Part shown: piece after piece, positions 1 to 64,000 of the stretch | Numbering within the stretch: position 1 is the first letter of the stretch | How the letters are laid out: every line of letters starts with the position of its first letter | Assembly (NCBI GenBank): GCA_963763815.1 | Contig: CAVXPS010000019.1 | Coordinates: forward strand, 15,713-79,712 | DNA from: an uncultured Actinomycetes bacterium | Lineage (GTDB): Bacteria > Actinomycetota > Thermoleophilia > Gaiellales > Gaiellaceae | DNA length: 64,000 bases | Direction: 5' to 3' | Notes under the pieces: model-generated | Seen by the model: only the letters and a program-made list of their open reading frames with translations | Told to the model about the DNA's origin: nothing | Databases searched by the model: none | Position numbers and translations under genes: made by a program

Positions 1-316
1 CGCCGGGATCGTCCCACTCCGGGGCGAACATGCCGACGTAGAGCGGAAGATCCTCGGCTGCGAGGTGGTGCAGCGTGCCGCGCATCATCCATGTCTTGAC
101 GAGGCTCCGGTCGTCCTCGAGCGCCGACCGCACGTCGTCGCGGGCGAGCCCCTCCACCCGCGCCCACAACGAGAGCTCGGCCGACGACGCGAGCTGAGCG
201 TGCAGGCCGCAGATGTCGCTGGTGACCGCGACGAGGCTTCCGGCGGGCGCTCGCCGGTCGAGGTGATGCCTTCCCACGCGAAAGCCGAGCACGCTTGCCG
301 TGCTCACCCTGGTCAC
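1..316 (-). CDS. Winged-helix DNA glycosylase-like protein (YcaQ/AlkZ, DUF1006 family), N-terminal fragment leaving the window
   Basis: My own minus-strand translation from GTG 316..314 gives VTRVSTASVLGFRVGRHHLDRRAPAGSLVAVTSDICGLHAQLASSAELSLWARVEGLARDDVRSALEDDRSLVKTWMMRGTLHHLAAEDLPLYVGMF... The CGLxAQ, SLWARV and LVKTWxMRGTLH motifs match my recollection of DUF1006 proteins. The start overlaps the hemH stop as GTGA. It is absent from the ORF track because it runs off the edge. Confidence 0.5.
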   Translation of the reverse strand, partial: MTRVSTASVLGFRVGRHHLDRRAPAGSLVAVTSDICGLHAQLASSAELSLWARVEGLARDDVRSALEDDRSLVKTWMMRGTLHHLAAEDLPLYVGMFAPEWDDPG

Positions 317-1263
317 GCCGCGCGCGCCTCGGCGAGCCACGGCTCGGCGCGGGCACGCACGAGCTCGGCCAGGGCCTCGACGAACTGCGCGTCGTCGTTG
401 AGCGCGGGAGGGCGCTCGAGGCGCATGCCGAGCCGCTCGGCCACGCGCCGCGCCTTCACGTCGACGTCGAAGAGGATCTCCACGTGGTCGGACACGAATC
501 CGACGGGGACGACGACCACGTCGCGCTTCCCGTCCGCAGCGAGCGCCTCCAGGTGGTCGCCGAGGTCGGGCCCGGCCCACGGCTCGGGCGTCCGTCCCGC
601 CGACTGATAGGCCCACGACCAGCCGCCCTCGGGCAGCCCGGCGCGCTCGGCCACGAGGCGTGCCGTCTCGCGGCACTGGGTGTCGTACGGATCACCGTCG
701 GCGAGGACGCGCTCCGGAAGGCTGTGCGCCGTGAAGACCACGTGGACACGGTCGCGCTCATCCTCGGGCCAGCGCGAGAGCCCGTCCTCGACACGGGCCG
801 CGAACGCCGAGACGAGCCCCGGTGCGTCGTGGTAGCTCGACACCTGCTCGAAGTCGATGCGTCCGCGACTGAGCACGAGCCCGTCCGCGACCTTCTGCTG
901 GTAGCGCGCGACCGAGAGCGCGCTGAAGTGGGGCGCGAGGACGAGGCCGACGGCATGGGTGATCCCGTCGTCGACCATGTCGCCGACGACCTCCTCGATC
1001 CACGGCGACCAGTGCCGCATGCCGAGGTAGCAGCGAAAGCCGTCCCCGAGGCGGTCGGCGAGCGCGGCGACCTGTGCGCGTGACACCTCGAGGAGCGGCG
1101 AGCTCCCGCCGATCGTCCGGTAGCTCTCCGTTATCTCCTCGATCACCGCAGCAGGGGTCGTCCGACCCGCGCGGATGTCGGCGAGGTAGCCCGGGATCTC
1201 GTCGAGCGAGGTCGGGGCCCCGTAGGCCATGACGAGCACGCCCACCGGGAGCCGGACGCTCAC
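313..1263 (-). CDS. hemH: Ferrochelatase (coproporphyrin ferrochelatase type)
   Basis: 316-aa ORF with ferrochelatase hallmarks: VLVMAYGAP, LGMRHWSPWI, FTAHSLP and VGFVSDHVEILFD. It is the last gene of the heme operon. Confidence 0.93.
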   Translation of the reverse strand: MSVRLPVGVLVMAYGAPTSLDEIPGYLADIRAGRTTPAAVIEEITESYRTIGGSSPLLEVSRAQVAALADRLGDGFRCYLGMRHWSPWIEEVVGDMVDDGITHAVGLVLAPHFSALSVARYQQKVADGLVLSRGRIDFEQVSSYHDAPGLVSAFAARVEDGLSRWPEDERDRVHVVFTAHSLPERVLADGDPYDTQCRETARLVAERAGLPEGGWSWAYQSAGRTPEPWAGPDLGDHLEALAADGKRDVVVVPVGFVSDHVEILFDVDVKARRVAERLGMRLERPPALNDDAQFVEALAELVRARAEPWLAEARAA

Positions 1264-2327
1264 GTCGTCCGCTCCTGCACGTGGGCCACGACGCGGCGCA
1301 CGTTGTCGGGCGGCGTCTGCTGGACGATCCCGTGTCCGAGGTTGAAGACGTGACCCGGGCGGCCGGCTGCACGATCGAGCACGTCGTCCACGCGCGCGCG
1401 CAACTCCGGCCAGGGAGCGAGCAGCGCGACGGGATCGAGATTGCCCTGCACCGGCCGGTCGAACCCCACCGCGGCCCAGGCCTCGTCCAGCGGCAGCTGC
1501 CAGTCGAGCCCGACGACGTCGCCCCCACAGCCGGCCGCGTCGGCAAGGTAGGCGCTCACGCCGAGCGAGAAGTTGACCACCGGCACGCCTGCGTCCTGGA
1601 TGGCGGCAAAGAGCTCGCGGTTCGTCGGCGCGACCGAGCGCAGGTAGTCCGTGCGCCCGAGCGCGCGCCCCGCCCAGGAGTCGAAGACCTGCAGCGCCTC
1701 GGCACCCGCACGTGCCTGAGCCAGCAGGTAGTCCGCCTGGACGGTCGCGAGCTTCGTCAGGAGCCGCTTCCAGGCAGCGGGCTCGGAGAGCATGAACGCC
1801 TTCGTCTTCGCGAAGTCCTTCGAGGTCCCGCCTTCGATCGCGTAGCTCGCGAGGGTGAACGGCGCTCCGGCGAAGCCGATCACGGGGATCCCGCGCGGCT
1901 CGAGCTCGCGCCGCACGATCCGGATGGCCTCGAGCGTGCCAGCCATCGTCTCCTCGGCAGGGGGCACCGCGAGCATGTCGACGTCGCGCGGGCTCGAGAC
2001 CGGATTCCCGATCCGCGGCCCATCGCCCTTGACGAAGTCGAGGTCGAGCCCCATGCCGACGAGGGGCGGAAGGATGTCGGAGAACACGATCGCCGCGTCC
2101 ACGCCAAGCGCTTCGACCGGCTGGAGCGTGACCTGGGCTGCGAGCTCCGGGGTGCGGATGAGGTCGAGCATCGAGTGTTGCTCCCGGAGCGCCCGGTACT
2201 CCGGCATGTAGCGACCGGCCTGGCGGAGTAGCCAGATCGGCGTGCGCTCGGTCGGTAGCCCGCGATAGGCGCGAAGGACGAGCGAGGTCGGCTCGGCGTC
2301 CGGCGTCGACGCCGGCTCGGCCGTCAC
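1260..2327 (-). CDS. hemE: Uroporphyrinogen decarboxylase
   Basis: Contains PIWLLRQAGRYMPEYRAL and the rest of the URO-D fold. I trimmed the track ORF to GTG 2327, which forms a GTGA overlap with the hemQ stop. The N-terminal 58 aa of the track ORF are Arg/Ala-rich and overlap hemQ. Confidence 0.92.
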   Translation of the reverse strand: MTAEPASTPDAEPTSLVLRAYRGLPTERTPIWLLRQAGRYMPEYRALREQHSMLDLIRTPELAAQVTLQPVEALGVDAAIVFSDILPPLVGMGLDLDFVKGDGPRIGNPVSSPRDVDMLAVPPAEETMAGTLEAIRIVRRELEPRGIPVIGFAGAPFTLASYAIEGGTSKDFAKTKAFMLSEPAAWKRLLTKLATVQADYLLAQARAGAEALQVFDSWAGRALGRTDYLRSVAPTNRELFAAIQDAGVPVVNFSLGVSAYLADAAGCGGDVVGLDWQLPLDEAWAAVGFDRPVQGNLDPVALLAPWPELRARVDDVLDRAAGRPGHVFNLGHGIVQQTPPDNVRRVVAHVQERTT

Positions 2328-3067
2328 GCTCCCGAGCTCTGCCACGCCACGCGCCCGACGAAGAACGGGCCGAGCCGCTCGAGATGGAGCGAGGTCTGCT
2401 TCGTCTTCCGCATCCGCTGGACGATGATCGAGAGCGGGTGCAGCTCCGGGCCGACGAGACCGATCACGAAGTCGTTGTCGGCCTGGTCGAGCCCGTGGCA
2501 CGCGAGCCGAATGTCATAGCCGAGCCCCGCGCGTCCGAAGGCCATGCCGACCCCGCCATGCTCCATCAGGATCGTGTCCTGCTCGGAGCGCGAGAGCTGT
2601 TCGAACGAGCCGGCGCGGCGCAGCGGGTACCAGATGGCCCACGGCAGCTTGGGGTCGAGGACCCGGCCGCGCGGCCGCTCGACGAGCGCCTCCTCGAGAT
2701 CCTGCTCGTGACCGATCGCATAGGTGCGGCCGAGCATCGTGAGCTCGGGCTTGCGCTCGAGGTCTGCGAACGGCGGCGACTGGAGAAAGCTCCGGACGGT
2801 CGTGACGAACGCACCCGGGTCCTCGGTCAACGTGACGACGGCGACGCCTTCGGGATCGTTGACGTCCTCGTACAGGACAGCGTCGATCCCGGCCGCGCCC
2901 AGCGCATCCACGAGGGGAGCCGTCTCGCGAGCGCCACCGAAGGCATGGAGCTGCATGTAGAGCCTCCGGTCGAGCGAGGTCGTGTCGCCTTCGGCGGTTC
3001 GGCCGTGCTCGGCGACGTCGGTCCCGTCGGCGACCCCGTCCGTACGCTCGTCGATGCGTGCCTTCAC
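2324..3067 (-). CDS. hemQ: Coproheme decarboxylase (chlorite dismutase family, HemQ/ChdC)
   Basis: The C-terminal 248 aa of track ORF 2324..3688 (MQLHAFGG...[16 protein letters not shown]...ILMEHGGVG...[14 protein letters not shown]) look like HemQ. The start is GTG 3067, in a GTGA overlap with the hemB stop. Confidence 0.88.
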
Positions 3068-4092
3068 GCGCTCTCCGAGAGCCAGGCCGCAGCCTCCTTC
3101 GCGTGGTAGGTGACGATCAGGTCCGCGCCGGCCCTGCGAATGCCGGTGAGGACCTCCAGCACGGCCTCGCGCTCGTCGAGCCAGCCGTTCGCGGCTGCGG
3201 CCTTGACCATCGCGTACTCCCCGCTCACGTTGTAGGCGGCGAGCGGAAGCTCGGGAAAGCGCTCGTGCACACGCCTCACGACGTCGAGGTAGCCGAGCGC
3301 GGGCTTCACCAGGAGCGCGTCCGCACCTTCTTCGACGTCGAGCGCGGCCTCCCGCAAGGCCTCCCGTGCGTTCGCCGTGTCCATCTGGTGCGACCTCCGG
3401 TCGCCGAACGCCGGTGCACCCTCTGCGGCGTCGCGGAACGGGCCGTAGAACGCGGAGGCGTACTTCACGGCGTAGGAGAGGATCGCGACGCGTTCGTGCC
3501 GCTCGGCGTCGAGCGCCGTTCGGATCGCACCGACCATCCCGTCGAGCATCCCACTCGGCGCCACGATGTCGGCGCCCGCGTCCGCATGGGAGACGGCTAT
3601 GCGCCCGAGGATCGCCAGCGTCTCGTCGTTCAGCACGTAGCCGTCGGCGTCGAGCAGCCCGCAGTGGCCATGGCTCGTGTACTCGCACAGGCAGACGTCG
3701 GTCATGACGACGAGATCCGGGCTCGCGGCCTTGAGCGCGCGGATGGCCTGCTGGACGACGCCGTCGTCGGCATGACTCTCCGCGCCGAGCTCGTCCTTCT
3801 CCGCCGGGATCCCGAACAGCAACACGGCCTCGATGCCGAGGGCACGGAGCTCGCGCGCCTCGGCGGCGAGCGCGTCGACCGAGAGCTGCGCGACGCCCGG
3901 CATGGACGCGATCGGCGCGCGGACCCCCTCGCCGGGGCGGACGAACAGCGGAAAGACGAAGTCGCTCGGATCGAGAGTCGTCTCGCGGACGAGGTCGCGG
4001 AGCGCCTCGGTTCGCCGCCAGCGGCGCGGCCGGCGAGCGCCGGGCCGGGCGCTGACGCCCGCGATTGGATCCGTCTCGACGTAATCCGTCAT
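3064..4092 (-). CDS. hemB: Porphobilinogen synthase (delta-aminolevulinate dehydratase)
   Basis: Reads MTDYVETDP...[18 protein letters not shown]...FPLFV...[12 protein letters not shown]...[16 protein letters not shown]...VKPAL. Start ATG 4092 forms an ATGA overlap with the hemD stop. Confidence 0.93.
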
Positions 4093-4820
4093 GCGCGCCC
4101 CCCGAAGTGCGAGGTGAGAGCCTGAATGATGCCGTCGGCCGTCGCCTCGTGTGCGATCAGACCGACGTCGAGGCCCACTTCGCGCGCCACGTCCGCGGTC
4201 TTCGGGCCGATGCAGACCACGAGCGCGGTGCCCGCTCCGCCTTGGCGGGCGAGGCCACGAGCAGCAGACCCGCTCGCGAGCACCACGGCATCTGCCTTGC
4301 GCACGGCAGTCAGCTCGGCCTGCGTCCATTCGACCGCGACGGTGCGATATGCCGCGAGCGTCTTGACCGTCGCGCCACGTCTCCGGAGCTCCTCCGAGAG
4401 TCGGGCATCGGCGATGTCGGCCTGCAGGACGAGCACTCGCGCTGCACGCAGTGGTTCGAGACCCGGGCCTATTCCCTCGCCTGCGAAGCGCTCCGGCACG
4501 AAGGCCGGCTCGACGCCGAGCCCACGCAGGGCGTCCGCGGTCGCCGAACCGACGGCGGCGACGTTCATCGCCGCCAGCTTCTCTGCATGCTCATGCGCGA
4601 TCGCGACGCCGTTCGCGCTCGTAAAGACGACCCAGTTGTAGCGATCGAGCTCTCGGAGCGCCTCGTCGAGCTTCCTGTCGTCCGCGACGGGCTCGATCGC
4701 GACGAGCGGGAAGACGTCGACCTTCGCGCCCAGCGGCTCCAACTCAGCGGCGAGCAACTCGGCCTGCGCCCGGGGGCGCGTGACGACGATTCGCCATCCC
4801 TCGAGCGGAAGCTCAGGCAT
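4089..4820 (-). CDS. hemD: Uroporphyrinogen-III synthase
   Basis: 243 aa ([11 protein letters not shown]..., [17 protein letters not shown]), sitting between hemC and hemB. It overlaps the hemC stop by 8 nt. Confidence 0.85.
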
Positions 4821-5769
4821 GGACGCTCTCGAGGATCCGGTCTGCGCCGCCCGCGAGCGCCTCGCGCGCCAGGCGCTCTCCGACCTCCTCGGGCTCTCCC
4901 TCGCCCGTCACGCGGACAGTGTGCGACCCGTCCGGTGAAGCCACCAGCCCGGTGAGGCGAACCCGACTCGAGGCTTGTAACTGATCGTTACAAGGCTCGG
5001 CGTGCGCCGCGACGGGCGCCGCGCAGCCGCCGCCGAGCGCGCTCAGGAACCCACGCTCGGCCGTCGTCGTGGCGCGCGCCGCGGGGTCGTCGATCGCCCG
5101 GAGAAGCTCGAGGATCCGCTCGTCTCCGTGGCGACACTGAACCGCGAGCGCGCCCTGGCCCGGCGCAGGAAGCAGAGCCTCCGGCGCGAGCCACTCGGAC
5201 ACCTCGTCCTCGAGCCCGAGCCGCCTGACCCCGGCGGCCGCGAGCACCGTCGCGTCGTACTCGCCCTCCCGCACCTTCCGGATGCGGGTGTCGACGTTGC
5301 CGCGAATCGACCGGAGCTCGAGCCCGCGGTGAAGCGGGCGCAGCTGCGCCGATCGCCGAAGGCTGCTCGTACCGAGCACCGCGCCCTCGGGAAGTTCCGA
5401 GAGCATGAGCCCGTCGCGCGACACGAGGCAGTCGCGCACGTCGTCGCGGAGGCACACGGCGCCGATCTGGATGTCCGGAGCGTCCTCGGTGGGCAGGTCC
5501 TTGAGCGAGTGCACGGCCAGATCGAGATCACCGTCGCGCAGGCCGCGCTCGAGCTCCGCCGTGAACAAACCCTTGCCGCCGATCTCGGGTAGCGGCTCGC
5601 CGGTCTGCTGCGTGCGGTCGCCGGTCGTCACGACGACGCGCTCGTCCCACTCGAGGCCGGGCCAGGCCGCTCGCAGTAGCTGGACGATGAGCCCCGTCTG
5701 CCGGCGCGCGAGCAGCGAGCCGCGCGTTCCCACCGCGACCGCCGCCAGAGACGGCGTCGTCGGGGTCAC
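4813..5769 (-). CDS. hemC: Hydroxymethylbilane synthase (porphobilinogen deaminase)
   Basis: Contains VGTRGSLLARRQT...TTGDR...GGKGLFTAELE...DLAVHSLKDLP...LGTSSLRR...RGNVDTR...GQGALAVQCR. I chose GTG 5769, just after the hemA stop. The longer track ORF (to 6405) runs out of frame through hemA. Confidence 0.92.
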   Translation of the reverse strand: MTPTTPSLAAVAVGTRGSLLARRQTGLIVQLLRAAWPGLEWDERVVVTTGDRTQQTGEPLPEIGGKGLFTAELERGLRDGDLDLAVHSLKDLPTEDAPDIQIGAVCLRDDVRDCLVSRDGLMLSELPEGAVLGTSSLRRSAQLRPLHRGLELRSIRGNVDTRIRKVREGEYDATVLAAAGVRRLGLEDEVSEWLAPEALLPAPGQGALAVQCRHGDERILELLRAIDDPAARATTTAERGFLSALGGGCAAPVAAHAEPCNDQLQASSRVRLTGLVASPDGSHTVRVTGEGEPEEVGERLAREALAGGADRILESVHA

Positions 5770-5779
5770 GAGTGCCAGC

Positions 5780-7036
5780 TCAGCTTTCTTGGCGCGCCGT
5801 GAGCCCGAAGAGCTCGCGAACGGCAGCGGCGACGGCGTCGACGTCACCGTCTCCCGCCCGCTCGCGCAGGCGCACCGTGGGCTCGTGCAGGAGCTTCTTG
5901 ACGAGCGTTCGTGAGAGCTGCTCGAGTTGCGCGGCAGTCTCGGGCTCGAACTCACCGAGCCGCCGGAGGGCCCGCTCGACCTCCTGCTCCCGGATCTCCT
6001 CCGCCTGCACCCTGAGCGCGGCGAGCAGCGGCTCGATCTCGAGCTCGCGGTAGCGGCGCCCGAAGCCTGCCACCTCCTGCTCGACGATCGCCTCGACCTT
6101 CGGCACCTCGGCGAGCCTCGACGCGAGCGCTCCGTCGAGCCCCGCCCGCAGGTCGTCCACGTCGAAGAGCCTCGCGCCGTCGATGTCGGCAACCGTGCGC
6201 TCGACGTCGGCCGGGACCGCCAGGTCCACGAGCACGAGCGGCCGCTCGGGACGGCTCGCGACCGCGCTCCTGACGAGCTCCGTGCGCAGGACGGGCTCCT
6301 CGGAGCTCGTCGCGGTGACGACGAAGTCCGCCCATGCAAGCGCCTCGTGGAGCTCGTCGAATCCGTATGCCGAGCCGCCGAACCGTCCCGCGGCCTCGAC
6401 AGCACGCTCGCGGGTCCGGTTGACGATCGCGATGTCCTCGATGCCTCGACCGGTGACGGCTTTCAGCGTCTGGAGCCCGATCCGCCCGGCGCCGACGACG
6501 AGCGCCCGCCGTTCCCGGAGATCGCCGAGGACGCCGTCCGCGAGCGCGAGGGCCATCGAGCTCGCCGTTGCGGGGTTCGCCCCGATTGCGGTCTCCGAAC
6601 GCGCACGGCGGCCGGTCGCGATCGCCGTCCGGAAGAGCAAGGTCAGCGCCGGGCCGGCCGCGTCGCCGGCGGCGGTGTACGCGTCTCGCACCTGCCCGAG
6701 GATCTCGGCTTCGCCGAGGACGAGCGAGTCGAGCCCGGCGGCGACGCGCGCGAGGTGCCGCGCGACGTCCTCGCCCGTGTGCACGTAGAGGTGATCGACG
6801 AGATCCCCGCGCGCAACCTCGTGCGCATCGGCAAGGGCGTCGATCAGAGCGTCGCGCGCGTCCTCGACTCCTTCGACGAGGAAGGCGTAAAGCTCCACCC
6901 GGTAGCAGGTCGAGAGCACTGTGTGCTCGAGGACCTCGGGACAGCGCTCCGCGCCGAGCCCGAGGGTGCCGAAGCGCTCGCGGAGCTCGACCGGAGCCGT
7001 GCGGTGGCTGAGCCCGAGACAGACGAGGCGCTCCAC
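5780..7036 (-). CDS. hemA: Glutamyl-tRNA reductase
   Basis: 418 aa reading MERLVCLGLSHRTAPVELRE...STCYRVELY...LVLGEAEILGQV...VVGAGRIG. First gene of the heme operon, with a GTG start. Confidence 0.93.
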   Translation of the reverse strand: MERLVCLGLSHRTAPVELRERFGTLGLGAERCPEVLEHTVLSTCYRVELYAFLVEGVEDARDALIDALADAHEVARGDLVDHLYVHTGEDVARHLARVAAGLDSLVLGEAEILGQVRDAYTAAGDAAGPALTLLFRTAIATGRRARSETAIGANPATASSMALALADGVLGDLRERRALVVGAGRIGLQTLKAVTGRGIEDIAIVNRTRERAVEAAGRFGGSAYGFDELHEALAWADFVVTATSSEEPVLRTELVRSAVASRPERPLVLVDLAVPADVERTVADIDGARLFDVDDLRAGLDGALASRLAEVPKVEAIVEQEVAGFGRRYRELEIEPLLAALRVQAEEIREQEVERALRRLGEFEPETAAQLEQLSRTLVKKLLHEPTVRLRERAGDGDVDAVAAAVRELFGLTARQES

Positions 7037-7230
7037 GACGGCACCAACTCTACTCGCCCGCGTCCGGAGGAGAACGACAGAGAAGGCTCGAGACCGGGTT
7101 CAGACGTGACTGACCGGACAAGTGATCGCCTTCCCAAACGCAGGGGTTTCGCCCGTTTCGGGCCTCTTCTGCGCTCCCTAGCCTCGAACCAGGTGGCCAC
7201 AAGGCCACCAGAGACCAAGGAGAGGGAGCG

Positions 7231-7491
7231 ATGACGAACATCAAGAGGAAGAGGATCCGAAGGGCGCCGCTCCTCGTCGCGCTCTTCGTGGCGCTCGGAG
7301 TTTCGTCCACGGCGTCACCGGCACTCGCGGGATCTGCGGCGAGGTGCCCACAGCAGGCCGGGCAGCCGTGCCCGAAGGCCGGCAAGCCCCCCGTTCCGCC
7401 CAAGCAGGCGAGGCCGAAGGCCCAGCCCAAGCAGGTGAACGGTCCGCACGGCAGCCCCGTCTGGCAGTCCGGGACCTGGCAGATGTCCTGA
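7231..7491 (+). CDS. Small secreted Pro/Lys/Gln-rich protein (hypothetical)
   Basis: 86 aa with a basic n-region, hydrophobic core and ALAGSAA signal-peptide-like end. A strong RBS (AAGGAGAGGGAG) lies just upstream of the ATG. I do not recognise a family. Confidence 0.5.
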   Translation: MTNIKRKRIRRAPLLVALFVALGVSSTASPALAGSAARCPQQAGQPCPKAGKPPVPPKQARPKAQPKQVNGPHGSPVWQSGTWQMS

Positions 7492-7508
7492 CGATCAGTC
7501 GAGCAAGT

Positions 7509-7540
7509 CGTCGAGGGAGCCTCTTGGGGCTCCCTCGACG
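7509..7540 (+). terminator. GC-rich 13-bp stem hairpin after the small secreted-protein gene
   Basis: The sequence cGTCGAGGGAGCC-tcttgg-GGCTCCCTCGACg lies 18 nt after the stop at 7491. There is no U-tract, so it may be a terminator or a leader structure for hyuA. Confidence 0.35.
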
Positions 7541-7566
7541 CGTCTCCCCGTGAGGCACGCGCGAGA

Positions 7567-9327
7567 ATGCGCCGCGTGCGGGCAGCCGGGACCTTCCTCG
7601 GGATCGACGTCGGCGGCACGTTCACGGACGCCGTCCTCGTCGAGAACGGGCACGTGCGCATGGCGAAGGTGCCGACCGCTCGGAACCAGGAGTCGTCCGT
7701 GCTCGCGGCAGCCGCAGCGGTGGGCAGCGAGGACGTCGAGCGCTTCACCCACGGGACGACGATCGCGACCAACGCGCTGCTGGAGCGCCGGGGCGCGCGC
7801 ACGGCGTTCGTGACGACGGCGGGCTTCGAGCATCTGCTCCACCTCCGCCGGCAGACGCGTGCGCACCTCTACCGGCCGTGCGCGGAGCATCCACCGCCGC
7901 TCGTCCCGCTGGAACGCAGTGTCGGCGTCGGCGGGCGCATGGGGCCGGACGGAGAGCTCCTGCCGCTCGAGCTCGACTCGCTCGGCGAGCTCGATGCCGA
8001 GGCGATCGCGGTCTGCCTCCTCTTCTCGTTCCGCCATCCCGAGCACGAGCGGGCGGTTGCGGCGGAGCTTCGCCGCCGCCGGCCAACGGCCCACGTCGTG
8101 GCCTCGCACGAGGTCGCCCCCGAGTTCCGCGAGTACGAACGCGCCTCGACGACAGTCATCGACGCCTACCTCGGACCGGTGCTCGGCCGCTATCTCCGTG
8201 CGCTCGACGGCGCATGCCGCGGTGCCGGGCTCGTCGAGCCGCTCGTCATGCGCTCCTCGGGCGGGGTCGCCACGCTCGAGGAAGCGGCGCAGCACGCTGC
8301 CCTCGCGCTGCTCTCGGGCCCCGCGGCCGGCGTCGTGGGCGCTGCGCGAATCGCGGAGCTCGCCGGCTTCCCGAACGCGCTGGCCTTCGACATGGGCGGA
8401 ACCTCGACCGACGTCTGCGCGATCGTGGACGGCGAGGCGCGGCGGGAGCACGAGCGCGAGGTCGGAGGCTTTCCCGTCCGGCTCCCGACGGTTGCGGTGC
8501 ACACCGTCGGCGCGGGCGGCGGCTCGATCGTGTGGCAGGACACGGGCGGGGCGCTGCGGGTGGGCCCGGAGAGCGCCGGAGCGGAGCCCGGGCCCGCGTG
8601 TTACGGGAAGGGCGGCGAGCGCGCGACCGTCACGGACGCGAACCTCCTGCTCGATCGGCTCCCGTTGCAGCTCGCCGGCGGCGTGACGCTCGACGCCGAG
8701 GCCGCCCGGCGCGCTCTCGGCTATCTCGATCCCGCCGAGGTGATCGAGGTCGTGAACGCGGAGATGGTGCGCGCGCTGCGCGTCGTCTCGGTCGAGCAGG
8801 GCCTCGACCCACGAGACTTCGCGCTCGTCGCCTTCGGCGGCGCGGGCCCGCTGCACGCGTGCGCGCTCGCGGACGAGCTCGGGATGACGACGGTCCTCGT
8901 GCCGGCGGCGGCGGGCGTGCTCTCGGCGCTGGGTCTCGTCGCTGCGGACGAGCGCCGCGACACCGTGCGCTCGTACGTCGTCCCGCTGGAGGAGGCGGGC
9001 GAGCTGCCCGCGGAAGGCGAGGCGGACATCCGGTACGCGGGACAGTCGTTCGAGCTCACCGTCGGTCTCGGCCCAGAGCTCGCCGAGCGCTTCCACGCCG
9101 CGCACGCCCACCGCTACGGGTACGCCGACCGCGCTCGCCCGCTGGAGCTCGTCGCAGTCCGCACGGCAGAGGTCCGCCCCGCGCCCGAGATCTCCGTCAC
9201 CGGTCCGCGGGTGAGCACACGCGGGCCCGAGGTCCTCGAGCTCGACGGCGCCACCGCCTGGATTCCAGGCGGGTGGGCCGGCGCGACCGACGCGCACGGG
9301 ACGCTCGTCCTCCGGAGTGGCCCGTGA
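7567..9327 (+). CDS. hyuA: Hydantoinase/oxoprolinase family protein, A (HyuA-type) subunit
   Basis: Contains LGIDVGGTFTDAVL, THGTTIATNALLERRGA, the DMGGTSTD actin-fold ATPase motif and GPESAGAEPGPACYG. The start could instead be the GTG a few codons in. Confidence 0.85.
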   Translation: MRRVRAAGTFLGIDVGGTFTDAVLVENGHVRMAKVPTARNQESSVLAAAAAVGSEDVERFTHGTTIATNALLERRGARTAFVTTAGFEHLLHLRRQTRAHLYRPCAEHPPPLVPLERSVGVGGRMGPDGELLPLELDSLGELDAEAIAVCLLFSFRHPEHERAVAAELRRRRPTAHVVASHEVAPEFREYERASTTVIDAYLGPVLGRYLRALDGACRGAGLVEPLVMRSSGGVATLEEAAQHAALALLSGPAAGVVGAARIAELAGFPNALAFDMGGTSTDVCAIVDGEARREHEREVGGFPVRLPTVAVHTVGAGGGSIVWQDTGGALRVGPESAGAEPGPACYGKGGERATVTDANLLLDRLPLQLAGGVTLDAEAARRALGYLDPAEVIEVVNAEMVRALRVVSVEQGLDPRDFALVAFGGAGPLHACALADELGMTTVLVPAAAGVLSALGLVAADERRDTVRSYVVPLEEAGELPAEGEADIRYAGQSFELTVGLGPELAERFHAAHAHRYGYADRARPLELVAVRTAEVRPAPEISVTGPRVSTRGPEVLELDGATAWIPGGWAGATDAHGTLVLRSGP

Positions 9328-10805
9328 TCCCCGTCGAGCTCCAGGTCATCGGGAGCGCACTGCGCGCGGTCGCCGAGGAGATGGGCGCGGTGCTCGTGCG
9401 CTCGGCGTTCTCGGCGAACATCAAGGAGCGCCGAGACTGCTCGACCGCGCTCTTCGATGCCGAGGGGCGGATGGTGACCCAGGCCGAGCACATCCCCGTC
9501 CATCTCGGCGCCATGCCCGAGGCCGTCGCCGCGGTCCGTGCGCACGACCCGGCGCCGGGCGAGCCGTGGATCCTCAACGATCCCTACGCGGGCGGCACCC
9601 ATCTTCCCGACCTCACGATCGTGACGAGGACCGAGCTCGGGTTCGCGGTCTCGCGTGCCCACCACGCGGATGTCGGCGGATCCGAGCCGGGCAGCCTCCC
9701 CGCCGACTCGCGCGTGCTCTCGGACGAGGGCGTCGTGATCCCGCCGACACGCCTGGACGACGCGACGCTTGCCGGCCTCGTGTCTCGGATGCGGAATCCC
9801 GAGGAGCGCCGGGGCGACCTGCGAGCCCAGCTCGCCGCCCACCATCTCGCCGACGAGCGGCTCCGCGATCTCGCGGCCCGCCGCGGACGCGACCGCGTCG
9901 AGGCCGCGATGGACGAGCTGCTCGCGTACTCGGAGCGGGTCGTCCGTGCTGCGATTCGCGAGCTGCCGGACGGCAGGACCGAGGCCTCGGACTTCCTCGA
10001 GACGGCGGCGGGGCTCGTCGAGCTCCGGGCCGCAGTCACGATCGCAGGCGACTCGATCGAGATCGACTTCGCGGGGACGTCACCGCAGATCGACGGCAAC
10101 CTCAACTGCCCGCTCTCGGTCACACGCTCAGCCTGCTTCTACGTCGTGCGCTGCCTGACCGCGCCAGACCTTCCGGCATCGGGTGGCGCATTCGTCCCCG
10201 TCTCCGTCCGCGCCCCGGAGGGATGCCTCGTGAACGCTCGCTCGCCCGCGGCCGTCGTCGCCGGGAACACCGAGACGTCGAGCAGGATCACCGATGTCGT
10301 CTTCGCTGCTCTCGGCGAGGCGTTTCCCGTCCCCGCTCAGGGTCAGGGGACGATGAACAACCTCGTGCTCGGGAACGACCGCTTCACGTACTACGAGACC
10401 ATCGGCGGCGGACAGGGCGCGTGTCCGGACGCGGACGGGCCCTCGGCGGTCCACGTGGCGATGTCGAACACGCTCAACACGCCCGTCGAAGCGCTCGAGC
10501 TCTCGTACCCGCTGCGTGTGGAGCGCTACGAGATACGGCGGGGGTCAGGCGGCCGGGGGCGGTTCCGCGGCGGCGACGGCGTCGTGCGCGAGCTGCGCGC
10601 GCTCGAGCGTTGCCGGCTCTCGCTCCTCACGCAGCGGCGACGGCTCGCGCCGAAGGGAGCCGCGGGAGGCGACGACGGCCTCCCGGGCAGAAACCTCCTG
10701 AACGGCGAGGAGCTGCACGGTTTCGTGACCACGGACCTCGACCCGGGTGACGTCGTGCGGGTCGAGACGCCGGGCGGCGGAGGCTGGGGAGCTCCGGCGG
10801 TCTAG
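9324..10805 (+). CDS. hyuB: Hydantoinase B/oxoprolinase family protein (HyuB-type subunit)
   Basis: The in-frame tail of track ORF 7878..10805, starting VIPVELQVIGSALRAVAEEMGAVLVRSAFSANIKERRDCSTALFD...NDPYAGGTHLPD. GTG 9324 overlaps the hyuA stop as GTGA. Confidence 0.85.
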   Translation: MIPVELQVIGSALRAVAEEMGAVLVRSAFSANIKERRDCSTALFDAEGRMVTQAEHIPVHLGAMPEAVAAVRAHDPAPGEPWILNDPYAGGTHLPDLTIVTRTELGFAVSRAHHADVGGSEPGSLPADSRVLSDEGVVIPPTRLDDATLAGLVSRMRNPEERRGDLRAQLAAHHLADERLRDLAARRGRDRVEAAMDELLAYSERVVRAAIRELPDGRTEASDFLETAAGLVELRAAVTIAGDSIEIDFAGTSPQIDGNLNCPLSVTRSACFYVVRCLTAPDLPASGGAFVPVSVRAPEGCLVNARSPAAVVAGNTETSSRITDVVFAALGEAFPVPAQGQGTMNNLVLGNDRFTYYETIGGGQGACPDADGPSAVHVAMSNTLNTPVEALELSYPLRVERYEIRRGSGGRGRFRGGDGVVRELRALERCRLSLLTQRRRLAPKGAAGGDDGLPGRNLLNGEELHGFVTTDLDPGDVVRVETPGGGGWGAPAV

Positions 10806-12733
10806 TCGTCCGGCAACCGGTACAGCGCGAACCTCCCGTCGCCATGGAGACGTTCGAGGCCCTCGACGGGCCGCCGCTGCCGCGTGCGATCCACGACGAG
10901 GTACTCGGCGCCGTACGCCTCCGGAATCGAGAGATCGGCGGTGCCGAGGAAGCGCCGCGCGTCCCGCGCGCGCTCGTACGGGCGGTTCTCCGGCGTGTCC
11001 GCGACGTGCCCGGGCGGGGCGACGGCGATGTACACCGGCGCGAACGCCGCCATGCGAAAGCTCGTCTCGGGATCCGAGTAGACGACGGCTCCCGGAGCCA
11101 CCTGCGTCCGAAGTGCCTCGACGAGCCCGGGCGAGAGCTGCGTCCCAGCGCGGACGTCCACCGGAGTCCAGCGCGCAAGGCCGACGACGACGACCGGCAG
11201 CAGGAACAGCGTCGCCGCCAGCGCGGCGTTCGCCTCGAGCGGCGGGCCCCTGCGAACGAGGCCCACGACGAGGCCGGCGGCACCCGCGACCACGGCTACC
11301 CAGACGAGCCAGGACGGAGCGCCCTCGTCGAGCGCGTAGTCGAAGTCGCCGGGGAAGAGGGCCTGGAAGACGACACCCGCGATCAGCGCGAGCGGCGGGA
11401 GGAAGGGCCCCAGGAGTCGCGAGAGCACGCCGAGCCCGCCCGCGAACGCGAATGCGAACGGCAGGAACCCCGCCGCCCGCCGCGCCTGCGAGATCGAGAC
11501 GAGGTCGGCGAGCGACGTGAAGAGAGCAGGGATGAGCATCACCGCGAGCACCGCCAGCGACCCGCCGCTGACGTAGGCGGCCCACCTCCGGCGTGCGGCC
11601 AGGGCCGCGAGCGGGAAGAGCAGGACCGCCGCGACCGCGACCGCCCCGCTCCGCGTGAACACCTCCGCCTGCAGGCTGTAGCTCGTCTCGGAGCGGACGT
11701 CGAGCTGGCCGACGTAGTGCGTGAGCGCACGCCGGACCTCGTCGGCGTCGGGCGACACCGACGCCGTGTCGGTGACGATCGGGATCAGCCAGACCATGAA
11801 CAGCGCCGCCGGGACCGCCAGCGCCGCGAGCGCGGCAGCGCCCGCGCGCAGGTCGCGCCGCGTCCAGAGAAGTCGCACGAGCAGGAACCCGACGAACGGC
11901 AGCCAGAGGAAGATCGCGTACGTCGGATGCACGACCGCGAGGACGAAGCCGGCGGCCGCCGTCGACGACCAGAGCGGCAGAGACGGGCGGCGGAGCGACT
12001 CGAAGGCGAGCGCCAGCGCAGCCGGCACGAGCAGCTGCCGCGAAGACGTCGCCGGCAGCGCAAGCAGCGTGTACGTGCCTCCGTGCCCCGGTGCGAAGCA
12101 GATGATCCCCGCACTCGCTGCGGCGACCGCCCCGGCAGCCCACGTTCTCCGGAACAGCGCCCAGCCGGCTTCGTAGGCGACGACGAGGGCGAGGATCGCG
12201 AGGATCGACGGGAGGTGGACGACGACCTCCTCCGGGTCGGTGCCCGAGACCCTGGCGATGAGCGCGAGAAACCCGTGCCAGAGCGGGAACGCGTATCCGG
12301 GATGCAGGCTCCCGTCCACGAACTCGGAGACGCGGTCGAGGGACAGGTCGTCGAGCTCCAGCAGCTTGCGCGTGCGCGCCAGGTGGAAGAGGCCGTCGCC
12401 TTCGACGTCTCTCGCGACGCGCCAGAGCAGGATCCCGAGGACGACTCCTACGCCGTAGACCCACCCGACCCCGGGCACGCGGGGCGCCACCGGGGCGCGC
12501 GCGATGACGAGCACGAGCGCCGCGACCGCCGCCAGGGCGAGGAGCACGATCGTCGTCGTCAGCGTCGCGGCGAGCAGAAACGTGACGGCGAGCGCGCCGA
12601 ACACGAGGGTCAGCGACCACGCGAGCGTCGCCGCGGCGCCACGAACGCCCAGCGCCCGGGCGAGCAGCCAGCCCGGCGCCAGCACGACGGCCGTCCCTCC
12701 CGCGAGGCGGAGATAGAGCGTGACAGCACTCAC
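10802..12733 (-). CDS. Large polytopic membrane protein, putative GT-C-type glycosyltransferase with a C-terminal extracytoplasmic domain
   Basis: About 14 hydrophobic segments (LAWSLTLVFGALAVTFLL..., HPGYAFPLWHGFLALIARV...) followed by a soluble tail. GTG 12733 is the preferred start. An in-frame ATG at 12886 would add 51 aa encoded by repeat copy A. The family call is an inference from topology and context. Confidence 0.65.
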   Translation of the reverse strand: MSAVTLYLRLAGGTAVVLAPGWLLARALGVRGAAATLAWSLTLVFGALAVTFLLAATLTTTIVLLALAAVAALVLVIARAPVAPRVPGVGWVYGVGVVLGILLWRVARDVEGDGLFHLARTRKLLELDDLSLDRVSEFVDGSLHPGYAFPLWHGFLALIARVSGTDPEEVVVHLPSILAILALVVAYEAGWALFRRTWAAGAVAAASAGIICFAPGHGGTYTLLALPATSSRQLLVPAALALAFESLRRPSLPLWSSTAAAGFVLAVVHPTYAIFLWLPFVGFLLVRLLWTRRDLRAGAAALAALAVPAALFMVWLIPIVTDTASVSPDADEVRRALTHYVGQLDVRSETSYSLQAEVFTRSGAVAVAAVLLFPLAALAARRRWAAYVSGGSLAVLAVMLIPALFTSLADLVSISQARRAAGFLPFAFAFAGGLGVLSRLLGPFLPPLALIAGVVFQALFPGDFDYALDEGAPSWLVWVAVVAGAAGLVVGLVRRGPPLEANAALAATLFLLPVVVVGLARWTPVDVRAGTQLSPGLVEALRTQVAPGAVVYSDPETSFRMAAFAPVYIAVAPPGHVADTPENRPYERARDARRFLGTADLSIPEAYGAEYLVVDRTRQRRPVEGLERLHGDGRFALYRLPDD

Positions 12734-12886
12734 GGGCCGGATTCCGGCCCGTGGGTGGGGAGGGGTGTGGGAAGAAGGGGGCACGCTCTCGCAAGACCGG
12801 AGTTCGCTCGCGCGAACTCCGGTCGCGGAAAGGCTGGGGAAACATGGTTCCCCCACGAGAGCGAGCCGAAGGCGAGCGATGCTCAT
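12731..12886 (-). repeat. Intercistronic multi-hairpin repeat, copy A (degenerate, hairpin-1 module deleted)
   Basis: Fills the gap from the GT2 stop (12883-12885) to the membrane-protein GTG (12733). It shares the blocks GCGAGC..., GGGGAAACATGGTTCCCC, ACCGGAGTTCGC-tcgc-GCGAACTCCGGT (12796..12823) and GGAAGAAGGGGG...GGTGTGGG with copies B and C. It ends in the palindrome CACGGGCCGGA-t-TCCGGCCCGTG (12731..12753), which contains the start codon. Confidence 0.8.
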
Positions 12887-13779
12887 CGAGAGAGAAGCTC
12901 GGGTACGTCGCCCGACGCGAGCCACTCGGCGGCCTCGCGGTACGTCCGGCCGCGCTCGCCGGCGAACAGCCGCCCACGCAGCCGCAGCGCGACGAGGAGC
13001 ATCTTCCGGCCGCGCTCGGCGACCCGCGGCCCGCGGTGCTTCGAGAGGAAGCGCAGGTGGCCGCGGAGGTTCTCCCGATACAGGCGGCCACCGTGCGACG
13101 CGCCACCGACGTGCACGCACTCGGCGCCGGGGAAGAAGAGCACCTGCCACCCCGCCTGCCGGAAGCGGTAGCACCAGTCGGTCTCCTCGCTGAAGAGGAA
13201 GTAGTCCTCGTCGAGGAGCCCGACCTGGTCGATCGCGCTTCTGCGCACGAGCATGCACGCGCCCATGACGAACTCGGCCTCGCGCACCTCGTCGTGGTCG
13301 AAACCGCCCGCGTAGAACCCGTTCAGTACGGGCGAGCGCGGCGCGAGCTTGCGGAGGAAGAAGTACTCGGTCGCGAGCCGCCACAGCGTGGGGAAGCCTC
13401 GGACCGAGCGCTGGAGGCTCCCGTCCTGGTTCAGGAGGCGCGGAGCGACGACCGCAGCCTCGGGCCTCCGGTCGGCGAACGTCACGAGCCGCTGGAGCGC
13501 GTCGCCGACGAGCCACGCGTCGGAGTTCATGAGCAGGACGTAGCGGCCGGCCGTTCGGCGGATCCCCTCGTTCCAGCCCGCGGCGAGCCCGTGATTCTCG
13601 TGCGCCACGAGCTCGGCGTCAGGGAAGCGTTCCCGCACGAGCTCCACCGTCCCGTCGCTCGAGCCGTTGTCCACGACGACCACACGCGCGCCGGCGAGGC
13701 TCTCGAGGCACGGCTCGATCCACGGGAGAGCGTCGTACGTGACGACGACGACGGCGACGTCGGGCTTCCCGCTAGCCAT
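12883..13779 (-). CDS. Glycosyltransferase family 2
   Basis: 298 aa with VAVVVVTYDALPWIEPCLESL, VVVDNGSSDGT, NSDAW and DEDYFLFSEETDWCYR, the classic GT2 (WbbL-like) signature. Confidence 0.88.
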   Translation of the reverse strand: MASGKPDVAVVVVTYDALPWIEPCLESLAGARVVVVDNGSSDGTVELVRERFPDAELVAHENHGLAAGWNEGIRRTAGRYVLLMNSDAWLVGDALQRLVTFADRRPEAAVVAPRLLNQDGSLQRSVRGFPTLWRLATEYFFLRKLAPRSPVLNGFYAGGFDHDEVREAEFVMGACMLVRRSAIDQVGLLDEDYFLFSEETDWCYRFRQAGWQVLFFPGAECVHVGGASHGGRLYRENLRGHLRFLSKHRGPRVAERGRKMLLVALRLRGRLFAGERGRTYREAAEWLASGDVPELLSR

Positions 13780-14743
13780 GCTCCGCCTGCGGGCTCGATC
13801 CGCGGCGCAGACCGTTCCGCACGAGCACCACGCCGCCCGGCACGGCGAGGACGACCGTGACGAGGAAGAAGAGGAACCCGGCCGCGAACGCCTGCTCCGC
13901 GGGCACGTCGAGGCTGCCGAGGAAGCTGACGAAGAACGCTTCGCGCACCGCGATCCCGTTCAGCGTGAACGGCACGAGCATGACGAGGAAGAGCAGCGGC
14001 CCCATCACGTAGTAGACCTCGACGCCGAGCTCGATCCCCACCGCGCGCGCACACGCCCAGATGGCGAGGATGCGGATCGTCTGTACGGCGAGCGTGACGA
14101 GCAGGACCGCGGAGAGCACGCGCGGACGGCCGCGGAAGTGGTGGACGCCCTCGTAGAACGCCTGCAGCGGCCTCGCCAGCCGCAGGCGCTCGAGCAGCGG
14201 CAGGAGGCGGCGCAGGAGCGGGCGGGCCGAACGGGCGAAGAACAGGAAGCCGACGACGATCGTCCCGAAGACGAATACGCCCTCGAGCCAGAGGTACGCG
14301 CTCACGTCGTAGCGCCCGATCGAGAGCAGGAACCCGATCGCGCCGAGGAACACCGTCACCGCGCCTCCCAGGCCGCGCTCGAGCAGCACCGTTCCCGTCA
14401 CGTCCGCGGTCCGCCCCGGGTGGCGTCGCACGGTGTCCACCACCCGCACGGCATCTCCGCCGAGCGACGTCGGCAGCACCTGCCCCGCCGCGTACGCGAC
14501 GAAGTACGCCCGCGTGAGCCACGGCAGCCGCTCGACGATCCCGTGCGCCCGGAGGAGCCAGCCCCAGCGCATGGCCAGCACAGGCACGGTCAGGACCATG
14601 ATCGCGACCGCGAGCGCGAACCACGCGAGATCCGTCTCCTCGAGCACGTCGAGCGTCGTCCCGAGCTCGATCTTCCAGACGAGGTACGCGACCGCCCCCG
14701 TCGTCAGGAGCAGCGTCCCGACGACCCGGACGCGCCGGCTCAT
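13772..14743 (-). CDS. Flippase-like membrane protein (lysylphosphatidylglycerol synthase TM region / UPF0104 family)
   Basis: Starts MSRRVRVVGTLLL and has about 8 TM segments. The motifs RWGWLLRAHGI, AGQVLPTSLGGDAVRV and LNGIAVREAFFV resemble UPF0104. I trimmed the start to ATG 14743. It overlaps the GT2 start by 8 nt. Confidence 0.78.
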   Translation of the reverse strand: MSRRVRVVGTLLLTTGAVAYLVWKIELGTTLDVLEETDLAWFALAVAIMVLTVPVLAMRWGWLLRAHGIVERLPWLTRAYFVAYAAGQVLPTSLGGDAVRVVDTVRRHPGRTADVTGTVLLERGLGGAVTVFLGAIGFLLSIGRYDVSAYLWLEGVFVFGTIVVGFLFFARSARPLLRRLLPLLERLRLARPLQAFYEGVHHFRGRPRVLSAVLLVTLAVQTIRILAIWACARAVGIELGVEVYYVMGPLLFLVMLVPFTLNGIAVREAFFVSFLGSLDVPAEQAFAAGFLFFLVTVVLAVPGGVVLVRNGLRRGSSPQAEHG

Positions 14744-14931
14744 GGGCGACCTTCTCGCCCATGAGCGGGGAAGGGTGTGGGGAACCGGGAGGTTCCCCAC
14801 GCTCTCGGGAAGAAGGGGGCAGACTCAGCTCTCGCAAGACCGGAGTTCGCTTGCGCGAACTCCGGTCGCAGAAAGGCATGGGGAAACATGGTTTCCCCCA
14901 TCAACGCGAGCCACAGGCGAGCGTTGGTCAT
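14739..14931 (-). repeat. Intercistronic multi-hairpin repeat, copy B (full length)
   Basis: Fills the gap from the agmatinase stop to the UPF0104 start. Hairpins lie at 14880..14898 (GGGGAAAC-atg-GTTTCCCC), 14839..14866 (12-bp stem), 14779..14798 (GGGGAACC-ggga-GGTTCCCC) and 14739..14765 (CTCATGGGCGA-ccttc-TCGCCCATGAG, containing the start codon). It encodes a 63-codon mini-ORF (14740..14931) with ATGA overlaps at both ends. Confidence 0.85.
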
Positions 14932-15878
14932 CTGTTGCCCGCGAGCACGTCGAGCGTCAGCAGCTCGTATGCCACGTTGGCCGCGGCGATCGCGGTCTGC
15001 TTCCCGGCGCCGTCGTACGGCGGGCTGACCTCCACGACGTCGTAGCCGCCGAAGCGGAGGCCACGCAGCGCGCGCACATACCCGAGCGCCTCGCGCGTCG
15101 TGAGCCCGCCCGCCTCCGGCGTGCCCGTCCCCGGCGCGAATGCCGGGTCGAGGACGTCGATATCGAACGACAGGAAGAGCGGGCCGTCGCCGACCCGCTC
15201 GCGCACGCGCGTCCCGTATTCCTCGTAGCTGATCGTCACAAGGTCGTGGCACGAGAGCACCTCGAAGCCGAGCTCGCGCGGCATGTCCTCGTCGCCCGGC
15301 TCGTACACGGGCCCGCGCATCCCGGCGAGGAAGGAACGAGCAGGATCCACGAGCCCCTCCTCGAGCGCGCGCCGAAAAGGCGAGCCGTGGTAGTAGCGCT
15401 CGCCGCAGTACTCGTCCCAGACGTCCGCATGGGCGTCGAGGAGCACGACGCCGACCGGTCCGTGCACCGCCGCCTGCGCGCGAAGCTCCCCGAGCACGAC
15501 GAGGTGGTCGCCCCCGAGGCAGAGCGGGCGCGCACCGAAGCGCACGATCGGCTCGAGCCGCTCCGCGATCTGCGCCACCGTCCGCTCGGCGTTGCCCGGC
15601 GTCACGTCGACGTCTCCGAGATCCGCGACCGAGAGCTCGCCGAACACCTGCGCGCGCTGAGCCGCGTTGTACGGGCGCAGAGCGATCGAGGCCGAGCGGA
15701 TCGCCTCGGGGCCGAAGCGAGCGCCGGGACGGTTCGTCGTCGCGGTGTCGAACGGGATGCCGAGAACGGCGACGTCGACACCGTCCGGGTCGTCGACGAG
15801 CGGGCAGCGCGCGAACGTCTTGACGCCCGCGTACCGCGGCGAGCGGAGCGCGTCGGGCGGCCCGTAGCGGGGTTTCAC
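14928..15878 (-). CDS. speB: Agmatinase / ureohydrolase (arginase family)
   Basis: Contains GIPFDTATTNRPGARFGPEAIR, LGGDHLV, LDAHADVWD, SFDIDVLDPAFAPGTGTPE and EVSPPYD, which are the Mn-binding arginase-family motifs. I trimmed the start to GTG 15878, because the track ORF N-terminus overlaps the MMPL gene. Confidence 0.87.
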   Translation of the reverse strand: MKPRYGPPDALRSPRYAGVKTFARCPLVDDPDGVDVAVLGIPFDTATTNRPGARFGPEAIRSASIALRPYNAAQRAQVFGELSVADLGDVDVTPGNAERTVAQIAERLEPIVRFGARPLCLGGDHLVVLGELRAQAAVHGPVGVVLLDAHADVWDEYCGERYYHGSPFRRALEEGLVDPARSFLAGMRGPVYEPGDEDMPRELGFEVLSCHDLVTISYEEYGTRVRERVGDGPLFLSFDIDVLDPAFAPGTGTPEAGGLTTREALGYVRALRGLRFGGYDVVEVSPPYDGAGKQTAIAAANVAYELLTLDVLAGNR

Positions 15879-15907
15879 GCCCCGCAACCTACCGCCCGAC
15901 GCGGTGG

Positions 15908-18103
15908 CTATCCCTGGCTCGACTCCAGCGTGCGCCTGGAAACGGCGGCGGAGCCCTCGACCTCGAGCCGCGGCAGCCACTCGAGCCAGCGCGGGAGGTA
16001 CCAGTTCCAGTCACCGAGCAGCTTCATCGCGCTCGGCAGGAGGACGGAGCGGATGATCGTCGCGTCGATCAGGAGCGCGACCGCGACCCCGAAGCCCATC
16101 TGCTGGAACATGATCAGGTCTCCACGCGCGAAGCCCGAAAAGACGGCGACGATGATGAGCGCCGCGCCCGTGATGATGCGCGCCGTCGAGCCGACGCCAA
16201 AGGTGACCGCGTCGGTCGTGTCGCGGGTCTCGTCGAAGCGCTCGCGGATCCTGGAGAGCAGGAACACCTGGTAATCCATCGAGAGCCCGAACAGCACGCT
16301 GAACAGGAAGAGCGGCACCCAGGCTTCGATCGTGTCCGTCGTGGAGAAGCCGAGGAGACCGGCGCCCCACCCCTCCTGGAAGACGAGCACGAGCAGGCCG
16401 TACGCGGCGCCGACCGAGAGCAGGTTGAGCACGACCGCCGTCCCGGCGACGACGACCGAGCGGAAGACGACCGTCAGCAGGACGAAGGTCAGAAGGAGGA
16501 CGAACGCGATCACCGCTGGCGCCGGGTCGATGACCGAGTCGAAGTAGTCGATGTTCTCCGAGCTCGTGCCGCCCACGAGCGCCTCGGCCTCGGTGCCCTC
16601 GAGAGCCTCGGGAACGAGATCGCCTCGGAGCTCTCGCACCGCCGCGATCGCGTCGCTCGTCGACGGATCTCCGGCGACGGGCACCGACAGGACTGCGACC
16701 TCGCCGTCCGCCGAGACCTCGAGCTCGCCGTTCCCGAATCGCGGATCGGCGGCCAGATTCGTGCGGAGCCCTGCGAGCGCCCGCTGCACGTCGTCACCCG
16801 ACGCGTTCGAGACCACGATCTCTGCGGGATCCGTCGTCGTGCCCGGGAAGTCCCGCTCGAGTGCCTCGAAGCCCTGCTTGGAGACGAAGCGGTCGGGGAG
16901 CGCGGAGACGCCGCTCGTGCCGACGTTCAGGCCGAGCACGGGGAGGGCGAGCGCCACCAGCACGCCCGCCGAGAGCGCGACGCTGACTACGGGACGACGA
17001 AGGACGCGCCGGACGACCCCGCCCCAGAAGCGGCCCTCTGGGTTAGATGCCTCGAGCGAACGCCGCCCGACGATCGGGATGCGGAGCGCGTTGACACGGT
17101 CTCGGAGGAGCCCGAGCACGGCGGGCAAGAGCGTGAGCGCCGCGACCACGGACACGATTCCGACGAGGATCGCCCCGACGGCGAGGCTCCGCATGATCGA
17201 GTTCGGCACCAGCAACATCCCGAACATCGCGACCACGAACACCGTGCCGCTGAAGAGCACTGCACGGCTCGCGGTCGCTCCCGACACCTCGATCGCGTCG
17301 AGCTCGGTCCGGCCGTTCCCGCGCTCCTCGCGGTAGCGGGAGACGACGAACAGCGAGTAGTCGATCCCGAGCGCGAGCCCCATGCCCGTGAGCATGTTCA
17401 CGAGGAAGACCGAGAGCTCGAACTGCTGCGCGAGGATCGCGCTGAGCCCGAGCGCGACGAGGATCGAGACGAGCGCCATCAGCAGTGGGATCAGACCCGC
17501 CACGACGGCGCCGAAGACGAGCAGGAGGATGATGAGCGCGGCCGGGAGCCCGAACTTGAGCTCGCCGTTCTCGAGGTCTTCCTGGGAGAGAAGGTTGAAG
17601 TCGTGGTCGAGCGTCTCCTCGCCAGTGACCGAGACGGAAAACGCCGACTCGTCGCTTGCCTGCTCGGCTGCCGTGATGACGTCCTCCGCCTCGTCCTCGT
17701 CGAAGAGGCCGAGCGGGACGATGGTCGCGTGCCGGTCCTCGGAGACGAGCCCCTCCGGGTCGTCGAGGTACGTGCGCGCCTCCGCGAGTGGCCGGAGCTC
17801 GCTCTCCGATACGAAGCTGCGGACGAAGCTCGAGAACTCCCCGGAGTCGACGGTGTGCTCGTCGGAGCGGATGACGAGGATGTCGCTCACGATCTCGCCC
17901 GGCCGCGGCGGGAACGCCTCGAACCGCATCTCGTCGGCGCGCTCGGACTGCGGGTTGTTCGTCGGCGCCCCCTCGGTCGTGAGGCTGCCTCCGAGGAGGG
18001 TCGCGATCGCCACGGCCGCGAGGACGAGGACGACGATCCAGGCCCCGATCGTCCGCCACGGGTGCCGTGCGCTCGCCGCCGCCAGTGATTTCGTCGAGAG
18101 CAT
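15908..18103 (-). CDS. MMPL family (RND superfamily) membrane transporter
   Basis: 731 aa with two 6-TM bundles and two soluble loops. The GIDYSLFVVSRYREE and GLSMDYQVFLLSRIRE motifs are typical of MMPL proteins. A GGAGG RBS precedes the ATG. Confidence 0.9.
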   Translation of the reverse strand: MLSTKSLAAASARHPWRTIGAWIVVLVLAAVAIATLLGGSLTTEGAPTNNPQSERADEMRFEAFPPRPGEIVSDILVIRSDEHTVDSGEFSSFVRSFVSESELRPLAEARTYLDDPEGLVSEDRHATIVPLGLFDEDEAEDVITAAEQASDESAFSVSVTGEETLDHDFNLLSQEDLENGELKFGLPAALIILLLVFGAVVAGLIPLLMALVSILVALGLSAILAQQFELSVFLVNMLTGMGLALGIDYSLFVVSRYREERGNGRTELDAIEVSGATASRAVLFSGTVFVVAMFGMLLVPNSIMRSLAVGAILVGIVSVVAALTLLPAVLGLLRDRVNALRIPIVGRRSLEASNPEGRFWGGVVRRVLRRPVVSVALSAGVLVALALPVLGLNVGTSGVSALPDRFVSKQGFEALERDFPGTTTDPAEIVVSNASGDDVQRALAGLRTNLAADPRFGNGELEVSADGEVAVLSVPVAGDPSTSDAIAAVRELRGDLVPEALEGTEAEALVGGTSSENIDYFDSVIDPAPAVIAFVLLLTFVLLTVVFRSVVVAGTAVVLNLLSVGAAYGLLVLVFQEGWGAGLLGFSTTDTIEAWVPLFLFSVLFGLSMDYQVFLLSRIRERFDETRDTTDAVTFGVGSTARIITGAALIIVAVFSGFARGDLIMFQQMGFGVAVALLIDATIIRSVLLPSAMKLLGDWNWYLPRWLEWLPRLEVEGSAAVSRRTLESSQG

Positions 18104-18138
18104 GGTGGGATACCTCCGCTGTCTCGTCTCTTACGTCT

Positions 18139-19560
18139 CTACGCCGCTTCCGGTTGCGGCACGAGCTGCTCGGGCTCGTGTACCGCCACCTCGGCCGGCC
18201 GCCCTCTTCGTGGGATCAGGAGCGCGCTCGCGGCACCGAGGGCGACGACGACCGCGCCGACCCAGAGCGCCGGGACGAGGCCGTCGTTGAACGTCGTCGG
18301 TGACTCGTAGCCTCCGTAGCGCGCGAAGATCGAGGCAAGGACGGCCACGCCGAGCACGCCGCCGACCTCGCGGATCGCGTTGTTCGCACCGGATGCCTTC
18401 CCCTCCTCGACCGGGCGCACCGCCGAGAGCACGACGTTTGCCACGGGCGCGAAGAACATCCCCATGCCGATCCCGGAGAGGATGAACGGCCCGACGAGCG
18501 AGCCGTAGCCCACGGTCGCGGTCGAGACCACCGCGATCCACGCGAGCCCGATCGCCTGCAAGCTCAGCCCGATCGCCATCAGCGGCCGCCCGCCGATGCG
18601 ATCCGACAGGACGCCGGAGATCGGCGCCACGATCATCGGCATCGCCGTCCACGGCAGGACGCGGAGCCCGGCCTCGAGCGGCGAGTAGCCCTGCGCGGTC
18701 TGGAAGAACTGCGTCAGGAGGAAGATCGAGCCGAACATCCCGAAGTACATGAAGAGCGAGGCCGCGTTGGCCGCCGAGAAGGCGCGGTTCTCGAAGAACC
18801 GCATCGGCAGCATCGGCTCGGCCGTCCTCCGCTCCCACATGACGAACGCCGCGAGCAGTACCGCGCCGATGGCGAGCGCACCGACGATCTCGGGGCTCGT
18901 CCAGCCGTTCCCCTGACCGTTGACGATCCCCCAGGTGAGCGCGAGCAGGCCGGAGCTCGCGAGCCCGAGCCCGGGCAGGTCGAGCGCCTTGTCGGGGCCG
19001 TACGACTCCTGGAGCCGGGTTGCGATGGGGAGAAGCAACAGTCCGATCGGCACGTTGAGCCAGAAGATCCACTGCCACGAGAGGCCCTCGACGACAGCAC
19101 CGCCGACGAGCGGGCCCGAGGCGACGGCGAGGCCGGCGACGCCGGACCACACGCCCAGCGCCGCGCCGCGCCTGGAGGCGGGCACGGCCGCGCTCAGGAG
19201 CGTGAGCGTGAGCGGAGTCACGATCGCTCCGCCGATTCCCTGCGCCGCGCGGGCGGCGATCAGCCAGTCCGCGGACGGTGCGAGCGCCGCCGCTGCCGAC
19301 GCGGCGGTGAAGATCCCGATGCCGATCATGAACATCCGCCGGCGCCCGAAGCGGTCGCCGAGCGCGGCACCGGTGAGCAGGAACGCGGCGAAGGTGAGCG
19401 TGTACGCGTTCACCGTCCACTCGAGCTCCTCGAGCGAGGCGCCGAGATCGACCCTGATCACGGGAATCGCCGTCGAGACGACGAGGTTGTCGAGCACGAC
19501 CATGAAGAGCGCCACGGTCGTCGAGATGAACGTCCAGAACGTCGCCTGACGTGCGGTCAT
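18139..19560 (-). CDS. MFS transporter, DHA2 (EmrB/QacA, 14-TM) drug-efflux type
   Basis: 473 aa with FMVVLDNLVVSTAIPVI, LEWTVNAYTLTFAAFLL and GDRFGRRRMF. Confidence 0.9.
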   Translation of the reverse strand: MTARQATFWTFISTTVALFMVVLDNLVVSTAIPVIRVDLGASLEELEWTVNAYTLTFAAFLLTGAALGDRFGRRRMFMIGIGIFTAASAAAALAPSADWLIAARAAQGIGGAIVTPLTLTLLSAAVPASRRGAALGVWSGVAGLAVASGPLVGGAVVEGLSWQWIFWLNVPIGLLLLPIATRLQESYGPDKALDLPGLGLASSGLLALTWGIVNGQGNGWTSPEIVGALAIGAVLLAAFVMWERRTAEPMLPMRFFENRAFSAANAASLFMYFGMFGSIFLLTQFFQTAQGYSPLEAGLRVLPWTAMPMIVAPISGVLSDRIGGRPLMAIGLSLQAIGLAWIAVVSTATVGYGSLVGPFILSGIGMGMFFAPVANVVLSAVRPVEEGKASGANNAIREVGGVLGVAVLASIFARYGGYESPTTFNDGLVPALWVGAVVVALGAASALLIPRRGRPAEVAVHEPEQLVPQPEAA

Positions 19561-19597
19561 CGGCGTTCTCTCCTTCCGGGGAACTGTTACGAAGTAG

Positions 19598-19611
19598 TGA
19601 GTGCTTACTCA
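19598..19611. promoter_or_regulatory. Candidate TetR operator upstream of the MFS gene
   Basis: TGAGTGCTTACTCA is an inverted repeat (TGAGT-N4-ACTCA) lying between the TetR stop and the MFS start. It is nearly identical to the site at 20219..20233. Confidence 0.45.
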
Positions 19612-19641
19612 TCAAGACGTGAAAAAAGAGAGGCCTCTTCC

Positions 19642-20210
19642 CTACTCGTCGTCCTTGCAGCCCTGCGCCAGGCGCACGGCCCACGCGGGGGCGTCGCCGG
19701 GCTCGTGGAACGAGTAGTCCATCGCCGCGAGGACGTTGATCAGCATCCCCTTGGCGAAGAACTTCGCGACGGTCTGCTTGTCGGCGCCCGACACGGTCTC
19801 GACGTAGTCGACGAGCCGGCCGTACCCGCGAGCCGTGCTCTCCCGCACGTCCGTCGTCCACGACCGAGGCCGCGTACGCCTGGAGCTGGCCCTGCAGCAT
19901 CGTCGGATCGCTCTCGATCAAGCCGATGTAGGCCTCGCCGATCGCGAGCAGCGAACTCCTCGCCCGACTTTCCGGCGGCCGCCTCGCGCCAGACCTCGAG
20001 CGTCCGCGCGAAGCAGGCGTCGTTCACGGCGAGGAAGAGCCTCTTCTTCGAGCCGAACAGCCGGAACAGGTACGGCTGCGAGATCCCGGCGGCGCGGGCG
20101 ATCGCGTCGGTCGAGGCGCCGTGCAGCCCGTGCCGCGCGAACTCGTGGCGCGCGGCCTCGAGCACGGCCTCGCGCCGTTCCTCTGCCGTCTGTCTCTGAG
20201 CGGTCGCCAT
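19642..20210 (-). pseudogene. TetR/AcrR family regulator interrupted by two 1-nt frameshifts
   Basis: The HTH part (MATAQRQTAEERREAVLEAARHEFARHGLHGASTDAIARAAGISQPYLFRLF) is in one frame up to ...GKSGEE. LLAIGEAYIGLIESDPTMLQGQLQAYAASVVDD continues in a second frame from about 19955. VRESTARGYGRLVDYVETVSGADKQTVAKFFAKGMLINVLAAMDY continues in the third frame from about 19850. Confidence 0.75.
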
Positions 20211-20218
20211 GAAGGCAA

Positions 20219-20233
20219 GTAAGTTAGCACTCA
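20219..20233. promoter_or_regulatory. Second TetR-operator-like site, upstream of the TetR gene
   Basis: GTAAGTTAGCACTCA (reverse complement TGAGTGCTAACTTAC) matches the site at 19598..19611 except for a 1-nt insertion and 1 mismatch. It lies between the DegT stop (20235) and the TetR start (20210). Confidence 0.4.
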
Positions 20234-20234
20234 C

Positions 20235-21296
20235 TCACAAGCTGGTCAAGACCGACGCGACACGATCGAGATCCGAGTCGGTCAGCCGGGAGTGGAACGG
20301 CAGCGCGAGCGCGCGCTCGAAGGCGCGGTCGGCTCCGGGGAAGGGTCCCTGGGACGAGTATGCGCCCAGGCGGTGGAGCGCCCAGGTCCCGATCTGCGCC
20401 TCGATTCCGGCCGACCGGAGAGCCTCGAGCGCCTCGTCCCGCCGGTCGAGCTGGACGACGTAGGCCTGCCAGCCGTGGCGGTCTCCCTCGGCCGCACGGG
20501 GCGTCTGAACGAAGTGCTCCAGTCGCTCCGTGTAGCCCCGCGCGACACGCTCGCGGGCCTCGAGCAGGCGCCCGAGACTCTCGACCTGGGGGATCCCGAG
20601 CGCGCAGAGGACATCCGGCAGCCGGTAGTTGAAGCCGGGCGCGGGCATGTCGCCGACCGACGCCCACCCGTGGTGGCGGAGCCGGCGCACGGCCGCATCG
20701 AGCCCTGCATCGTCCGTCGTGACTGCGCCGCCTTCGCCTGTGGTCACGATCTTCCGCGGGTGGAACGAGAAGCAGGCGAGCGCGCCGAGCGCGCCACACG
20801 GCGTCCCCCGGTACAGCGCGCCGAGCGCGCCGGCCGCATCCTCGAGCAGCGCGACCTCCTGCGGCACGGCGGTCTGAAGCGCCTCCCACTCGACCGGGCG
20901 CCCGAAGAGGTGCACGGCGATGACCGCCTTCGTGCGCGGGGTGACCGCCTCGGCCACCTTCGCCGGGTCGAGGTTGAACGTGTCCGGATCGACGTCCACG
21001 AGCACGGCCCGGGCGCCGGAGAGCTCGACGACGTTGGCGGTCGCCGGGAACGTGTACGCGGGGACGATCACCTCGTCGCCCGGGCCGATCTCGAGCGCGA
21101 GCACGGCGAGGTGGAGCGCAGCGGTGCCCGAAGAGACGACCGCTGCGTGCGTGGTGCCGACGGCGCCGGCGATCGCCCGCTCGAACTCGCCGACCTTGTT
21201 CCCCATCGTCAGCTGTCCGCTCGCGACCACCTCCGCCACCGCGGCGAGCTCCTGCTCACCGACGTCGGGTCGAGCCAGCCGGATGGGCTCGCTCAA
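20235..21296 (-). CDS. DegT/DnrJ/EryC1/StrS family sugar aminotransferase
   Basis: The C-terminal 353 aa of track ORF 20235..22268: [17 protein letters not shown]..., [38 protein letters not shown]. The proposed start is TTG 21296, overlapping the epimerase stop. Confidence 0.87.
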
Positions 21297-22268
21297 CCCG
21301 CGGGAGCCCCGAGGTGCTCGCGATACCAAGCGATCGTGCGCCCGAGTCCGTCGTCGAGCTCGACCTTGGCCTCGAAGCCGAGCAACTGCTTCGCCTTCTC
21401 GATGTTCGGGATGCGGAGCTCCACGTCCGTGTAGTGGAGCGGCTGGAAGACGATCTCTCCCGGGCACCCCGTCAGCCGCTTGATGCGGGTCGCGAGGTCG
21501 TGGATCGTCACCGCCGAGCGCGCGTTCCCGATGTTGAAGCTCTCGCCGACCGCGGCCGGGTGCTCGAGCGCGAGCAGCGCTCCGTCCACCATGTCGTCGA
21601 TGTAGCACCACGCCCTGATCTGGGACCCGTCCCCGTGGATCGTGAGGTCGCGCCCGGCAAGAGCGGCCTCGATGAAGGCACGGATCGCGCCGCCTCCGAT
21701 CTGACCGGGCCCGTACACGTTGAACGGGCGGACGGAGACGGTCGGGACACCGAGCTCGGCGTGGTACGCGTGGGCCATGTGCTCTCCGGCGAGCTTCGAG
21801 ACCGCGTACGTCCAGCGAGCCTCGCCGACCGACCCGATCGTCGTCACCTGCCCTTCCTGCACGTTGAAGGCACGCTGGCCGAAGACTTCGCTCGTCGAGA
21901 AGTCGACGACGCGCTCCAGCGTGTCCTTGGTCGCGACCGCGGCCTCGAGCACGTTGTACGTGCCGATCACATTGACGCGCATCGTCCGGACCGGGCTCTC
22001 GAGAACGGTGTCGACCCCCGCGATCCCGGCGCAGTGGACGATGTGCGTCGCTCCCGCTGACGAGCTCGACGAGCCGGTCGAGATCGAGCACGTCTGCCTG
22101 GACGAGCGTGAAGTTCGGGTGCTCGGCGAGCTCGGTGCCCGAGAGCGCGTCACGGTGGAGGTTGTCGAGGGCGACGATCTCGTTCGCATCCACCAGCTCC
22201 CTGGCGAGCGTCGTCCCGATGAAGCCGGCGCCCCCGGTGATGACGACTCGCTTGTCGCGGAGCGGCAC
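21293..22268 (-). pseudogene. NAD-dependent sugar epimerase/dehydratase (SDR) with one frameshift near 22047-22062
   Basis: The N-terminus [26 protein letters not shown]...LVELVSG is in the frame of 22268. The rest ([13 protein letters not shown]...YAVSKLAGE...FNVYGPGQ...) is track ORF 21293..22189 in another frame. One extra base in GTCAGCGGG(A)GCGACGCAC would explain the shift. Confidence 0.8.
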
Positions 22269-22362
22269 GCGGCGAGTTTAGAGACTCGGCTTCGTGGCTC
22301 TCGCTGTTTGCATCTCGTAAGCGTCGTGACCTGATGCGGGCGCTGCGGCGTACTCTGGACGT

Positions 22363-22776
22363 ATGCGAGCGCTGGCGATCGTTGCAGCGGCTTTCGCCGT
22401 TGGTGGGATGATCGTCGCAGTCGCTGGCGGGGCCGCGTCGTCCAGCCACACCGCGCTGACGATCACGTTCTGGGAAGACGGCCAGCGCACGGCAGATCCG
22501 GACGTGTGGACGCTCCGCTGCGACCCGGCTCGCGGGACGCACCCGCGACCCGTGCTTGCGTGTCGACGGCTCGAGGCCGGTGGCTGGCGCCTCGTCGCCC
22601 CCGTCGCGCCGGGCGCGATCTGTACGGAGATCTACGGGGGCCCGCAAGTCGCGCGCATCGTCGGGTCGCTCGAAGGCCGCAAGGTCTGGGCACGCTTCAC
22701 GCGCACGAACGGCTGTCACATCTCGCGCTGGGACCGGCTCTCGCCGTGGCTCCTCCCGGCCGGCAGCGTCCGCTAA
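22363..22776 (+). CDS. Secreted subtilisin-inhibitor-like (SSI family) protein
   Basis: 137 aa with a signal or anchor segment followed by LTITFWEDG...[23 protein letters not shown]...[32 protein letters not shown]. The Cys spacing and the TLxCDPxxGTHP motif recall Streptomyces subtilisin inhibitor. Confidence 0.6.
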
Positions 22777-22800
22777 ACACGTCTCCGAAGGACAGACCTG

Positions 22801-22836
22801 CCGAGAAATCGCGTCGTATGCGACGCAACGTCTCGG
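22801..22836 (+). terminator. Compound hairpin after the SSI-like gene
   Basis: CCGAGA-aatc-GCGTCG-tatg-CGACGC-aacg-TCTCGG forms two 6-bp helices with a symmetric internal loop, 25 nt after the stop. There is no U-tract. Confidence 0.3.
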
Positions 22837-22844
22837 CCAGCGCT

Positions 22845-22869
22845 CCTTACAGTGCCTGGCACTGTAAGG
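22845..22869. promoter_or_regulatory. Perfect 12-bp-arm inverted repeat upstream of the plus-strand glycan operon
   Basis: CCTTACAGTGCC-t-GGCACTGTAAGG lies 57 nt upstream of the 22926 start. It could be an operator or a hairpin. Confidence 0.4.
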
Positions 22870-22925
22870 GCGTCGAAAGTGCGCCAAACGATCCACAGGG
22901 GCCCGCGCCCGCATAATGGCCCGCG

Positions 22926-24125
22926 TTGTCGCCGCCCCCTCATGCAGACGGATCGACCCGGACGCCCGTGCTCGTGCTCGGCCTGCTCCCGGCCGGGCTC
23001 GCGCTCGCGCGCAGCCTCGGGCGGGCGGGAGTTCCGGTCTACGGCGGCGTCTTTCGGGCCAACGAGTTCGGCCTCCGCTCCCGCTACCTCCGGGGACGCT
23101 GCCTCGCGACGGAGGGAGACGAGGCCGCGCGTGATCGGCAGCTGCTCGGCTACCTCCGCGACCTCGCCGGTGGCGGGCGGGCCGTGCTCGTTCCCGAGCG
23201 AGACGAGCACGTCGACTTCGTCCTGCGTAACTGGGACGAGGTGACGGCGCTCGCGGACGTCCCGCTCCCGTCCGATCCCGAGGCCGTGCGTCGACTCCGG
23301 CGCAAGGACCAGCTCCCGCTCGCTGCGGCCGAGGCCGGCGTTCCCGCGCCGGCAACGGTCTTCGTCGAGAGCGAGGAGTCGCTGCGCCACCGGCTCGCTC
23401 ACCCTGGCGAGCTCCGGCCGCCGTTCCTCCTCAAGCCTGTCGAGGGGCAGGAGTACGCGCTCCGCTTCGGCAGCAAGGCTGAAGTCGCCGTCGACGTCGT
23501 GCAGGCGGTCGAGGCGTGGCGCCGGGCTCACGACGCCGGCTTCGAGATGATCCTGCAGGAGCTCGTCCCGGACTCGCACGAGCAGGTCTTCTCCCTCTTC
23601 GCGTACGTCGGCCGCGACGGTGCTCCGCTCCGGAGCGTCGTCGGCCGGAAGGTGCGCCAGGGTCCCCTTCGTTTTGGCACGAGCGCGGTGTTCGAGGTCC
23701 GTTTCGACCCCGACGTCCTCGAGCTCGGCCTGCGACTGCTCGAGTCGGCTGGGTACACCGGGTTCGCGCACGTCGAGTTCGCGCGTGATCCGCGCGACGG
23801 GACCTTCAAGGTGCTCGAGGTGAACACGCGCTTGCCCGTCTGGGCCGGGATCGCCATGACGGACACGTTCGACGTCGCCCGAGCCGCCTACGACGACCTG
23901 CGCGGCGTCCCGTCGCCCGCACGCGCGACGTTCCAGGGCAACCTGGCCTGGGTCTACCTCGCCAAGGATCTCTGGGTCTCCGCGCAGATGGCTCGGCGCC
24001 GAGAGCTCTCGATGAAGGCCTTCCTGGCACAACACGTCCGTACCGGCAAGGTCGGCGCCGTGTTCGCCGCCGACGACCCGCTGCCCGCGCTCGCGAGCGT
24101 CGGCTATCTGCGCTCGAGGCTCTGA
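22926..24125 (+). CDS. ATP-grasp domain protein (carboxylate-amine ligase-like)
   Basis: 399 aa with an N-terminal Rossmann-like VLVLGLLPAGLALARSLGRAGVPV, then FLLKPVEG, MILQELVP and FAHVEFARDPRDGTFKVLEVNTRL, typical of ATP-grasp_3/4 proteins. The start (TTG 22926 or a later GTG) is uncertain. Confidence 0.72.
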   Translation: MSPPPHADGSTRTPVLVLGLLPAGLALARSLGRAGVPVYGGVFRANEFGLRSRYLRGRCLATEGDEAARDRQLLGYLRDLAGGGRAVLVPERDEHVDFVLRNWDEVTALADVPLPSDPEAVRRLRRKDQLPLAAAEAGVPAPATVFVESEESLRHRLAHPGELRPPFLLKPVEGQEYALRFGSKAEVAVDVVQAVEAWRRAHDAGFEMILQELVPDSHEQVFSLFAYVGRDGAPLRSVVGRKVRQGPLRFGTSAVFEVRFDPDVLELGLRLLESAGYTGFAHVEFARDPRDGTFKVLEVNTRLPVWAGIAMTDTFDVARAAYDDLRGVPSPARATFQGNLAWVYLAKDLWVSAQMARRRELSMKAFLAQHVRTGKVGAVFAADDPLPALASVGYLRSRL

Positions 24126-24128
24126 CGA

Positions 24129-25274
24129 GTGAAGATCGCCCTCGTCGACCCGCTCGGCTTCACCACGCCGTACGACGACCGGCTCGCCTCGGCGCTCGGC
24201 GAGCGAGGTCACGAGGTGCACCTCCTCACCTCGCCGTTCCTCCTCGATCGGGCGCCAGAGCCCAAGGGGTACGTGCGCGAGGAGCTCTTCATCCCCTGGT
24301 CGAGCCGCCTCCTCCAGCATTCGCCACGGGCCCGGCTCCGCCGCCTCGTCAAGGGCGCCGAGTACCTCCCGAGCGTCCGCCGCCTCCTCCGTCGCATCGA
24401 CGAGCTGGCGCCCGACGTCGTCCACGTCCAGTGGCTCTCGCGGCCCGAGCTCGACGTCCGCTGGCTCCGTCGGATCGCGAGCAAGCACCAGCTCGTCTTC
24501 ACCGCGCACAATGCGATGCCCCGGCGTGAGCGCGCGTACGGAGCGTGGAAGGAAGCGCTCACGGTCGCGGCGCGGGTCGTCGTCCATTCGCAGCAAGCGG
24601 TCGAGCGCCTCGTCGCGTTCGGGATCGACCGCGAGAAACTCGTGCGCGTGGCGCATCCCGTGTTCGACTCCCCGGGACAGCTCGCAGTCGAGCCGCCGTC
24701 CGGGAAAACCCTGCTCTTCTTCGGCCTCATCCGCCACTACAAGGGGCTCGACGTGCTCGTCCGTGCCCTTCCGGAGATCCAGAGCCGCGTTCCGGACGCA
24801 CGCCTCGTCGTGGCCGGCGACCCGCTCGATCCGATCAGGCCGGTGCAGGAACTCGCCGTTTCGCTCTCGGTGAACGACGCGATCGAGTGGAAGCTCGGCT
24901 TCGTGCCCGACGCCGAGGTCGCGCCGCTCGTCGCCTCGGCGGCCGCCGTCGTCCTCCCCTACCGCGAGATCGAGTCCTCGGGCGTGCTCGCGCTCGCGTT
25001 CGGGCACGGCCGCCCCGCGGTCGTCTCCGACCTCGGCGCGGTCGGAGACGCCGTCCGCGAGTTCGGCGCCGGACGCGCGGTCCCGGCCGAGAACCCGGCC
25101 GCGCTCGCGGCGGCCTGCGCGGAGCTCCTGACGGACGCGGGAGCCCTGCGCGCGGCCTACGAGGGCGCGCTCGCCGCCCGGGCGGCGCTGACCTGGGAAG
25201 AAGCTGCTCGCGCCCACGAAGCCGTGTACGAGGAGCTCGCGCACTCGACCTCGTCCCGCGAGGCAGCACCATGA
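24129..25274 (+). CDS. Glycosyltransferase family 4 (GT-B, GT1/GT4 type)
   Basis: 381 aa (KIALVDPLG..., HVQW, FFGLIRHYKGLD, LPYREIESSGVLALAFGHGRP) containing the EX7E-type motif. Confidence 0.87.
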   Translation: MKIALVDPLGFTTPYDDRLASALGERGHEVHLLTSPFLLDRAPEPKGYVREELFIPWSSRLLQHSPRARLRRLVKGAEYLPSVRRLLRRIDELAPDVVHVQWLSRPELDVRWLRRIASKHQLVFTAHNAMPRRERAYGAWKEALTVAARVVVHSQQAVERLVAFGIDREKLVRVAHPVFDSPGQLAVEPPSGKTLLFFGLIRHYKGLDVLVRALPEIQSRVPDARLVVAGDPLDPIRPVQELAVSLSVNDAIEWKLGFVPDAEVAPLVASAAAVVLPYREIESSGVLALAFGHGRPAVVSDLGAVGDAVREFGAGRAVPAENPAALAAACAELLTDAGALRAAYEGALAARAALTWEEAARAHEAVYEELAHSTSSREAAP

Positions 25275-25933
25275 GGCAGGTCCAGCTCGGCATCAAGTGG
25301 ATCGTCGACCGCGTGCTCGCTACATTCGGCCTCGTCGTACTTGCTCCGGTCTTCGCCGCGATCTGGGTCTGGGTCCGGCGCGATGCGGGCAAGCCGGTGT
25401 TCATGAGGCAACAGCGCGCCGGCAAGGACGGCGTCCCGTTCCTGCTCCTGAAGGTGCGCTCGATGGTTCCGAACGCCGTCCAGGTCGGGCAAGAGCTCGG
25501 CATCACGGACGACCCGTTCGGGGTGGTCGCCGAGGACCCGCGCATCACGCGGAGCGGCCGCGTCCTCCGGCGCACGGGGCTCGACGAGCTTCCCCAGCTC
25601 GTCAACATCCTGCGCGGCGAGATGAGCATCGTCGGGCCGCGCCCCGACCTCGTGGAGCAGGTCGCGAACTACACGGAGGCGGATCGGCGGCGCCTGGCGG
25701 TCCGGCCTGGGCTCACGGGCTGGTCGCAGACGCACGGGCGCGAGGAGATCGGCTGGCCCGAGCGCATCGAGCAGGACGTCTGGTACATCGACCACTGGTC
25801 GCTCTGGCTCGACCTGAAGATCGTCGGCCTGACGTTCGCACAGCTCTTCCGCTCCGACCCGGAGCCGGTCGAGGACACGATGAACATCGAGCGCGCACGT
25901 GCCGCCGGCGACCGCTCCGACGCCGGTGAGTGA
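25271..25933 (+). CDS. Priming sugar-phosphate transferase (bacterial sugar transferase, WbaP/PglC-like)
   Basis: Reads MRQVQLGIKWIVDRVLATFGLVVLAPVF...FLLLKVRSM...DPRITRSGRVLRRTGLDELPQLVNILRGEMSIVGPRP. ATG 25271 forms an ATGA overlap with the GT4 stop. Confidence 0.9.
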   Translation: MRQVQLGIKWIVDRVLATFGLVVLAPVFAAIWVWVRRDAGKPVFMRQQRAGKDGVPFLLLKVRSMVPNAVQVGQELGITDDPFGVVAEDPRITRSGRVLRRTGLDELPQLVNILRGEMSIVGPRPDLVEQVANYTEADRRRLAVRPGLTGWSQTHGREEIGWPERIEQDVWYIDHWSLWLDLKIVGLTFAQLFRSDPEPVEDTMNIERARAAGDRSDAGE

Positions 25934-26939
25934 GCTCGCAGAGGTCGCGGCTGAGGAGTGGGACGAGCTCCTCGACCGGCTCGGCCTGGGCGACGTCTAC
26001 TTCCGGCGGGCGTACCTCGAGAGCGCGTCGCTGCTCGGGCAGGGGGAGCCGGTATTCCTCCACCTCGGCGGCGCCGGCGGGGACGTGGTCTTTCCCGGCC
26101 TCGTGCGCGATGCGCCTGAAGGCCACGCCGATGTCGGGACGCCGATGGGCTACGGCGGGCCGCTCGCCTCGGGGACAGCCCCGCCGATTCCCGGCTTCTT
26201 CGACGAATACGAGCGCTGGTGCCGGGAGCGCGACGTCGTCGCCACTTTCGCCCGCTTCCAGCCGGCGCTCGCGAACCAACGGCTCGCCGAGAGCCGCTGG
26301 CACCTCGAGCACATCGGGCACTCGGTCGGGTGGCGGGTGGAGGGTCGGAGCGCCGACGAGCTCGAGACCGTCCTGGACGCCCACCACCGCCGTGTCGTCC
26401 GCAAGGCGCGCGGCGGGGGCCTGGGGGTGGCCGTCCTGGAGCGGCCGACCGACCTGTCCGCGTTCGTCTCGCTCTACGAGGAGACGATGCGCCGCCGCGA
26501 TGCGTCGCCGTTCTACTTCTTCCCTGAGGCGTACTGGGAGCAGCTCGTGCGCGAGCTCGGCGAGACGCTCGTGCTCGCCGAAGCGCATGTCGAGGGAGAG
26601 CTGGTCGCCGCCATCCTCTGCTTCGCCTCTCCGCCGCTGCTCCACTACCACCTCGGCGCCTCGTCCGAGCGCGGCCAGGCGCTGGGGGCGAACCACCTCC
26701 TCTTCCTCGAAACGGCGGCCTGGGCCGCGACGCACGGCTTCGAGCTCTTCCACCTCGGCGGCGGTGTCGGCGGCTTCGAGGACACGCTGTACGAGTTCAA
26801 GCGCCGCTTCGACCCCGGCGGCCCGCTCCCGGCCTACCTCGGGAAAGCCGTGCACGACGAGGGCGCATATCGGGCTCTTTCGAACGTCGAGGAGATCGAC
26901 TACGCGGGCTACTTCCCGGCCTACCGCCGCTCGAACTGA
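25926..26939 (+). CDS. FemAB-like / GNAT-fold acyl- or aminoacyl-transferase (Acetyltransf_6-like)
   Basis: About 337 aa with YFRRAYLE, GYGGP, HHRRVVRKA, LYEETMRRRDASPFYFF, LHYHLGASS, ANHLLF and LGGGVG...LYEFKRRF. These resemble FemAB or BioF2-like acetyltransferase domains found in glycan loci. The start is GTG 25926 (8-nt overlap) or 25899. Confidence 0.65.
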   Translation: MSELAEVAAEEWDELLDRLGLGDVYFRRAYLESASLLGQGEPVFLHLGGAGGDVVFPGLVRDAPEGHADVGTPMGYGGPLASGTAPPIPGFFDEYERWCRERDVVATFARFQPALANQRLAESRWHLEHIGHSVGWRVEGRSADELETVLDAHHRRVVRKARGGGLGVAVLERPTDLSAFVSLYEETMRRRDASPFYFFPEAYWEQLVRELGETLVLAEAHVEGELVAAILCFASPPLLHYHLGASSERGQALGANHLLFLETAAWAATHGFELFHLGGGVGGFEDTLYEFKRRFDPGGPLPAYLGKAVHDEGAYRALSNVEEIDYAGYFPAYRRSN

Positions 26940-26954
26940 GGCTATGGTCGCGCC

Positions 26955-28085
26955 GTGCTGCTGAAAGCCGCGTTCTGGGGAAGCCTCGGCGCGCTCGCGT
27001 GGACGCACGTCGGCTATCCGGTCGCCGCTGCCACGCTCGCCAGGCTCCGGCCCCGACCGATTCGCAAGGTCGATGCGACACCTGACGTGTCCGTGATCGT
27101 CGCCGCCCACGACGAGGAGGACGTGATCGCCCACCGCGTGGAGAACCTGCTCGCGCTCGACTACCCGGCGGAGCGGCTCGAGATCGTCATCGCTTCCGAC
27201 GGCTCGACCGATCGCACGGACGAGATCGTCGAAGAGCTCGCGGCCGGCGCACCCAACCTGAAGCTCTTGCGTGTCGAGCGCGCAGGCAAGGCGACCGCCC
27301 AGAACACCGCCGTCGCCGGGTCGGACGCAGAGCTCGTCGCGTTCTCCGATGCGAACTCGAGGTGGGAGCCGGACGCGCTCCGCAAGCTCGTCCGCAGCTT
27401 CGGTGACCCTGAGGTCGGCTACGTGTGCGGTCAGCTGCGACTCGAGTCGGCGAACGGCGAGAGCCAGGAGGGCGTCTACTGGCGGTACGAGCTCTGGCAG
27501 CGCGAGAGCGAGTCCGCGATCGGCTCGATCACGGCCGGGAACGGCGCCATCTACGGCGTGCGCCGCTCGGACTACCTCGGCTGGGACGATCCCTACATCG
27601 GCCACGATTTCGGGCTCCCGTTCCGGCTCGTGCAGCGGGGGCGCCGCGCGGTGTACGAGCCGGAGGCCGTCGCCTGGGAGAAGCCTGCGAGCGACGTCGA
27701 AGAGGAGTACGACCGGAAGGTGCGGATGATGACGCGCAGCTGGCGGCCGCTCCTCGACGGCTCGCTGGCGCGCACGGGCGACCCGCTCTTCCTCGCCGAG
27801 CTCGTCTCCCACCGCGTGCTCCGGTACGGGAGCGGCGTCCTGCACGTCGCCCTCTTCAAGTCGAGCCTCTTGCTGGCGCCCCGCGGCGGTGCCTATCGGC
27901 TCGCGCTCCTCGGCCAGGTCGGCCTCCTGGGGCTCGCGCTCGCTGGCCGGAAGCGTCTGCCCGTCCCCGGGGCGCGCCTGGCCTACTACTACGTGTCGAC
28001 GACAGCGGCGACGGCCGAGGCGCTCGTCCGCTACCTGCGCGGCGGCTCGCTCGCGACCTGGGGCAAGGCAGAAGGCACGCGGTGA
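26955..28085 (+). CDS. Glycosyltransferase family 2 with C-terminal TM segments
   Basis: 376 aa with VSVIVAAHDEEDVI, IASDGSTDRT, FSDAN, GNGAIYGVRR and a C-terminal hydrophobic region. Confidence 0.87.
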   Translation: MLLKAAFWGSLGALAWTHVGYPVAAATLARLRPRPIRKVDATPDVSVIVAAHDEEDVIAHRVENLLALDYPAERLEIVIASDGSTDRTDEIVEELAAGAPNLKLLRVERAGKATAQNTAVAGSDAELVAFSDANSRWEPDALRKLVRSFGDPEVGYVCGQLRLESANGESQEGVYWRYELWQRESESAIGSITAGNGAIYGVRRSDYLGWDDPYIGHDFGLPFRLVQRGRRAVYEPEAVAWEKPASDVEEEYDRKVRMMTRSWRPLLDGSLARTGDPLFLAELVSHRVLRYGSGVLHVALFKSSLLLAPRGGAYRLALLGQVGLLGLALAGRKRLPVPGARLAYYYVSTTAATAEALVRYLRGGSLATWGKAEGTR

Positions 28086-29293
28086 CGACGCTCCTGTTCG
28101 TCGGCGGCGGCCGTCACCAGCGCCGCGCGATCCAGCGCGTGCAGGAGCTCGGGCACCGGGTCGTCGCGGTCGACCGCAACCCGGATGCGCTCGGGCTCCA
28201 GGCAGCGGACGTCGGCGAGCTCGTCGACTTCACGGACATCGAGGGCGTGCTCGCGGTCGGCCGCCGCCACGCGGTGGACGGCGTGCTCACCGTTGCAGCC
28301 GATCGCGCGGTTCCGGTCGTCGCGGCAGTCGCGGAGGAGCTCGGCCTGTCCGGGATCGGTGTCGAGACCGCCCGGCGCATGACGCACAAGCTCGAGATGC
28401 GAGACGCGTTCGCGCGCGACGGCGTACCGCAGCCGCCGTTCGCGGCCGTGCGCTCGCCGGACGACGTCGATTCTGCGCTCGACGCCGTGCCGCTTCCCGC
28501 AGTGCTGAAGCCGGCCGACTCGGGAGGCCAGCGTGCCGTGTTCCGCATCGAGAGCCGTACGGAGCTCGAGCGCGACCTCGCAGCTGCCGTCGAGGAGTCG
28601 CCCACCGGCGTCGCCATCCTCGAGGAGTTCGTGGACGGGGTCGAGCTGAACGGCATCGTGGTCGTGCGCGGTGGCGACCCACTGTTGCTGACGCTCTCCG
28701 ACCGACTGCGTCCTCCGGGGATCGGCTTCGGCGTCGGCTGGATCCACGTCTTCCCGCCGTCGATCCCGGAGGAGCAGTTGGTGCGCGCGCGCCGGATCGC
28801 CGTGGATGCGGTGCGGGCGCTCGGGCTGCGCGACGGCATCGCGTTCCCCCAGCTCATCGCGGCGCCGGACGGCCGCGTCGCGGTGGTCGAGGTGGCCGCA
28901 CGCATCGCCGGTGGCCAGATGGCAGACCTCGTCCGGCACGCGGTCGGCGTGGACGTCGTCGAGATCGCAGTGCGCCAGGCCCTGGGACAGGAGGTCCCGG
29001 ACGAGCTCGCGCAGCCACGCTTCGAGCAGCCGCTGGCGATTCGCTTCCTCACCGCGTCACCAGGCCCGCTTCCGACGGGGCGCGTCGTCGGCATCGGCGA
29101 CCTCGGGCCGGTTCTCGCGGCGGACGGAGTCGTCCAGGCCGAGACGTACCTCGAGCTCGGCGAGACGATCCGGCCGGTTCGCCGCGACGGCGACCGCCGT
29201 GGCTACGTCATCGCGGTCGCGGACGACTCGCGCGAGGCGCTCCGGCGGGCGGAGGCTGCCGCCTCCCGCTTCACGGTCGAGGTCGAGGCGTGA
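28082..29293 (+). CDS. ATP-grasp domain protein (second copy, different subfamily)
   Basis: The tail of track ORF 27425..29293: VTTLLFVGGGRHQRRAIQRVQELGHRVVAVD..., KLEMRDAF, AVLKPADSGGQRAV, ILEEFVDG, VVEVAARIAGG. GTG 28082 overlaps the GT2 stop as GTGA. Confidence 0.8.
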   Translation: MTTLLFVGGGRHQRRAIQRVQELGHRVVAVDRNPDALGLQAADVGELVDFTDIEGVLAVGRRHAVDGVLTVAADRAVPVVAAVAEELGLSGIGVETARRMTHKLEMRDAFARDGVPQPPFAAVRSPDDVDSALDAVPLPAVLKPADSGGQRAVFRIESRTELERDLAAAVEESPTGVAILEEFVDGVELNGIVVVRGGDPLLLTLSDRLRPPGIGFGVGWIHVFPPSIPEEQLVRARRIAVDAVRALGLRDGIAFPQLIAAPDGRVAVVEVAARIAGGQMADLVRHAVGVDVVEIAVRQALGQEVPDELAQPRFEQPLAIRFLTASPGPLPTGRVVGIGDLGPVLAADGVVQAETYLELGETIRPVRRDGDRRGYVIAVADDSREALRRAEAAASRFTVEVEA

Positions 29294-29931
29294 CCTGCGC
29301 CTTCGATCTCGCGCACTACCGCGAGCTCCTCGACGCCGCGAAGGCCGGCGGGTACCGCTTCGCGCACTTCGGCGAAGACCCGGCGCCGCGCGACCTCTTC
29401 CTCCGGCACGACGTCGACCTCTCGCTCGCCGCTGCGGTCGAGATGGCGGAGCTCGAGGCCAATGTCGGCGTCACGACCACGTATCTCCTGATGACCGAGT
29501 CCGTCTTCTACAACCTCGGATCGCCGGATGGTGTCGCGACGATCGCCCGCCTGCGCGATCTCGGTCACGCGGTCGGCCTGCACGCCGTCCATCCGAACGT
29601 CGAGCTCGACGACCGCTTCGATCCCGTCGTCTCGTGGCACAACCCGGAGCCGGAGTACATGTCCGACGAGATCAAGGGTGCGATCAACGCCTACGGGTCG
29701 CGCTACTTCTCGCCGGAGACCTACCGCTCCGACTCCAACCAGCACTGGCGGTCGGGCTGCCCGCACGAGGAGCTACGTGCAGGCGCGTTCCCGTGGCTCC
29801 AGATCCTCGTCCACCCGGCGATCTGGGTGTACTCGGGCGAGACGATGGGCGAGACGATGCGCGCGATGGTCGAGGCCGAGGGAGCGCGCCGCCTCGAGCA
29901 GCTCGCGGCCGACGGAATCGATCTAACGTGA
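29290..29931 (+). CDS. Hypothetical protein, possibly polysaccharide-deacetylase-like
   Basis: The tail of track ORF 27889..29931: VTCAFDLAHYRELLDAAKAGGYRF...LFLRHDVDLSL...GLHAV. The HDVD and H motifs recall NodB-type folds, but the call is weak. GTG 29290 forms a GTGA overlap. Confidence 0.45.
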   Translation: MTCAFDLAHYRELLDAAKAGGYRFAHFGEDPAPRDLFLRHDVDLSLAAAVEMAELEANVGVTTTYLLMTESVFYNLGSPDGVATIARLRDLGHAVGLHAVHPNVELDDRFDPVVSWHNPEPEYMSDEIKGAINAYGSRYFSPETYRSDSNQHWRSGCPHEELRAGAFPWLQILVHPAIWVYSGETMGETMRAMVEAEGARRLEQLAADGIDLT

Positions 29932-29936
29932 GCGAC

Positions 29937-29949
29937 GGTGTCAGACACC
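29937..29949. promoter_or_regulatory. Palindrome GGTGTC-a-GACACC, first of a pair
   Basis: Lies 6 nt after the stop at 29931. It has a partner at 30092..30102. Confidence 0.35.
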
Positions 29950-30091
29950 GCCCGAAGCGGTGCCGCGCGCGGACATGTCCGGCGCGGTCGCCGCAGGACC
30001 CCGCTCGTTGCGCTCACCCCGATGCCGTACGGGATTCGGCCTGTGGACGCGTTGGCGCACTCTCGGCACACGTATCCCTTGACGGTTAAGA

Positions 30092-30102
30092 GTGTCTGAC
30101 AC
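30092..30102. promoter_or_regulatory. Palindrome GTGTC-t-GACAC, second of the pair, overlapping the GTG start of the next gene
   Basis: Carries the same half-sites as 29937..29949, 155 bp downstream. A TTGACG hexamer sits at 30078..30083. Confidence 0.35.
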
Positions 30103-31051
30103 CGAACGGCCGACGGACCGGCCGCTTCGCGTCGTCCACTGCCCGGTGAACACCGCCGGCGTGCCGTGGGCGAACGTCCAGGCGCTCCGGCGGCGAGGCG
30201 TGGACGCGAGGCTCGTCGTCTTCAACCGGTACAAGCTCCACCCCGAGGCCGACGAGTCGCTCGAGCGGCACGGCGGCTTCGTCCGCCGCCAGGCGACGCA
30301 GTGGCGAGCGTTGCTGCGCCTGGCCCCGCGAACCGACGTCTTCCACTTCTACTTCGGGCTCACGCTCGTCCCGCGCTCGCTCCAGTTCCCGATCCTGCGG
30401 GCGCTCGGCAAGAAGTCGGTCATGCACTATCTCGGCTCGGACATCCGCGGCAAGACACGCGACGAACTCGCTTTCGGCAAGAAGGCCGGGGCCGAGATCG
30501 TCGGCTCGTACGACGCGATCCGCTGGGTGCCCGAGGCGGAGTTCGTCCCCCCGGGCATCGACGTCGCCCGGATCGAGCCCACGCCGCCCACGGATCGCGC
30601 GAGGCCGGTGATCCTGCACGCTCCGTCCTCCCGCCGGCGCAAGGGGACCGAGGAGGTCATCGCGGCTTGCGAGGGGCTCGACGCTGATCTGCTGCTCGTC
30701 GAGGGCATGCATCACGACGAGGCGTTCGAGCGCTACCGGGAGGCCGACCTCGTCGTCGACCAGCTGAACGCGGGCTGGTACGGACTCTTCGCGATCGAGT
30801 GCATGGCGCTCGGGAAGCCGGTCGTCTCGTTCCTGCACGAGGAAGCCGTCGAGAGAACGGAGCGCGAGCTCGGCGAGCGGGTGCCGATCGTCCGTGCCAC
30901 GAAGAACGACCTGAGAGCCCGCCTCGAGCCACTTGTCGCCTCCGCCGCCGAACGCCGCCGCATCGGCGCCGAGTCGCGCGCCTACGTCGAGCGCGTGCAC
31001 GACCTCGAGCGCGTCGCCGACCGCCTGCTTCACCTCTACTCTCGGCTCTAG
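30092..31051 (+). CDS. Glycosyltransferase-like protein (GT-B fold, GT1-like)
   Basis: 319 aa (LRVVHCPVNTAGVPW..., ILHAPSSRRRKGTE, ADLVVDQL..GWYGLFAIECMALGKPVV). The C-terminal half looks like a GT-B nucleotide-sugar-binding domain. The family call is tentative. Confidence 0.55.
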   Translation: MSDTERPTDRPLRVVHCPVNTAGVPWANVQALRRRGVDARLVVFNRYKLHPEADESLERHGGFVRRQATQWRALLRLAPRTDVFHFYFGLTLVPRSLQFPILRALGKKSVMHYLGSDIRGKTRDELAFGKKAGAEIVGSYDAIRWVPEAEFVPPGIDVARIEPTPPTDRARPVILHAPSSRRRKGTEEVIAACEGLDADLLLVEGMHHDEAFERYREADLVVDQLNAGWYGLFAIECMALGKPVVSFLHEEAVERTERELGERVPIVRATKNDLRARLEPLVASAAERRRIGAESRAYVERVHDLERVADRLLHLYSRL

Positions 31052-31053
31052 CG

Positions 31054-32496
31054 ATGCCCGTCCGAGGACAGCTGAGACGGCTCGGCAAGCACTCACTGAT
31101 CTACGGCCTCGGCGGACTCGTCTCGCGAATCCTCGGCCTGCTCCTGCTGCCGCTGTACACGCGCTACCTCTCGCCTTCCGACTACGGCAAGGTCGAGACG
31201 CTCGTCGCCTTCACGGTGGTGATCGGGATCGTCCTGCGCATGGGGATCACGAGCGCGCTCTTCCGCTTCTACTTCGACTCGCCGGAGCCGGCCCAGCGCC
31301 GCCTGGTGCTGCGCACGTCCTTCTGGTTCACGATGAGCATGGCGACGCTCGGCCTCGTTGCGGGTCTCGCGCTCTCGCCCCAGATCTCGGAGCTGCTCTT
31401 CGGCACGCCCGACGACTGGGAGCTCGTCGCGGCGAGCGTCGTGAACCTCTGGGTGAACATGAACTACGAGCAGCTGACGTCGCTCTTCCGGCTCGAGGAG
31501 CGATCCACGGCTTTCGTCGGGGCGAGCCTCGCCAACATCTTCCTCACCGTCGGCGCGACGCTCGTCCTCGTCGTCGGGCTCGACGCGGGGCCGCTCGGCG
31601 TCATCGTCGGGAACTTCGCGGGCACCTTGATCGTGTACCTCGCGCTCGTCGGCTACCGGCGGGAGCAGCTCGGCCTCCAGTTCGACCGCGGGCTCCTCAG
31701 GGAGATGAATCGCTTCGGCGTGCCGCTCATGCCGACGGCGCTCTTCCTCTGGGTCACGAACTTCAGCGACCGGCTCTTCCTCGTCAAGCTCGCCGACACG
31801 ACGGAGGTCGGCCTGTACTCGGTCGGGGTCCGCATCGCCTCGGCGATGGTGCTCCTGCTCACCGCGTTCCGGCTCGCCTGGCCCGCCTTCGCGTACTCGA
31901 TCGAGGACGACCGCGAGGCACGGCGCACGTACGCCTACGTGCTGACGTACCTCGTGCTCATCACGACCTGGGTCGCCACCGGTCTCACGCTCCTCTCGCC
32001 CTGGATCGTCGACTGGCTCGCGGCGCCGTCGTTCTCGAGCGCGTCGAGGGTCGTCGGCCCGCTGGCGTTCGCCGCGGTCGCCTTCGGCGGGTACATCGTG
32101 ATCGCGATCGGCGTCGGGCGCGCGCGCCGTACGCAGTTCAACTGGGTCGTCACCGGTGCGGCGGCCGCGGTGAACGTCGCGTTGAACCTGATCCTGATCC
32201 CGCCCTACGGGATGATGGGCGCCGCGATCGCGACCATCGCGGCGTACGGGACGATGTTCGCGGGCATGACGTGGTGGTCGCAGCGCATCTACCGCGTCCC
32301 GTACCAGTGGCGCCGGGTCTTCACCGCAGCCCTCGCGGGCGCTGCGCTCGCAGTGACGGGCAAGCTCGTCGGGGGAGGGTTCGCCGTCGCGCTCGCCCTC
32401 GCGCTCGCCTACCCGCTCGTTCTGCTCCCACTCGGCTTCTACCTACCCGCGGAACGGAAGGCGATCGGCGCCCGCCTGCGGCTCGCCCGCCCGTGA
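31054..32496 (+). CDS. Oligosaccharide flippase (Wzx / MOP superfamily polysaccharide biosynthesis protein)
   Basis: 480 aa from ATG 31054: SLIYGLGGLVSRILGLLLLPLYTRYLSPSDYG... It has about 12-14 TM segments, and LWVTNFSDRLFL is typical of Wzx-like proteins. Confidence 0.85.
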   Translation: MPVRGQLRRLGKHSLIYGLGGLVSRILGLLLLPLYTRYLSPSDYGKVETLVAFTVVIGIVLRMGITSALFRFYFDSPEPAQRRLVLRTSFWFTMSMATLGLVAGLALSPQISELLFGTPDDWELVAASVVNLWVNMNYEQLTSLFRLEERSTAFVGASLANIFLTVGATLVLVVGLDAGPLGVIVGNFAGTLIVYLALVGYRREQLGLQFDRGLLREMNRFGVPLMPTALFLWVTNFSDRLFLVKLADTTEVGLYSVGVRIASAMVLLLTAFRLAWPAFAYSIEDDREARRTYAYVLTYLVLITTWVATGLTLLSPWIVDWLAAPSFSSASRVVGPLAFAAVAFGGYIVIAIGVGRARRTQFNWVVTGAAAAVNVALNLILIPPYGMMGAAIATIAAYGTMFAGMTWWSQRIYRVPYQWRRVFTAALAGAALAVTGKLVGGGFAVALALALAYPLVLLPLGFYLPAERKAIGARLRLARP

Positions 32497-33417
32497 GATC
32501 CAACCGCGCGTTCCGGCTGCGCCGCGCGATCTGGCGCGTACGCCGCAGCACGCCTCGCATCGCCCGCCCGCTGTCGCGGGTCCTGCCCGATCCAGGGCCG
32601 CCGGAGCGACCGATCCTCATCGTCGGCTGCCCGCGCTCGGGGACGACCCTGTTGCTCCAGGGCCTCCTGCACAGCAGCGAGCTCCGCTCGGTCCAGAGCG
32701 AGGGGCACATCCTGTGGGACGAGTTCCATCACCCGCGCGACCGCGGCTGGGACTCCGACGCGCTCGCGGCGGGAGACGTGAGCGACCGCGAGCGGGAGTA
32801 CATCCATCGCGCGATCCGGCTCGTCGTGCGCGGCAGGCGCTTCGTCGACAAGACGCCGGAGAGCTGCCTCCGCATCGCGTACCTCGACGAGCTCTTCCCG
32901 GACGCGACCTTCGTGTTCCTTCGCCGCCGCGGCGCGGACAACGTCAGCTCCCTGCTCGAGGCCTGGCGCGCACGGCCGCGCTTCGTGAAGTACCGGCTCC
33001 CGGAGCCGCTCACCGGGCTCGGACCGCTCGCGGGGAACCAGTGGAGCTTCACGCTCGTCCCCGGCTGGCGCGATCTCCGCGCCGCGCCGCTGGAGGAGAT
33101 CTGCGCGCGCCAGTACGTCGCCTGCAACGAGGCGGTGCTGGAGGCCCGCGGTGCGCTGGATCCCTCGCGCTGGATCGACGTCGCCTACGAGGACCTCGTC
33201 GCGGATGCCGGAGTTGGAGCTTCGACGGCTCTTCGCCGCGCTCGAGGTCCCCTTCACCGATGCGGCAGCGGAGTACGCCGCGGACCTCCCCGGCAACGTC
33301 TCCCGAACGTCGCTCACCGCCCCCGAAGCCGAGAAGTGGCGCGGCCGGAACCGTGAGGAGATCGAGCGCATCCGGCCGCTACTCGGCCCAATCGAAGAAC
33401 GGCTGGGTTATCGATGA
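32493..33417 (+). pseudogene. Sulfotransferase (PAPS-dependent family) with one frameshift near 33201-33212
   Basis: ILIVGCPRSGTTLL is the 5'-PSB loop, followed by FVDKTPE and FVFLRRRGADNVSS, in frame up to ...YEDLVADA. The C-terminus PELELRRLFAALEVPFTDAAAEYAA...TAPEAEKWR continues in track ORF 33151..33417. One extra base in GCGGAT(G)CCGGAG would explain the shift. Confidence 0.8.
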
Positions 33418-33464
33418 GAACGCTGCCGCCGGAGCAGACGGCGTGACCACGATCCGCATGGTCC

Positions 33465-34112
33465 TCACGCTGCGCTGAGCAGCACGTAGCGCATGCGCTC
33501 GAAGCGACGCAGGCGAAACTGGATCGGCCCGGCGTCGACGGCCTCCAGCCCGATTTGGCCCGCAAGCGCCGCGACCTCGGCGAGATCGAAGCGGGCACCC
33601 ACACGGTGCGCGTGAGCATGCGGAGAGCCGCGGGGATTCGAGGGATCGTCCAGGTCGATCTCGACGGCGAGGAAGCGCCCGCCGGGAACGAGGACGCGCC
33701 GGATCTCCCGAAACGACTGGACGAGATCCTCGTGGGGAAGGTGGTGCAGGACGAGCGTGGCGAACACGACGTCGACGCTCGCGTCGGGTAGGTCGAGCGA
33801 CTGCGCGCCGCCGATCTCGAACGCGACCTCGAGACGGGCAAAGCGTGCCTTCCGCCGCGCCGCCGCGATGAGCTCCGGAGACGGGTCGATCGCATACACG
33901 TCGCCGGTCTTCCCCACACGGCGCTTCGCAGCCAGCGCCAGGCTCCCCGTGCCACACCCGATGTCGAGGACGTGCTCCGCTTCTGCGAGCCGAGCCAGAT
34001 CGAGCATCTCTCTCCGAAACGCGCCCAGCCGTCCGAGGGAGCGCACCCAGAGCTTCAGGTCGTAGCGGATCGCTCCTTGCATGAGGCGTCCGCGGTGGTG
34101 CGTCGTCGTCAT
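33465..34112 (-). CDS. Class I SAM-dependent methyltransferase
   Basis: Reads MTTTHHRG...VLDIGCGTGSLAL...VYAIDPSPE...LVLHHLP...LVPGGRF. ATG 34112 forms an ATGA overlap with the CDF stop. Confidence 0.85.
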   Translation of the reverse strand: MTTTHHRGRLMQGAIRYDLKLWVRSLGRLGAFRREMLDLARLAEAEHVLDIGCGTGSLALAAKRRVGKTGDVYAIDPSPELIAAARRKARFARLEVAFEIGGAQSLDLPDASVDVVFATLVLHHLPHEDLVQSFREIRRVLVPGGRFLAVEIDLDDPSNPRGSPHAHAHRVGARFDLAEVAALAGQIGLEAVDAGPIQFRLRRFERMRYVLLSAA

Positions 34113-34744
34113 GGGCCCGCCCGGACCACGCGCCACGAGTCCCAGGTGATCCGGAGGATGACCAGCGTGATCGCGAGACCGATCAGCGGGTCGGCGATCT
34201 CGGCTCCGACTGCGACCGCCGCCGCGCTTGCGACGACCCCGAGGCTGACGAACGCGTCGACCCGTGCGTGATTGCCGTCGGCGACGAGCGCGGCGCTCTC
34301 GAGGCGCCGGCCGGCGCGCAGCCGGACGCGTGCCGCGACCTCGTTCCCCAAGTAGCCGATCACCCCGGCAGCGGCGAGGGCCCACAGATGGTCGAGCTCC
34401 TGCGGGCTCACGAGCCGGGCGATGCTCTGAAAGAGGGCGAAGCAGGCGGAGAAGAAGATCGCGCCCACGACCGCGTACCCCGCCCAGCGCTCGACGCGCC
34501 GACTACGCATGAGAAAGGCCGCGCCCACGGGAATCGCGGTCAGCGCGTCTCCTGCGTTGTGCACGAGATCGGCAAGGAGGGCGACGCTGCCGGTGAGGAC
34601 GTAGACCACCGCCTGCGCGGCTGCCGTCGCCCCGAGGACGCCGAGGCTGACGAGCACAGCCCGCATCCCTGCCCGCGAGCGGAGGATCTCCTCGTCGAGG
34701 ACGTGTGAGTGCCCGTGGTGGTGAACGTGGGCCCGCGACGTCAC
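34109..34744 (-). CDS. Cation diffusion facilitator family transporter (TM domain only, His-rich N-terminus)
   Basis: 211 aa with HVHHHGHSH, LADLVHNAGDAL and LVADGNHARVDAF (the CDF HD/DH site motifs). There are 6 TM segments and no C-terminal cytoplasmic domain. Confidence 0.83.
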   Translation of the reverse strand: MTSRAHVHHHGHSHVLDEEILRSRAGMRAVLVSLGVLGATAAAQAVVYVLTGSVALLADLVHNAGDALTAIPVGAAFLMRSRRVERWAGYAVVGAIFFSACFALFQSIARLVSPQELDHLWALAAAGVIGYLGNEVAARVRLRAGRRLESAALVADGNHARVDAFVSLGVVASAAAVAVGAEIADPLIGLAITLVILRITWDSWRVVRAGP

Positions 34745-35151
34745 GAGACCGTCTCGACGTCAGCATCGGCGATCGCCACCGGTGAGGGTGGGCTGACGTG
34801 CTCGTGGTGGTGCCGCAGGGCGCTCAGCAGCTCGGCGATGTGATGGTCGTGGAGCCGGTAGTAGGCCCGTCGGCCCTCACGGCGCACGGCGACCAGGCGC
34901 CCTTGGCGGAGGAGGCGCAGCTGATGGGACGCAGCGCTCGAGCCGAGCTCGGTCGACTCGGCCAGCTCCTCGACCGTGCGCTCGCCTTCGAGCAGCGCCC
35001 ACAGCAGGCGCAGCCGGCTCCCGGCGCCGAAGGCGCGCATCGACTCCGCGAGCGCCTCGGCCTCGGCCACCGTCAGCGCCCGATCGGCGGACCCGTGCTC
35101 CAGAGGGTGCGGCACGCGGAGGAATCTAGCAATCTCTGAATAGTTCTTCAA
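34741..35151 (-). CDS. ArsR/SmtB family metalloregulator
   Basis: Contains MRAFGAGSRLRLLWALLEGERTVEELAESTELGSSAASHQLRLLRQGRLVAVRREGRRAYYRL plus HHHEH. The true start may be GTG 35115. It overlaps the CDF start. Confidence 0.85.
   Translation of the reverse strand: MKNYSEIARFLRVPHPLEHGSADRALTVAEAEALAESMRAFGAGSRLRLLWALLEGERTVEELAESTELGSSAASHQLRLLRQGRLVAVRREGRRAYYRLHDHHIAELLSALRHHHEHVSPPSPVAIADADVETVS
35137..35150. promoter_or_regulatory. Candidate ArsR/SmtB operator in an AT-rich patch
   Basis: TGAATAGTTCTTCA (TGAA-N6-TTCA) lies within the only AT-rich stretch (35120..35165) between the divergent ArsR and VOC genes. AATAGTT is also directly repeated there. Confidence 0.4.
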
Positions 35152-35217
35152 TAGTTGGTATCGAGGCCCGCGCAGCCCGCGCGTTTCTCCGCTTCACGCT
35201 GCGGGTAGTCGCACGGC

Positions 35218-35898
35218 ATGACACCTCAGCGCATCGACCACGTCGCCCTCTGGGTCGCCGACCGCGAGGGCGACACCCGCCGCATCCTCGACCTGTTCGA
35301 CGTCGACATCCTCGAGCAGACGGACGACTTCACGCTCATCGGCAGCGACCCCGAGCTCGGCAAGCTGACCCTCTTCGACGCCGAGGGACCGCGCGACCAG
35401 AGCCAGCTCATGGGCATCGCTTTCCGCGAGCCCGGGCGGGAGGACGCCCGTGACATCGACGTCGGCGAAGGACTGCATCTCTACCGGCTCGGTATGCCCC
35501 ATGCCTGGGCGGTCGACCTCGACCACGTCTCCTTGCGCGTCGCCGACTCGGACGCGAGCGCGAAGCGCTGGGAGGAGCTCGGTTTCGAGCGGGTCGAGCC
35601 GCGCGTCGAGCCGAGCGCACGCGTGAAGCTCGGCGAGTCGTTCATCGAGCTGACCCCGGGGACCCCCCTGCCGACCGAGCGTCCGCTCCTGAACCACATC
35701 GGGCTGCTCGTGGAATCGATCGACCCGTACGTGAACGGCGAGGTCGAAACCGGCCTCGAGATTCTCGACGTCGTCGACGCCGAGAACTCGCGATCGGTCT
35801 TCGTGCAGGGCCCGGACCACGTCAAGGTCGAGCTGATCGAGCACAAGCCGTCGTTCGCCGAGAGCGCGAGCGTCGGCTCGCAAGCCGCAGAGAGCTAG
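35218..35898 (+). CDS. VOC (glyoxalase/bleomycin-resistance/dioxygenase) family protein, two-domain
   Basis: 226 aa in which IDHVALWV and LDHVSLRV / LNHIGLLV open repeated beta-alpha-beta-beta-beta modules. Confidence 0.78.
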   Translation: MTPQRIDHVALWVADREGDTRRILDLFDVDILEQTDDFTLIGSDPELGKLTLFDAEGPRDQSQLMGIAFREPGREDARDIDVGEGLHLYRLGMPHAWAVDLDHVSLRVADSDASAKRWEELGFERVEPRVEPSARVKLGESFIELTPGTPLPTERPLLNHIGLLVESIDPYVNGEVETGLEILDVVDAENSRSVFVQGPDHVKVELIEHKPSFAESASVGSQAAES

Positions 35899-36530
35899 AC
35901 GACGATCCGGTAGACCTGGAAGCACTCCGCGTACTCGCGGTTCACGTTGACCCCGTGGACGCGGGCGAGGTTCCAGACGTACTCCGGGTTCGCATAGCGC
36001 CGGTGCTGCTGCGACGCGTAGCGCGCCAGCGCCGCGACCTTGCGCTCGACATGGTGCTTCTCGAGCGAGATGTACGCGCCGTACGAGAAGTCGAAGTTGT
36101 TCCAGGGCACCTCGTAGCCGAGGATCGTCGTCCGCTTGAACGCCCGGAGACCCTCCTGCGCGATCGTCTGGTGGTCCTGGTGGACGTCGTGGTGCGACGG
36201 CTGGAACACGACGTCAGGCTTCCACTCGTCCCAGAGCGCGACGAGGAGCTCGAGGATGTCCTGCCGACGGTCAGGGAAGGTCCGCACGTCGAAGTCGTGC
36301 ACCGTCAGCGAGTCCTCCGCGATGCCGAGCTCCGCCGTGGCCTCGCGCACCTCGCGGGCGAGCGTGTCGGGCTCGAAGCCGGGCGGGAGCGAGCGCGTCG
36401 CGATCGAGAACGCGACGTAACGAACGTCGCAGCCCCCCTCGACGAGACGAGCCATCGTCCCGCCGCATCCGAGCTCGCCGTCGTCGGTGTGCGGCGCGAG
36501 CACGAGCGCGCGCTTCCATAAGCCCGTCAT
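35895..36530 (-). CDS. PIG-L family deacetylase (LmbE-like)
   Basis: 211 aa with ALVLAPHTDDGELGCGGT and HHDVHQDH, the PIG-L zinc motifs. Confidence 0.86.
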   Translation of the reverse strand: MTGLWKRALVLAPHTDDGELGCGGTMARLVEGGCDVRYVAFSIATRSLPPGFEPDTLAREVREATAELGIAEDSLTVHDFDVRTFPDRRQDILELLVALWDEWKPDVVFQPSHHDVHQDHQTIAQEGLRAFKRTTILGYEVPWNNFDFSYGAYISLEKHHVERKVAALARYASQQHRRYANPEYVWNLARVHGVNVNREYAECFQVYRIVV

Positions 36531-36533
36531 GGG

Positions 36534-38084
36534 GTGATCGCCCGTCGCTCATCCCATGATGGGCTCGTACCCCCGGTCACCGCGGAATTCCTACCAGCTA
36601 GGCCGTACGCTTCCCCCGCCGTGGAGCATTCCGATGCCGCCCAGGTCGCGGCGCTCGTGGGAGCGCTGGGAGCCGTGCTCGTCGTCCTTGCCCGCGGGCG
36701 CCTCGTGCCGCTTGCAGGCATCGCGCTTCTCGGACTCGCGACTGCACTCCTCGGGTGGTCGCTCGTCGGGGACGACGACGTGGAGCTCCTGCTCACGCGG
36801 CCCGCCGGCCTCGCGCTCGTCGCCGCCGGGGTCGCCGCGGCCGTCCTGATCGCGGTGCCGCTCATCAGGTATCCAGCGGCTACGCCGGTCGCCCTGCTCG
36901 CCGTCGCACCATTCCGGATCCCCGTCGAGCTCGGCGACGAGGAAGCATTCCTGCTCCTGCCGCTCTATCTCGTCCTCGCCGGCTCGGTGCTCGCGCTCGC
37001 CTATCGGCTGCTCCGGGGCACGGCGCCCATTGCCGTCCCACGCCTGCTCGGCCTCCCGCTCGCTGCCTTCGTGGCTTTCGCTGCCGTGTCATACCTCTGG
37101 ACGCACGACGAGCGTCAGGGCGGAATCGCGCTCGCGTTCTTCCTCTTCCCGTTCGTCGCCGGCTTCGGTGTCGTCGCCCGTTCGCCGCTGGCCGTGTGGA
37201 CGCCGCGAGCGCTCGCGTTCACGCTCGTCGCGCTCGGTGCGCTGTTCGCGGCTGTCGGGATCTGGCAGGCGCACACGCGGACGCTGTTCTTCGCGCGCGA
37301 CCTGGAGGTGGCGAACGCGTACACCACCTGGTTCCGCGTCACGTCGCTCTTCAAGGACCCGAGCCTCTACGGGCGCTATCTCGTCGTCCCGATCGCCGTC
37401 CTGCTGGTCCTTCTCTGGCTTCGGCGGGGTCGTCCGGTGGAGTGGGCCGTGATCGCCGCGGCGATCGCATTCCTGTTCCTCGGCTTGTACTTCTCGTACT
37501 CGCAGTCGAGCTTCGTCGCGCTCTTCGTCGTGACGTTCGCGGTCGCCCTCGTGGGGGCGGGCCGACGGCTGCGGATCGTCCTGGTGTTATGCGCAGTCGC
37601 GGCGACGCTGGCGGCAGCCGGAGTCGCGGCGCAGGCGGTCGAAGGCGAGTCCGCGCGAGAGATCACGAGCGGGCGCTCGCGGCTCGTCGAGATCACGCTC
37701 GACGCGTTCCGCGTCAATCCGGCGGTGGGCGTGGGAATCGGTGGCCAGGCGCAGGCGAGCGCCGACGCGAACGGGCGGAGAAGCTCGCGCCGCAGCGCGT
37801 CGCATACGACGCCACTGACCGTGCTCGCCGAGCTCGGGGTCGCCGGCTTCGCGCTCTACGGCTGGGTGCTGGGGGCGGCGGCATGGGCTCTCGTCCTGGT
37901 GACGAGACAGCGGCGCGTGCTCGGGCTGAGCCTGGCGGCGATCTCCCTCGTCCTCTTCGTGCACTCGCTCCTGTACGCGGGCTTCTTCGAGGATCCGCTC
38001 ACCTGGGGCGTCCTCGGCCTCGCCGCGGCCGCGCTCGCCGCAACGCCAGCTCCATCATCCGCACCGGAGCGGCTGGCACACTGA
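36534..38084 (+). CDS. O-antigen ligase/polymerase-like membrane protein (Wzy_C domain)
   Basis: Polytopic, with RVTSLFKDPSLYGRYLVV and FSYSQSSFVAL, then the loop SGRSRL...NPAVGVGIGG...SHTTPLTVLAELG typical of O-antigen ligase family proteins. The true start is probably downstream of 36534, which lies only 3 nt from the divergent PIG-L start. Confidence 0.72.
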   Translation: MIARRSSHDGLVPPVTAEFLPARPYASPAVEHSDAAQVAALVGALGAVLVVLARGRLVPLAGIALLGLATALLGWSLVGDDDVELLLTRPAGLALVAAGVAAAVLIAVPLIRYPAATPVALLAVAPFRIPVELGDEEAFLLLPLYLVLAGSVLALAYRLLRGTAPIAVPRLLGLPLAAFVAFAAVSYLWTHDERQGGIALAFFLFPFVAGFGVVARSPLAVWTPRALAFTLVALGALFAAVGIWQAHTRTLFFARDLEVANAYTTWFRVTSLFKDPSLYGRYLVVPIAVLLVLLWLRRGRPVEWAVIAAAIAFLFLGLYFSYSQSSFVALFVVTFAVALVGAGRRLRIVLVLCAVAATLAAAGVAAQAVEGESAREITSGRSRLVEITLDAFRVNPAVGVGIGGQAQASADANGRRSSRRSASHTTPLTVLAELGVAGFALYGWVLGAAAWALVLVTRQRRVLGLSLAAISLVLFVHSLLYAGFFEDPLTWGVLGLAAAALAATPAPSSAPERLAH

Positions 38085-38112
38085 TCGACGGCCGACGCGT
38101 CGGCCATTTCTC

Positions 38113-39381
38113 ATGCCGAGGTACCTCAAGTGGATCATCGCCGGCGTCGTCGTGCTCATCGTGCTGCTCGGCGGGCTCACGGGCGCGCTCTGGCTGGTGC
38201 AGCGCGACACCCCCGAAGGAGCGCTCGACACCGAGCTGACGGACGTGACCGTCACGACGGCGACCGCGCCCCCACCACCGCCGCCGCCGCCGCCGCCGAA
38301 GCCGGAGACGGTGAGCGACGAGCTCTGCTGGCCCTACTTCGGGGGCGATCCGCAGCGCTCGCTTTCGCGGGCCGAGGTCGCGATCGGCCCGCCGGTGCGC
38401 AGATATCGGTGGACGCGGGTGCTCGACAGCTACATCGAGTACCCGCCCAGCTACTGCGACGGCGTCCTCTACGTCAATAGCTATCGCGGGACGACGTACG
38501 CCATGAACTCGGAGACGGGGAAAGTGCTCTGGCGGCGGACGGAGGGCGGCACGAAGCCGTCGACGCCCGCGATCGATGGCCCGCGGCTCCTCGTCAGCTC
38601 GCTCGACGGCACCGTCACCGCGCTCGAACGCGAGAGCGGCAAGCAGCTGTGGCAGGTGCGGACGGAGGGAAGCGTCGAGTCGTCCCCGGTCGTGATCGAC
38701 GGCATCGCGTACTTCGGCGCGACGGACGGGCGGCTGTTCGCGGTGAGCTCGCGCACGGGCCGCATCCGCTGGGCGTACTCGAGCGGGGGAAAGATCACCG
38801 CAAGCCCTTCGATCTGGGGGCGGCGCGTGTGCGTCTCCAACTACGCGGGCGCCGTTTTCTGCCTCGACCGGTTCAGTGGCCGAGAGCTGTGGACGACCTA
38901 CGTCAGGCGCGACGCCTTCCGCTGGGAGAGCTTCTACGCGAGCGCCTCGACGGACGGCGAGCGAATCTATTCCGTCGCGCGCTCGGGCCGCGTCGTCGCG
39001 CTGGACGCGCAGAGTGGCTCGACGGTGTGGAGCGAGCGGGTGGGCGGCCTCGGGTACACGACTCCCGCGGTGGCGAACGGGCGGGTCTTCGTCGGCGGCT
39101 TCGACGGCCAGCTGCGCGCATACCGGGCAACGAGCGGGTCCGAGCTCTGGAGCACCTACGTGGGCGGCAAGATCCTCGGTGCCCCGTTCGTCGCCGGCAA
39201 CTACGTCTTCTTCTCGACGCTCGACGGGCGGACGTTCGCCGTGCGAGCCACTGACGGCAAGCTCTCGTGGCGCATTCCGATGGGGCGCTACTCGCCCGGC
39301 ATCGTGACCGAGCGGACGTACTACTTCTCGCTGAACGGCCGCGTCATCGCGTTCCGCGGCCGGGATGCTCCCCCGGCGTAG
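38113..39381 (+). CDS. Membrane-anchored PQQ-like beta-propeller repeat protein
   Basis: 422 aa with an N-terminal TM segment and a poly-Pro linker (APPPPPPPPPPKPE, encoded by a (CCG)n run at about 38268..38300). Repeated G.V.A.D..TG...W blades follow. Confidence 0.85.
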   Translation: MPRYLKWIIAGVVVLIVLLGGLTGALWLVQRDTPEGALDTELTDVTVTTATAPPPPPPPPPPKPETVSDELCWPYFGGDPQRSLSRAEVAIGPPVRRYRWTRVLDSYIEYPPSYCDGVLYVNSYRGTTYAMNSETGKVLWRRTEGGTKPSTPAIDGPRLLVSSLDGTVTALERESGKQLWQVRTEGSVESSPVVIDGIAYFGATDGRLFAVSSRTGRIRWAYSSGGKITASPSIWGRRVCVSNYAGAVFCLDRFSGRELWTTYVRRDAFRWESFYASASTDGERIYSVARSGRVVALDAQSGSTVWSERVGGLGYTTPAVANGRVFVGGFDGQLRAYRATSGSELWSTYVGGKILGAPFVAGNYVFFSTLDGRTFAVRATDGKLSWRIPMGRYSPGIVTERTYYFSLNGRVIAFRGRDAPPA

Positions 39382-40336
39382 ACGATTCACCGGTCACTAG
39401 GCGCGGATGGCGCCGGCGCCAGAGCGGCGAACGCTGCACGATCGCCGCAGCTGCGTCCCAGAGACCGATGCGGGCCCTGTAGGCCGCAAGGGAGACCGCC
39501 GCGCGTACCCGCGGGCGTGACGCAGCTCCGACCTCGTAGCCGAGCTCGTCGAGCAGGTCGCCCGCAACTGCCTCGAACGCGCGTGCGGCGTCACGGCTGA
39601 GCTCGATTCTCCAGTCGCGGAGACCGGCGGTCGGACGCAGCGCGAGCCGGCTGTGGTGCGGCTTGCCGGAGACGTCGACGTCGCCGGCGTACTCGAGCAT
39701 CGAGTCGTCGAACGGCAGCACGGCGAAGTCGCAGACGGCGCGGACCGTGCGATCCGGCTCCGCCGCGAGCTCCTCGTAGCGCACCTCCAGATATCGCGTG
39801 GGCCCGACGCGGCGACCGAGTGCGCGCGCGGAGCGAATCTCGGTGACCCACTGGCGCGCGAAGCCCGCGGGGCCCGAGGGGTGCGCCCAGGTCCGGGTGT
39901 AGGTGCCGGGAGGCATCTGCATGAAGGACACCGCCGCGTCCCTGCCGTCGCGGATGAGGTGGACGTAGACCGCGCTCGGGAACAGCCGCTCGAGCAGCGG
40001 AATGTGACGCATGTACATCGGCGTCTTGTCGCCCCAGCGGGGCTTGCCGTGCATGGCCGCGTACGTCTCGAACACGGACGAGATCGCTTCGGCCGTCGCC
40101 ATCCCGGGGCGCAGGGCGACGTCCTCCGGATCGAGCTTCCAGCGAACGAGCTCGTGGATTCGGCGCAGGTCGTCGCGGAAGGCAGCCAGATCGATTTCCC
40201 CACGGTGGCGGCGGGCGAGCAACGGGATGAAGCGCGACTCCTCCGGGATCGCGATCCCACTCGAGCGATCGAGGATCACCCGAAGCAGCGTCGTCCCGGA
40301 GCGATTGACGCCGAGGACGAAGAGCGGCGGGCTCAC
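39344..40336 (-). CDS. Sulfotransferase (PAPS-dependent family)
   Basis: The tail of track ORF 39344..41506: VSPPLFVLGVNRSGTTLLRVIL (PSB loop), WGDKTPMY, VHLIRDGRDAAVS, YEELAAEP. GTG 40336 forms a GTGA overlap with the upstream stop. Confidence 0.85.
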   Translation of the reverse strand: MSPPLFVLGVNRSGTTLLRVILDRSSGIAIPEESRFIPLLARRHRGEIDLAAFRDDLRRIHELVRWKLDPEDVALRPGMATAEAISSVFETYAAMHGKPRWGDKTPMYMRHIPLLERLFPSAVYVHLIRDGRDAAVSFMQMPPGTYTRTWAHPSGPAGFARQWVTEIRSARALGRRVGPTRYLEVRYEELAAEPDRTVRAVCDFAVLPFDDSMLEYAGDVDVSGKPHHSRLALRPTAGLRDWRIELSRDAARAFEAVAGDLLDELGYEVGAASRPRVRAAVSLAAYRARIGLWDAAAAIVQRSPLWRRRHPRLVTGESSTPGEHPGRGTR

Positions 40337-41271
40337 GGCTGCGGCGGCTCGGTGACCACCACCTCCGCTCGGTCCGCGAAGCGCCCGACCGAGACGTAGA
40401 CCACGTACGTGCCCGGCGTCTCCGGGGCGCGCAACACGAGGACGCGCTTGCGGAACTTGCCACGGCGGCCGTCGAAGAGCCAGCGGTAGACGTCGGCGTC
40501 GGTCGAGACGCCGATCCCGAAGCGCCTCCCGACGAAGGCCTCGACCCGATCGCGGACGAACTCGACATACCGCACGCGAACCGCGAGCGCGCGCGACCTC
40601 GCCGAGCGGTTGCCCGCGCGGTCGAACGCGCGCAGCCTGATCTCGTAGTCGCCGGGTCGTACCGGCTTGCCGTCGATCCGCCCGAACCACACGAGACGCC
40701 CCTCCGTCTCGCGGAACTTGCTGAGCACTCGCCTGCGCCCGTTCACGAGCATCATCGCCCGCGCCGGCTCGTCGATCTCGTACTCGGCCGTGACGCGATC
40801 GGCGTTGCCGTCGCCGTCGGGCGAGAAAACTCGCGGGAAGACCCTGCGAAGCGAGATCGTCGGCGCGGTCGTGTCGACACGGATGGGGTTGGGAAGCACG
40901 ATCGTGCGGCCATGCCGGCGCAGCCGCACGCGCGGCCGGTAGATCCCCTCCTTGACGACATTGCCCACGTCGTTTCGGCCGTCCCACACGTACGTGACGC
41001 GCCCCGCTTGCTCGCGCTTGTTCCGGACGAGCGTGCGTATCGAGCGCCGCTGCGAGTCGAGTAGGTCGACCGTCACGACCTGCCCCCCGCGAAGCCGGAA
41101 GGAGATCTCGGCGATATCGCGCGCGCACTCGCACACCGGCGAGAACACCCTGTCCACACGCGTGCCGGTGATCGGGCTCTTCTCGAGCTTCAGCCGCTCG
41201 GTGACCGCGAACGCCGCTGCCGTCGCGCCGAGCAGCGCGAGCACGATCAGGGTCTGCGGCAGGCGCTTCAA
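40333..41271 (-). CDS. Secreted protein with FlgD-Ig-like / Ig-fold repeats (hypothetical)
   Basis: 312 aa with a signal peptide (LIVLALLGATAAAFA). VTYVWDGRNDVGNVVKEGIYRPRV and GDYEIRLRAFDRAGN resemble FlgD-Ig-like beta-sandwich domains. Confidence 0.55.
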   Translation of the reverse strand: MKRLPQTLIVLALLGATAAAFAVTERLKLEKSPITGTRVDRVFSPVCECARDIAEISFRLRGGQVVTVDLLDSQRRSIRTLVRNKREQAGRVTYVWDGRNDVGNVVKEGIYRPRVRLRRHGRTIVLPNPIRVDTTAPTISLRRVFPRVFSPDGDGNADRVTAEYEIDEPARAMMLVNGRRRVLSKFRETEGRLVWFGRIDGKPVRPGDYEIRLRAFDRAGNRSARSRALAVRVRYVEFVRDRVEAFVGRRFGIGVSTDADVYRWLFDGRRGKFRKRVLVLRAPETPGTYVVYVSVGRFADRAEVVVTEPPQP

Positions 41272-41277
41272 GCGCGC

Positions 41278-41955
41278 TCAGGCGAGATCGAGGCCACGCA
41301 CGAGGACGAACGGCTCCGCGTGCTCGCGGCCGCAGGTAGTGCCGTGGAGCTCGGCGGCCGCCCGAATCGCACGCTCGCTGCGCGGGTGCGGATAGGGCCG
41401 CTGCTCGGTCTCGTAGTGCCCGAATGCCGCAAGCTTCCGCTCGAGCGTCGACGAGACGTCGACGTACCAGTTCGGGACGAACCAGTTGACCGGCGCGGGC
41501 GTCCACTCGGTGCTGGACGTCGGCGCGTACGTGAGCAGACGACGGACGGTCTGGCCGGGCAGCGGACGCGTCGCGACGGCGACGGAGTCGAAGAGCGCGC
41601 GGTGATCGCGGTTCACGTCCGGCTGCGGCGTGTAGACGACGGCAGGCTGGAACTCGCGCGCCTGCTCCTCGACGACGCGGTTGACCTCGACGTGCGCAAG
41701 CGTGTCGAGCCGCATGTCCGGTAGATCGAGGTGGACGTAGTCCTCCACACCGAGCTCGGCGGCGGCGCGGCGCGCCTCACCCTCCTTCTGCGCGCGCTTC
41801 TCCGCATCGCCCGGGTACTGGGTCGAGCTGCCGTCGGTCACGCACACGATCCGGACCGCGTCGCCGCGTTCGACCGCGTGCACGGCGATCGTCCCTCCCA
41901 TCCCGAGCACCTCGTCGTCGGGATGCGCCGCGAATACGAGGACGCGTTGGCTCAT
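41278..41955 (-). CDS. PIG-L family deacetylase
   Basis: Reads MSQRVLVFAAHPDDEVLGMGGT...VTDG...NRDH. I trimmed the start to ATG 41955. Confidence 0.88.
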   Translation of the reverse strand: MSQRVLVFAAHPDDEVLGMGGTIAVHAVERGDAVRIVCVTDGSSTQYPGDAEKRAQKEGEARRAAAELGVEDYVHLDLPDMRLDTLAHVEVNRVVEEQAREFQPAVVYTPQPDVNRDHRALFDSVAVATRPLPGQTVRRLLTYAPTSSTEWTPAPVNWFVPNWYVDVSSTLERKLAAFGHYETEQRPYPHPRSERAIRAAAELHGTTCGREHAEPFVLVRGLDLA

Positions 41956-42146
41956 CGGGCGACCTTGGTCGGCCGATGAGCGTGGAGGGGTGTGGGGAAC
42001 CGGGAGGTTCCCCACGCTTTCAGGAAGAAGGGGGCAGACTCAGCTCTCGCAAGACCGGAGTTCGCTTGCGCGAACTCCGGTCGCAGAAAGGCATGGGGAA
42101 ACATGGTTTCCCCCACCAACGCGAGCCGGAGGCGAGCGTGGCTCAT
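41950..42146 (-). repeat. Intercistronic multi-hairpin repeat, copy C (full length, archetype)
   Basis: Fills the gap from the formyltransferase stop to the PIG-L start. Hairpins lie at 42095..42113, 42054..42081 (ACCGGAGTTCGC-ttgc-GCGAACTCCGGT), 41994..42013 and 41950..41981 (containing the start codon). The 64-aa mini-ORF 41952..42146 has ATGA overlaps at both ends. By my manual alignment the core differs from copy B at only 2 positions over about 125 nt. Confidence 0.85.
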
Positions 42147-43033
42147 CCGAGCCTCGCTCCCACGGCGAGCTGGCCCGCGGTCTCGATCTCCTCGAGCAGG
42201 AGCGCGCCCTCACCGCAGGCGACGACCGGACCCTCCGCGTGCTCCGCGACGATCGTGCCGGCCGGCGCGTTCTCGGCGTCCTCGACGGGGCGCGCGCGCC
42301 AGACGACGACCTTCTCCTCGCCGAGGTACGTGAAGGCGCCGGGATAGGGCCGGGTCTGGGCGCGGACCCAGTCGTAGAGGTACGGCGCGCGCGTCTCCCA
42401 GTCGATGATGCCGTCTGCCGGCCGGCGACGGTGCCAGGAGCTCGCCCGCAGCGGATCCTGGGGAATACGCGGAGCCGTGCCGGCGACGATCTGCGGCACG
42501 TACTCGCGGATCAGGTCGAGGTGCGCAGCGGCGAGGCGCTCGAAGAGCGTGGTCGCCGTGTCGTCCGGCTCGATCGCGACCACCGCCTGTCCGACGATCG
42601 CACCGGAGTCGGCCGTCTCGTCGACGATCTCGAACAGCGTGACGCCCGTTCGCGCCAGGCCCGACAGCAGCGCCCACGGGATCGACGCGCGGCCGCGGTG
42701 TCGGGGGAGCAGCGTCGGGTGCATCCCGAACACGCCCTCGTGCGCGGCTGCGATGAACGGGTCGCGAACGAGCTGGTACCAGCCGACGACGAACACGAGC
42801 TCGGGATCGAGCTTGCGCAGCGCGTTCAGCGTCAGCTCCGAGTTGACGTCGTTCGTCTCGATGTAGTCCGCGCCGAACTCTCCCGCGACGTCGTCGAAGC
42901 GGCATCGGGCGGAGCGATCGATGGACGCGGTCTCCGGAAGCGTGACGACGCCGACGATCTCCGCCCCCGATTCTGCGGCGGCGACCAGGCAGTCGCGGCC
43001 GATGATGTCGTCGCTGACCCAGACCGTGCGCAT
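42143..43033 (-). CDS. Formyltransferase (Fmt/ArnA N-terminal-like; sugar N-formyltransferase candidate)
   Basis: 296 aa with VVGWYQLV, HPTLLPRHRGRASIPWAL (the SLLP/HxSLLPxxRG-type motif) and a C-terminal Fmt-like beta-barrel. Confidence 0.87.
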   Translation of the reverse strand: MRTVWVSDDIIGRDCLVAAAESGAEIVGVVTLPETASIDRSARCRFDDVAGEFGADYIETNDVNSELTLNALRKLDPELVFVVGWYQLVRDPFIAAAHEGVFGMHPTLLPRHRGRASIPWALLSGLARTGVTLFEIVDETADSGAIVGQAVVAIEPDDTATTLFERLAAAHLDLIREYVPQIVAGTAPRIPQDPLRASSWHRRRPADGIIDWETRAPYLYDWVRAQTRPYPGAFTYLGEEKVVVWRARPVEDAENAPAGTIVAEHAEGPVVACGEGALLLEEIETAGQLAVGARLG

Positions 43034-43045
43034 CGCGGAGCGATG

Positions 43046-43948
43046 CTAGTCGACGGCCGGAGGCAGTCTTTCGGTGCGGCTGCGCTGGATGCGGATCCAG
43101 CTATGGCGGCCGAGGTAGACGAGGAGTGCGACGAGCCCGGCCGTGAGGACGACGACGACGATCGTTCCAGCGAAGGGAACGTCGAGGAGCTTGATCCCCG
43201 CGAGACCGAGCACGCCCGCGAGCAGAAGCCGGAGCTTCTGCTCCGGGATCGCGAAGCTGACCCGACCCCCGATGAGGACGCCGGGAATCGAGCCCAGCAG
43301 GAGCCAGCCGAGAATCGCGAAGTCGACGTTCCCCGCGGCCCAGTGCGCAGCCCCGGCGACGTACAGGAGCACGGCCGCGTGGAAGATGTCCGTGCCGACC
43401 ACCTTGTGCGCCCGCAGCGGGAAGATGATCAGCAGCGTCAGCCCGAAGAAGACGCCGCTGCCGACCGACGTCAGGCCGACGATGAACCCGCCGAACGCGC
43501 CGATGAGGATCGCCGCGAGGCAGTCCCTCCTGCTCAGCCGCGCGGGCATTTCGCCGGTCGTAGCGGGACGGATCACGCTCTTCGCGACGAGCCCGGCCGC
43601 GCCGAACAGAAGCGCCCCTCCGAGTACCTGGCCCATCACCGACTCGACGTCGTCGCCGTAGCGGTCCGTCAACTGGACGGACACCCAGACGCCGACTAGC
43701 GACATCGGCGCCGAGCCGATGAGCATCCAGCCCGCGAGGCGCGCGCGCACGTTGCCCATCCGACGGTGCTGGGCGGCCCCGACCGTCTTGAACACGGCTC
43801 CGTGCGCGATGTCCGTGCCGATCGCGGTCGTCGGCGAGATCCCGAACACGAAGACGAGGATGGGGGTCATCAGCGACCCCCCACCCATGCCGGTCATCCC
43901 CACGAGCACGCCCGTGAGGAGACCGACGACGACGAACTCCCAGTCCAT
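43046..43948 (-). CDS. TauE/SafE family sulfite/sulfonate exporter-like membrane protein
   Basis: 300 aa with GMTGMGGGSLMTPILV and a second half-repeat GLTSVGSGVFFG, typical of the TauE/SafE (DUF81) 4+4 TM duplication. Confidence 0.87.
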   Translation of the reverse strand: MDWEFVVVGLLTGVLVGMTGMGGGSLMTPILVFVFGISPTTAIGTDIAHGAVFKTVGAAQHRRMGNVRARLAGWMLIGSAPMSLVGVWVSVQLTDRYGDDVESVMGQVLGGALLFGAAGLVAKSVIRPATTGEMPARLSRRDCLAAILIGAFGGFIVGLTSVGSGVFFGLTLLIIFPLRAHKVVGTDIFHAAVLLYVAGAAHWAAGNVDFAILGWLLLGSIPGVLIGGRVSFAIPEQKLRLLLAGVLGLAGIKLLDVPFAGTIVVVVLTAGLVALLVYLGRHSWIRIQRSRTERLPPAVD

Positions 43949-43959
43949 GCTATGCGCAA

Positions 43960-43990
43960 GACCGAAATCCGCTAAGCGCGGATTTCGGTC
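43960..43990 (-). promoter_or_regulatory. Perfect 13-bp stem hairpin 12 nt upstream of the TauE start
   Basis: GACCGAAATCCGC-taagc-GCGGATTTCGGTC. No Shine-Dalgarno sequence is visible between it and the ATG. Confidence 0.35.
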
Positions 43991-44008
43991 GCGCGAAGAC
44001 CCCTAAAG

Positions 44009-44027
44009 GCGGCCGCTTCGCGGCCGC
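44009..44027 (-). terminator. GC hairpin after sat (weak intrinsic-terminator candidate)
   Basis: GCGGCCGC-ttc-GCGGCCGC; on the minus strand it is followed by CTTTAGGGG. It lies 27 nt after the sat stop. Confidence 0.35.
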
Positions 44028-44053
44028 TCGGTTGGCGTGTCCACATCGCTCAC

Positions 44054-45190
44054 CTAGCCTCGGTAGGCGTCGATCAGAACCCGCGCGACGTCCGGTCGCG
44101 TGAACTCGACCGGCGGCACGTCGCCCGCTTCGAGCATCTCACGCACCTTCGTTCCCGACAGGAACACGCGATCCTCCGGCCCGTGCGGGCACGACTTCGT
44201 GCTCGCCATCGACCCGCAGACGTTGCACCAGAAGGTGTGCTCGAAGAACATCGGCTCGATGTCGAGCTCGTGCGGCGCGAACTCGTCGAAGATGAGCTGC
44301 GCGTCGTAGGTGCCGTAGTAGTCGCCGACGCCGGCGTGGTCGCGCCCGACGATGAAGTGCGAGCAGCCGTAGTTCTTGCGGCAGATCGCGTGCCAGATAG
44401 CCTCGCGCGGCCCCGCGTAGCGCATCGCTGCGGGGAACGCCGAGAGCAGGACGCGGTCCTCCGGGTAGTAACCGTCGAGCAGCGTGCGGTAGCACTCGAC
44501 GCGTACGTCGACCGGAACGTCGTCGGACTTCGTGTCGCCGACGAGCGGATGGACGAGCAGCCCGTCCACCGTCTCGAGAGCCACTTTCGTCAGGTACTCG
44601 TGGGCCCGGTGGATCGGGTTTCGGGTCTGGAACCCGACGACCCGCTTCCAGCCACGCTCGGCGATCGCCGCGCGTGTGTCCGCCGGATCGAGCGCGAGCT
44701 CAGGGAATGCCGGGGTCGCGCGCTCGAAGACGGTGACGCGGCCGGCGAGGTAGAGGGAGCGCTGCCCGTACAGGCGGGCGACGCCCGGATGCGCTTCGTC
44801 CTTCGTGCGGAAGCAGTTCTCCGCCTCGCGCTCCTTGTCGTACTCGTAGACCTCCTCGACGTCGAGCACCGCAACCGGTCGCCCGGACTCGTCGAGGAGC
44901 GCGACACGGTCACCCGTCGGCGCTGCATCGACGGCGAGGCAGACCGGAAGCGCCCACGGAAGGCCGCTGGTGAGATGCATGTCGTCGACGACGCGCTCGT
45001 AGTCCGCACGCCCCATGAAGCCCTCGAGCGGTGAGAGCGCGCCCGAGGCGAGCATGTCGAGGTCGGAGAGCTCGCGGGACGTCAGCTGGACGGTCTCGAG
45101 CGAATCGAGATCGCCCGGCCGCTCTCCCGTCCGGTCGACGAGCGAGCCGCCATGCGGTGCGATCAGGCGATCGGTGGCCGCGACCGTCAC
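44054..45190 (-). CDS. sat: Sulfate adenylyltransferase (ATP sulfurylase, homo-oligomeric Sat type)
   Basis: Contains VGFQTRNPIHRAHE, HPLVGDTKSDD and GRDHAGVG. GTG 45190 forms a GTGA overlap with the cysC stop. The N-terminal part of the track ORF is out-of-frame junk. Confidence 0.92.
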   Translation of the reverse strand: MTVAATDRLIAPHGGSLVDRTGERPGDLDSLETVQLTSRELSDLDMLASGALSPLEGFMGRADYERVVDDMHLTSGLPWALPVCLAVDAAPTGDRVALLDESGRPVAVLDVEEVYEYDKEREAENCFRTKDEAHPGVARLYGQRSLYLAGRVTVFERATPAFPELALDPADTRAAIAERGWKRVVGFQTRNPIHRAHEYLTKVALETVDGLLVHPLVGDTKSDDVPVDVRVECYRTLLDGYYPEDRVLLSAFPAAMRYAGPREAIWHAICRKNYGCSHFIVGRDHAGVGDYYGTYDAQLIFDEFAPHELDIEPMFFEHTFWCNVCGSMASTKSCPHGPEDRVFLSGTKVREMLEAGDVPPVEFTRPDVARVLIDAYRG

Positions 45191-45786
45191 GCCGACACCT
45201 TGGCCGGGACGAGCCCTAGCTCCTCGAGCCTCTCGAGCACGTACGCAGCAGATTCCTCGGGCGTGATCCCCTCTGTGTCCACGACGATCTCGGCCTGGGC
45301 GGGCGCCTCGTACGGGTCGTCCACGCCGGTGAAGCCCTTGATCTCGCCGGCGAAGGCCTTCGCGTAGAGCCCGTTCACATCCCGGCGGGCGCACTCTTCG
45401 AGTGACGTCCGCACGTGAATCTCGATAAACGGGCCATGCTCCTCGACAAGGGCCCGTGCGTTCTTCCGTGCCTGCTCGTATGGCGAGATCGCCGCCACGA
45501 TGACCGCGCCCCCGTGGCGGGTGACGCGCGAGGCCACCCAACCCAGGCGCTCGACGTGGGCATCGCGGTCTTCCTTCGAGAAGCCCAGGCCTTTCGAGAG
45601 GTGCGTGCGCACGGTGTCACCGTCGAGGTACTCGACGACGAGGCCGCGGCTGTCCATCTCGGGACCCACGTAATGCGCGATCGTCGTCTTTCCTGAGCCC
45701 GACAGGCCCGTGAACCAGAGCGTGAAGCCGCCGCCACGATCGGTCTCGGACTCGGGGTGCTCATGCGCATAGATGTGCTGACTCAT
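45187..45786 (-). CDS. cysC: Adenylyl-sulfate (APS) kinase
   Basis: Reads MSQHIY...FTLWFTGLSGSGKTTIA (P-loop), LDGDTVR, FSKEDRD, AAISPY. ATG 45786 forms an ATGA overlap with the cysH stop. Confidence 0.92.
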   Translation of the reverse strand: MSQHIYAHEHPESETDRGGGFTLWFTGLSGSGKTTIAHYVGPEMDSRGLVVEYLDGDTVRTHLSKGLGFSKEDRDAHVERLGWVASRVTRHGGAVIVAAISPYEQARKNARALVEEHGPFIEIHVRTSLEECARRDVNGLYAKAFAGEIKGFTGVDDPYEAPAQAEIVVDTEGITPEESAAYVLERLEELGLVPAKVSA

Positions 45787-46520
45787 GCCGTCCTTTCGAG
45801 TTTCGTGTCTTCGTGAATGCCGCACTCGAGCTTGTCGGAGCCCGCCCAGCGCCCCGCGCGCTCCTCCTCGTCCGGGTTCGTCGGGCGTGTACAGGGGATG
45901 CAGCCGATGGAACGGTACCCGGCTTCGTGCAGCGGGTTGAAGGGAATCTCGTTCACGTCGATGTAGGCCCAGACCCTCTTCTCGTCCCAGTCGGCGAGCG
46001 GATGGATCTTGAAGACGCCGTAGCGCTCGGACCACTCGATCTTCTGGGTGTCCGCGCGGCTCGGCGACTGGTCGCGCCGGATGCCGGAGATCCAGGCGTC
46101 GTACGGTGCAAGGGCGTTCACGAGCGGCTCGACCTTGCGGATGTGGCAGCAGCGGTCCGGATCCCGCTCCCAGAGGTTCGCGCCCTCCGCGCGGTGCTGC
46201 TCCGCGACCGTCGGGATGGCCGGCTGGATGAGCTTCAGCGCGTACCTGTCCACGAGCCGGTCGCGTGTCTCGTACGACTCGCGGAAGAACAGGTGTGTGT
46301 CGAGCTCCACCGTGTCCATGCGCAGGCCGAGGTCGGCGACCATGTGCACGAGCACGGACGACTGCTTCTGCCACGAGCACGTCAGGCAGAGCCGTGGCCA
46401 GAAGAACGAGTGCGCCCAGGCGATGAGCTCCTCGGCCGACATCGCCTCGAAGTCGAGGTCAGGAAGCCGGGGCGGGCTCGTCGACGCGGGAACCGCCGTG
46501 GTATTTCGTGCGACCGCCAC
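45783..46520 (-). CDS. cysH: Adenylylsulfate/phosphoadenylylsulfate reductase, Fe-S cluster type (CC...CxxC plus ECGIH)
   Basis: 245 aa with SWQKQSSVL, RCCHIRKVEPL, GIRRDQSPSR, SIGCIPCTRP and KLECGIH. The CC and CxxC pairs mark the [4Fe-4S] APS-reductase subgroup. Confidence 0.9.
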   Translation of the reverse strand: MAVARNTTAVPASTSPPRLPDLDFEAMSAEELIAWAHSFFWPRLCLTCSWQKQSSVLVHMVADLGLRMDTVELDTHLFFRESYETRDRLVDRYALKLIQPAIPTVAEQHRAEGANLWERDPDRCCHIRKVEPLVNALAPYDAWISGIRRDQSPSRADTQKIEWSERYGVFKIHPLADWDEKRVWAYIDVNEIPFNPLHEAGYRSIGCIPCTRPTNPDEEERAGRWAGSDKLECGIHEDTKLERTA

Positions 46521-47345
46521 CTATGCGTCCCCGCTGGTAAGGAGGGGGCTCGCGGGGGAACCATGGGTTCCTCCGCGTAAGAGCACCTCCTTGAGTGTGT
46601 CGGCGCGCAGGCCGAGCCGGAGCGTCTCGAGCGCGATGACCTCGTCCGGCGGGATGTTCCCGAGGTTCACCTCGGTCCCGAAGTGGCGGACGAACCACGC
46701 CTGCGAGCTCTTCGTCGGCGCCTCCCAGATGAGGTCGTGGAAGCTCAGCGAGTGCTCGATCTCGTCCACGAGCCCCGTGCGCAGCTCGCCCGTCGGGCGG
46801 TAGATCCCGGCCGTGCCGCCCTCACGGCCCTCGGCGATCACCTTCCAGGCGCCCGCGTCGAGCTCCTCGCGCATCCACTGCACCCACAGGTACGGCGCGA
46901 TGTTCACCTCGGAATCCTTCGAGCCGACCTCGGAGAGGACGACGAAGTCCCGCGCAAAGTCGGTGATCAGCTCGAGCTTCGCGTCGCGCGGGATCTCGAG
47001 CGTGCCGTCCGAGATCTCGACGTGCGAGAAGCGGTAGTGCTCGAGCCAGCGTTTGAAGTCATCCATCTTGCCCTGGCCGTAGACCGCCTCGAAGAGCGTC
47101 CCCCCGCAGACGACAGGAGTGTCGAACGAGCGGTAGAGGGCGATCTTCTTCTCGAGGTTGTTCGTGACGTAGCTCGTGCCCCAGCCGAGCTTCACGATGT
47201 CCACGTACTCCCCGGCCGTGTCGAACAGCCCCTCGATCTCCCGGAGGTTCAGGCCCTTGTCCATGACGTGGGTCAGGCCGCGGGAACGCGGCTTGCCCTC
47301 GCGCGTGGGCACATCGAGGAAGGAGTGGTCAAGAGAGTCGTGCAT
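46521..47345 (-). CDS. comA: (2R)-phospho-3-sulfolactate synthase (ComA family)
   Basis: Reads MHDSLDHSFLDVPTREGKPRSRGLTHVMDKGL...YVDIVKLGWGTSYV...VCGGTLFE...HVEISDGT...VLSEVGSKD. A GGAGGA RBS sits 5 nt before ATG 47345. The TAG stop abuts the cysH GTG. Confidence 0.88.
   Translation of the reverse strand: MHDSLDHSFLDVPTREGKPRSRGLTHVMDKGLNLREIEGLFDTAGEYVDIVKLGWGTSYVTNNLEKKIALYRSFDTPVVCGGTLFEAVYGQGKMDDFKRWLEHYRFSHVEISDGTLEIPRDAKLELITDFARDFVVLSEVGSKDSEVNIAPYLWVQWMREELDAGAWKVIAEGREGGTAGIYRPTGELRTGLVDEIEHSLSFHDLIWEAPTKSSQAWFVRHFGTEVNLGNIPPDEVIALETLRLGLRADTLKEVLLRGGTHGSPASPLLTSGDA
46541..46577 (-). repeat. Solo hairpin module related to the intercistronic repeat (copy D, partial)
   Basis: GGAGGGGGCTCGCGGGGGAACC-atg-GGTTCCTCC resembles the GGAGGGGTGTGGGGAACC-ggga-GGTTCCCC module of copies B and C. 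It lies between the conserved end of ComA and the cysH start, and is read through as the ComA C-terminal tail. Confidence 0.55.
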
Positions 47346-47934
47346 AGATGTCCTCCAGCTTCTGGCGGGCTCGTTCCTGCACGTCGCGGTAGAGCGAGTT
47401 GCCGTGCGCGTCGATCCCGACGGTGAGCGGGCCGAAGTCCTTGACGCGGAACTTCCAGAGGCACTCGGGCATGAGCTCCTCCCAGGCGACCTCCTCGATC
47501 TCCTCGATCTGCGTCGTCTCGAGCGCCGCGGCGCCGCCGACGATCGCGAAGTAGACCATCCCGAGACGGTGCATCGGCTCGATCGCCTCGTCCGGGAACC
47601 CGCCCTTGCCGCAGATCGCGCGGACGCCGTACTGCTCGCCGAGCGGCTCGGTGAAGCGCACCATGCGCGCGCTCGTCGTCGTCCCGATGCACATCTTCTC
47701 GTAGCGTCCCCTGCCTTCGGAGTCTGTGCCGACCTTGCGGACGTTCGGCGCCGTATGCAGGAGAAATGCACCGGAGAGGTCCATCGGCGGCTCGACGCCC
47801 TGGTCGAAGATGCGGATCTGTGTCCGGTCGCGGATCCCGATGATGTGGCCCTGGACGATGACCTCGTCGCCCGCGCGGAGCTTCATGATCTCGGCCGGAT
47901 CGGTGACGGGGAAGGTGACCTCGTGCGTCCCCAT
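47329..47934 (-). CDS. Fe-S hydro-lyase beta subunit (class I fumarase / tartrate dehydratase C-terminal-domain type)
   Basis: Reads MGTHEVTFPV...GDEVIVQGHIIGIRD...LLHTAPNV...TTSARM...ICGKGG...VYFAIVGGAAAL. ATG 47934 follows a GGAGG. Confidence 0.85.
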   Translation of the reverse strand: MGTHEVTFPVTDPAEIMKLRAGDEVIVQGHIIGIRDRTQIRIFDQGVEPPMDLSGAFLLHTAPNVRKVGTDSEGRGRYEKMCIGTTTSARMVRFTEPLGEQYGVRAICGKGGFPDEAIEPMHRLGMVYFAIVGGAAALETTQIEEIEEVAWEELMPECLWKFRVKDFGPLTVGIDAHGNSLYRDVQERARQKLEDIYARLS

Positions 47935-48830
47935 CACGCCTCCCGGTCGTAGTCGATCGAGCCGTCGGCGGAGACGTGCGCGGTTGCACGGCGCGCGGCC
48001 CAGCACTGGTAGTTCACGGCGACGGGGTTGAGCGTCATGTGCGTGTCCGCGTGCTCGACGTGGACGGAGAGGACTGTGACGTCGCCGCCGAGCCCCATCG
48101 GCCCGATGCCGGTCTCGTTCAACAGCTCGTAGAGCTCTTCCTCGAGCTGCGCGACGAGCGGATCAGGGTTCCGCGTGTCGACCGGCCGTGCGATCGCCTC
48201 CTTCGCGAGGTGCATCGCGTAGTCCGCCGACCCGCCGATCCCGACCCCGACGATTCCCGGCGGGCACGGCTTGCCGCCGGCGTCGACGATCGACTCCAGC
48301 ACGAACTTCTTGATCCCGGTCACGCCGTCGGCCGGGACACACATCTTGAGGAAGCTCATGTTCTCCGAGCCCGAGCCCTTGGGGACGCACTTCACGTCGA
48401 GCCCGTCCCAGTCGGGCACGAAGTCCCAGTGCACGATCGGCACGCGGAAGCCGACGTTCGGCCCCGTGTTCTCGCGGGTCAGCGTGTGGACGGTGTTCGA
48501 GCGCAACGGATGCTCGACGGTCGCGCGCTCGGTCCCGATCTTGAGCGACTCGTAGATCCGTGCGGGGTGGAGCGGGAAGCCCTCGCCGACGCGGCAGTAG
48601 TAGACCGGGATGCCCGTGTCCTGGCAGACGAGGTTCTTCTCGTCGTCGGCGATGACGACGTTGCGGTGGATCGTCTCGAGGACGCGCTTGCCGGTGACCG
48701 ACGTCTCGCGCTCGCGTGCGGCGGACAGGGCATCGCGCAGGTCCTGCGGGATGTCCTTCAGCGCCCAGACGTAGAGGTACGCGGCCGCGTCCTCGACCGC
48801 TCCCGCGATGTCCGTGACGGTGATGCTCAC
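47934..48830 (-). CDS. Fe-S hydro-lyase alpha subunit (class I fumarase / tartrate dehydratase N-terminal-domain type)
   Basis: Reads VSITVTDI...LVCQDTGIPVYY...KCVPKGSGSENMS...CPPGIVGVGIGGSAD. GTG 48830 forms a GTGA overlap with the flavoprotein stop. Confidence 0.85.
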   Translation of the reverse strand: MSITVTDIAGAVEDAAAYLYVWALKDIPQDLRDALSAARERETSVTGKRVLETIHRNVVIADDEKNLVCQDTGIPVYYCRVGEGFPLHPARIYESLKIGTERATVEHPLRSNTVHTLTRENTGPNVGFRVPIVHWDFVPDWDGLDVKCVPKGSGSENMSFLKMCVPADGVTGIKKFVLESIVDAGGKPCPPGIVGVGIGGSADYAMHLAKEAIARPVDTRNPDPLVAQLEEELYELLNETGIGPMGLGGDVTVLSVHVEHADTHMTLNPVAVNYQCWAARRATAHVSADGSIDYDREA

Positions 48831-50068
48831 GCCGTCGCCCTCGCGGCAGCGGCGCGCCCTGCGCGCCGGCCGAACACCGTGCACTCGAGGAGGGAGTTGC
48901 CCATCATGCGATTCCTTCCGTGCGTGCCGCCCGCGATCTCGCCGCAGGCGAAGACGCCTTCGAGAGTGGTCTCGGCGTGCTCGTCGATGACGAGGCCGCC
49001 GTTCTGGTAGTGGAGGACCGGGTACGTGAAGATCGGCTCGGCGAGTGGATCGATGCCGGCGCCGCGATAGCGGCGAAGCATGTACGGGAGGGAGATTGCG
49101 GCGTCCTCCGGCGCGATCCGCGTCGTGTCGAGGAGGACCGCCGGCCGGCCGTCCGGGGTCAGCACGCCCTTCCCCTTCTCCACCTCGTCGAAGATCGCCT
49201 GCGAGACCGCGTCGCGCGCGCCGAGCGAATCCGTGAACTCCTCTCCGTCGGCGTTCAGCAGAACCGCGCCGTAGGCACGGGTCGTCTCGGGGATCGAGTA
49301 GCCCTGCATGGTCGCCGGCCAGGCACCGCCGTTCGGGTGGTACTGGAGCGCGTCGAGGTCGCGCTCGGCCGCCCCCGCCTCGAGTGCGACGCGCGTCACC
49401 TCGCCGGTCGCGTTCGGATGGTTCGTGGAGAGCTCGCCGCGCGCTTTCGCCTCGCGGAAGCAGCGGCCGCCGGCTGCGAGCACGACGGCACTCGCGTCCA
49501 CGTCGGCGACGCCGTCCCTCGTCTCGAAGGTCGCGCGCCAGCCTGCCGGTGTCGGCGCGATCGCGGTCAGTCGGTGGTGCGAGAGCACCGTGCCGCCGCC
49601 GGCCTCGTACGCCTCGCGCAGCGATCTGGTGATCGCGTGTCCCGTCCGGTCGCCGACCTGAAGGAGGCGCTTGCGGGTCGCGCCGCCGCAGCGGGCAAGC
49701 CGGTAGCCGCCGCTACCGGAATCGCCTTGGCCATTCCGGCCATTGGACGTCTCCCGGGTGAACTCGACGCCGAGCTCCTCGAGCCAGTGGATCGCGGAGG
49801 GCGCCTCGCTGGTGAGGACCTCGACGAGCCGCGGGTTCGCCGTCTCGTGTGAGCTCCGCATGACGTCCTCGGCATGAATCTCGGGCGAGTCGTCCTCGCC
49901 GAAGGCCGCCTGGATGCCGCCCTGGGCCTTTGCGGAGTTGCACGCTTGAAGCGTCGTCTTCGTCGCGAGGCCGACCCTGGCGCCGGAGTGCTCGGCAGAG
50001 ACGGCGGCAGCGAGCCCGGCCGCACCGCTCCCGACCACGAGCACGTCGAACGAAGGCGTCTCGGCCAC
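48827..50068 (-). CDS. FAD-binding oxidoreductase of the fumarate reductase/succinate dehydrogenase flavoprotein family (short, soluble form)
   Basis: 413 aa with DVLVVGSGAAGLAAA, AQGGI, LQYHPNGG and VFACGEIAGGTHGRNRMMGNSLLECTVFGRRAG. It lacks the C-terminal helical domain, and no Fe-S or membrane subunit is nearby. Confidence 0.85.
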   Translation of the reverse strand: MAETPSFDVLVVGSGAAGLAAAVSAEHSGARVGLATKTTLQACNSAKAQGGIQAAFGEDDSPEIHAEDVMRSSHETANPRLVEVLTSEAPSAIHWLEELGVEFTRETSNGRNGQGDSGSGGYRLARCGGATRKRLLQVGDRTGHAITRSLREAYEAGGGTVLSHHRLTAIAPTPAGWRATFETRDGVADVDASAVVLAAGGRCFREAKARGELSTNHPNATGEVTRVALEAGAAERDLDALQYHPNGGAWPATMQGYSIPETTRAYGAVLLNADGEEFTDSLGARDAVSQAIFDEVEKGKGVLTPDGRPAVLLDTTRIAPEDAAISLPYMLRRYRGAGIDPLAEPIFTYPVLHYQNGGLVIDEHAETTLEGVFACGEIAGGTHGRNRMMGNSLLECTVFGRRAGRAAAARATA

Positions 50069-50084
50069 GGACGGATCCTACACC

Positions 50085-50122
50085 ACATCGTTATCTCTGT
50101 CATTACTGATCTTTATGTAACT
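50085..50122. promoter_or_regulatory. AT-rich divergent promoter region (sulfur operon / CBS gene)
   Basis: This is the only AT-rich patch in this part of the window: ACATCGTTATCTCTGTCATTACTGATCTTTATGTAACT. It lies between GTG 50068 (minus) and GTG 50173 (plus). I did not assign confident -35/-10 hexamers. Confidence 0.4.
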
Positions 50123-50172
50123 CGCGTGGCGCATCACCGCGCGATCCTCGGCAACTGGCTAGACTCGCGCCT

Positions 50173-50580
50173 GTGGCGACGCTCGCCGACATCGTCAAGC
50201 CGGACTTCCTGACCGTCGCGCCCGAAGACACGCTCGGCGAGGTGGCCGAGCGCATGACGCAGAAGAACGTCGGCGCCGTCGTCGTGAAGGATCACGGCCG
50301 GCTCATCGGCATCCTCACGGAGCGCGACATGCTGCGGGCGATGGCCGCCCGCGTCCACACGAGCGACGCCCGCGTGCGCATGTTCATGACGGAAGACCCC
50401 ATCACCGCGTCGGCCGACATGGACCTCGATGACGCCGCGCAGGTCATGCTCGACAACGGCTTCCGCCACCTTCCGGTCGTCGAGGGCGCCAACGTGCTCG
50501 GCGTCGTCAGCCTTCGGCGCGTCCTCGGCGGGCGCCGGCAGCCGTCCCCGGAGACCGCTCCGGCTCCCGAAGCCGCCTAA
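50173..50580 (+). CDS. CBS-domain pair protein
   Basis: 135 aa with two CBS motifs: VGAVVVKDHGRLIGILTERDMLRA and FRHLPVVEGANVLGVVSLRRVL. Confidence 0.85.
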   Translation: MATLADIVKPDFLTVAPEDTLGEVAERMTQKNVGAVVVKDHGRLIGILTERDMLRAMAARVHTSDARVRMFMTEDPITASADMDLDDAAQVMLDNGFRHLPVVEGANVLGVVSLRRVLGGRRQPSPETAPAPEAA

Positions 50581-50583
50581 CGG

Positions 50584-51543
50584 CTACCAGATCGAGCGCA
50601 ACAGAGCCTCGGCGTCGTCCACCGTGACCGGCCGCGGGTTCGCGCGCGCGCCCGGACGCCCGACGACCGCCTCGGCGACCTCGCGCAGATCGCCCTCCCG
50701 GATCTCGAATCCGCGGAGCCGGTCGAAGCCGCCGAGCCCGGCGAGCTCCTCGACGCGCGCAGGCGCGTCCTCCGTCTCGAGCGCGTCGGCGAGCTGAGCG
50801 ACCGCATCGGGCACGACCGGCTCGTTGAACCGGAGCGCAGGCGGCAGCGTCAGCGCATTCATCGCGCCGTGCGGGAGCCCGTAGCGCCCGCCGAGCGCCT
50901 GGGCGAGCGCGTGACCGAGGAAGAGCCCGCGTTCGCCGAGAGCGCGGCCCGCGTGCAGCGCTCCTTCGAGCAAAGCCGTCCGCGCCTCGAGGTCGCGTCC
51001 GTCGGCGACGACCTGCGGCAGGTGGCGCCCGATGAGACGTGCGCCGGTCGTCGCGTCCTCGAGCGGCCCCGCGTACAACGCTTCGGCGGCATGCGCAAGG
51101 GCGTTGAGCGCGGTGCCCACGGTCTCGGCGCGAGGGAGCTCGAGCGTGAGGCGGGGCTCGTAGACGACTCCGACGACGCGGGCACCCGTGCCGCCCGTCT
51201 TGAGCCTGCGCCCCTCGTCCCGCATGCCGAAGAAGGGCGTCCACTCGGCTCCGGCATATGTGGTCGGGACCGCGACCACCGGAAGGCCGGTTTCGGCCGA
51301 CACCGCCTTGCCGGTATCGATCGCGCTGCCGCCTCCTGCTGCGACCACGAGGTCTGCCTCCTGCGCGGCTGCGATCGCCGCCGTCACCGTCTCGACCGGG
51401 CTGTGCGGGCGTACGCCGGTATACCGCGAGGTCACCGGCACGTCGAGGTCGCCGAGCCGCTCCGACGTCACGAGCAGTGAGCGCGCGCTCCCCAGCTCGG
51501 CGAGAAGCGGCCCCACCTCGTCGAGTCCCCAGCGGACGATCAT
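50584..51543 (-). CDS. Iron-containing alcohol dehydrogenase family protein (maleylacetate-reductase-like)
   Basis: The tail of the giant track ORF 50584..53958: MIVRWGLDEVG..., AAGGGSAIDTGKAV, VPTTYAGAEWT, LAHAAEAL, HALAQALGGRYGLPHG. ATG 51543 overlaps the LysR stop. Confidence 0.8.
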   Translation of the reverse strand: MIVRWGLDEVGPLLAELGSARSLLVTSERLGDLDVPVTSRYTGVRPHSPVETVTAAIAAAQEADLVVAAGGGSAIDTGKAVSAETGLPVVAVPTTYAGAEWTPFFGMRDEGRRLKTGGTGARVVGVVYEPRLTLELPRAETVGTALNALAHAAEALYAGPLEDATTGARLIGRHLPQVVADGRDLEARTALLEGALHAGRALGERGLFLGHALAQALGGRYGLPHGAMNALTLPPALRFNEPVVPDAVAQLADALETEDAPARVEELAGLGGFDRLRGFEIREGDLREVAEAVVGRPGARANPRPVTVDDAEALLRSIW

Positions 51544-52436
51544 GACGCGAGCCGCGGCGTCGCGAACTCGATGAAGGCGTCGGCGACCCGCGAGCGCGAG
51601 CGCCCCGCCGCCGAGGCCAGCGAGATCTCCCGCGTCGCTTCGAGCCCCTGCACGCGCGCCTCGGTGAGCGTCCCTGCCTCGACCTCGGACTCGACCGCCG
51701 TGCGCGAGATGAACGTCACGCCGTAGCCCGCCTGGACGGCCCGGCGCACCGACTCCTGCAGCCCGAGCTCGAGCCGCACGTCCAGGTCGCGCAGCCGGAC
51801 GCCACGACGGCGCAGCGCATCCTCGACGATCTGCCTGACGCCCGCTCCCTCCTGCATGAGGATGAGTGGCTCGTCTCGAAGCTCGTCCAGCGTCACCGTC
51901 CGCCCCGCGAAGCGGTGGCCTGGCGGGCAGGCGAGGATCACCTCGTCGGAGAAGAACGGCTCGAAGCGCACGCCGCGGTGACGGCGCGACGCCCCGACGA
52001 TGCCGAGCTCGAGCTCCCGGGCGGCGACGCGCTCGACGACGGTGTGCGTGTCTGAGACGGTGAGCGACACGTGGACGCCCGGGTTCTCGCGCTGGAACTC
52101 GCCGAGCAGCAGCGGGACGACGATCGCCGCAGGCCCCGTGGACGCTCCCAGCACGAGGTTCCCGCGCAGCTCGCCCTCGACCGTGGCGGCGACGTCGGAC
52201 TCGATCTGCTCCTCGAGCGCGAGCAGCTTCTGGGCCCCGCGATAGAGCCTCCAGCCCGCCTCGGTCGGCTCCACCCGCCTGCCCGAGCGGTCGAGGAGCT
52301 GCGTCCCCAGCCGCTTCTCGAGCGAGCGCACCTGGAGCGACACCGCGGGCTGCGTGACGCCGAGACGCTCGGCCGCCTGCGAGAAGCTTCGGCGGTCGAC
52401 GACGGCGCAGAAGGCCGCGAGTTGGCGCGTGTCCAT
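51540..52436 (-). CDS. LysR family transcriptional regulator
   Basis: 298 aa beginning MDTRQLAAFCAVVDRRSFSQAAERLGVTQPAVSLQVRSLEKRLGTQLLDR, followed by a LysR substrate-binding domain. Confidence 0.92.
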   Translation of the reverse strand: MDTRQLAAFCAVVDRRSFSQAAERLGVTQPAVSLQVRSLEKRLGTQLLDRSGRRVEPTEAGWRLYRGAQKLLALEEQIESDVAATVEGELRGNLVLGASTGPAAIVVPLLLGEFQRENPGVHVSLTVSDTHTVVERVAARELELGIVGASRRHRGVRFEPFFSDEVILACPPGHRFAGRTVTLDELRDEPLILMQEGAGVRQIVEDALRRRGVRLRDLDVRLELGLQESVRRAVQAGYGVTFISRTAVESEVEAGTLTEARVQGLEATREISLASAAGRSRSRVADAFIEFATPRLAS

Positions 52437-52449
52437 AAGCGGAGCTTAT
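52435..52449. promoter_or_regulatory. LysR-type T-N11-A box
   Basis: ATAAGC-gga-GCTTAT is a perfect palindrome that abuts or overlaps the LysR ATG, in the 40-nt gap to the divergent DUF354 gene. Confidence 0.5.
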
Positions 52450-52476
52450 CCATGAGCAGCGCTGTAGGGTCAGGCC

Positions 52477-53502
52477 GTGCGCGTCTGGATCGACATCTCG
52501 AATTCCCCCCAGGTGCTGTTCTTCCGGCCCCTGATCGGGCTCCTGCGGGCCCGCGGGCACGAGGTGGACGTCACGACGCGCGACTTCGCGCAGACCGTCG
52601 AGCTGCTCGGGCTGCACGGCATCCCGCACGAGGTCGTCGGCCCCCCGCACGCCGGCGCGCAGGCGTGGAGCAAGGCGCGGACGATGGCGGGGAGGCTCCG
52701 TGCGCTCCGTCGCTGGGCGCGCCGCAAGCCGTTCGACATCGTGCTCTCGCATGCGTCCCACGAGCCGCAGCTCGTCGCGCGCTCCCTCGGCATTCCCTCG
52801 GCGTACGCGTTCGACTACGAGTTCGCGCGCGTCCAGCACTCGCTCGGATGCCGGGCGGCACGACGGGTCATCGTCCCCGACGCGATCCCGCAGGACCGCC
52901 TCGACCGGCTCGGCGCCCCGGCCCGAAAGGTGCAGCGGTACCCCGGCCTCAAGGAGGAGTACTACCTCGCCGACTTCGACGCCGACGAGCGGGTGCTCGA
53001 CGGCCTCGGCGTCGATCCGCGGCGAGTGCTGGCGGTCGTGCGCTCGCCGGCCGACGTCGCGCTCTACCACCGCCACGAGGACTCGGTTTTCGTCGGGACG
53101 TTGCGGCGGATCGGGTCCGACGACGGCGCCCAGGCGATCGTCCTGCCCAGGACGGAGGAGCAGCGCCGGGCGATCGCCTCGCTCGCGCTCCCCTCGGTGC
53201 ACGTCCCCGCGCACGCCGTCGACGCGCTGAGCCTCGTCGCGCTGGCCGATCTCGTCGTCTCCGGCGGAGGGACGATGGCTCGAGAGGCGGTCGCACTCGG
53301 CGTGCCCGCGTACACGACGTTCTCCGAGCAGCTCGGCGCCGTGGACGAGGGCCTCGCGGCCGCCGGGAAGCTCCACGTCCTCGCGTCGCCGAGCGCCGTG
53401 CTCCTCGAGAAGCGCCGGGCGAGGACGGAGCGCCCCGACCGCGACCCCGCTCTGCTCCTCGACCTGATGCTGACCGCGCTCGAGCGCCGCGGATCCGTAT
53501 AG
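52477..53502 (+). CDS. DUF354 domain protein (GT-B/epimerase-like fold)
   Basis: 341 aa (MRVWIDISNSPQVLFFRPLIGLLRARGHEVDVTTRDF..., VVSGGGTMAREAVALGVP) that resembles DUF354 as I recall it. Confidence 0.6.
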   Translation: MRVWIDISNSPQVLFFRPLIGLLRARGHEVDVTTRDFAQTVELLGLHGIPHEVVGPPHAGAQAWSKARTMAGRLRALRRWARRKPFDIVLSHASHEPQLVARSLGIPSAYAFDYEFARVQHSLGCRAARRVIVPDAIPQDRLDRLGAPARKVQRYPGLKEEYYLADFDADERVLDGLGVDPRRVLAVVRSPADVALYHRHEDSVFVGTLRRIGSDDGAQAIVLPRTEEQRRAIASLALPSVHVPAHAVDALSLVALADLVVSGGGTMAREAVALGVPAYTTFSEQLGAVDEGLAAAGKLHVLASPSAVLLEKRRARTERPDRDPALLLDLMLTALERRGSV

Positions 53503-53554
53503 CCGAATCGTCTCGATCTGGTTAAGGTCCCCCGCGGTCCGACAAGGAGGGGAG

Positions 53555-55240
53555 ATGAGAGGACGGACACGCGTGGCGCTGCTGACGCTCTCCCTGGCGG
53601 TAGTCGCCGCCGGGAGCGCCGGAGCGGCCGGCGATCCAGGCTTCAAGACGTCGCAGGCGGCGATGCTCATGCAGGGCGACCGCGGCGACGTCGAGTTCAC
53701 GCCGATCATCACGGTCGGCGAGACGCTGGCGGGCGGGTATCGGTTCGAGGCGATCCCCGACGGGATCTCGCTCATCCGCCGCACCCAGAACAAGGTGGAC
53801 GTGTACGTGAACCACGAGACCTCGCTGGTGGCGTTCCCGTACGTCGCCGCGGCACCGACGGCGGCCAACTCGCAGAACGACTTCGACAACTCGCAGCTGA
53901 GCCAGCTCAGCCTCGACCCCGACACGGGCGGCGTCATGCACGCGAGCATGGCGATCACGAGTGCGCAGAACTACCAGCGCTTCTGCTCGAACTACCTGGC
54001 GACCAGGGCCGAGGGCTTCAGCCGCCCGACGCTCTTCACGAACGAGGAGGCGCAGGACTGGGTCTTCCGCTCGGGGACCGCGTGGACGTCTCCGATCACG
54101 CCCGGCACGCCGGGCGCGGAGCAGGCAGGAGTCGTCGTCGCGCACGACGTGCCGAGCGGTCAGTCGCGGACGATCTACGGCATGGGCCGGCACAACCACG
54201 AGAACGACCTCGCGCTGCCCGGGTTCGACGGCGTCGCGGTGCTCTCGGGCGACGACACGTTCTCGACCACGCCTGCGTCGTCGCAGCTCTACCTGTACAC
54301 GGCGGCGGGCAGGAACGCCCTCTGGCACGACAAGGGGACGCTGCGCGCGTTCGTCGCGGACGATCCAGCGGAGAACGACTACTTCGACGTGCAGCCCGGC
54401 GAGACCATCACCGGTCGGTTCCTGGCCGTGCCGAAGACCATCGCGACGGGCAAGAAGGCGGACGGAACGGAGCTCCTGTCCACGGACTTCCCAGGGATGG
54501 CTGCGCCGCCCGCGACGATCCCGAACGGGCCCCAGTGGGTGCTCGACCAGTGGGGGAACGCGGCGAACAACGAGTACGGGAGGGACGTCTTCGACTTCAT
54601 CCGGATCGAGGACACCGCGTACGACAAGCGGCCCGGGATGTCGAATGTCGTCTATCTCGCCGACTCCGGCCGTGGCACGGCCGGGGCGGCGAACCCGCTC
54701 ACGACGTCGACCAACGGCCGCGTCTGGAGGCTCGAGCTCGATCCGAGCGATCCCCTGAAGGCGAAGCTCTCGATCCTCGTTCAGGGCGACGACAATCCGG
54801 TCAAGACGCTCGGCGAGATCCACCAGCCTGACAACGTCGAGACGACGGCCAACGGGAGCCTGCTCGTGCAGGAGGATCCGGGCTCGTCGCAGCAGTTCGC
54901 ACTCCCGACCTCGGATCCGAACGCGACGACCGCGCGCATCTGGCGCGTCCCGCTCGCGGGCGGCGCACCCGAGGTCGTCGCGAAGGTCGACCAGGCCGCG
55001 GACGAAGGCCCGACGGACGTCGACCCGAGTGGCCTCAGCAGCCTCGGCGCCTGGGAATCCAGCGGCGTCGTCGACGCCTCGGCGGTCTTTGGGCCCGGCT
55101 GGTTCCTCGTCGACGTGCAGGCGACGACGCTGTGGGTCGAGGCCGCGCCCGGCCCAGACATCGTGGCGCCGGCAGGCCCGGACTGGACGTTCAAGCGCTC
55201 GGGCGGTCAGCTCCTGCTGATGAAGATCCCCGGCGCCTGA
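53555..55240 (+). CDS. Secreted DUF839 / PhoX-like phosphatase family protein
   Basis: 561 aa with a signal peptide (LLTLSLAVVAAGSAGAAG). YVNHE, FCSNYLA, GMGRHNHEN, PDNVE and a beta-propeller-like repeat character are present. The family call is moderate. Confidence 0.62.
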   Translation: MRGRTRVALLTLSLAVVAAGSAGAAGDPGFKTSQAAMLMQGDRGDVEFTPIITVGETLAGGYRFEAIPDGISLIRRTQNKVDVYVNHETSLVAFPYVAAAPTAANSQNDFDNSQLSQLSLDPDTGGVMHASMAITSAQNYQRFCSNYLATRAEGFSRPTLFTNEEAQDWVFRSGTAWTSPITPGTPGAEQAGVVVAHDVPSGQSRTIYGMGRHNHENDLALPGFDGVAVLSGDDTFSTTPASSQLYLYTAAGRNALWHDKGTLRAFVADDPAENDYFDVQPGETITGRFLAVPKTIATGKKADGTELLSTDFPGMAAPPATIPNGPQWVLDQWGNAANNEYGRDVFDFIRIEDTAYDKRPGMSNVVYLADSGRGTAGAANPLTTSTNGRVWRLELDPSDPLKAKLSILVQGDDNPVKTLGEIHQPDNVETTANGSLLVQEDPGSSQQFALPTSDPNATTARIWRVPLAGGAPEVVAKVDQAADEGPTDVDPSGLSSLGAWESSGVVDASAVFGPGWFLVDVQATTLWVEAAPGPDIVAPAGPDWTFKRSGGQLLLMKIPGA

Positions 55241-55246
55241 GGTGAG

Positions 55247-57157
55247 CTAGACGGACCTGGATGCGGGCGTCGCCTCGGCGGCGCCCGCGCCGTCTTCGAG
55301 CGGCACGCCCGAGCGCCGCTCGGCGATGACGGCGTTCAGGCGTCCGACGAGCTCGAGGGTCTCGCCCTCCTCGACGAGCTGCGCGAGCCCGTCGAGCTCG
55401 GCATCGAGCCACGAGGCGTCCACCGCAGGCCGCGTGACGAGCAGGATCGCCTCGTGCGCCGACGGCGTGACGGTCTCGTCGTCCGACCACAGCTCCTCGT
55501 GGAGCTTCTCGCCCGGCCGTGCGCCGACGAACTCGATCTCGATGTCCCTCCCGGGCTCCTTGCCCGAGAGCCTGATCATCGTGTCCGCGAGGTCGACGAT
55601 GCGCACGGGATCGCCCATGTCGAGCACGTAGATCTGGCCGCGGCCGCCGATCGCACCGGCCTGGATGACGAGCTGCACGGCCTCGGGGATCGTCATGAAG
55701 TAGCGCGTCATCTCGGGATGGGTCACGGTGACCGGCCCGCCGCGCCCGATCTGCCTGCGGAAGGTCGGGATCACGCTGCCCGACGAGCCGAGGACATTCC
55801 CGAAGCGGACGCCGCAGAACTTCGTGGGCGTGTCCGAGCGGTGGCCCCACGCCTCCACGAGCCACTCGCAGAGCGCCTTCGTCTGCCCCATGACGTTCTT
55901 CGAGCTCACGGCCTTGTCCGTCGAGACGAGGACGAAGCGCTTCGCGCCGAACTCGACCGCAGCGTCGGCGACCGTTCGCGTGACGAGCGTGTTGTTGCGA
56001 ACGGCCTCGACCGGATTCGCCTCCACGAGCGGCACGTGCTTGTACGCGGCGGCATGGAACACGACCGCGGGCCGGTACTTCTCGAAGACCTGCCGAATCT
56101 TCGTCGCGTTCCCCGCATCCGCGAGGACGGCGGCGGTCGCGTGGAAGCTTCGCTCGTCCACGAGCTCGCGCTCGATCTCGAACAGGCCGCGCTCGCCGTT
56201 GTCCACGAGCACGAGGCGAGTCGGGCCGACGCGCGCAATCTGCCGGCAGAGCTCCGCGCCGATCGAGCCTCCGGCGCCGGTGACGAGCACGACCTCGCCG
56301 GTCAGATAGCCGGCGATCGAGTCGAGGTCGACCTCGACCGGCTCGCGGCCGAGGAGGTCCTCCACCTCCACGGGCCGGATCTGCCCCGTGAGGTTGAAGT
56401 CGGTGGAGATCATCTCCGCGAGGCCCGGGAGCGTCTTCACCGGGATGCGCTCCGCGCGGGCGATCTCGACGATGCGCTCGCGCTGCTCGCCCGAGGCCGA
56501 TGGAATCGCGATCAGGAGCTCGTCCGGCTTTCGGTCGCGCAGGATGTGCTGGAGCTCGTCGGTCGTGCCGAGGACGCGCACGCCGTGCAGGCGGAGGTTC
56601 TTCTTGCGCGGATCGTCGTCGACGAGGCCGATCGGCGTGTAGCCGAGCTCGGGCGTGCGGTGCATCTCCTTGAGGATCTGGTTCGAGGCTTCCCCGGCGC
56701 CGACGACGATGACCTCCTTGCCGCGGGCGACGACCGATCTGGCCGCGGGGCGCTCGAGGAGGCTGCGCGCGAGCAGGCGGGACCCGGACACGAAGGCGAG
56801 CAGGAGGAGCGCGTAGAGGATCCAGATCCCGCGCGGCACCCGCGCCGGATGGAAGTCGAGGAGCGTGAACACGAGGAACGTCGCCACGCCTGCACCTGCA
56901 ACGCCGCGCGCCGCGCCCCACATGTCCCGCGTCGAGACGTACCGCCACCAGCGGTTGTAGAAGCCGAACCCCACGAAGACCGGGATCGCGATCGCGACGA
57001 CGAGCAGCACGACGTCCCATTCGTGGTAGCGGCGGTAGTAGACGGGCCGGTCGAACCCGTCGAAGCGGATGAACCAGGCGAGGAGCCACGCGGATGCGAC
57101 GAGCGCGGCATCGACTCCGACCTGCCACAGGCGGTGGCGGTTGACGGGGCTTCTCAT
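55247..57157 (-). CDS. Membrane-bound nucleotide-sugar 4,6-dehydratase (CapD/WbpM/PglF family polysaccharide biosynthesis protein)
   Basis: 636 aa with 4 N-terminal TM segments, then VVGAGEA..., VLVTGAGGSIGAEL, HAAAYKHVP, STDKAV and VRFGNVLGSSGSV. Confidence 0.9.
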   Translation of the reverse strand: MRSPVNRHRLWQVGVDAALVASAWLLAWFIRFDGFDRPVYYRRYHEWDVVLLVVAIAIPVFVGFGFYNRWWRYVSTRDMWGAARGVAGAGVATFLVFTLLDFHPARVPRGIWILYALLLLAFVSGSRLLARSLLERPAARSVVARGKEVIVVGAGEASNQILKEMHRTPELGYTPIGLVDDDPRKKNLRLHGVRVLGTTDELQHILRDRKPDELLIAIPSASGEQRERIVEIARAERIPVKTLPGLAEMISTDFNLTGQIRPVEVEDLLGREPVEVDLDSIAGYLTGEVVLVTGAGGSIGAELCRQIARVGPTRLVLVDNGERGLFEIERELVDERSFHATAAVLADAGNATKIRQVFEKYRPAVVFHAAAYKHVPLVEANPVEAVRNNTLVTRTVADAAVEFGAKRFVLVSTDKAVSSKNVMGQTKALCEWLVEAWGHRSDTPTKFCGVRFGNVLGSSGSVIPTFRRQIGRGGPVTVTHPEMTRYFMTIPEAVQLVIQAGAIGGRGQIYVLDMGDPVRIVDLADTMIRLSGKEPGRDIEIEFVGARPGEKLHEELWSDDETVTPSAHEAILLVTRPAVDASWLDAELDGLAQLVEEGETLELVGRLNAVIAERRSGVPLEDGAGAAEATPASRSV

Positions 57158-57170
57158 GACGCCGCGCTTC

Positions 57171-58265
57171 TCACGACGCTGGGACCCGCGTCATAGCCAG
57201 CACGGTCTCGACGACCCGCTCCTGCTGCTCGGCGCTGATGCCCGCCCAGAGCGGGACGGAGAAGTTCTCCTTCGCGGCCCGCTCGGTCTCCGGGAAGTCG
57301 CCCTCCGAGTAGCCGAGATACCGCAGCGCCGGCTGGAGATGGAGCGGCGGCTCGTAGTAGTCGGCGCTCGCGATCCCGACCTCGCCGAGTGCTGCCCGGA
57401 TCTCGTCGCGGTGCGGCGAGCGGGAGACGAAGAGGTGGTAGACGTGGCCGGGCTCGTCCGCCGGCACGTCGCACGCCTCGCCGAGGCCGAGCTCGCGGTA
57501 GCGGCCGGCGGCCTCGCGACGAAGCGCCGTCCAGCCGTCGAGCTCGCGGAGGAAGATCCGCAGCGCGGCGGCCTGGATCTCGTCGAGACGCGAGTTCGTG
57601 CCGACGTACTCGAAGATGCGCTTCGACTTCGAGCCGTGGAAGCGCAGCAGGCGGACGCGCTCGGCCAGCTCCGGGTCGCTCGAGGCGACGAGACCGCCGT
57701 CGCCGAGCCCGAAGAGGTTCTTCGTCGGGTAGAAGCTGAAGGTCGAGGCGACGCCGGCACCCGCGATGTCGGGCGAGCCGAACGCCTGGGCGGCGTCCTC
57801 GATCAGCGGCAGCCCGAGCTTGGAGAGCTCGGCGAGAGGTGCCGGGCGCCCGAACAGGTGCACGGGCACGATCGCCTTCGTCCGAGGCGTGATCTTCTCG
57901 GCGACGCGGTCGGGATCGAGGTTCAACGTCTGCGGGTCGATGTCCGCGAAGACGGGGGTCGCGCCCACGCGGGCGATCGCCTCTGCCGTCGCGTAGAACG
58001 TGAAGGCGGGGCAGATGACCTCGGCGCCGGGGCCGATCTCGAGTGCGTTCAGCACGAGCACGATCGCGTCCGTCCCGTTGGCGACGCCGATCGTCTCGCG
58101 AACGCCGAGATAGCGCGCTGCCTCCTCCTCGAACGCGCTGACGTTCGGGCCGAACACGAACTGGCCGTTCTCGAGCACGTCGTCGATCGCCTGCCGGATC
58201 TGCGGGAGGAGGGGCGCGTACTGCGCCTTGACGTCGACGAGCGGGATCGGGGCGCGGGCGGTCAC
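57171..58265 (-). CDS. DegT/DnrJ/EryC1/StrS family sugar aminotransferase
   Basis: 364 aa with IPLVDVKAQY, ANGTDAIVL, VICPAFTFYATAEA, FSFYPTKNLG and HLFV. Confidence 0.9.
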   Translation of the reverse strand: MTARAPIPLVDVKAQYAPLLPQIRQAIDDVLENGQFVFGPNVSAFEEEAARYLGVRETIGVANGTDAIVLVLNALEIGPGAEVICPAFTFYATAEAIARVGATPVFADIDPQTLNLDPDRVAEKITPRTKAIVPVHLFGRPAPLAELSKLGLPLIEDAAQAFGSPDIAGAGVASTFSFYPTKNLFGLGDGGLVASSDPELAERVRLLRFHGSKSKRIFEYVGTNSRLDEIQAAALRIFLRELDGWTALRREAAGRYRELGLGEACDVPADEPGHVYHLFVSRSPHRDEIRAALGEVGIASADYYEPPLHLQPALRYLGYSEGDFPETERAAKENFSVPLWAGISAEQQERVVETVLAMTRVPAS

Positions 58266-58305
58266 CGTGGGCGAGTCTACCGAGAGCCTTCCGGGCTCAT
58301 TTTCG

Positions 58306-59010
58306 TCAGGGCAACGGGGTTTCCTGGGACGCGCGGCGCTTCCGCAGCCAGCGCCAGACGAGCCAGCCTGCGACCGCGACGACGATCCCGGCGATGAGGT
58401 AGTCGAGGTACCTGAAGGCGTGGTGGAAGTCCTCCCAGTTCTCGCCGGCGAGATAACCGGCGCCCGCGAACGCGAAGCACCAGATCGCCGAGCCCGCGAG
58501 TGTGAGCAGCGTGTAGCGGACGAACGGGGTCTCCATGACTCCCGCGGGAATGGAGACGAAAGAGCGCACGACGGGCGTCAGGCGGCCGAGGAAGACCGCC
58601 CAGTCCTCCCAGCGCTCGAACCAGCGCTCGGCGCGATCGAGCCTGTGCTTGTCGAGATGGAGCCAGCGCCCATGGCGCTCGAGATACGGCCGGCCGCCGT
58701 AGAGCCCGATCGCCCAGCCGATGATCGAGCCGATCGTGTACCCGATTGTTCCGGCGAGGGCGATCGCGAGGTACGCGGGGAGGCCCTCGTCGATCGTGGA
58801 GCCGAACAGAACGACGTCCTGGCCGACGAATGCGCCGGACGCAACCGCGCCTCCGTAGACCATCACGACCTCGCTCGCGGCCGGGAGAACCGCGTCCACG
58901 AGCATGAGGCCGAAGACGGCGTAGAGGCCGTAGTCGCCGATCGCCGACGTCACCGTGTCGGTGATCTCGCTCAGGACGGACGCGAGGACGACCATGGCGG
59001 CTGACGGCAT
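58306..59010 (-). CDS. DedA family membrane protein
   Basis: 234 aa with VLPAASEVVMVYGG, GRLTPVVRSFVSIPAG and typical DedA re-entrant motifs. Confidence 0.87.
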   Translation of the reverse strand: MPSAAMVVLASVLSEITDTVTSAIGDYGLYAVFGLMLVDAVLPAASEVVMVYGGAVASGAFVGQDVVLFGSTIDEGLPAYLAIALAGTIGYTIGSIIGWAIGLYGGRPYLERHGRWLHLDKHRLDRAERWFERWEDWAVFLGRLTPVVRSFVSIPAGVMETPFVRYTLLTLAGSAIWCFAFAGAGYLAGENWEDFHHAFRYLDYLIAGIVVAVAGWLVWRWLRKRRASQETPLP

Positions 59011-59072
59011 CGCGGGAGTCTAGAGAGGGATGGCGGCTGCGCTCGGCTACTGCGCAGGCGACATGTCCGGCG

Positions 59073-60858
59073 CTACCGCGCGCCGGCGACGCGGCGTACG
59101 CGCAGCGGCTGGTCGAGCGAGACGGGCCCGACCTCGTTTCGCGCCGCGACGCGAATCCGGTACGTGCCGCCGAACACCTGGCGTCCCCGCGCCGTGAGCC
59201 CGTTCCAGGCTACGGACGCCTGCCCGGGCTCGAAGCGGCGTTTGACGACCGTTCGCACCGGGATCCCGCTCATCGTCTCCACGGTCACCGTCACCTGCGC
59301 GGCACGCGTCTGCGTCCACGCGATCGTCGCGCTCCGGCCGCGCGGCGGGACGAGCAGCGTCCGCGGCTGCACCTTCAGGAACCCGAGCGTCGAGTTGACC
59401 CAGAAGCGACGCGACCGTGGACGAGGTGAGCCCCTCGTCGTCCGTGGCGGTGACCTGCATCGTCCAGCGCCCCTCGGCGGCAGGCTGGGGCTCGGCGGGC
59501 GGCGGGGGCGGCTGGCCTTCGGGTGGCGGAGGAGGCGCCGGGGGCAGCGGCGGGAAAGGCACCTCGTAGGTCCCTGGCTCGCGTGCGAGCGTCTCCTGGA
59601 AAGCGACGACGCTCCCGGGCGCCGTGAGCGTCACGGTCACGTCCGACGGCCGGACGATCTTGAACCCGAGCGCCTGCTCCTCCGCAACTCCGTCGCCGTT
59701 CGGCGACTGGACGGTCTCGGCGGGCGGCGGCGCGTAGACGCCCGAGTAGGAGAGCATCAGCGCGCTCGAGATCGGCCGCTCGCGCCCGTCCGACGGCCGG
59801 TTGAACACCGTTCCCTCGAACGCGATCGTCGTCGAGCCGCCGCCGTCGAGCGCCATCGCGCTCGCGGCGCCCAGCCGTGACATCGCCTGCGCCAGCTCGA
59901 AGTTCGTCATGCCGACCGAGTACCCGGGCTGGCGGCCGTCGACCGCGAGCATGATGATGCGTCCGTCCGCGGTCTGGCCGACGGCCGAGCGCGGATGCCG
60001 CGGGCCGAGCTGCTGCGTCGTGAACGCCTCGTTCGCGCGGAACACGGGCGCGCCGTCACGGACGAGCACCGGCCCGCCGCCGATCGCATCCGCGACCGTC
60101 TCCCACCCGGGCTGGAGGATGAGGCGAATCGCCACGGTGGTGCCGAGCGGCGCCTCGACCGACAGCTTCTGGGCGGCCGTCCCACGCGCGACCAGAACCG
60201 CGGTGCCAGGGGCGATCGGCACCGTCGGGCTCTGTCGCGAGTCCACGACCTGTCCGAACAGGTCGGCATTCGGGGTCGCCGGGTCGAACGGGCTCAGGAT
60301 CACCGAGAGCGCACCCTGCACTCGCGGCGTCGCCGACCCCCAATCCGAGGTGAAGAGGGCGATCCCGTTCGTCCCGGGGGCCTGGTTGTACGCGTTGACC
60401 GCGCGGCGCTGCCCGAGCCCGCGCCAGGTGCCGAAGAGCCGCACCTTCCGGATGTCGAGGAGCCCGTCGAGCGTGATGCCGGCGCTCGAGCGGCCCTCGT
60501 TGGGATCGCTGACGAGGACGCCGTCGCGCATGAAGATGCCGCTCGGCCCGCCTTTCTTCGACGCATAGAAGTCGGCGTTGATGCCGACCGACGTGGCCTG
60601 GGTCGTGAGCCGGCGCTGCATCGAGCTCACCGTCTCCCGCCCGACCACCTTCTCGTTGGAGAGCACCGGCCGCAGCTTGAAGAGCCCGTTCGGGCGCGGT
60701 CCGCGGACGACGTGCATCGCAACCGGCCCGTGCGGCGTGAACTGCACGGTGGGCTCGTAGGTCACCCCGGGCAGGAGCTGCGTCGTCGCTGCCGTAGCCG
60801 GCCCGGCGACCGCGAGAGCCAGCCCGGCGAGGCCGAGTGCGAGAGCGAGGCGAAGCAC
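59073..60858 (-). pseudogene. Secreted phosphodiester glycosidase (NAGPA/DUF2233) domain protein with a C-terminal FlgD-Ig-like domain, one frameshift near 59401-59416
   Basis: A signal peptide is followed by INADFY, GRSSAG, AIGGGPVLVRDG, PRSAVGQTADGRIIMLAVDGRQ and MALDGGGSTT (the NAGPA domain), then a Pro-rich linker, in frame up to ...TSSTVAS. The Ig-like end (FWVNSTLGFLKVQPRTLLVPP...TYRIRVAARN) continues in track ORF 59073..59372. Confidence 0.75.
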
Positions 60859-60934
60859 GGCTGGTCGAGGGTACCCGGACCAGAACCGGCCATTTGCAGG
60901 TTCTTACACGTTACGAACACGGACTGAGCGCCCC

Positions 60935-62143
60935 GTGGCATCCTCCCCGGCGATGAGGGCGGGCCTGGTCGCGATCGTGGCAGCAGCCTGCCTTGCGAGC
61001 GGGTGCTCGGGTTCGTCGGAACCGGAGGCAGGGAGCGGGCAGGCGGACACGACATCGACCGCCGCGAAGCCGGAACAGATCGCCCGCGGGACGGAGCAGG
61101 TCACGCCCTTGCGCACGGCGCCGCGTACCGAGACCCTGCCGCGGTTCAGGGCGAGCCGCATCACCGGCGCGAACTACCCGGCGGGCCTCGCGGCCGCTCC
61201 GGACGGCCGGATCTTCTACTCCGAGCTCTGGGGCGGGGACATCCGGGTGATCCGGCGGGACGGATCGGTCGACCCGACGCCGTGGGCGGAGGTGAACGCC
61301 GAATACGGGATCCGCTGGACGCGCTTCTACCACGGCGGGCTCTCCGGGATCGCTTTCGATCCGGACTTCGCCCGCAACCGTTTCGTCTACGTCGTGACGC
61401 AGATCCCCCACAAGCGGACCGGCCTTCCCTCGCGGTCGCTCATCGTCCGCTACAAGGAGGTGAACGGTCGGGGAACCTCGCCGCGGGTGCTGTTCACGAT
61501 TCCCGCCTCGATCTTCGACAACGTCTACAGCCTCGTCTTCGGCCCCGACGGGATGCTCTACGTGCCGTCGGGCTTCCTCGGCCGCAGCCTGCCGCCCGGG
61601 ACGGACGAGCTCGACGGCCTGCGGGGGAAGATCCTTCGCGTGACGCGCGACGGGAAGGCGCCCGGCGACAACCCTTACGGCGGCCGCGCGCCGCGCGCCT
61701 GGGCGACGGGATTCAAGAACGCGTTCGACCTCGCGTTCTTCCCGGGCAGCCGCAACGCCGTCGCCGGCGAGAGCGGGCCCGAGGCGCACGACGAGATCAA
61801 CCTCGTCATGCCCGGCCACCACTACGGCTACCCGGAGCACCAGGGCGCGGCACGGGCGCGCGGCGTGACGCCACCGCTTTACGACTACGGGGACGATCGC
61901 ACCTCCCCGGTCGGGATCGTCTACTACTCGGGGAACCGTCACCCCTCGCTCCGCGGCCGGTTCCTCATGTGCGAGAACCACGGGCGCGGGATGCTCGCGC
62001 TCCGTATAGATCCCTCGCGCCCGGGCCGTCTGCGGAACCTCACACCGGTCGTCCCGGAGTGCACGATCGACGTCATCCAGACACCCGACGGCTCGATCGT
62101 GTTCAGCGACTCTGGCGCGATCTACAGGCTCGTGCAGGCGTAG
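60935..62143 (+). CDS. PQQ-dependent sugar dehydrogenase (glucose/sorbosone dehydrogenase family) lipoprotein
   Basis: A lipobox (ACLASGCS) is followed by GLAAAPDGRIFYSE, HHGG, GKILRV, GFKNAFDL, HDEIN and HYGYPE. The true start is probably ATG 60953 (MRAGLV). Confidence 0.83.
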   Translation: MASSPAMRAGLVAIVAAACLASGCSGSSEPEAGSGQADTTSTAAKPEQIARGTEQVTPLRTAPRTETLPRFRASRITGANYPAGLAAAPDGRIFYSELWGGDIRVIRRDGSVDPTPWAEVNAEYGIRWTRFYHGGLSGIAFDPDFARNRFVYVVTQIPHKRTGLPSRSLIVRYKEVNGRGTSPRVLFTIPASIFDNVYSLVFGPDGMLYVPSGFLGRSLPPGTDELDGLRGKILRVTRDGKAPGDNPYGGRAPRAWATGFKNAFDLAFFPGSRNAVAGESGPEAHDEINLVMPGHHYGYPEHQGAARARGVTPPLYDYGDDRTSPVGIVYYSGNRHPSLRGRFLMCENHGRGMLALRIDPSRPGRLRNLTPVVPECTIDVIQTPDGSIVFSDSGAIYRLVQA

Positions 62144-62181
62144 TCGTCGCGTGACGGACGAGATGAGGTAAGGCCGCGCGC

Positions 62182-63036
62182 ATGGACGTACACGTCAACG
62201 GGACACGCCTGTGGTACGACGTCGACGGGCCTCGCGTCGTCCCGGACGGAGAGACGATGCGCGACCGGCCGACGGTCGTTCTCATCCACGGCGGCCCGGG
62301 CAGCTACGACCACTCGTACTTCAAGCCCGATTTCGCGCGTCTCACGCGCGTCGCTCAGGTCGTCTACCTCGACCTGCGTGGCCACGGCCGCTCGGAGTGG
62401 GGAGACCCGAGCGACTGGAGCTTCGAGGCCTGCGCCGACGACATCCGCGCGTTCTGCGACGCGCTCGGGATCGTGCGCCCGGTCGTCCTCGGTCACTCGA
62501 TGGGCGGCTGGATCGTCCTGCTGTACGGCGCCCGCCATCCAGGGCACGCGGGCGCGCTCGTGCTCCAGGGGACCATGGCCCGCTTCGACCTCGAGCGGCT
62601 GGTCGAGGGCTTCCGCCGCGCGGGGGGCGACGAGGTCGCGGAGATCGCGCGACGTGACTTCGGTGAGGAGGCAGTGAGCCCCGACGAGTGGGCGCGCTGC
62701 TTCGCCGCGTTCGGCCCGAACGTGCCGGACGAGGGTCAGCTCGCGCGCAGGATCCGGAATCCGGACGTGGGCCTGCGCGGCATGGACCTCTTCCGGTCGC
62801 TCGACGTCGTCGATCAGCTGCCGAGGATCGACCGGCCGACGCTCGTCTGCGTGGGCGAGCTCGAGGCGGTAACGCCCGTCGAGGCCTCACGCGAGATCGT
62901 GGAAGGCCTCCGCGCCGGGATCTGCCGCTTCGAGATCGTCCCCGGGGCGGGCCACTTCCCGTGGCTCGACGAGCCGGAGCTCTATTTCGGGATCCTCACC
63001 ACGTTCCTGCGCGAAGCGGTCGACCGCGAGGACTAG
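62182..63036 (+). CDS. Alpha/beta hydrolase (proline-iminopeptidase-like)
   Basis: 284 aa with LIHGGPG, the GHSMGG nucleophile elbow and a C-terminal GAGHFP. Confidence 0.88.
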   Translation: MDVHVNGTRLWYDVDGPRVVPDGETMRDRPTVVLIHGGPGSYDHSYFKPDFARLTRVAQVVYLDLRGHGRSEWGDPSDWSFEACADDIRAFCDALGIVRPVVLGHSMGGWIVLLYGARHPGHAGALVLQGTMARFDLERLVEGFRRAGGDEVAEIARRDFGEEAVSPDEWARCFAAFGPNVPDEGQLARRIRNPDVGLRGMDLFRSLDVVDQLPRIDRPTLVCVGELEAVTPVEASREIVEGLRAGICRFEIVPGAGHFPWLDEPELYFGILTTFLREAVDRED

Positions 63037-64000
63037 GCGAAGACCTTGACGTCGCGGTACAGCGTGTCGCGCTGCACCGGGATCTTCCCTGCCGAGCGGA
63101 TGAGGTGCACGAGCTCGTCCGTCGTCGTGCGGTGCGTCGTGCCTGCCGCGGACACGACGTTCTCCTCGATCATCACGGAGCCCATGTCGTCGGCGCCGAA
63201 CGAGAGCGCGACCTGGCCGACCTTCATCCCCTGCGTGACCCAGGACGACTGGATGTGCGGCACGTTGTCGAGGTAGATGCGCGAGACCGCCTGCGTCAGC
63301 AGGTAGTCGAAGGAGGTCGGCCTCGCCTCGTCGGAGACGACGTCGTCCATCCGGTTGCCGTCCCGCTGGAACGTCCAGGAGATGAACGCGCGAAAGCCGC
63401 GGGTCTCGTCCTGGAGCTCGCGGATCCGCCGCATGTGCTCGACCCGCTCCTCGAGCGTCTCGACGTGCCCGTACATCATCGTCGCGGTCGTCGACATGCC
63501 GAGGCGGTGCGCCTGGCGCATGACGTCGAGCCACTCGTCGGTCTTCGTCTTCTTCGGCGCGATGATCCGCCGCACGCGGTCGACGAGGATCTCCGCGCCT
63601 CCGCCCGGAACCGAGTCGAGCCCGGCATCGCGCAGGCGCGTCAGCGTCTCGGCGACGGTCAGCTTGGAACGCCGCGAGACGTGCTGGATCTCGGGCGGCG
63701 AGAGGGCGTGCAGGTGGATCTTGTAGCGCGCCTTGATCGAGCGAAAGAGGTCCTCGTAGTACTCGATCCCGAGGTCGGGGTGGTGCCCGCCCTGCATGAG
63801 CAGGCCGGTGCCGCCGATCGCGAGCGTCTCCTCGATCTTCTTGAAGATGACCGGCTTCGGGAGCAGGTAGCCCTCGCGCTGGTCGCCGGGGCGACGGTAG
63901 AAGGCGCAGAAGTCGCAGTCGGTGACGCAGACGTTCGTGTAGTTCAGGTTCCGGTCGACGATGAACGTGACCCGAGAGGGGTCGGTCATGCGGTTGCGGA
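63033..64000 (-). CDS. mqnC: Radical SAM menaquinone (futalosine pathway) enzyme, MqnC-like cyclic dehypoxanthinyl futalosine synthase; 5' end off window
   Basis: Contains VTFIVDRNLNYTNVCVTDCDFCAFYR (the CxxxCxxC radical SAM motif), GGHHPDL, GGGAEIL, FISWTFQ and DDMGSVMIEENV. The reading frame stays open upstream of the ATG at 63989 to the window end. I cannot exclude MqnE. Confidence 0.78.
   Translation of the reverse strand, partial: RNRMTDPSRVTFIVDRNLNYTNVCVTDCDFCAFYRRPGDQREGYLLPKPVIFKKIEETLAIGGTGLLMQGGHHPDLGIEYYEDLFRSIKARYKIHLHALSPPEIQHVSRRSKLTVAETLTRLRDAGLDSVPGGGAEILVDRVRRIIAPKKTKTDEWLDVMRQAHRLGMSTTATMMYGHVETLEERVEHMRRIRELQDETRGFRAFISWTFQRDGNRMDDVVSDEARPTSFDYLLTQAVSRIYLDNVPHIQSSWVTQGMKVGQVALSFGADDMGSVMIEENVVSAAGTTHRTTTDELVHLIRSAGKIPVQRDTLYRDVKVFA

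Follow-up and report, generated by a model that had tools for sequence, protein, structure and literature searches.

The hairpin that buries the start codon of a PIG-L deacetylase gene in an uncultured Gaiellaceae bacterium is probably the 3'-terminal stem-loop (HT) of a non-autonomous, MIRU-like intercistronic mobile repeat, in which a relay ORF would carry ribosomes through the start-occluding hairpin. We put the probability of this reading at about 0.7. The hairpin is one of three, at copies A, B, and C, in the window (the whole 64,000-nucleotide stretch of DNA analyzed). A sequence-only reading had described the three as different sequences with one architecture. They are in fact homologous, being the 3' ends of one dispersed repeat of ~190 nt with five hairpins (H0, H1, H2, H3, and HT), and copies B and C are 90% identical.

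The element measures about 182 nt plus a duplicated hexamer, and upstream of the terminal hairpins the family is 83 to 90% identical over about 160 to 190 nt. Its hosts are soil Gaiellaceae and related Thermoleophilia. Besides the three window copies, about 20 further ones (six in Gaiellaceae/Thermoleophilia MAGs and 17 metagenome loci) were found by genome and metagenome scans keyed to the exact H2 pattern, which misses copies that lack H2. All full copies are co-oriented at gene junctions, for example hisG-hisD, ECF sigma/anti-sigma, dppB-C-D, and dnaX-ybaB, with one element per site and no tandem arrays. A 47-nt miniature (L029) retains only the 5' end and HT. In a comparison of 15 copies, the left end scored no better against the reverse-complemented right end than shuffled controls did, so there was no sign of terminal inverted repeats. 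No transposase domain was found among the ORFs within the element, and no cognate autonomous IS with shared ends was found among the fetched loci. The only IS seen belongs to the IS110 family and is nested inside a repeat at the CCCCCTTCT/TCTTGA junction, with ends that are not those of the repeat. Because it is nested, and because L013 carries an intact repeat at the same locus, IS110 was ruled out as the parent. A literature search returned no relevant prior description of the element in Gaiella or Thermoleophilia.

Copy C lies between a formyltransferase-family gene and the PIG-L gene (Table 1). The relay ATG (42146-42144) overlaps the formyltransferase TGA (42145-42143), and the relay TGA (41954-41952) overlaps the PIG-L ATG (41955-41953), the latter pair lying in the 3' arm of HT. 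The N termini of PIG-L orthologues read M(T/S)RVLV. A protein look-up from the window returned only a 99.6% identical strain, which also bears copy C. H0 shows compensatory changes in other copies. H2 is an optional 54-nt module that is missing from the orthologous copies in L033 and L037, where the frame is nonetheless kept, and H3 is elsewhere the site of a nested 63-nt module, which L003 and L008 carry and L021, at the same locus, lacks. The predicted fold of the whole element has an energy of -121.5 kcal/mol (z = -8.3).

Table 1. Positions of the repeat copies, their hairpins, and adjoining genes in the window.
Feature	Position	Strand	Remarks
Copy C of the repeat, with the ATGAGC hexamer at each flank	41950..42146	-	nhmmer E = 3e-64
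Upstream gene of copy C, formyltransferase N and C domains	42143..43033	-	Stop overlaps relay-ORF start
Relay mini-ORF of copy C, 64 codons	41952..42146	-	No Pfam match
Hairpin H0 of copy C (AACGC...GCGTT)	42118..42140	-	Alignment columns 7-29; directly 3' of the 5' hexamer
Hairpin H1 of copy C, GGGGAAAC-CAT-GTTTCCCC	42095..42113	-	Columns 34-52; near-invariant sequence
Hairpin H2 of copy C, GCGACCGGAGTTCGC-loop-GCGAACTCCGGTC	42048..42085	-	Columns 62-99
Hairpin H3 of copy C, GGGGAACC-TCCC-GGTTCCCC	41994..42013	-	Columns 134-153
Hairpin HT of copy C	41950..41981	-	5' arm GCTCATCGGCCGAC (element sequence), loop CAAG, 3' arm GTCGCCCGATGAGC
Downstream gene of copy C, PIG-L/LmbE-family deacetylase (MSQRVLVF...)	41278..41955	-	
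Copy B of the repeat	14738..14931	-	Between arginase-family gene and LPG_synthase_TM membrane-protein gene
Relay ORF of copy B, 63 codons	14740..14931	-	
Downstream ATG of copy B	14743..14741	-	
Hairpin HT of copy B	14738..14766	-	Loop GAAGG
Copy A of the repeat	12728..12886	-	Shorter variant, without H3 and with a 1-nt deletion in H1
Hairpin HT of copy A	12728..12756	-	GTG start closes 3' arm

On re-examination, the sequences and coordinates first given for the three hairpins proved correct. The copy C hairpin, GCUCAUCGGCCGAC-CAAG-GUCGCCCGAUGAGC, refolds into 13 pairs plus one C.C mismatch, and the copy B helix has 12 pairs and not the 11 bp reported. The earlier observations that the copy A start (12733-12731) ends its 3' arm, that an extra C in one arm is matched by an extra G in the other between B and C, and that all three downstream ORFs begin (A/G)TG-AG(C/T) also held. 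The claim that the mini-ORF stop lies inside the helix is true of B and C; in copy A, flanked by genes for a GT2 glycosyltransferase and a DUF6541 membrane protein, the ORF that begins with the ATG at 12886 shares the frame of the GTG, fuses to the downstream gene, and has no stop in the helix. Predicted energies ranged from -22.0 to -23.7 kcal/mol (copy A, -22.0, z = -5.0; copy B, -23.7, z = -7.2; copy C, -22.4, z = -5.9). None of the shuffled sequences was as stable as its native counterpart, and ordinary NTGA junctions in the same window had no such hairpins and averaged -9.8 kcal/mol over the same 32-nt frame, so the three hairpins are far beyond chance. In the thermodynamic prediction for copy C, the probability that the PIG-L start codon is unpaired is 0.000.

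The sequence-only reading had expected a helix containing the start codon in other genomic copies as well, and the whole architecture, with the start codon in the 3' arm, the Shine-Dalgarno-like loop, and the mini-ORF stop overlapping the start, recurs in about 18 to 20 independent insertions. In HT the GCTCAT of the element, together with a variable GC-rich stem, pairs with the right hexamer and so buries the downstream start, with a purine-rich Shine-Dalgarno-like motif in the loop. Stability lies between -17.6 and -26.5 kcal/mol in 18/18 independent copies. Across the alignment, 91% of cells are paired, 6 of 12 pairs show double-sided changes, and the score was reached in 0 of 500 shuffles, a figure that overstates independence given the relatedness of the copies; RNAalifold recovers HT at alignment columns 166-197 with many compensatory pairs. 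The hairpin of L006, at a collinear and probably orthologous locus, differs from that of copy C by two compensatory double changes and the repair of the mismatch. The downstream start has a mean predicted probability of being unpaired of 0.11 (median, ~0.003) versus 0.50 for the relay start, and mismatches leave the AUG partly unpaired in four copies (L010, L011, L017, and L023). Loop nucleotides on the sense strand comprise 68 purines versus 14 pyrimidines, a bias for which a palindrome acting purely as DNA would have no need. Template-switch correction can produce apparently compensatory changes in a DNA palindrome with no selection acting on RNA, and the G.U and A.C mismatches in HT are too few to weigh selection on RNA against selection on DNA.

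Insertions of the element fall exactly at NTGA stop/start overlaps between co-oriented genes. Empty sites in relatives are known for copies A, B, and C and for an rplF-rplR copy, and each is a plain ATGA/GTGA overlap; at every filled site the start hexamer (consensus ATGAGC) flanks the element at both ends. The copy C site is empty in L032 (ggctcggGTGAGTCAACGCG), L034, and L036 and filled in L033 and L006. The copy A site is empty in L037, L038, and L039 (cgATGACGgcggtcacgctg). The copy B site is empty in L038 and L039 (an ATGAGT/ATGAGC overlap) and filled in L037, by an H2-less orthologue with the same hairpin. The rplF-rplR junction is empty in L030 and L031 and filled in L011. The left hexamer keeps the TGA of the upstream gene and supplies an ATG, and the right hexamer keeps the downstream ATG and supplies a TGA. 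The flanks share from 4 to about 10 nt, in most copies the hexamer give or take 1 to 3 nt, which rules out a long target duplication with a host-derived 3' arm for most copies; longer flanks are shared in L004 (10 nt) and in the unrelated L028 insert (13 nt). Since the site A hexamers (ATGAGC/GTGAGT) differ from the ATGACG of relatives, a simple fixed 6-bp target duplication is unproven.

These sites show that the element is clearly mobile and site-specific, and HT might serve that mobility itself, as a single-stranded DNA recombination or recognition structure. The effect on the start codon would then be incidental and neutralized by the relay ORF, without host regulation, which we consider possible but not probable. 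The 5' arm GCTCAT, encoded by the element, is complementary to the target hexamer, and it varies in step with the hexamers on both sides (left hexamer/5' arm/right hexamer: ATGGGT/ACCCAT/ATGGGT in L004, ATGAGG/CCTCAC/GTGAGG in L013, and GTGAGC/GCTCAC/GTGAGC in L009). The stem interior is hypervariable yet always paired, as in attC sites, and HT with the 5' end is all that the 47-nt miniature has kept. In such a role HT would be comparable to REP/RAYT substrates, IS200/IS605 ends, and integron attC sites. Like the element, REP/BIME and attC sequences are GC-rich imperfect palindromes whose structure is kept over sequence, and IS110/IS1111 elements target REPs as an IS110 element targets this repeat. 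The core/inverse-core/core topology resembles a cassette with attC, the stretch of inverse core, variable region, and core that follows the first core matching the layout of integron cassettes. REPs, however, are extragenic and do not bridge ORFs, and attC recombination takes place at GTTRRRY rather than ATGAGC. Neither a RAYT nor an integrase partner was seen at these loci, and the search for a transposase or recombinase yielded only the nested IS110, which is not bounded by the ends of the repeat. A role in mobility also fits poorly with loops that are purine rich on the sense strand only and lie at Shine-Dalgarno distance, and with compensatory changes that have kept the hairpin at an apparently orthologous, long-resident site (copy C versus L006). 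It does not exclude the relay explanation, because events at the level of the ribosome would be identical.

A more specific form of this idea, that the element finds overlaps by GCTCAT-ATGAGC pairing in a folded single strand and is a modular landing pad, seems unlikely. Pairing of the GCTCAT arm with its target, in the manner of attC or IS200/IS605, would explain why target, left repeat, and guide arm vary together in the three loci above. Further site-specific modules (H2 of 54 nt, the 63-nt module at H3, and an IS110) would have nested in the landing pad with the relay frame kept. This reading, if true, would make the element a new class of operon-junction-homing mobile DNA.

The hairpins might alternatively act on the mRNA. 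The copy C hairpin was ruled out as an intrinsic terminator, since it is a GC-rich stem without a U-run (the tail after the stem is CAACGCGUCC), and a pattern scan of positions 41700 to 42400 found no terminator-like or promoter-like site. Rfam gave 0 matches in the window at gathering threshold, and the best matches under permissive settings were weak and at chance level (16 to 22 bits versus gathering thresholds of 38 to 100). Intercistronic REPs and Correia elements are known to act as barriers to 3'-5' exonucleases or as RNase III/E sites (PMC3184786, PMC10969869). Five stable hairpins within about 190 nt would in the same way make the upstream part of an operon transcript differ in stability from the downstream part, and their overlap with the start would be incidental. 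We regard this as improbable, as it leaves unexplained the NTGA-to-NTGA placement, the frame kept in nine length classes, the in-frame 54- and 63-nt modules, and the purine loops on the sense strand; moreover, a terminator-like tail is absent.

An ORF runs from the NTGA to the (A/G)TGA in 19/21 copies. The distance from start to start is 2 modulo 3 in nine of the 12 length classes (47, 68, 137, 182, 185, 188, 191, 251, and 254 nt), the H2-less copy of L037 (45 codons) is a tenth in-frame variant, and both optional modules, of 54 and 63 nt, are in frame. In-frame stops are absent from 24/24 variants (P of about 0.006 with position-shuffled substitutions, a statistic that overstates independence because the copies are related). 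Frame 2 of this GC-rich sequence is likewise mostly stop-free, so an open frame is weak evidence by itself. Because the element is open in the joining frame, one -4 junction becomes two, linked by a relay ORF that is 16 to 85 codons long across copies. The relay is not obligatory. Copy A departs from the ATGA-to-ATGA rule through its in-frame fusion, L006 has lost the relay frame through a 25-nt hairpin, and in L004 the stop lies 4 nt beyond the ATG and the upstream gene is absent.

Substitutions are spread over codon positions 1, 2, and 3 as 131, 140, and 124, without codon periodicity, which suggests that translation of the relay ORF matters and its peptide does not. A functional small protein (MSNARLRLAFTGETMFPHA...), with the hairpin secondary, is therefore very improbable and was rejected as a micropeptide, even though the peptide looks conserved among copies and a gene caller annotated the 46-codon form in L033. 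What is conserved is the DNA, copy A reads most of the element in another frame, and the peptide, largely deleted in the variants of 16, 22, 45, and 46 codons, matches no Pfam family. Convergent evolution of three independent regulatory hairpins by the host, to which the differing stem interiors of A, B, and C might point, has a negligible chance of being right and is already refuted by their shared position at the end of one repeat family and by the empty sites at all three junctions.

We return to the reading of HT as the end of a mobile repeat crossed by a relay ORF. Ribosomes finishing the upstream gene would reinitiate on the relay ORF, which inherits the native start context, and would unwind H0 to H3 and HT as they translate it. 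On reaching the TGA in the 3' arm they would have melted the hairpin, leaving the loop motif at Shine-Dalgarno distance, and could reinitiate on the overlapping ATG of the downstream gene. Free 30S subunits would largely be kept out by the helix, and downstream translation would thereby stay coupled to upstream translation. The recurrent architecture, the kept frame, the absence of in-frame stops, the lack of codon periodicity, and the paired start are as predicted for opening by ribosomes. They partly support the start-codon occlusion and translational coupling first suggested from the sequence; copy A and L006 do not conform. Insertion into preexisting -4 overlaps suggests that the structure restores a coupling that would otherwise be lost on insertion. 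Nothing marks the structure as a device evolved by the host, and coupling by predicted occlusion is what we infer. Most simply, the relay ORF may be what allows the element to persist within operons, rplF-rplR among them, while doing little harm.

The closest parallel is with MIRUs (mycobacterial interspersed repetitive units), short non-coding repeats in operons for which insertion with minimal effect through coupling has been proposed (Supply et al. 1997, as summarized in PMC12548453 and PMC3184786). MIRUs insert at start codons with a -4-coupled ORF (PMC12548453, which also covers models of coupling by RNA unfolding and reinitiation), and their direct repeats and empty sites imply mobility (PMC3184786). 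The Gaiellaceae element shares the high-GC actinobacterial (Actinomycetota) setting, the dispersed short repeats between co-oriented operon genes, the empty and filled sites with direct repeats, and the -4 overlapping ORF, which in the window is found in B and C, while the ORF of A does not terminate at the junction. Compared by description, MIRUs are 40 to 100 bp, frequently form tandem arrays (VNTRs), and have tetranucleotide direct repeats, whereas the Gaiellaceae element measures about 182 nt, occurs once per site, and has five hairpins, optional nested modules, and a duplicated hexamer. A covarying hairpin that buries the start and has a Shine-Dalgarno-like loop is not described for MIRUs in PMC12548453 or PMC3184786.

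Coupling by RNA unfolding or termination-reinitiation is known from MS2 coat-lysis, f1 VII-IX, and rpmI-rplT (PMC12548453). As in those systems, thermodynamic prediction and covariation place the downstream start in a stable helix, predicted to be opened by an upstream-translating ribosome, with a -4-nt (ATGA) overlap and a short ORF that would deliver the ribosome. The element differs in that a mobile repeat carries the arrangement and has copied it to many operons, and in that the upstream ORF is a meaningless relay. MITEs tolerated in operons or ORFs include Chunjie of Geobacter, RPEs of Rickettsia, Correia, ERIC, and BOX (PMC3184786, PMC10969869). They too are small, non-autonomous, highly structured, and cotranscribed, some with open frames and some inserted in frame, but they have terminal inverted repeats and generic target duplications (9 bp in Chunjie). 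By strict MITE standards, the element has the target duplication, small size, lack of a transposase gene, and multiple copies, and it lacks terminal inverted repeats and a cognate IS. Unlike MITEs, it targets the stop/start overlap itself, and unlike RPEs, which fuse into proteins, it bridges cistrons.

The finding extends the MIRU idea to another deep actinobacterial lineage, with a clearer anatomy of empty sites, a covarying hairpin, and in-frame modules. For practical purposes, gene callers misannotate such junctions, predicting small proteins that are spurious, lengthening ORFs, and misplacing starts. For the biology of the family, the copies, whose relay ORFs differ widely in length and one of which lies at the essential rplF-rplR junction, amount to dozens of natural constructs in which RNA-unfolding and reinitiation models of translational coupling may be tested against each other.

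The hairpins that a sequence-only reading had described as three different sequences are the ends of one repeat. Repeat search and alignment identified A, B, and C, which all lie on the minus strand, as copies of a single element of ~160 to 195 nt; identity between B and C is 90%, and A is missing 28 nt and has small deletions. No Rfam match was found in the window. A search pattern built from the most conserved internal hairpin recovered six true copies in Gaiellaceae/Thermoleophilia MAGs and matched 17 loci in metagenomes, and a profile search delimited 21 full copies at ~18 independent loci. PIG-L, L18, and GT2 homologues with 75 to 94% identity are labeled Gaiellaceae, which places the window in this group, and copy C is also present in a 99.6% identical strain. 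RNAalifold analysis of 16 copies yielded five helices: H0, which covaries and lies directly 3' of the 5' hexamer (one of two flanking copies of the start hexamer, consensus ATGAGC); H1, H2, and H3, which are nearly invariant in sequence; and the terminal hairpin, HT, with many compensatory pairs. A 235-nt direct repeat elsewhere in the window (20894-21128 and 57842-58076, 71% identity) is unrelated to the element and is probably paralogous coding sequence.

All three hairpins quoted in the sequence-only reading are present, with the downstream start codon in the 3' arm as it had described, and they fold at -22.0 to -23.7 kcal/mol. HT of copy C has 13 pairs and one C.C mismatch (-22.4 kcal/mol; shuffled mean, -7.6; z = -5.9). 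Because the sequences, folds, and start/stop overlap are present, and the same 32-nt frame at ordinary NTGA junctions within the window averages only -9.8 kcal/mol, the observation is confirmed, while its interpretation is partly supported. A pattern scan of 41700-42400 found neither a terminator-like tail nor a promoter-like site. The start-containing helix extends to other genomic copies: each of the 18 independent HTs has a folding energy of -17.6 to -26.5 kcal/mol and its downstream start in the 3' arm, and loci L012 and L024 contribute two additional variants. Among 12 HTs of equal length, 91% of cells are paired, 6 of the 12 pairs changed on both sides, and none of 500 shuffles reached the covariation score. 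In full-context partition-function folds, the mean P(unpaired) of the downstream start codon was 0.11 (median, ~0.003), and that of the relay start, the start codon of the mini-ORF between the left NTGA and the right (A/G)TGA (relay ORF), was 0.50. HT loops contain 68 purines versus 14 pyrimidines on the sense strand, usually as GGAG, AAGG, GAGG, or AGGAGG, 6 to 12 nt before the ATG.

Terminal hairpins and associated features of the three copies in the window
Feature	Position	Strand	Description
HT of copy C	41950-41981	minus	GCTCATCGGCCGAC-CAAG-GTCGCCCGATGAGC
PIG-L deacetylase ATG	41955-41953	minus	inside 3' arm of copy C HT
Copy C relay ORF	41952-42146	minus	64 codons; TGA overlapping PIG-L ATG
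HT of copy B	14738-14766	minus	12 pairs; loop GAAGG; -23.7 kcal/mol
HT of copy A	12728-12756	minus	-22.0 kcal/mol; GTG = last stem bases

Empty and filled versions of the same junctions were compared. At rplF-rplR, the empty site (L030 and L031) reads GCGC-ATGA-GTGTCATGACG, with an L18 N terminus, MSVMTK, that is the same in all orthologues, and the filled site (L011) reads GCGC[ATGAGC]AACGTTCG...CCCTGCCC[ATGAGC]GTCATGACG. The copy C site is empty in L032 (ggctcggGTGAGTCAACGCG; PIG-L 88% identical), likewise a 4-nt overlap in L034 and L036, and filled in L033 and L006. The copy B site is empty in L038 and L039 (ATGAGT/ATGAGC) and filled in L037, and the copy A site is empty in L037, L038, and L039 (ATGACG). 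On the basis of these comparisons, the start and second codon in the HT 3' arm are host or duplicated sequence, and GCTCAT in the 5' arm is the element's own. The sequence common to both flanks is the hexamer, sometimes 7 to 10 nt. A simple duplication of a 6-bp target does not account for site A (window 12730-12735), where the flanking hexamers (ATGAGC left and GTGAGT right; protein V/M-SAVTLYL) look nearer to the element consensus than to the presumed target, the native ATGACG of L037 to L039 (protein MTAVTLYL). Flanking translations place other copies at hisG-hisD, ECF sigma/anti-sigma, dppB-C-D (twice), dnaX-ybaB, x-nusB, and rplF-rplR, which are classic coupled gene pairs. The rplF-rplR junction also holds, in L029 (950-1010), a 47-nt miniature of the repeat consisting of the 5' 19 nt and HT, with a 16-codon relay ORF. 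In L028 (930-1010) the insert at this junction is unrelated to the repeat, 62 nt long, and bounded by direct repeats of 13 nt (AGCGGGCATGAGC); it has its own hairpin, GGAG before the ATG, and an in-frame 22-codon relay ORF, and may be a second family with the same strategy.

In 19 of the 21 copies, an ORF opens with the NTG of the left NTGA and closes with the TGA within the right (A/G)TGA. Start-to-start distances fall into 12 length classes, 9 of which are 2 mod 3 (47, 68, 137, 182, 185, 188, 191, 251, and 254 nt). With 188 nt as the founder, the frame is kept in 8 of 11 derived classes (binomial P ~0.009, hand calculation). No variant contains an in-frame stop, and when substitution positions were shuffled, the probability that 15 copies would all be open was ~0.006. 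Substitutions show no preference for codon position 1, 2, or 3 (131/140/124), and the relay peptide has no Pfam family. The preserved feature appears to be translation of the relay frame, not its product. This claim is tempered by the exceptions to the length classes, namely, copy A (153 nt), L004 (187 nt), where the upstream gene is absent, and L006 (190 nt), which has a 25-nt hairpin and has lost the frame. A mini-ORF stop inside the helix, as originally proposed, holds for copy C but not for copy A, whose ORF starts at 12886 and shares the frame of the GTG; the outcome would be either an N-terminal extension of 51 residues or initiation at the internal GTG. In L021 (150-190) and its L008 equivalent, the ATG in HT opens only a 6-codon ORF (ATGAGAGCAGGCGTCCCGTGA), the stop of which forms a GTGA overlap with the probable true start of a membrane protein, making a second tiny relay step. 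In the 99.6% identical strain (L027:2780-2790, equivalent to window ~42172), loss of 1 nt (GGGCC to GGGC) shortly before the formyltransferase gene ends takes that ORF into the repeat in another frame (gene caller, 330 versus 296 amino acids); this may be genuine variation or a homopolymer error of long reads.

The internal part of the element is modular. H2 with its flanks (54 nt; window 42048-42085 and the matching part of B) occurs in copies B and C of the window but is missing from the orthologous copies L033:1064-1204 and L037:1401-1540, the HTs of which are identical or nearly so to those of their window orthologues. This implies gain or loss of a module, or gene conversion among the copies of one genome. 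The H3 loop of L008:7032-7294, and also that of L003:2615-2874, contains a nested, structured module of 63 nt (GTTTCTTGCG...GCATGG); at the same locus as L008, L021:186-385 is without it, and the relay ORF is open and in frame in both (85 versus 64 codons). Partial matches covering only H1-H2, in a different, nonjunction context (L014:3336-3470 and L025:174-308), suggest that the modules are also combined in other ways.

At two different loci (L024:2725-4000 and L012:521-1799), the repeat is interrupted at an identical position, GCCCCCTTCT|...IS...CATCGCATTCT|TCTTGA, by an IS110-family IS of ~1.3 kb. The IS encodes DEDD_Tnp_IS110 and Transposase_20 domains on the opposite strand, and L013:3929-4128 is the L024 locus without it, indicating that the repeat is a specific IS target, much as REPs are targets of IS110/IS1111 elements. 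The repeat part 3' of the IS in L024 comes from a different copy, through either rearrangement or chimeric assembly.

The geometry is observed directly, and the steps that follow are modeled on established coupling (PMC12548453). A ribosome that finishes the upstream gene would re-initiate at the left ATG, which retains the upstream sequence native to the displaced gene, and translate through H0 to H3 and then HT. At the TGA in the 3' arm it would prevent the helix from closing, leaving the loop purines at Shine-Dalgarno distance, and then re-initiate on the overlapping ATG, while the helix would shut out free 30S subunits. HT could also act at the DNA level, in mobility: the left hexamer, 5' arm, and right hexamer covary (L004, L013, and L009), the stem interior is hypervariable yet always paired, and the L029 miniature retains nothing besides HT and the 5' end. 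Two observations point to a role in RNA or translation: the loops are purine rich on the sense strand only, and the hairpins of copy C and L006, at loci collinear over 2.5 kb (73% identity), differ by two compensatory double changes and a mismatch repair. Such changes could also be produced by template-switch correction of quasi-palindromes, and the two roles are not mutually exclusive. Start occlusion with translational coupling, as the sequence-only reading had proposed, is consistent with all of the comparative evidence; what changes is the evolutionary framing, in that the device is that of a mobile element and would restore coupling otherwise broken by its insertion.

A strict MITE was rejected, as we found no terminal inverted repeats in the element and no cognate IS among the loci examined. 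Among known kinds, the mycobacterial MIRU is the closest. These mobile units insert at start codons and contain an ORF with -4-nt coupling, an arrangement proposed to minimize their effect on expression (PMC12548453); tetranucleotide direct repeats are described for them, as are both empty and filled sites (PMC3184786). In comparison with MIRU descriptions, the size, five-hairpin modular build, hexamer duplication, and covarying start-occluding hairpin are this element's own. MIRUs and coupling do not appear in a 2024 review of prokaryotic MITEs, and our literature search found no prior description of the element for Gaiellales. The element is best viewed as a MIRU-like relay-ORF repeat, with clear precedent. 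The family offers a clean natural setting in which to study translational coupling and junction-homing mobility.

Follow-up and report, generated by a model that had tools for sequence, protein, structure and literature searches.

A ComA-linked sulfate activation and reduction gene set, with an APS kinase, in a soil Gaiellaceae genome

Introduction

APS as the hub of sulfate metabolism is textbook material for Mycobacterium tuberculosis. As in the route proposed below, a single APS pool is there drawn on by a [4Fe-4S] APS reductase and by an APS kinase that serves sulfotransferases (CysDN-C, CysH, Stf; PMC1175818, PMC8173546). The mycobacterial sulfite, however, is passed to sulfite reductase and cysteine, whereas a search of the genome described here revealed no sulfite reductase, and its sulfite would be passed to ComA; furthermore, the mycobacterial sulfurylase is CysDN, with CysC as a domain of CysN, whereas here it is Sat, and CysC is encoded by a separate gene.

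Bacillus subtilis provides a second likeness in that private sulfate-activation and reduction genes occur beside ComA (YitD) for the spore sulfolactate, and PMC517825 (citing Graham 2002) names the yitBA-yisZ and yitCD operons together for phosphosulfolactate synthesis. The present locus shares this feature of the yit-type system, but not the linkage to ComB: the ComB phosphatase (YitC) is encoded beside ComA in B. subtilis, whereas here the sole ComB-family gene (PF04029) is located on another contig (C11:186808-187422), unlinked to comA. Beyond its private set, B. subtilis possesses a cysH operon for housekeeping as well as a sulfite reductase, whereas the set described here is the only one, and in contrast to B. 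subtilis, ComA is here joined to fumarase-like, FrdA-like and sulfotransferase genes.

The block itself has a close counterpart in Streptomyces coelicolor, where cysI-SCO6101-cysH-cysC-cysD-cysN (SCO6102-6097) shows the same cysH-cysC-sulfurylase order and is interpreted as a PAPS route (PMC4340878); the neighbor of the block is sulfite reductase in Streptomyces but ComA here, and in two relatives of the present genome (G091 and G178) comA is followed downstream by precisely cysH-cysC-cysD-cysN. Finally, in the coenzyme M pathway of Xanthobacter autotrophicus (XcbA-E), the first step is likewise the addition of sulfite to PEP by ComA (XcbB), and an elimination then yields sulfoacrylate. The elimination enzymes of that pathway belong to the aspartase/fumarase superfamily, whereas the enzyme encoded here is of the class I Fe-S hydro-lyase type, and the available passages of the source (PMC9457059) mention no sat, cysC or cysH in the Xanthobacter cluster. 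The families of XcbC, XcbD and XcbE are not among the Pfam families of the gene string described below.

Organization of the gene string

The host genome is a soil Gaiellaceae MAG of 19 contigs that is 95% complete. In the window, i.e., the whole 64-kb stretch of DNA that was analyzed, the sulfate-activation core lies inside a string of ~12 genes on the minus strand, spanning ~10.7 kb (50068 to 39344). The core (44054-46520) consists of three genes, not two, all on the minus strand: cysH (45783..46520, 245 aa), cysC (45187..45786, 199 aa) and sat (44054..45190, 378 aa). The ATGA coupling of cysC to cysH noted in the preliminary description is confirmed, with the four nucleotides common to the cysH stop and the cysC start, and sat is attached as the third gene by a GTGA common to the cysC stop and the sat start. 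The gene for phosphosulfolactate synthase, comA (46521..47345, minus strand; PF02679, 1.6e-85), the predicted consumer of sulfite, ends with a TAG directly against the GTG start of cysH, and comA-cysH-cysC-sat is contiguous.

The remaining genes of the string share the minus strand. The first encodes a short FrdA/SdhA/NadB-like flavoprotein (48827..50068; PF00890, 7e-63) that scores under every NCBIfam cut-off. It is followed by the two subunits of a class I fumarase/tartrate-dehydratase-like Fe-S hydro-lyase (47329..48884; PF05681, 2.4e-91; PF05683, 2.5e-26), with alpha at 47934-48884 and beta at about 47329-47934; the two subunit genes are conserved in this place upstream of comA. On the other side of the core is a TauE/SafE-family permease (43046..43948; PF01925, 1.8e-41), a candidate for sulfate uptake, which in relatives also adjoins cysH-cysDN modules without a neighboring comA. 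The string continues with a formyltransferase (Fmt/ArnA-like; 42143..43033; PF00551, PF02911), a PIG-L family de-N-acetylase (41278..42015; PF02585) and a secreted FlgD_ig-domain protein (40333..41271; PF13860), the place of which downstream of the cluster is conserved, and ends with an intact PAPS-type sulfotransferase (39344..40336; Sulfotransfer_3, PF13469, 3.7e-41, full length).

The assignment of CysC as an APS kinase is based on the domain (PF01583, 1.3e-57), a score of 190.8 against TIGR00455, which exceeds the cut-off of 138.7, and a Walker A motif, GLSGSGKTT. Sat is an ATP sulfurylase of the homo-oligomeric type (PUA_2 and ATP-sulfurylase, 2.4e-96) that scores 525.6 against NF003166 (cut-off 387) and 414.1 against TIGR00339 (cut-off 322.95), and bears the motifs QTRNPxHRAH and GRDHAG of Sat-type enzymes.

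CysH is of the Fe-S type

CysH contains Cys123 and Cys124 (DRCCHIRK) as well as Cys207 and Cys210 (GCIPCT), in the CC-X~80-CXXC spacing that defines bacterial APS reductases (PMC1175818). It also bears RAGRW and ECGIH, C-terminal motifs with the catalytic cysteine, of the forms R(S/E/A)GR(W/F) and ECG(L/I)H given for bacterial APS reductases (PMC8173546). The cysteines and both motifs align with those of the [4Fe-4S] APS reductases from M. tuberculosis and Pseudomonas aeruginosa, which bears out the earlier assignment of CysH to the Fe-S type. The PAPS_reduct domain (PF01507, 1.9e-44) covers residues 44-213, and the closest solved structures are M. tuberculosis APS reductase (7LHR, 8.5e-40) and 2GOY (3.5e-34). 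The domain and both motif sets are thus those of the [4Fe-4S] APS reductases (CysH 'group b' of Carroll 2005), however, the score against TIGR02055 (APS_reductase) is 204.6 bits and falls under the cut-off of 235.3, as does that against TIGR02057 (PAPS_reductase; 174.6, cut-off 254.2). The generic cysH models NF002537 (243.6, cut-off 154) and TIGR00434 are both exceeded.

Within the order, three groups of CysH can be distinguished by their genomic partners: group A with ComA (69/71 loci), group B with CysD and CysN (8/8) and group C with sulfite reductase (10/10). Group A, to which the present CysH belongs, forms a clade of its own in which CC-X~80-CXXC is conserved. In the group A P-loop, LTCSWQKQSS, the KQSS segment is without the acidic residue of the P. 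aeruginosa (ED), M. tuberculosis (AD), group B (EE) and group C (DG) enzymes; the position is Lys or Arg in 63 of 63 CysC-adjacent clusters, and the loop resembles those of the PAPS reductases from Escherichia coli (IQA) and yeast (LTG). As a determinant of substrate choice the KQSS segment was set aside and is retained as an observation, because a literature search found no paper tying this position to the 3'-phosphate, and because the bispecific CysH from B. subtilis is presumably acidic there as well.

Fate of sulfite

The genome contains no NIR_SIR match by profile, nor a sulfite reductase by tblastn with that of a congener, at 95% completeness and in 19 contigs; the 64-kb window has neither sulfite reductase nor cysK, whereas three CysK/CysM-like genes are present in the genome. 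This agrees with the view of the preliminary description that the locus is not an assimilatory cys operon. A gene missing from a 19-contig MAG is not proof of its loss, however, 30 of the 36 congener genomes are likewise without sulfite reductase, among them some that are assembled in 3-6 contigs at 92-96% completeness. The six that possess it carry, in five cases, a second and different CysH right beside it. ComA, by comparison, is encoded in 32 of the 36 genomes of the genus. The left flank of a congener's sulfite-reductase locus maps inside a 627-kb contig of the present genome with no sulfite reductase adjoining; the two flanks map to different contigs here, so the left one alone is informative, and a synteny proof of a clean deletion was abandoned.

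Sat, CysC and the PAPS_reduct family are each represented by a single gene in the genome, and CysD is absent by tblastn; the separate assimilatory set for which the preliminary description suggested a search was not found. In that description, a sole set would have signified a housekeeping role. The set is indeed the only one, but the model is not refuted by this, because the genome is without a sulfite reductase.

Delivery of sulfite to ComA is strongly supported, and the adjacency of group A CysH and ComA in 69 of 71 loci supports the earlier proposal for this arm. Given the absence of sulfite reductase from the genome, the gene set probably serves the synthesis of sulfonates and sulfate esters rather than cysteine, probably for an envelope glycoconjugate. 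What is unusual in this system is the combination of a missing sulfite reductase with a ComA-specific CysH paralogue, while the position of cysH next to cysC is inherited and ordinary. A search with a ComA alignment, aimed at distant named genomes such as Bacillus, returned only Gaiellales MAGs, which were of use for synteny and taxonomy.

Sulfotransferases and the PAPS arm

The preliminary description named two PAPS-type sulfotransferases in the window as recipients of PAPS. One of these (39344-40336) is intact and lies in the same string as cysC; its nearest solved relatives, i.e., the PKS ST domain 4GOX, TPST1/2 and the CurM ST, are PAPS-dependent, and about half of the related loci likewise have a sulfotransferase as the end of the cluster. 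The other (32493..33417, plus strand), at the end of a glycan operon, is frameshifted in the assembly: compared with the ortholog in a congener, it shows an in-frame stop and a change of frame near 33200, with frame 1 matching residues 13-248 of the ortholog and frame 2 its residues 235-318. Further sulfotransferase matches are present on contig C17. With a sulfotransferase alongside CysC, the locus resembles the APS hub of M. tuberculosis.

A tally of 151 genomes at least 85% complete, with sulfotransferases called at E<=1e-8, revealed CysC in 98 of 99 sulfotransferase-bearing genomes, and no sulfotransferase in 31 of 32 genomes without CysC; 21 of the 119 CysC-bearing genomes gave no sulfotransferase match at this threshold. 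Two relatives (G061 and G062) have a cluster of the order ComA-TauE-CysC-sulfotransferase, with cysH-cysD-cysN elsewhere, and in G061 cysC overlaps the start of the sulfotransferase gene. Family f4 has CysC and sulfotransferases without ComA and without a clear CysH, and around its CysC nothing was found other than genes for an M23 peptidase, a methyltransferase and a radical SAM protein. Around the CysC-Sat pair of G042 no recognizable sulfotransferase was found, and one 260-aa protein is without a Pfam match. These data make a PAPS arm leading from CysC to sulfotransferases plausible. The purpose of CysC would be to supply sulfotransferases, and the sulfotransferase at 39344-40336 is likely a consumer of its PAPS.

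Proposed route and alternatives

In the proposed mechanism, sulfate that probably enters through the adjacent TauE-family permease would be converted to APS by Sat, and CysH, as a [4Fe-4S]-type sulfonucleotide reductase, would reduce activated sulfate to sulfite. ComA would combine sulfite with phosphoenolpyruvate to form phosphosulfolactate, which the fumarase-like and fumarate-reductase-like enzymes may convert to a C3 sulfonate. CysC would turn part of the APS into PAPS for PAPS-dependent sulfotransferases, one of which ends the string. Taken as a whole, this non-assimilatory scheme, with APS from Sat, sulfite from CysH for ComA and PAPS from CysC for sulfotransferases, seems to us slightly better than an even prospect. 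CysH would take APS rather than PAPS, which would place the fork at APS; the comparative evidence on this point is mixed. The preliminary description had taken cysH beside cysC to imply such a branch, an implication that these data do not establish, as the same order is ordinary in actinobacteria, the Fe-S CysH from B. subtilis reduces both APS and PAPS (PMC1175818), group A CysH has not been observed without CysC, and CysC persists without a detectable sulfotransferase.

The same observations lend support to a linear or dual route, in which CysH accepts PAPS, being bispecific or PAPS-preferring, and CysC lies on the path from sulfate via APS and PAPS to sulfite and ComA, with any fork at PAPS and with sulfotransferases tapping the same PAPS pool. 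The cysH-cysC-sulfurylase block is fixed and translationally coupled, and a group A CysH was seen in none of the 32 sampled genomes that are without CysC. cysC sits between cysH and the sulfurylase gene wherever cysH is of group A or stands in one ComA operon together with Sat, and this order persists without a Sulfotransfer_3 match (E<=0.01) in three genomes with group A CysH (G123, G166 and G178) and two with a cluster-less CysH (G091 and G191), while in four genomes of family f3 a group A CysH and a CysC-Sat pair occur with neither a Sulfotransfer_1 nor a Sulfotransfer_3 match. The P-loop of group A, like those of the E. coli and yeast PAPS reductases, has no acidic residue, and yisZ, named together with the phosphosulfolactate genes of B. 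subtilis, is a gene we take to be an APS-kinase paralogue. We nevertheless consider a route through PAPS rather unlikely. All four Fe-S cysteines are kept in CysH, and a preprint (bioRxiv 10.64898/2026.09.04.749436, citing Bhave 2012) reports that APS reduction rose about 1000-fold when the cluster site was put into a PAPS reductase. Furthermore, genomes of the same family supply ComA with sulfite from operons containing CysH-CysD-CysN, with an APS kinase nowhere in the genome; CysC stays with the sulfotransferase where cysH is elsewhere, as in G061 and G062; and physical linkage alone is enough to explain the co-inheritance. The rule from motif to substrate is itself leaky here, because some relatives in the family have a CysH without the Fe-S cysteines in a genome that is also without an APS kinase, and what sets APS/PAPS specificity in sulfonucleotide reductases is an open question according to Carroll et al. 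2005.

Two further explanations assign a minor part to CysC or to ComA, respectively. CysC could be a passenger of the inherited actinobacterial cysH-cysC-sulfurylase block that at most pulls the unfavorable Sat reaction or buffers APS, as suggested by the identical order in S. coelicolor (PMC4340878), by the sulfotransferase-less fraction of CysC-bearing genomes (21/119) and by genus g17, where otherwise identical operons occur with and without cysC and CysH is 73-80% identical within and between the types. This is improbable given the retention of CysC in 98 of 99 sulfotransferase-bearing genomes, its overlap with a sulfotransferase gene in G061, and its state in the present genome, where it is intact and coupled by overlaps to both neighbors, with 75-91% conservation among congeners. 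An ordinary assimilatory operon, with ComA as a side stream and a sulfite reductase that is of an unrecognized type or lies in an assembly gap, would fit the 19-contig state and 95% completeness of the MAG, the three CysK/CysM-like genes and the single sulfate-activation set, but it is very improbable in view of the negative profile and tblastn searches, the equal absence in 30 of 36 congeners, the separate CysH group that accompanies sulfite reductase where it exists, and the left flank inside the 627-kb contig.

Beyond the branched scheme for this locus, a joint reading of the family is offered tentatively, with somewhat less than even confidence. In most of the genus, which is abundant in soil, sulfate would be reduced no further than sulfite, and group A CysH, as a dedicated paralogue, would provide this to ComA. 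The sulfate taken up would go into sulfonate and sulfate-ester groups of the envelope rather than into cysteine, and the cells would require external reduced sulfur; the family members of CysH without the four Fe-S cysteines would function without APS kinase and correspond in bacteria to APR-B, the cluster-less enzyme of moss. If the sulfite-only part is true, a widespread soil actinobacterial group takes sulfate for surface C-S and sulfate-ester chemistry and needs reduced sulfur from outside, a point of relevance to the sulfur cycle in soil and to cultivation attempts. The three partner-specific CysH groups, together with the cluster-less CysH in genomes without APS kinase, constitute a natural test set for APS/PAPS specificity.

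Transcription signals and RNA

A promoter scan of 14 kb gave a single sigma-70-like match, a consensus match only (1 found and 0.4 expected), immediately ahead of the gene that opens the string (50075..50103, minus strand), which is in keeping with an operon. Four soil RNA libraries contain contigs, at least 90% alike, that cover the genes from sat to that of the flavoprotein, which is weak evidence for an operon; coverage of this part is far above that from tauE to the sulfotransferase gene, although contig depth cannot rank genes. A claim of co-transcription from these contigs was dropped, because a gene of lower conservation will match fewer relatives and the libraries may include carried-over DNA. 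A terminator scan of the locus yielded nothing exceeding chance, and Rfam gave no match at E<=0.1 across 38500-52600. The 105-nt gap between sat and tauE folds at -59.7 kcal/mol (z = -3.4) and contains a perfect 13-bp hairpin (43960..43990, minus strand), which is a module of a local hairpin-repeat family.

Organization of the cysH–cysC–sat block

The stretch 44054–46520 of the window (G+C about 70%) consists of three minus-strand genes, cysH (46520–45783), cysC (45786–45187) and sat (45190–44054). cysH ends and cysC begins within one ATGA, cysC ends and sat begins within one GTGA, and the GTG of cysH directly follows the comA stop, TAG. The encoded CysH carries CC at residues 123–124, CxxC at 207–210, RAGRW and ECGIH, and its top solved match is the Mycobacterium tuberculosis [4Fe-4S] APS reductase (7LHR; 8.5e-40); the Pseudomonas aeruginosa [4Fe-4S] enzyme (2GOY) is also among the best, and cluster-less PAPS reductases rank behind these two. 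Its scores exceed the cut-offs of generic cysH models, and for the APS_reductase model as well as for PAPS_reductase they lie under the curated thresholds. Junction and motifs thus confirm what the preliminary description had observed, an APS kinase gene ATGA-coupled to a CysH with CC, CxxC and ECGIH.

The block belongs to a one-strand gene string running from 50068 down to 39344, and the sole promoter-like match within 14 kb lies just 5' of its first gene, which encodes a short FrdA/NadB-like flavoprotein. Class I fumarase-like alpha and beta subunits, ComA, CysH, CysC and Sat follow, then a strong hairpin in a 105-nt gap (43949–44053), a TauE-family permease, a formyltransferase, a mobile hairpin repeat, a PIG-L deacetylase, a secreted FlgD_ig protein and, ending at 39344, an intact Sulfotransfer_3 enzyme whose closest solved proteins are PAPS-dependent. 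Two PAPS-type sulfotransferases had been claimed for the window, of which this one stands; the other, at 32493–33417 at the end of a glycan operon, has an in-frame stop and, compared with its ortholog in the relative G005, continues in frame 2 instead of frame 1 from about 33200 on; its C-terminal part has no more than 42% identity to that ortholog. It is either a true pseudogene or an assembly error of the metagenome-derived genome. The sat–tauE gap folds at −59.7 kcal/mol (z = −3.4) and holds a 13-bp perfect hairpin; since its flanks match the module at 42048–42084, with compensatory changes in the stem, the gap carries a local mobile hairpin-repeat module.

Taken alone, cysH beside cysC is ordinary. 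In M. tuberculosis it is textbook knowledge that an APS hub feeds both a reductive and a PAPS arm, Streptomyces coelicolor SCO6100–6097 has the cysH–cysC–sulfurylase order of the window (PMC4340878), and Bacillus subtilis yitBA–yisZ with yitCD is a private sulfate-activation set beside ComA (PMC517825). The window system differs from these, however, in that sulfite reductase is absent, its CysH belongs to a ComA-specific group, and the set is joined to fumarase-like and FrdA-like genes and a sulfotransferase. As part of a proposed sulfite-only, sulfonate-dedicated sulfate pathway, the cysH–cysC pair would be a variant on known systems.

Fate of the sulfite

The window's own genome (3.69 Mb, 19 contigs, 95% complete) has one ATP sulfurylase, one APS kinase and exactly one PAPS_reduct-family gene, and hence no CysD; a NIR_SIR sulfite reductase was not found in this assembly by profile search or tblastn. 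Among 36 congeners, ComA is present in 32, CysH in 33, CysC in 31 and sulfotransferases in 34. Only six have sulfite reductase, and in five of these a second CysH was seen directly adjoining it. CysH genes recovered across the Gaiellales sort into three groups, each tied to a single partner: the window enzyme belongs to group A, whose members adjoin ComA (69/71 loci); group B adjoins CysD–CysN (8/8), and group C, with GRWWWE as in the Pseudomonas enzyme, adjoins sulfite reductase (10/10). Most of these loci were retrieved via ComA, and an unbiased CysH search agrees. The Fe-S cysteines are present except in a few sequences and in the cluster-less enzymes of genus g17. Partner specificity and the missing sulfite reductase together strongly support the view that the operon's sulfite would pass to ComA and not to sulfide, which upholds the proposal that this is not an assimilatory cys operon. 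One Sat, one CysC and one CysH formally make up the only sulfate-assimilation set of the genome, a situation that the preliminary description had named as one that would make the set housekeeping and refute the branch model; in meaning it does not refute the model, sulfite reductase being absent.

The genome further contains a gene of the ComB family (2-phosphosulfolactate phosphatase), well removed from the ComA operon (contig C11, 186808–187422, locus L181), a family that also occurs in control genomes lacking ComA, and three CysK/CysM-like genes. One of the latter (C16, 311167–312027, L062) adjoins a stretch matching the left flank of a congener's sulfite reductase–CysH locus, and the genome may once have had such a locus next to a cysteine synthase gene and then lost it. 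An Inositol_P/CysQ-like gene (C17, 415848–417163, L069 and L004) adjoins a gene whose P-loop match to APS kinases is weak (20.6 bits), a neighbourhood that may be a PAP phosphatase context. In the f5-family genomes G048 (L032/L033) and G044 (L034/L035) there are two ComA genes each, one with the flavoprotein and fumarase-like genes and the other with CysH–CysC–Sat–TauE; the operon's two parts need not lie together.

A proposed fork at APS

From the cysH–cysC adjacency the preliminary description had concluded that APS is split between CysH, for sulfite and ComA, and CysC, for PAPS and the sulfotransferases. This interpretation is partly supported, and we lean towards it. The cysteine motif is the defining mark of bacterial APS reductases (PMC1175818). 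A CysH that uses PAPS or is dual is a reading that we consider rather unlikely. Three genomes of the same family (G149, G185, G119) have ComA–CysH–CysD–CysN operons, and neither profile nor protein query found an APS kinase in them; in G061 and G062 the order is ComA–TauE–CysC–sulfotransferase, cysC overlapping the start of the sulfotransferase gene in G061, while cysH–cysD–cysN lies at a separate site. In family f4, CysC and sulfotransferases occur where ComA is missing and no CysH is clearly recognisable. Of 151 mutually related, and so not independent, genomes at least 85% complete (the unpublished G073 is counted in, though none of the individual conclusions depends on it), 98 have both CysC and sulfotransferase, 21 CysC only, one sulfotransferase only and 31 neither. 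The sole exception to sulfotransferase presence implying CysC is G088 (genus g21, 95% complete), with four Sulfotransfer_3 matches and no CysC or CysH match.

Several observations, on the other hand, speak against a fork at APS. No genome lacking CysC was seen to carry group A CysH, and cysC is placed between cysH and the sulfurylase, be it Sat or CysDN. The cysH–cysC–sulfurylase order is kept in five genomes without a Sulfotransfer_3 match at E ≤ 0.01 (G123, G166, G178, G091, G191), and four f3-family genomes have a CysC–Sat pair and group A CysH yet no Sulfotransfer_1 or Sulfotransfer_3 match. Furthermore, the Fe-S CysH of B. subtilis is bispecific (PMC1175818), and g17 CysH from CysC-less genomes lacks all four Fe-S cysteines, which makes the motif an unsafe guide to substrate in this lineage.

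In G042 (family f3) the CysC–Sat pair (L078, 8766–12019) lies away from ComA–CysH and adjoins a hexapeptide acyltransferase and a GT2 glycosyltransferase. Neither near the pair nor in the rest of that genome could a sulfotransferase be recognised.

Cluster-less CysH in a sister genus

In the sister genus g17, ComA-linked CysH (L178, 9158–9823; L179, 9603–10289; L180, 8928–9596; also L171 and L172) has PDLYLxxAKV and SIGDTHST where the four cysteines are lost, and keeps ECGLH. No APS kinase was found by profile or protein query in three g17 genomes with this enzyme, which are 96–97% complete. By analogy with moss APR-B (PDB 4BWV), it would seem to be a bacterial APS reductase without the cluster. 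The g17 operon reads FAD–FumAB–ComA–CysH–[CysC]–CysD–CysN–TauE, and L171 and L172 differ from L178–L180 by cysC alone; CysH identity is 73–80% both within and between the cysC-bearing and cysC-less types. Here cysC was gained or lost naturally within a single genus.

Follow-up and report, generated by a model that had tools for sequence, protein, structure and literature searches.

A putative sulfate-to-sulfonate operon with a fumarase-type hydro-lyase and a fumarate-reductase-like flavoprotein in a Gaiellaceae polysaccharide locus

Four overlapping minus-strand genes (50068..46521) of a soil Gaiellaceae actinobacterium are, on sequence grounds, the start of a long operon inside a ~40-kb cell-surface polysaccharide locus. 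They encode a flavoprotein, the alpha and beta subunits of an Fe-S hydro-lyase, and ComA; CysH, CysC, Sat, and TauE follow directly downstream, in that order. Sulfite, ComA, the hydro-lyase, and the flavoprotein are proposed to yield a C3 sulfonic acid, probably 3-sulfopropanoate, that decorates an amino sugar of a cell-surface polymer. The proposal as a whole is given an even chance of being right. No description of such a pathway was found in the literature searched. If the proposal is true, the product would be a permanently anionic sulfonated glycan.

The window, the whole 64,000-nucleotide stretch of DNA analyzed, encodes the operon and its flanks as follows.

52436..51540, minus strand: LysR regulator, upstream on the same strand as the operon
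51543..50584, minus strand: short Fe-ADH-like oxidoreductase, upstream on the same strand as the operon
50075..50103, minus strand: promoter-like site ATGACA-17-TAGGAT just 5′ of the flavoprotein start (sigma-70 consensus match only)
48827..50068, minus strand: short soluble FrdA/SdhA/NadB-family flavoprotein, "PE-type", 413 aa (PF00890 FAD_binding_2, E 7e-63)
47934..48830, minus strand: hydro-lyase alpha, class I fumarase/TtdA type, 298 aa (PF05681, E 2e-91)
47329..47934, minus strand: hydro-lyase beta, 201 aa (PF05683, E 1.9e-26)
46521..47345, minus strand: phosphosulfolactate synthase ComA, 274 aa, with a start that could shift by a few codons (PF02679, E 4.5e-86)
45783..46520, minus strand: CysH, APS/PAPS reductase (PF01507, E 1.9e-44; NF002537, 244 bits, cut-off 154)
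45187..45786, minus strand: CysC, APS kinase, which makes PAPS (PF01583, E 2.4e-58)
44054..45190, minus strand: Sat, ATP sulfurylase (PF01747 and PF14306; NF003166, 527 bits, cut-off 387)
43046..43948, minus strand: TauE/SafE-family anion permease (PF01925, E 1.8e-41)
39344..40336, minus strand: sulfotransferase-like gene, approximate boundaries (tblastn match only)

The first-pass annotation had placed four coupled genes upstream of cysH-cysC-sat at 46521–50068, and coordinates, strand, Pfam matches, and overlaps all agree. GTGA is common to the flavoprotein and alpha genes, alpha and beta overlap by 1 nt (TGATG), and beta and ComA overlap by 17 nt if ComA starts at the ATG at 47345. ComA and CysH abut, CysH and CysC share ATGA, and CysC and Sat share GTGA. 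These junctions fit translational coupling. The promoter-like site lies within an AT-rich 104-nt gap with a divergent CBS gene opposite, and is the only sigma-70-like site found in 39000..52600 (13.6 kb), where 0.5 were expected.

Operon structure and conservation were compared across 80 Gaiellaceae species genomes. The flavoprotein-alpha-beta trio lies directly 5′ of comA in ~62–70 of the 80, and comA-cysH-cysC occurs without the trio at that site in ~10. In two such loci (L071 and L078), the LysR and Fe-ADH-like pair is immediately 5′ of comA; the Fe-ADH-like gene has homologs in 46 of 80 loci. ComA orthologs are 82–96% identical within the family, and a TauE gene is 3′ of sat or cysDN in 70 of 80 loci. 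The order flavoprotein-alpha-beta-ComA is also found in the distant locus L081, which has 47% GC content and a flavoprotein 42% identical to that of the window. Recurrence in Gaiellaceae and in L081 shows that the arrangement is not chance, and the co-localization with comA on which the first-pass annotation had let its model depend is seen in other genomes.

ComA aligns at full length with Bacillus subtilis YitD (1u83, E 5.5e-59) and Methanocaldococcus jannaschii ComA (1qwg, E 3.6e-46). Sat would activate sulfate, CysH would reduce it to sulfite, and ComA would join sulfite to PEP to give (2R)-phosphosulfolactate, the reaction established for its family. The CysH cysteines (CC...CxxC; motifs DRCCH, GCIPC, and ECGIH read off the translation) are of the Fe-S (APS) type. 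This gene content supports a sulfate-to-sulfonate unit. CysC probably makes PAPS for the nearby sulfotransferase-like gene, a likely PAPS consumer that is 53% identical over 297 aa (E 5e-93) to a Sulfotransfer_3 protein after a FlgD_ig gene in L087; the tblastn match is in another frame than the open reading frame given to Pfam (39397..40260). TauE had been called an exporter and need not be one.

The flavoprotein falls far under the cut-offs of all NCBIfam equivalogs; its best match is NadB (244 bits against 453), and TfrA scores 223 bits against 718. It aligns to residues 8–404 of the 540-aa NadB structure 1chu and therefore lacks the NadB C-terminal domain. The fumarate-reductase catalytic His/Arg/His/Arg are kept, Pro replaces Thr in the "TE" loop ("PE" motif), and Asn stands in place of the covalent-FAD His. 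In this family, catalytic residues retained without the His for covalent FAD are typical of reductases and NadB and not of succinate dehydrogenases. The PE motif marks a distinct ~400-aa clade. Among non-Gaiellaceae loci that span 5 kb or more, all 9 with a PE-type flavoprotein have ComA beside it, compared with none of the 61 from TE/SE-type sister clades (Fisher p = 1.5e-11); L169 and L170 are two further ComA-linked cases. The flavoprotein is proposed to be a sulfoacrylate reductase that holds FAD non-covalently and would reduce the double bond to give 3-sulfopropanoate, both substrate and redox direction being put forward from sequence. Against this role, no gene for a matching electron donor is seen near the operon.

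The hydro-lyase is indistinguishable by sequence from genuine fumarases of sdh operons. Alpha passes the NF004885 fumarate hydratase cut-off (310 bits against 276), matches M. jannaschii fumarase alpha (7xky_A, E 4e-75), and retains the cysteine motifs CQDTG, KPCPP, and QCWA. Beta is under the cut-offs of the NCBIfam fumarate hydratase and TtdB equivalogs, retains the substrate-binding motifs RD, TTSARM, and GKGG, and is 58–64% identical to subunits from sdhBCDA-fumAB operons of Acidobacteria and Planctomycetes, to which it is as close as to other ComA-linked beta subunits. The residue comparison with authentic fumarases, suggested earlier, yielded nothing sulfonate-specific. (R)-Sulfolactate has the spatial configuration of L-malate by CIP reasoning, and alpha/beta may be an (R)-sulfolactate dehydratase that forms sulfoacrylate.

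The slot between or beside the flavoprotein and ComA holds either Fumerase alpha/beta or a Lyase_1 protein, never both. Fumerase alpha/beta are found in Gaiellaceae, L081, and L087, and also in L171, whose contig stops before any ComA gene; Lyase_1 is found in L082, L084, L085, L086, L088, L089, L090, L169, and L170. The best NCBIfam match of the Lyase_1 proteins is XcbC (455–491 bits, below the curated cut-off of 575, versus 266–293 for ArgH). As a query, the L086 lyase is 35–40% identical to lyases encoded in genuine xcb clusters (Xanthobacter Py2, Nocardioides JS614, M. chubuense, and Methylocystis) versus ~30% to ArgH. XcbC was shown experimentally to turn phosphosulfolactate into sulfoacrylate (PMC9457059), so the swap of hydro-lyase and XcbC-like lyase suggests sulfoacrylate as the flavoprotein substrate. 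It lends independent comparative support to the earlier proposal, in which the flavoprotein takes up sulfoacrylate from the lyase step. The fumarase-like sequence of the hydro-lyase counts against its recruitment to sulfonates. The absence of XcbC had been taken as a mark of distance from known chemistry, which does not hold, as an XcbC-like enzyme fills the hydro-lyase place in related loci.

A simpler reading is that the hydro-lyase is the fumarase of the cell and the flavoprotein either a fumarate reductase of the soluble kind or an aspartate oxidase like NadB, the two acting on malate, fumarate, and succinate, with comA nearby through shared regulation or chance. The alpha score, the complete alpha and beta motifs, and the identity of beta to sdh-operon fumarases favor it, as does the frequent pairing of short TE-type flavoproteins with Fumerase alpha/beta without ComA (13 of 58 metagenome loci). 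It is nevertheless unlikely. The PE-type clade is always with ComA wherever the flanking sequence is long enough to tell, its partner in most lineages is an XcbC-like lyase and not a fumarase, gene order and overlaps bind it to ComA, and the module lies in glycan loci rather than among TCA genes.

Within the proposed pathway, a phosphatase would convert phosphosulfolactate to (R)-sulfolactate. The first-pass annotation saw no phosphatase gene in the window, and tblastn agrees, with no match to a His_Phos_1 or XcbC-like protein there; neither the window nor any of the 80 Gaiellaceae loci has a phosphosulfolactate phosphatase, which counts against the proposal, and L171 lacks one too. The gap is filled in L081, of the hydro-lyase type, by a histidine phosphatase (His_Phos_1) adjoining ComA. 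None of the XcbC-type loci has His_Phos_1, as predicted because XcbC itself removes the phosphate. Alternatively, the hydro-lyase itself may eliminate phosphate directly from phosphosulfolactate, the remaining steps to sulfoacrylate being unchanged and no phosphatase needed. The missing phosphatase and the exact XcbC position of the hydro-lyase speak for this variant. It has a slim chance, as L081 keeps a phosphatase and, to our knowledge, every characterized enzyme of the hydro-lyase family removes a hydroxyl bound to the cluster iron.

Slimmer still is the chance that the flavoprotein is oxidative, like NadB or the malate-oxidizing SdhA side reaction, and makes sulfopyruvate from sulfolactate or an imine from cysteate, for a product of the cysteate, taurine, sulfoacetaldehyde, or sulfoacetate type. 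NadB as top match, non-covalent FAD with no reductant partner encoded, and the Fe-ADH-like gene conserved upstream of comA are consistent with it. Against it, XcbC-type loci take the ComA product directly to sulfoacrylate, which has no oxidizable hydroxyl or amino group, and no related locus encodes a sulfopyruvate decarboxylase or a module-specific aminotransferase. It is improbable that ATP-grasp and Lyase_1 of the XcbC-type loci form an aspartate-dependent amidation pair (cf. PurC/PurB), ATP-grasp ligating aspartate and Lyase_1 releasing fumarate, which fumarase and flavoprotein would dispose of, with ComA separate. The two proteins do match the two halves of fused family NF002563, and two of the lyases score above the ArgH cut-off as well. 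However, XcbC scores are ~190 bits above ArgH scores, the nearest annotated lyase relatives sit in real xcb clusters beside ComA, two separate fumarate-disposing enzymes would be redundant, and the strict ComA linkage is left unexplained.

In every phylum sampled, the module is inside a polysaccharide locus that also encodes carboxylate-amine ligases, deacetylases, and aminotransferases. Of 9 loci, 7 have an ATP-grasp gene with the module, and L170 has an AMP-binding ligase. Other nearby genes encode GT2/GT4, DegT, Polysacc_synt_2, Wzy_C, PIG-L or Polysacc_deac_1, Poly_export, and NeuB/CMP-transferase. The window carries the same kinds of glycan genes, including three candidate partners.

35895..36548, minus strand: PIG-L family de-N-acetylase (PF02585, E 4.8e-17)
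28085..29293, plus strand: ATP-grasp carboxylate-amine ligase, LAL_C2 type (PF18603 LAL_C2, E 4e-15, and ATP-grasp domains)
22926..24125, plus strand: second ATP-grasp-like protein of the same glycan locus (weak CPSase_L_D2 Pfam match)

The first-pass annotation described a C3-sulfonate pathway and missed this conserved context, which points to sulfonated acyl decoration rather than a free C3-sulfonate pool. Because the module lies in polysaccharide loci, its product probably decorates an amino sugar as an acyl group and is neither a coenzyme nor a free metabolite. An ATP-grasp ligase would join 3-sulfopropanoate to an amino sugar; a DegT aminotransferase would make the amine, or PIG-L would free it. 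The window PIG-L is the probable partner freeing the amine; it is 57% identical to the L081 PIG-L, there between ComA/His_Phos_1 and an ATP-grasp gene. The LAL_C2-type ligase is a candidate for attaching the sulfonated acid, being 29% identical (E 6e-37 and 7e-33) to ATP-grasp genes adjoining the flavoprotein/ComA in L082 and L085; we infer its link to comA, since 17 kb separates them. The second protein shares 28% identity (E 3e-30) with the ATP-grasp gene adjoining the flavoprotein in L086. Against the proposal, candidate ligases are 17–23 kb from comA in the window, and just 2 of 80 Gaiellaceae loci have them less than 10 kb away. We know of no glycan with a 3-sulfopropanoyl group, and none was found in the literature searched.

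It is very improbable that the module is catabolic (3-sulfopropanoate to sulfoacrylate to sulfolactate) or a variant coenzyme M route, although both known coenzyme M routes begin with ComA (PMC9457059). The module shares its operon with Sat, CysC, and CysH, its context is glycan biosynthesis, and non-covalent FAD disfavors succinate-type oxidation. In line with the first-pass annotation, ComB/C/DE, XcbC/D/E, and SuyAB are absent from the ~55 open reading frames scanned in the window, which leaves the operon outside known coenzyme M and sulfolactate-degradation schemes; SuyAB, ComB/C/DE, and XcbD/E/A are also absent from all related loci. The same intermediates were proposed in the catabolic direction for homotaurine degradation in Roseovarius nubinhibens (PMC11489063), whereas here they are proposed in the biosynthetic direction. 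Precedent for a ComA-derived acyl group is found in an actinomycete antibiotic cluster, where the predicted source of a sulfoacetyl group is a ComA homolog (PMC9136965).

Four genes on the minus strand encode a short flavoprotein, the two subunits of an Fe-S hydro-lyase (with the flavoprotein, the trio) and ComA.

50068..48827, minus strand: flavoprotein, 413 aa, PF00890 only
48830..47934, minus strand: Fe-S hydro-lyase alpha subunit, 298 aa, PF05681
47934..47329, minus strand: Fe-S hydro-lyase beta subunit, 201 aa, PF05683
47345..46521, minus strand: ComA, 274 aa, PF02679

Neighbouring reading frames overlap at GTGA (flavoprotein/alpha), at TGATG (alpha/beta) and by 17 nt (beta/ComA), and the genes that follow, for CysH, CysC and Sat, likewise overlap or abut. 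The first-pass annotation described this four-gene operon correctly in every detail that could be checked. After Sat, the same strand encodes TauE, formyltransferase-like, PIG-L deacetylase, FlgD_ig and sulfotransferase-like genes. A sigma-70-like site directly 5′ of the flavoprotein gene is the sole one within 13.6 kb. Terminator sites in the scanned window region did not exceed chance expectation, and an Rfam scan of 39000..52600 returned just two sub-threshold chance matches. The window is ~70% GC, at which the six-frame ORF list holds many long spurious ORFs overlapping or opposite real genes, such as 50584..53958 (1124 aa) and 39344..41506 (720 aa). Frames were therefore chosen by third-position GC.

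Upstream, a 135-aa CBS-pair protein (50173-50580, plus strand) is divergent from the flavoprotein and may be a ligand-sensing regulator. It is found in 55 of 80 loci from Gaiellaceae species-level genomes, mostly alongside the trio. Overlapping genes for a LysR regulator and a short (319 aa) Fe-ADH-family protein lie at 50584-52436 (minus strand). This LysR scores 258.6 bits against the NCBIfam 'selenium metabolism-associated LysR' model (cut-off 250). The pair is kept upstream of comA whether the trio is there or not, and an Fe-ADH homolog is present in 46 of the 80 Gaiellaceae loci. The left end of the window carries heme genes unrelated to the operon (1260-7099, minus strand), encoding HemE (URO-D), HemD (HEM4) and glutamyl-tRNA reductase HemA.

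ComA matches PF02679 with 288.7 bits (cut-off 25.2) over model positions 2-243 of 243. It aligns over its whole length with Bacillus subtilis 1u83 (E 5.5e-59, residues 9-251) and Methanocaldococcus jannaschii 1qwg (E 3.6e-46, residues 21-252). Its score against the archaeal equivalog TIGR03849, 240 bits, is below the cut-off of 280, so it is not an archaeal-type equivalog. The CysH cysteines (CC...CxxC) are of the Fe-S APS-reductase type. Predicted sulfite supply by co-transcribed Sat and CysH is consistent with sulfite addition to PEP by this ComA. CysC is dispensable for sulfite production where CysH is APS-type, and the neighbouring sulfotransferase-like gene (~40336..39344, minus strand) is 53% identical to a Sulfotransfer_3 protein of comparison locus L087 and would give PAPS a use. 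Sulfate import and sulfonate export are equally possible roles for TauE.

Gaiellaceae MAGs supply all of the closest ComA sequences and loci, at 82-96% identity, which places the window in this family (Actinomycetota, Thermoleophilia); a scan of genome contigs with ComA gave only Gaiellaceae, at the same identities. Soil metagenomes are extremely rich in this type of ComA, and the search found thousands of near-identical Gaiellaceae sequences. The comA-cysH-cysC core is near-universal in the 80 Gaiellaceae genomes, about 62-70 of which have the trio immediately upstream of comA. About 10 species lack the trio at the comA site (L069-L073, L075, L076, L078-L080), and the LysR and short Fe-ADH-like genes run straight into comA. 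In these loci, for example L071:7269-15017, the order is LysR, Fe-ADH-like, ComA, PAPS-type CysH (without CC...CxxC), CysC, CysD, CysN and TauE. CysDN takes the place of Sat, and Sat and APS-type CysH are exchanged together. The absence of the trio beside comA in these species indicates that it behaves as a module added onto a ComA/sulfite core.

The hydro-lyase subunits score 306.5 bits (alpha, PF05681) and 93.1 bits (beta, PF05683), and are above the cut-offs of subfamily models TIGR00722 and TIGR00723. Alpha matches the M. jannaschii fumarase alpha subunit (E 4e-75) and the fumarate hydratase model NF004885 (310 bits, cut-off 276). Beta is below the cut-offs of fumarate hydratase NF004708 (147 bits, cut-off 269) and TtdB NF006082 (143 bits, cut-off 264), and shares 58-64% identity with fumarases of sdh operons. 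In alignments to 7xky_A/B and 5l2r, alpha keeps three cluster-ligand cysteine motifs (CQDTG, KPCPPG, QCWA) and a Gln-Asp pair, and beta keeps the substrate-binding motifs IRD, TTTSARM and GKGG. The first-pass annotation had proposed comparing C4-carboxylate-binding residues with those of fumarases; the cluster and substrate motifs are all kept.

Beta subunits encoded in the window, in L087 and in L081 (a locus outside the family) share changes beside the substrate-binding motifs relative to M. jannaschii and TE-linked Fumerase (TE and PE denote short-flavoprotein clades named by residues at a conserved Thr-Glu loop). These are IYTARD to IIGIRD, GPTTS to GTTTS and GMPEA to MPEC. The changes were considered as a sulfonate-specific signature and rejected. 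A search with the L081 beta found this type to be widespread, and two relatives encoded in sdhB-sdhC-sdhD-sdhA-fumA-fumB operons of Acidobacteria and Planctomycetes have identical motifs. ComA-linked and sdh-linked subunits are also equidistant, at 57-64% identity (beta) and 48-52% (alpha). The motifs thus mark a bacterial fumarase clade, not a function. In both sdh operons the class I fumarase genes are merged into the sdh genes with overlaps (Acidobacteria MAG, L172:370-4970; Planctomycetes MAG, L173:5508-10579). By sequence, the window hydro-lyase is placed in a clade of genuine fumarases, and no sulfolactate preference can be read from it. Recruitment of a promiscuous fumarase for sulfolactate is plausible, with gene context as its sole support.

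The flavoprotein scores 213.7 bits against PF00890. It matches residues 8-404 of the 540-aa NadB structure 1chu and the equivalent part of SdhA/FrdA, and the end of the alignment at NadB residue 404 shows that it has no C-terminal domain. Its QYHP, ARD, LHY and GRNRM motifs align with those of NadB 1chu and Sdh 7d6v. The fumarate-binding and fumarate-reducing His, Arg (proton donor), His and Arg are all kept. R285, H353 and R387 are invariant throughout the short flavoprotein clade. The QYHP His is kept in most members and is Gln in two relatives, P0250 and P0255. The conserved Thr-Glu loop has Pro in place of Thr.

This flavoprotein is not of the complex II type. The position of the covalent-FAD His of complex II enzymes is Asn, the protein stops at 413 aa with PF02910 absent, and no SdhB/FrdB-like gene is present among the window ORFs scanned. 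It is far below the cut-offs of the TfrA, SdhA and FrdA NCBIfam equivalogs. Its score against NadB TIGR00551 is 243.7 bits, below 452.75, and it is below the cut-offs of the remaining NadB models. No nadA or nadC was seen near the flavoprotein gene. On these model scores it is classed as not an L-aspartate oxidase (NadB) equivalog. For an FrdA-type enzyme with non-covalent FAD acting on sulfoacrylate, reduction of the double bond to give 3-sulfopropanoate would be the sole sensible reaction, with a presumed electron donor.

Relatives of the flavoprotein were sought in 1.8 billion representative proteins, and their contigs were inspected. The ~400-aa family was found at 33-56% identity, and the following loci define its contexts.

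L081 (47% GC): Polysacc_synt_2, Wzy_C, flavoprotein, Fumerase alpha, Fumerase beta, ComA, His_Phos_1, PIG-L, ATP-grasp
L082/L083, L084 (Nitrospirota), L085, L086, L088, L169, L170: flavoprotein, ComA and Lyase_1, no hydro-lyase
L171:1-6320 (Omnitrophota GCA_049645445.1): PE-type flavoprotein, hydro-lyase alpha and beta; the contig ends before any ComA is visible

With L081 and the Gaiellaceae genomes, co-localisation of comA and the trio, on which the first-pass reading depended, is present in other genomes. The Lyase_1-type loci usually carry an ATP-grasp ligase (an AMP-binding ligase instead in L170) and are flanked by glycosyltransferases, DegT aminotransferases, Polysacc_synt_2, Wzy_C, Poly_export or Polysacc_deac_1. 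The best NCBIfam match of the Lyase_1 proteins is XcbC at 455-491 bits, under the strict 575-bit cut-off and ~190 bits over ArgH. With the L086 lyase as query, identity is 35-40% to lyases from genuine xcb clusters (Xanthobacter Py2, Nocardioides JS614, Mycolicibacterium chubuense and Methylocystis iwaonis), versus ~30% to ArgH. XcbC has been shown experimentally to eliminate phosphate from phosphosulfolactate to give sulfoacrylate (PMC9457059).

A metagenome scan with a short-flavoprotein profile gave 80 loci, which were grouped by alignment of the Thr-Glu loop. The PE group (~400 aa) is ComA-linked in 9/9 loci of at least 5 kb; seven of the nine have an XcbC-like gene, two have Fumerase and seven have ATP-grasp. 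In the TE/SE group (~415-477 aa), ComA is present in 0/61 loci (Fisher p = 1.5e-11 versus the PE group). Pairing of a flavoprotein with Fumerase was rejected as evidence by itself, as many metagenome contigs carry a TE-type flavoprotein paired with canonical Fumerase but no ComA. The PE-type clade alone is therefore informative. The separate short clade (~415-465 aa) has a canonical TEKVRS loop, is often followed by canonical Fumerase alpha/beta, and has no ComA (L107, L111, L115, L118, L121-L123, L130-L132, L138 and L152; metagenomes, several of human gut). It may represent a soluble malate-to-succinate module in anaerobes.

A hydro-lyase and an XcbC-like gene were never found together in one locus, and no XcbC-like gene is present in the window or the 80 Gaiellaceae loci. 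This mutually exclusive filling of one slot is the main argument that both lyases would supply the same compound, sulfoacrylate, to the flavoprotein. A phosphatase gene beside ComA was found only in the hydro-lyase-type locus L081, which is what this scheme predicts because XcbC itself removes the phosphate. A His_Phos_1 homolog is absent from the window and the 80 Gaiellaceae loci, and the PhoX-like protein at 53555..55240 is a weak match. A phosphatase step, missing from the Gaiellaceae loci, is presumed.

In the main rival explanation, the enzymes are an ordinary fumarase and a fumarate reductase that simply happen to lie next to comA. The fumarase-clade sequence of the hydro-lyase does not discriminate between the two readings, and its genomic position, replacing XcbC, argues for sulfolactate and sulfoacrylate as substrates. 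We regard the rival as unlikely. An undescribed ComA-dependent pathway in which sulfoacrylate is handed to the flavoprotein is well supported by comparison of gene neighbourhoods, and the hydro-lyase would then be a sulfolactate dehydratase. (R)-sulfolactate, by CIP rules, spatially equals (S)-malate, the substrate of class I fumarases.

Annotation of these families deserves care. The module genes are now labelled aspartate oxidase, tartrate dehydratase or argininosuccinate lyase. In L085:11291-14807 and L082:5226-7996, the XcbC-like lyase and the ATP-grasp protein match the C-terminal and N-terminal halves, respectively, of NF002563, an 890-position NCBIfam model named 'argininosuccinate lyase'. 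Fused ligase-lyase proteins thus seem to exist, and their function may be mis-named. A seemingly complete bacterial coenzyme M (CoM) cluster in a cultured methanotroph is on a Methylocystis iwaonis plasmid (L174; NZ_CP143315.1, 194851-200421). Besides phosphosulfolactate synthase and a hypothetical protein, it encodes an adenylosuccinate-lyase-like protein and a PLP enzyme; its argininosuccinate-lyase-like protein is annotated as plain argininosuccinate lyase.

A polysaccharide locus occupies the window from ~20 kb to 60 kb. It encodes an epimerase, GT4, GT2, a FemAB/GNAT-like protein, a Wzx-type flippase, Wzy_C, two PIG-L deacetylases, a formyltransferase, DUF354, Polysacc_synt_2, DegT and two ATP-grasp proteins (22926..24125 and 28085..29293). 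The second ATP-grasp protein has an L-amino-acid-ligase C-terminal domain and is homologous to the flavoprotein-adjacent ligases of L082 and L085 (E 6e-37 and 7e-33). The PIG-L protein at 35895..36548 is 57% identical to the PIG-L adjoining ComA in L081. The same gene classes surround the module in every phylum sampled. Of the first-pass interpretation, the ComA-dependent pathway with a sulfoacrylate intermediate stands on comparative genomics; its free C3-sulfonate product, with TauE as exporter, does not fit this glycan context, which points elsewhere. The sulfonated acid would instead be activated by a carboxylate-amine ligase and joined to a sugar amine. Both here and in most Gaiellaceae, the candidate ligases lie far from comA, which makes glycan attachment the least certain step for this genome.

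In the Omnitrophota locus L171, the flavoprotein and hydro-lyase genes directly follow NeuB, a CMP-sugar synthetase, a GFO/IDH/MocA oxidoreductase and a class III aminotransferase. Such a placement, within a nonulosonic-acid biosynthesis cluster, gives a hint that some lineages may use a nonulosonic acid as the acceptor. Elsewhere in the window, a GT2 gene lies beside an LPG_synthase_TM-domain gene (12883-14824, minus strand), and L085 has the same pair (7944-9971) immediately upstream of its flavoprotein. At the edge of the glycan locus is a gene for a NAGPA-type phosphodiester glycosidase (59047-60903, minus strand), and a CofH/MqnC-like radical SAM gene (63033-63998, minus strand) is cut by the window end.

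The full model, from ComA through sulfoacrylate and 3-sulfopropanoate to a glycan, has about an even chance of being correct. Somewhat more tentatively, the pathway may extend across phyla, including Actinomycetota (Gaiellaceae), Nitrospirota, Omnitrophota and other uncultured lineages. PEP and sulfite would be converted to sulfoacrylate and then to a C3 sulfonated acyl group, 3-sulfopropanoyl or possibly sulfoacryloyl, which a ligase would attach to surface-polysaccharide amino sugars. This would take two new enzyme activities: an FrdA-type sulfoacrylate reductase and, in the Gaiellaceae version, a class I fumarase recruited as an (R)-sulfolactate dehydratase. No description of the ComA/flavoprotein/lyase module or of a 3-sulfopropanoyl glycan was found in the literature searched.

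If the model is true, it adds a third fate of ComA-derived phosphosulfolactate, beside the archaeal and bacterial CoM routes. It also adds two new substrate specificities in the very well studied fumarase and fumarate reductase families, and it predicts that surface glycans of bacteria carry a sulfonate decoration of a new kind, permanently charged and resistant to hydrolysis. Much of the soil organosulfur pool is sulfonate of unknown origin. The pathway could matter for this pool because this ComA type is so common in soil metagenomes; should the multi-phylum reading hold, very abundant soil bacteria would be a large unrecognised organosulfonate source.

Among the closest known systems are the first two steps of the bacterial CoM route of Xanthobacter autotrophicus Py2, in which XcbB is ComA. 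There, as proposed for the window, PEP and sulfite give phosphosulfolactate and then sulfoacrylate, and an XcbC-like lyase is beside ComA in the XcbC-type relatives (L082, L084-L086, L088-L090, L169 and L170). In contrast, the window replaces XcbC by a class I Fe-S hydro-lyase, lacks XcbD (cysteine addition), XcbE and XcbA, and has an FrdA-like flavoprotein next and a glycan context rather than alkene metabolism. The related XcbC-type loci also lack adenylosuccinate-lyase-like XcbD and PLP-dependent XcbE, in contrast to the true cluster in L174.

The archaeal CoM route (ComA-ComB-ComC-ComDE) and sulfolactate synthesis by B. subtilis YitCD have ComA in common with the module, as well as a presumed dephosphorylation to (R)-sulfolactate. 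Unlike these, the pathway proposed here would dehydrate sulfolactate instead of oxidising it. ComB, ComC and ComDE are absent from the window ORFs scanned and from related loci, and the candidate phosphatase of L081 is a His_Phos_1 protein rather than a ComB-type one. The scanned window ORFs gave no Pfam or NCBIfam match to SuyAB sulfo-lyase or sulfolactate dehydrogenase. In Roseovarius nubinhibens, conversion of 3-sulfopropanoate to sulfoacrylate and sulfolactate was proposed as catabolism in a thesis cited in PMC11489063. As cited there, the same three compounds occur in a succinate/fumarate/malate-like order, with the opposite direction and purpose; the window genes are coupled to sulfite production and ComA.

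FumAB and FrdA/SdhA/NadB share with the module their families, catalytic residues and the logic of hydroxy-acid to enoate to saturated acid, and alpha/beta are in the same broad clade as sdh-operon fumarases. However, the ComA-linked ~400-aa flavoproteins form a separate clade with no C-terminal domain, Fe-S/membrane partner or covalent-FAD His and with the loop Thr changed to Pro, and the proposed substrates carry a sulfonate at the distal-carboxylate position of fumarate and malate. Mycothiol and bacillithiol are made by a PIG-L deacetylase (MshB/BshB), which releases an amine on the sugar, and an ATP-dependent ligase, which re-acylates it; the module would follow the same PIG-L and ligase logic. 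It also resembles the misaugamycin cluster, whose ComA homolog is predicted to supply a sulfonated acyl group, 2-sulfoacetyl (PMC9136965). Unlike in these systems, a C3 sulfonate would serve as acyl donor, the ligases belong to the ATP-grasp or AMP-binding type, and the acceptor is apparently a polysaccharide repeat unit, as suggested by the Wzx, Wzy_C and glycosyltransferase genes.
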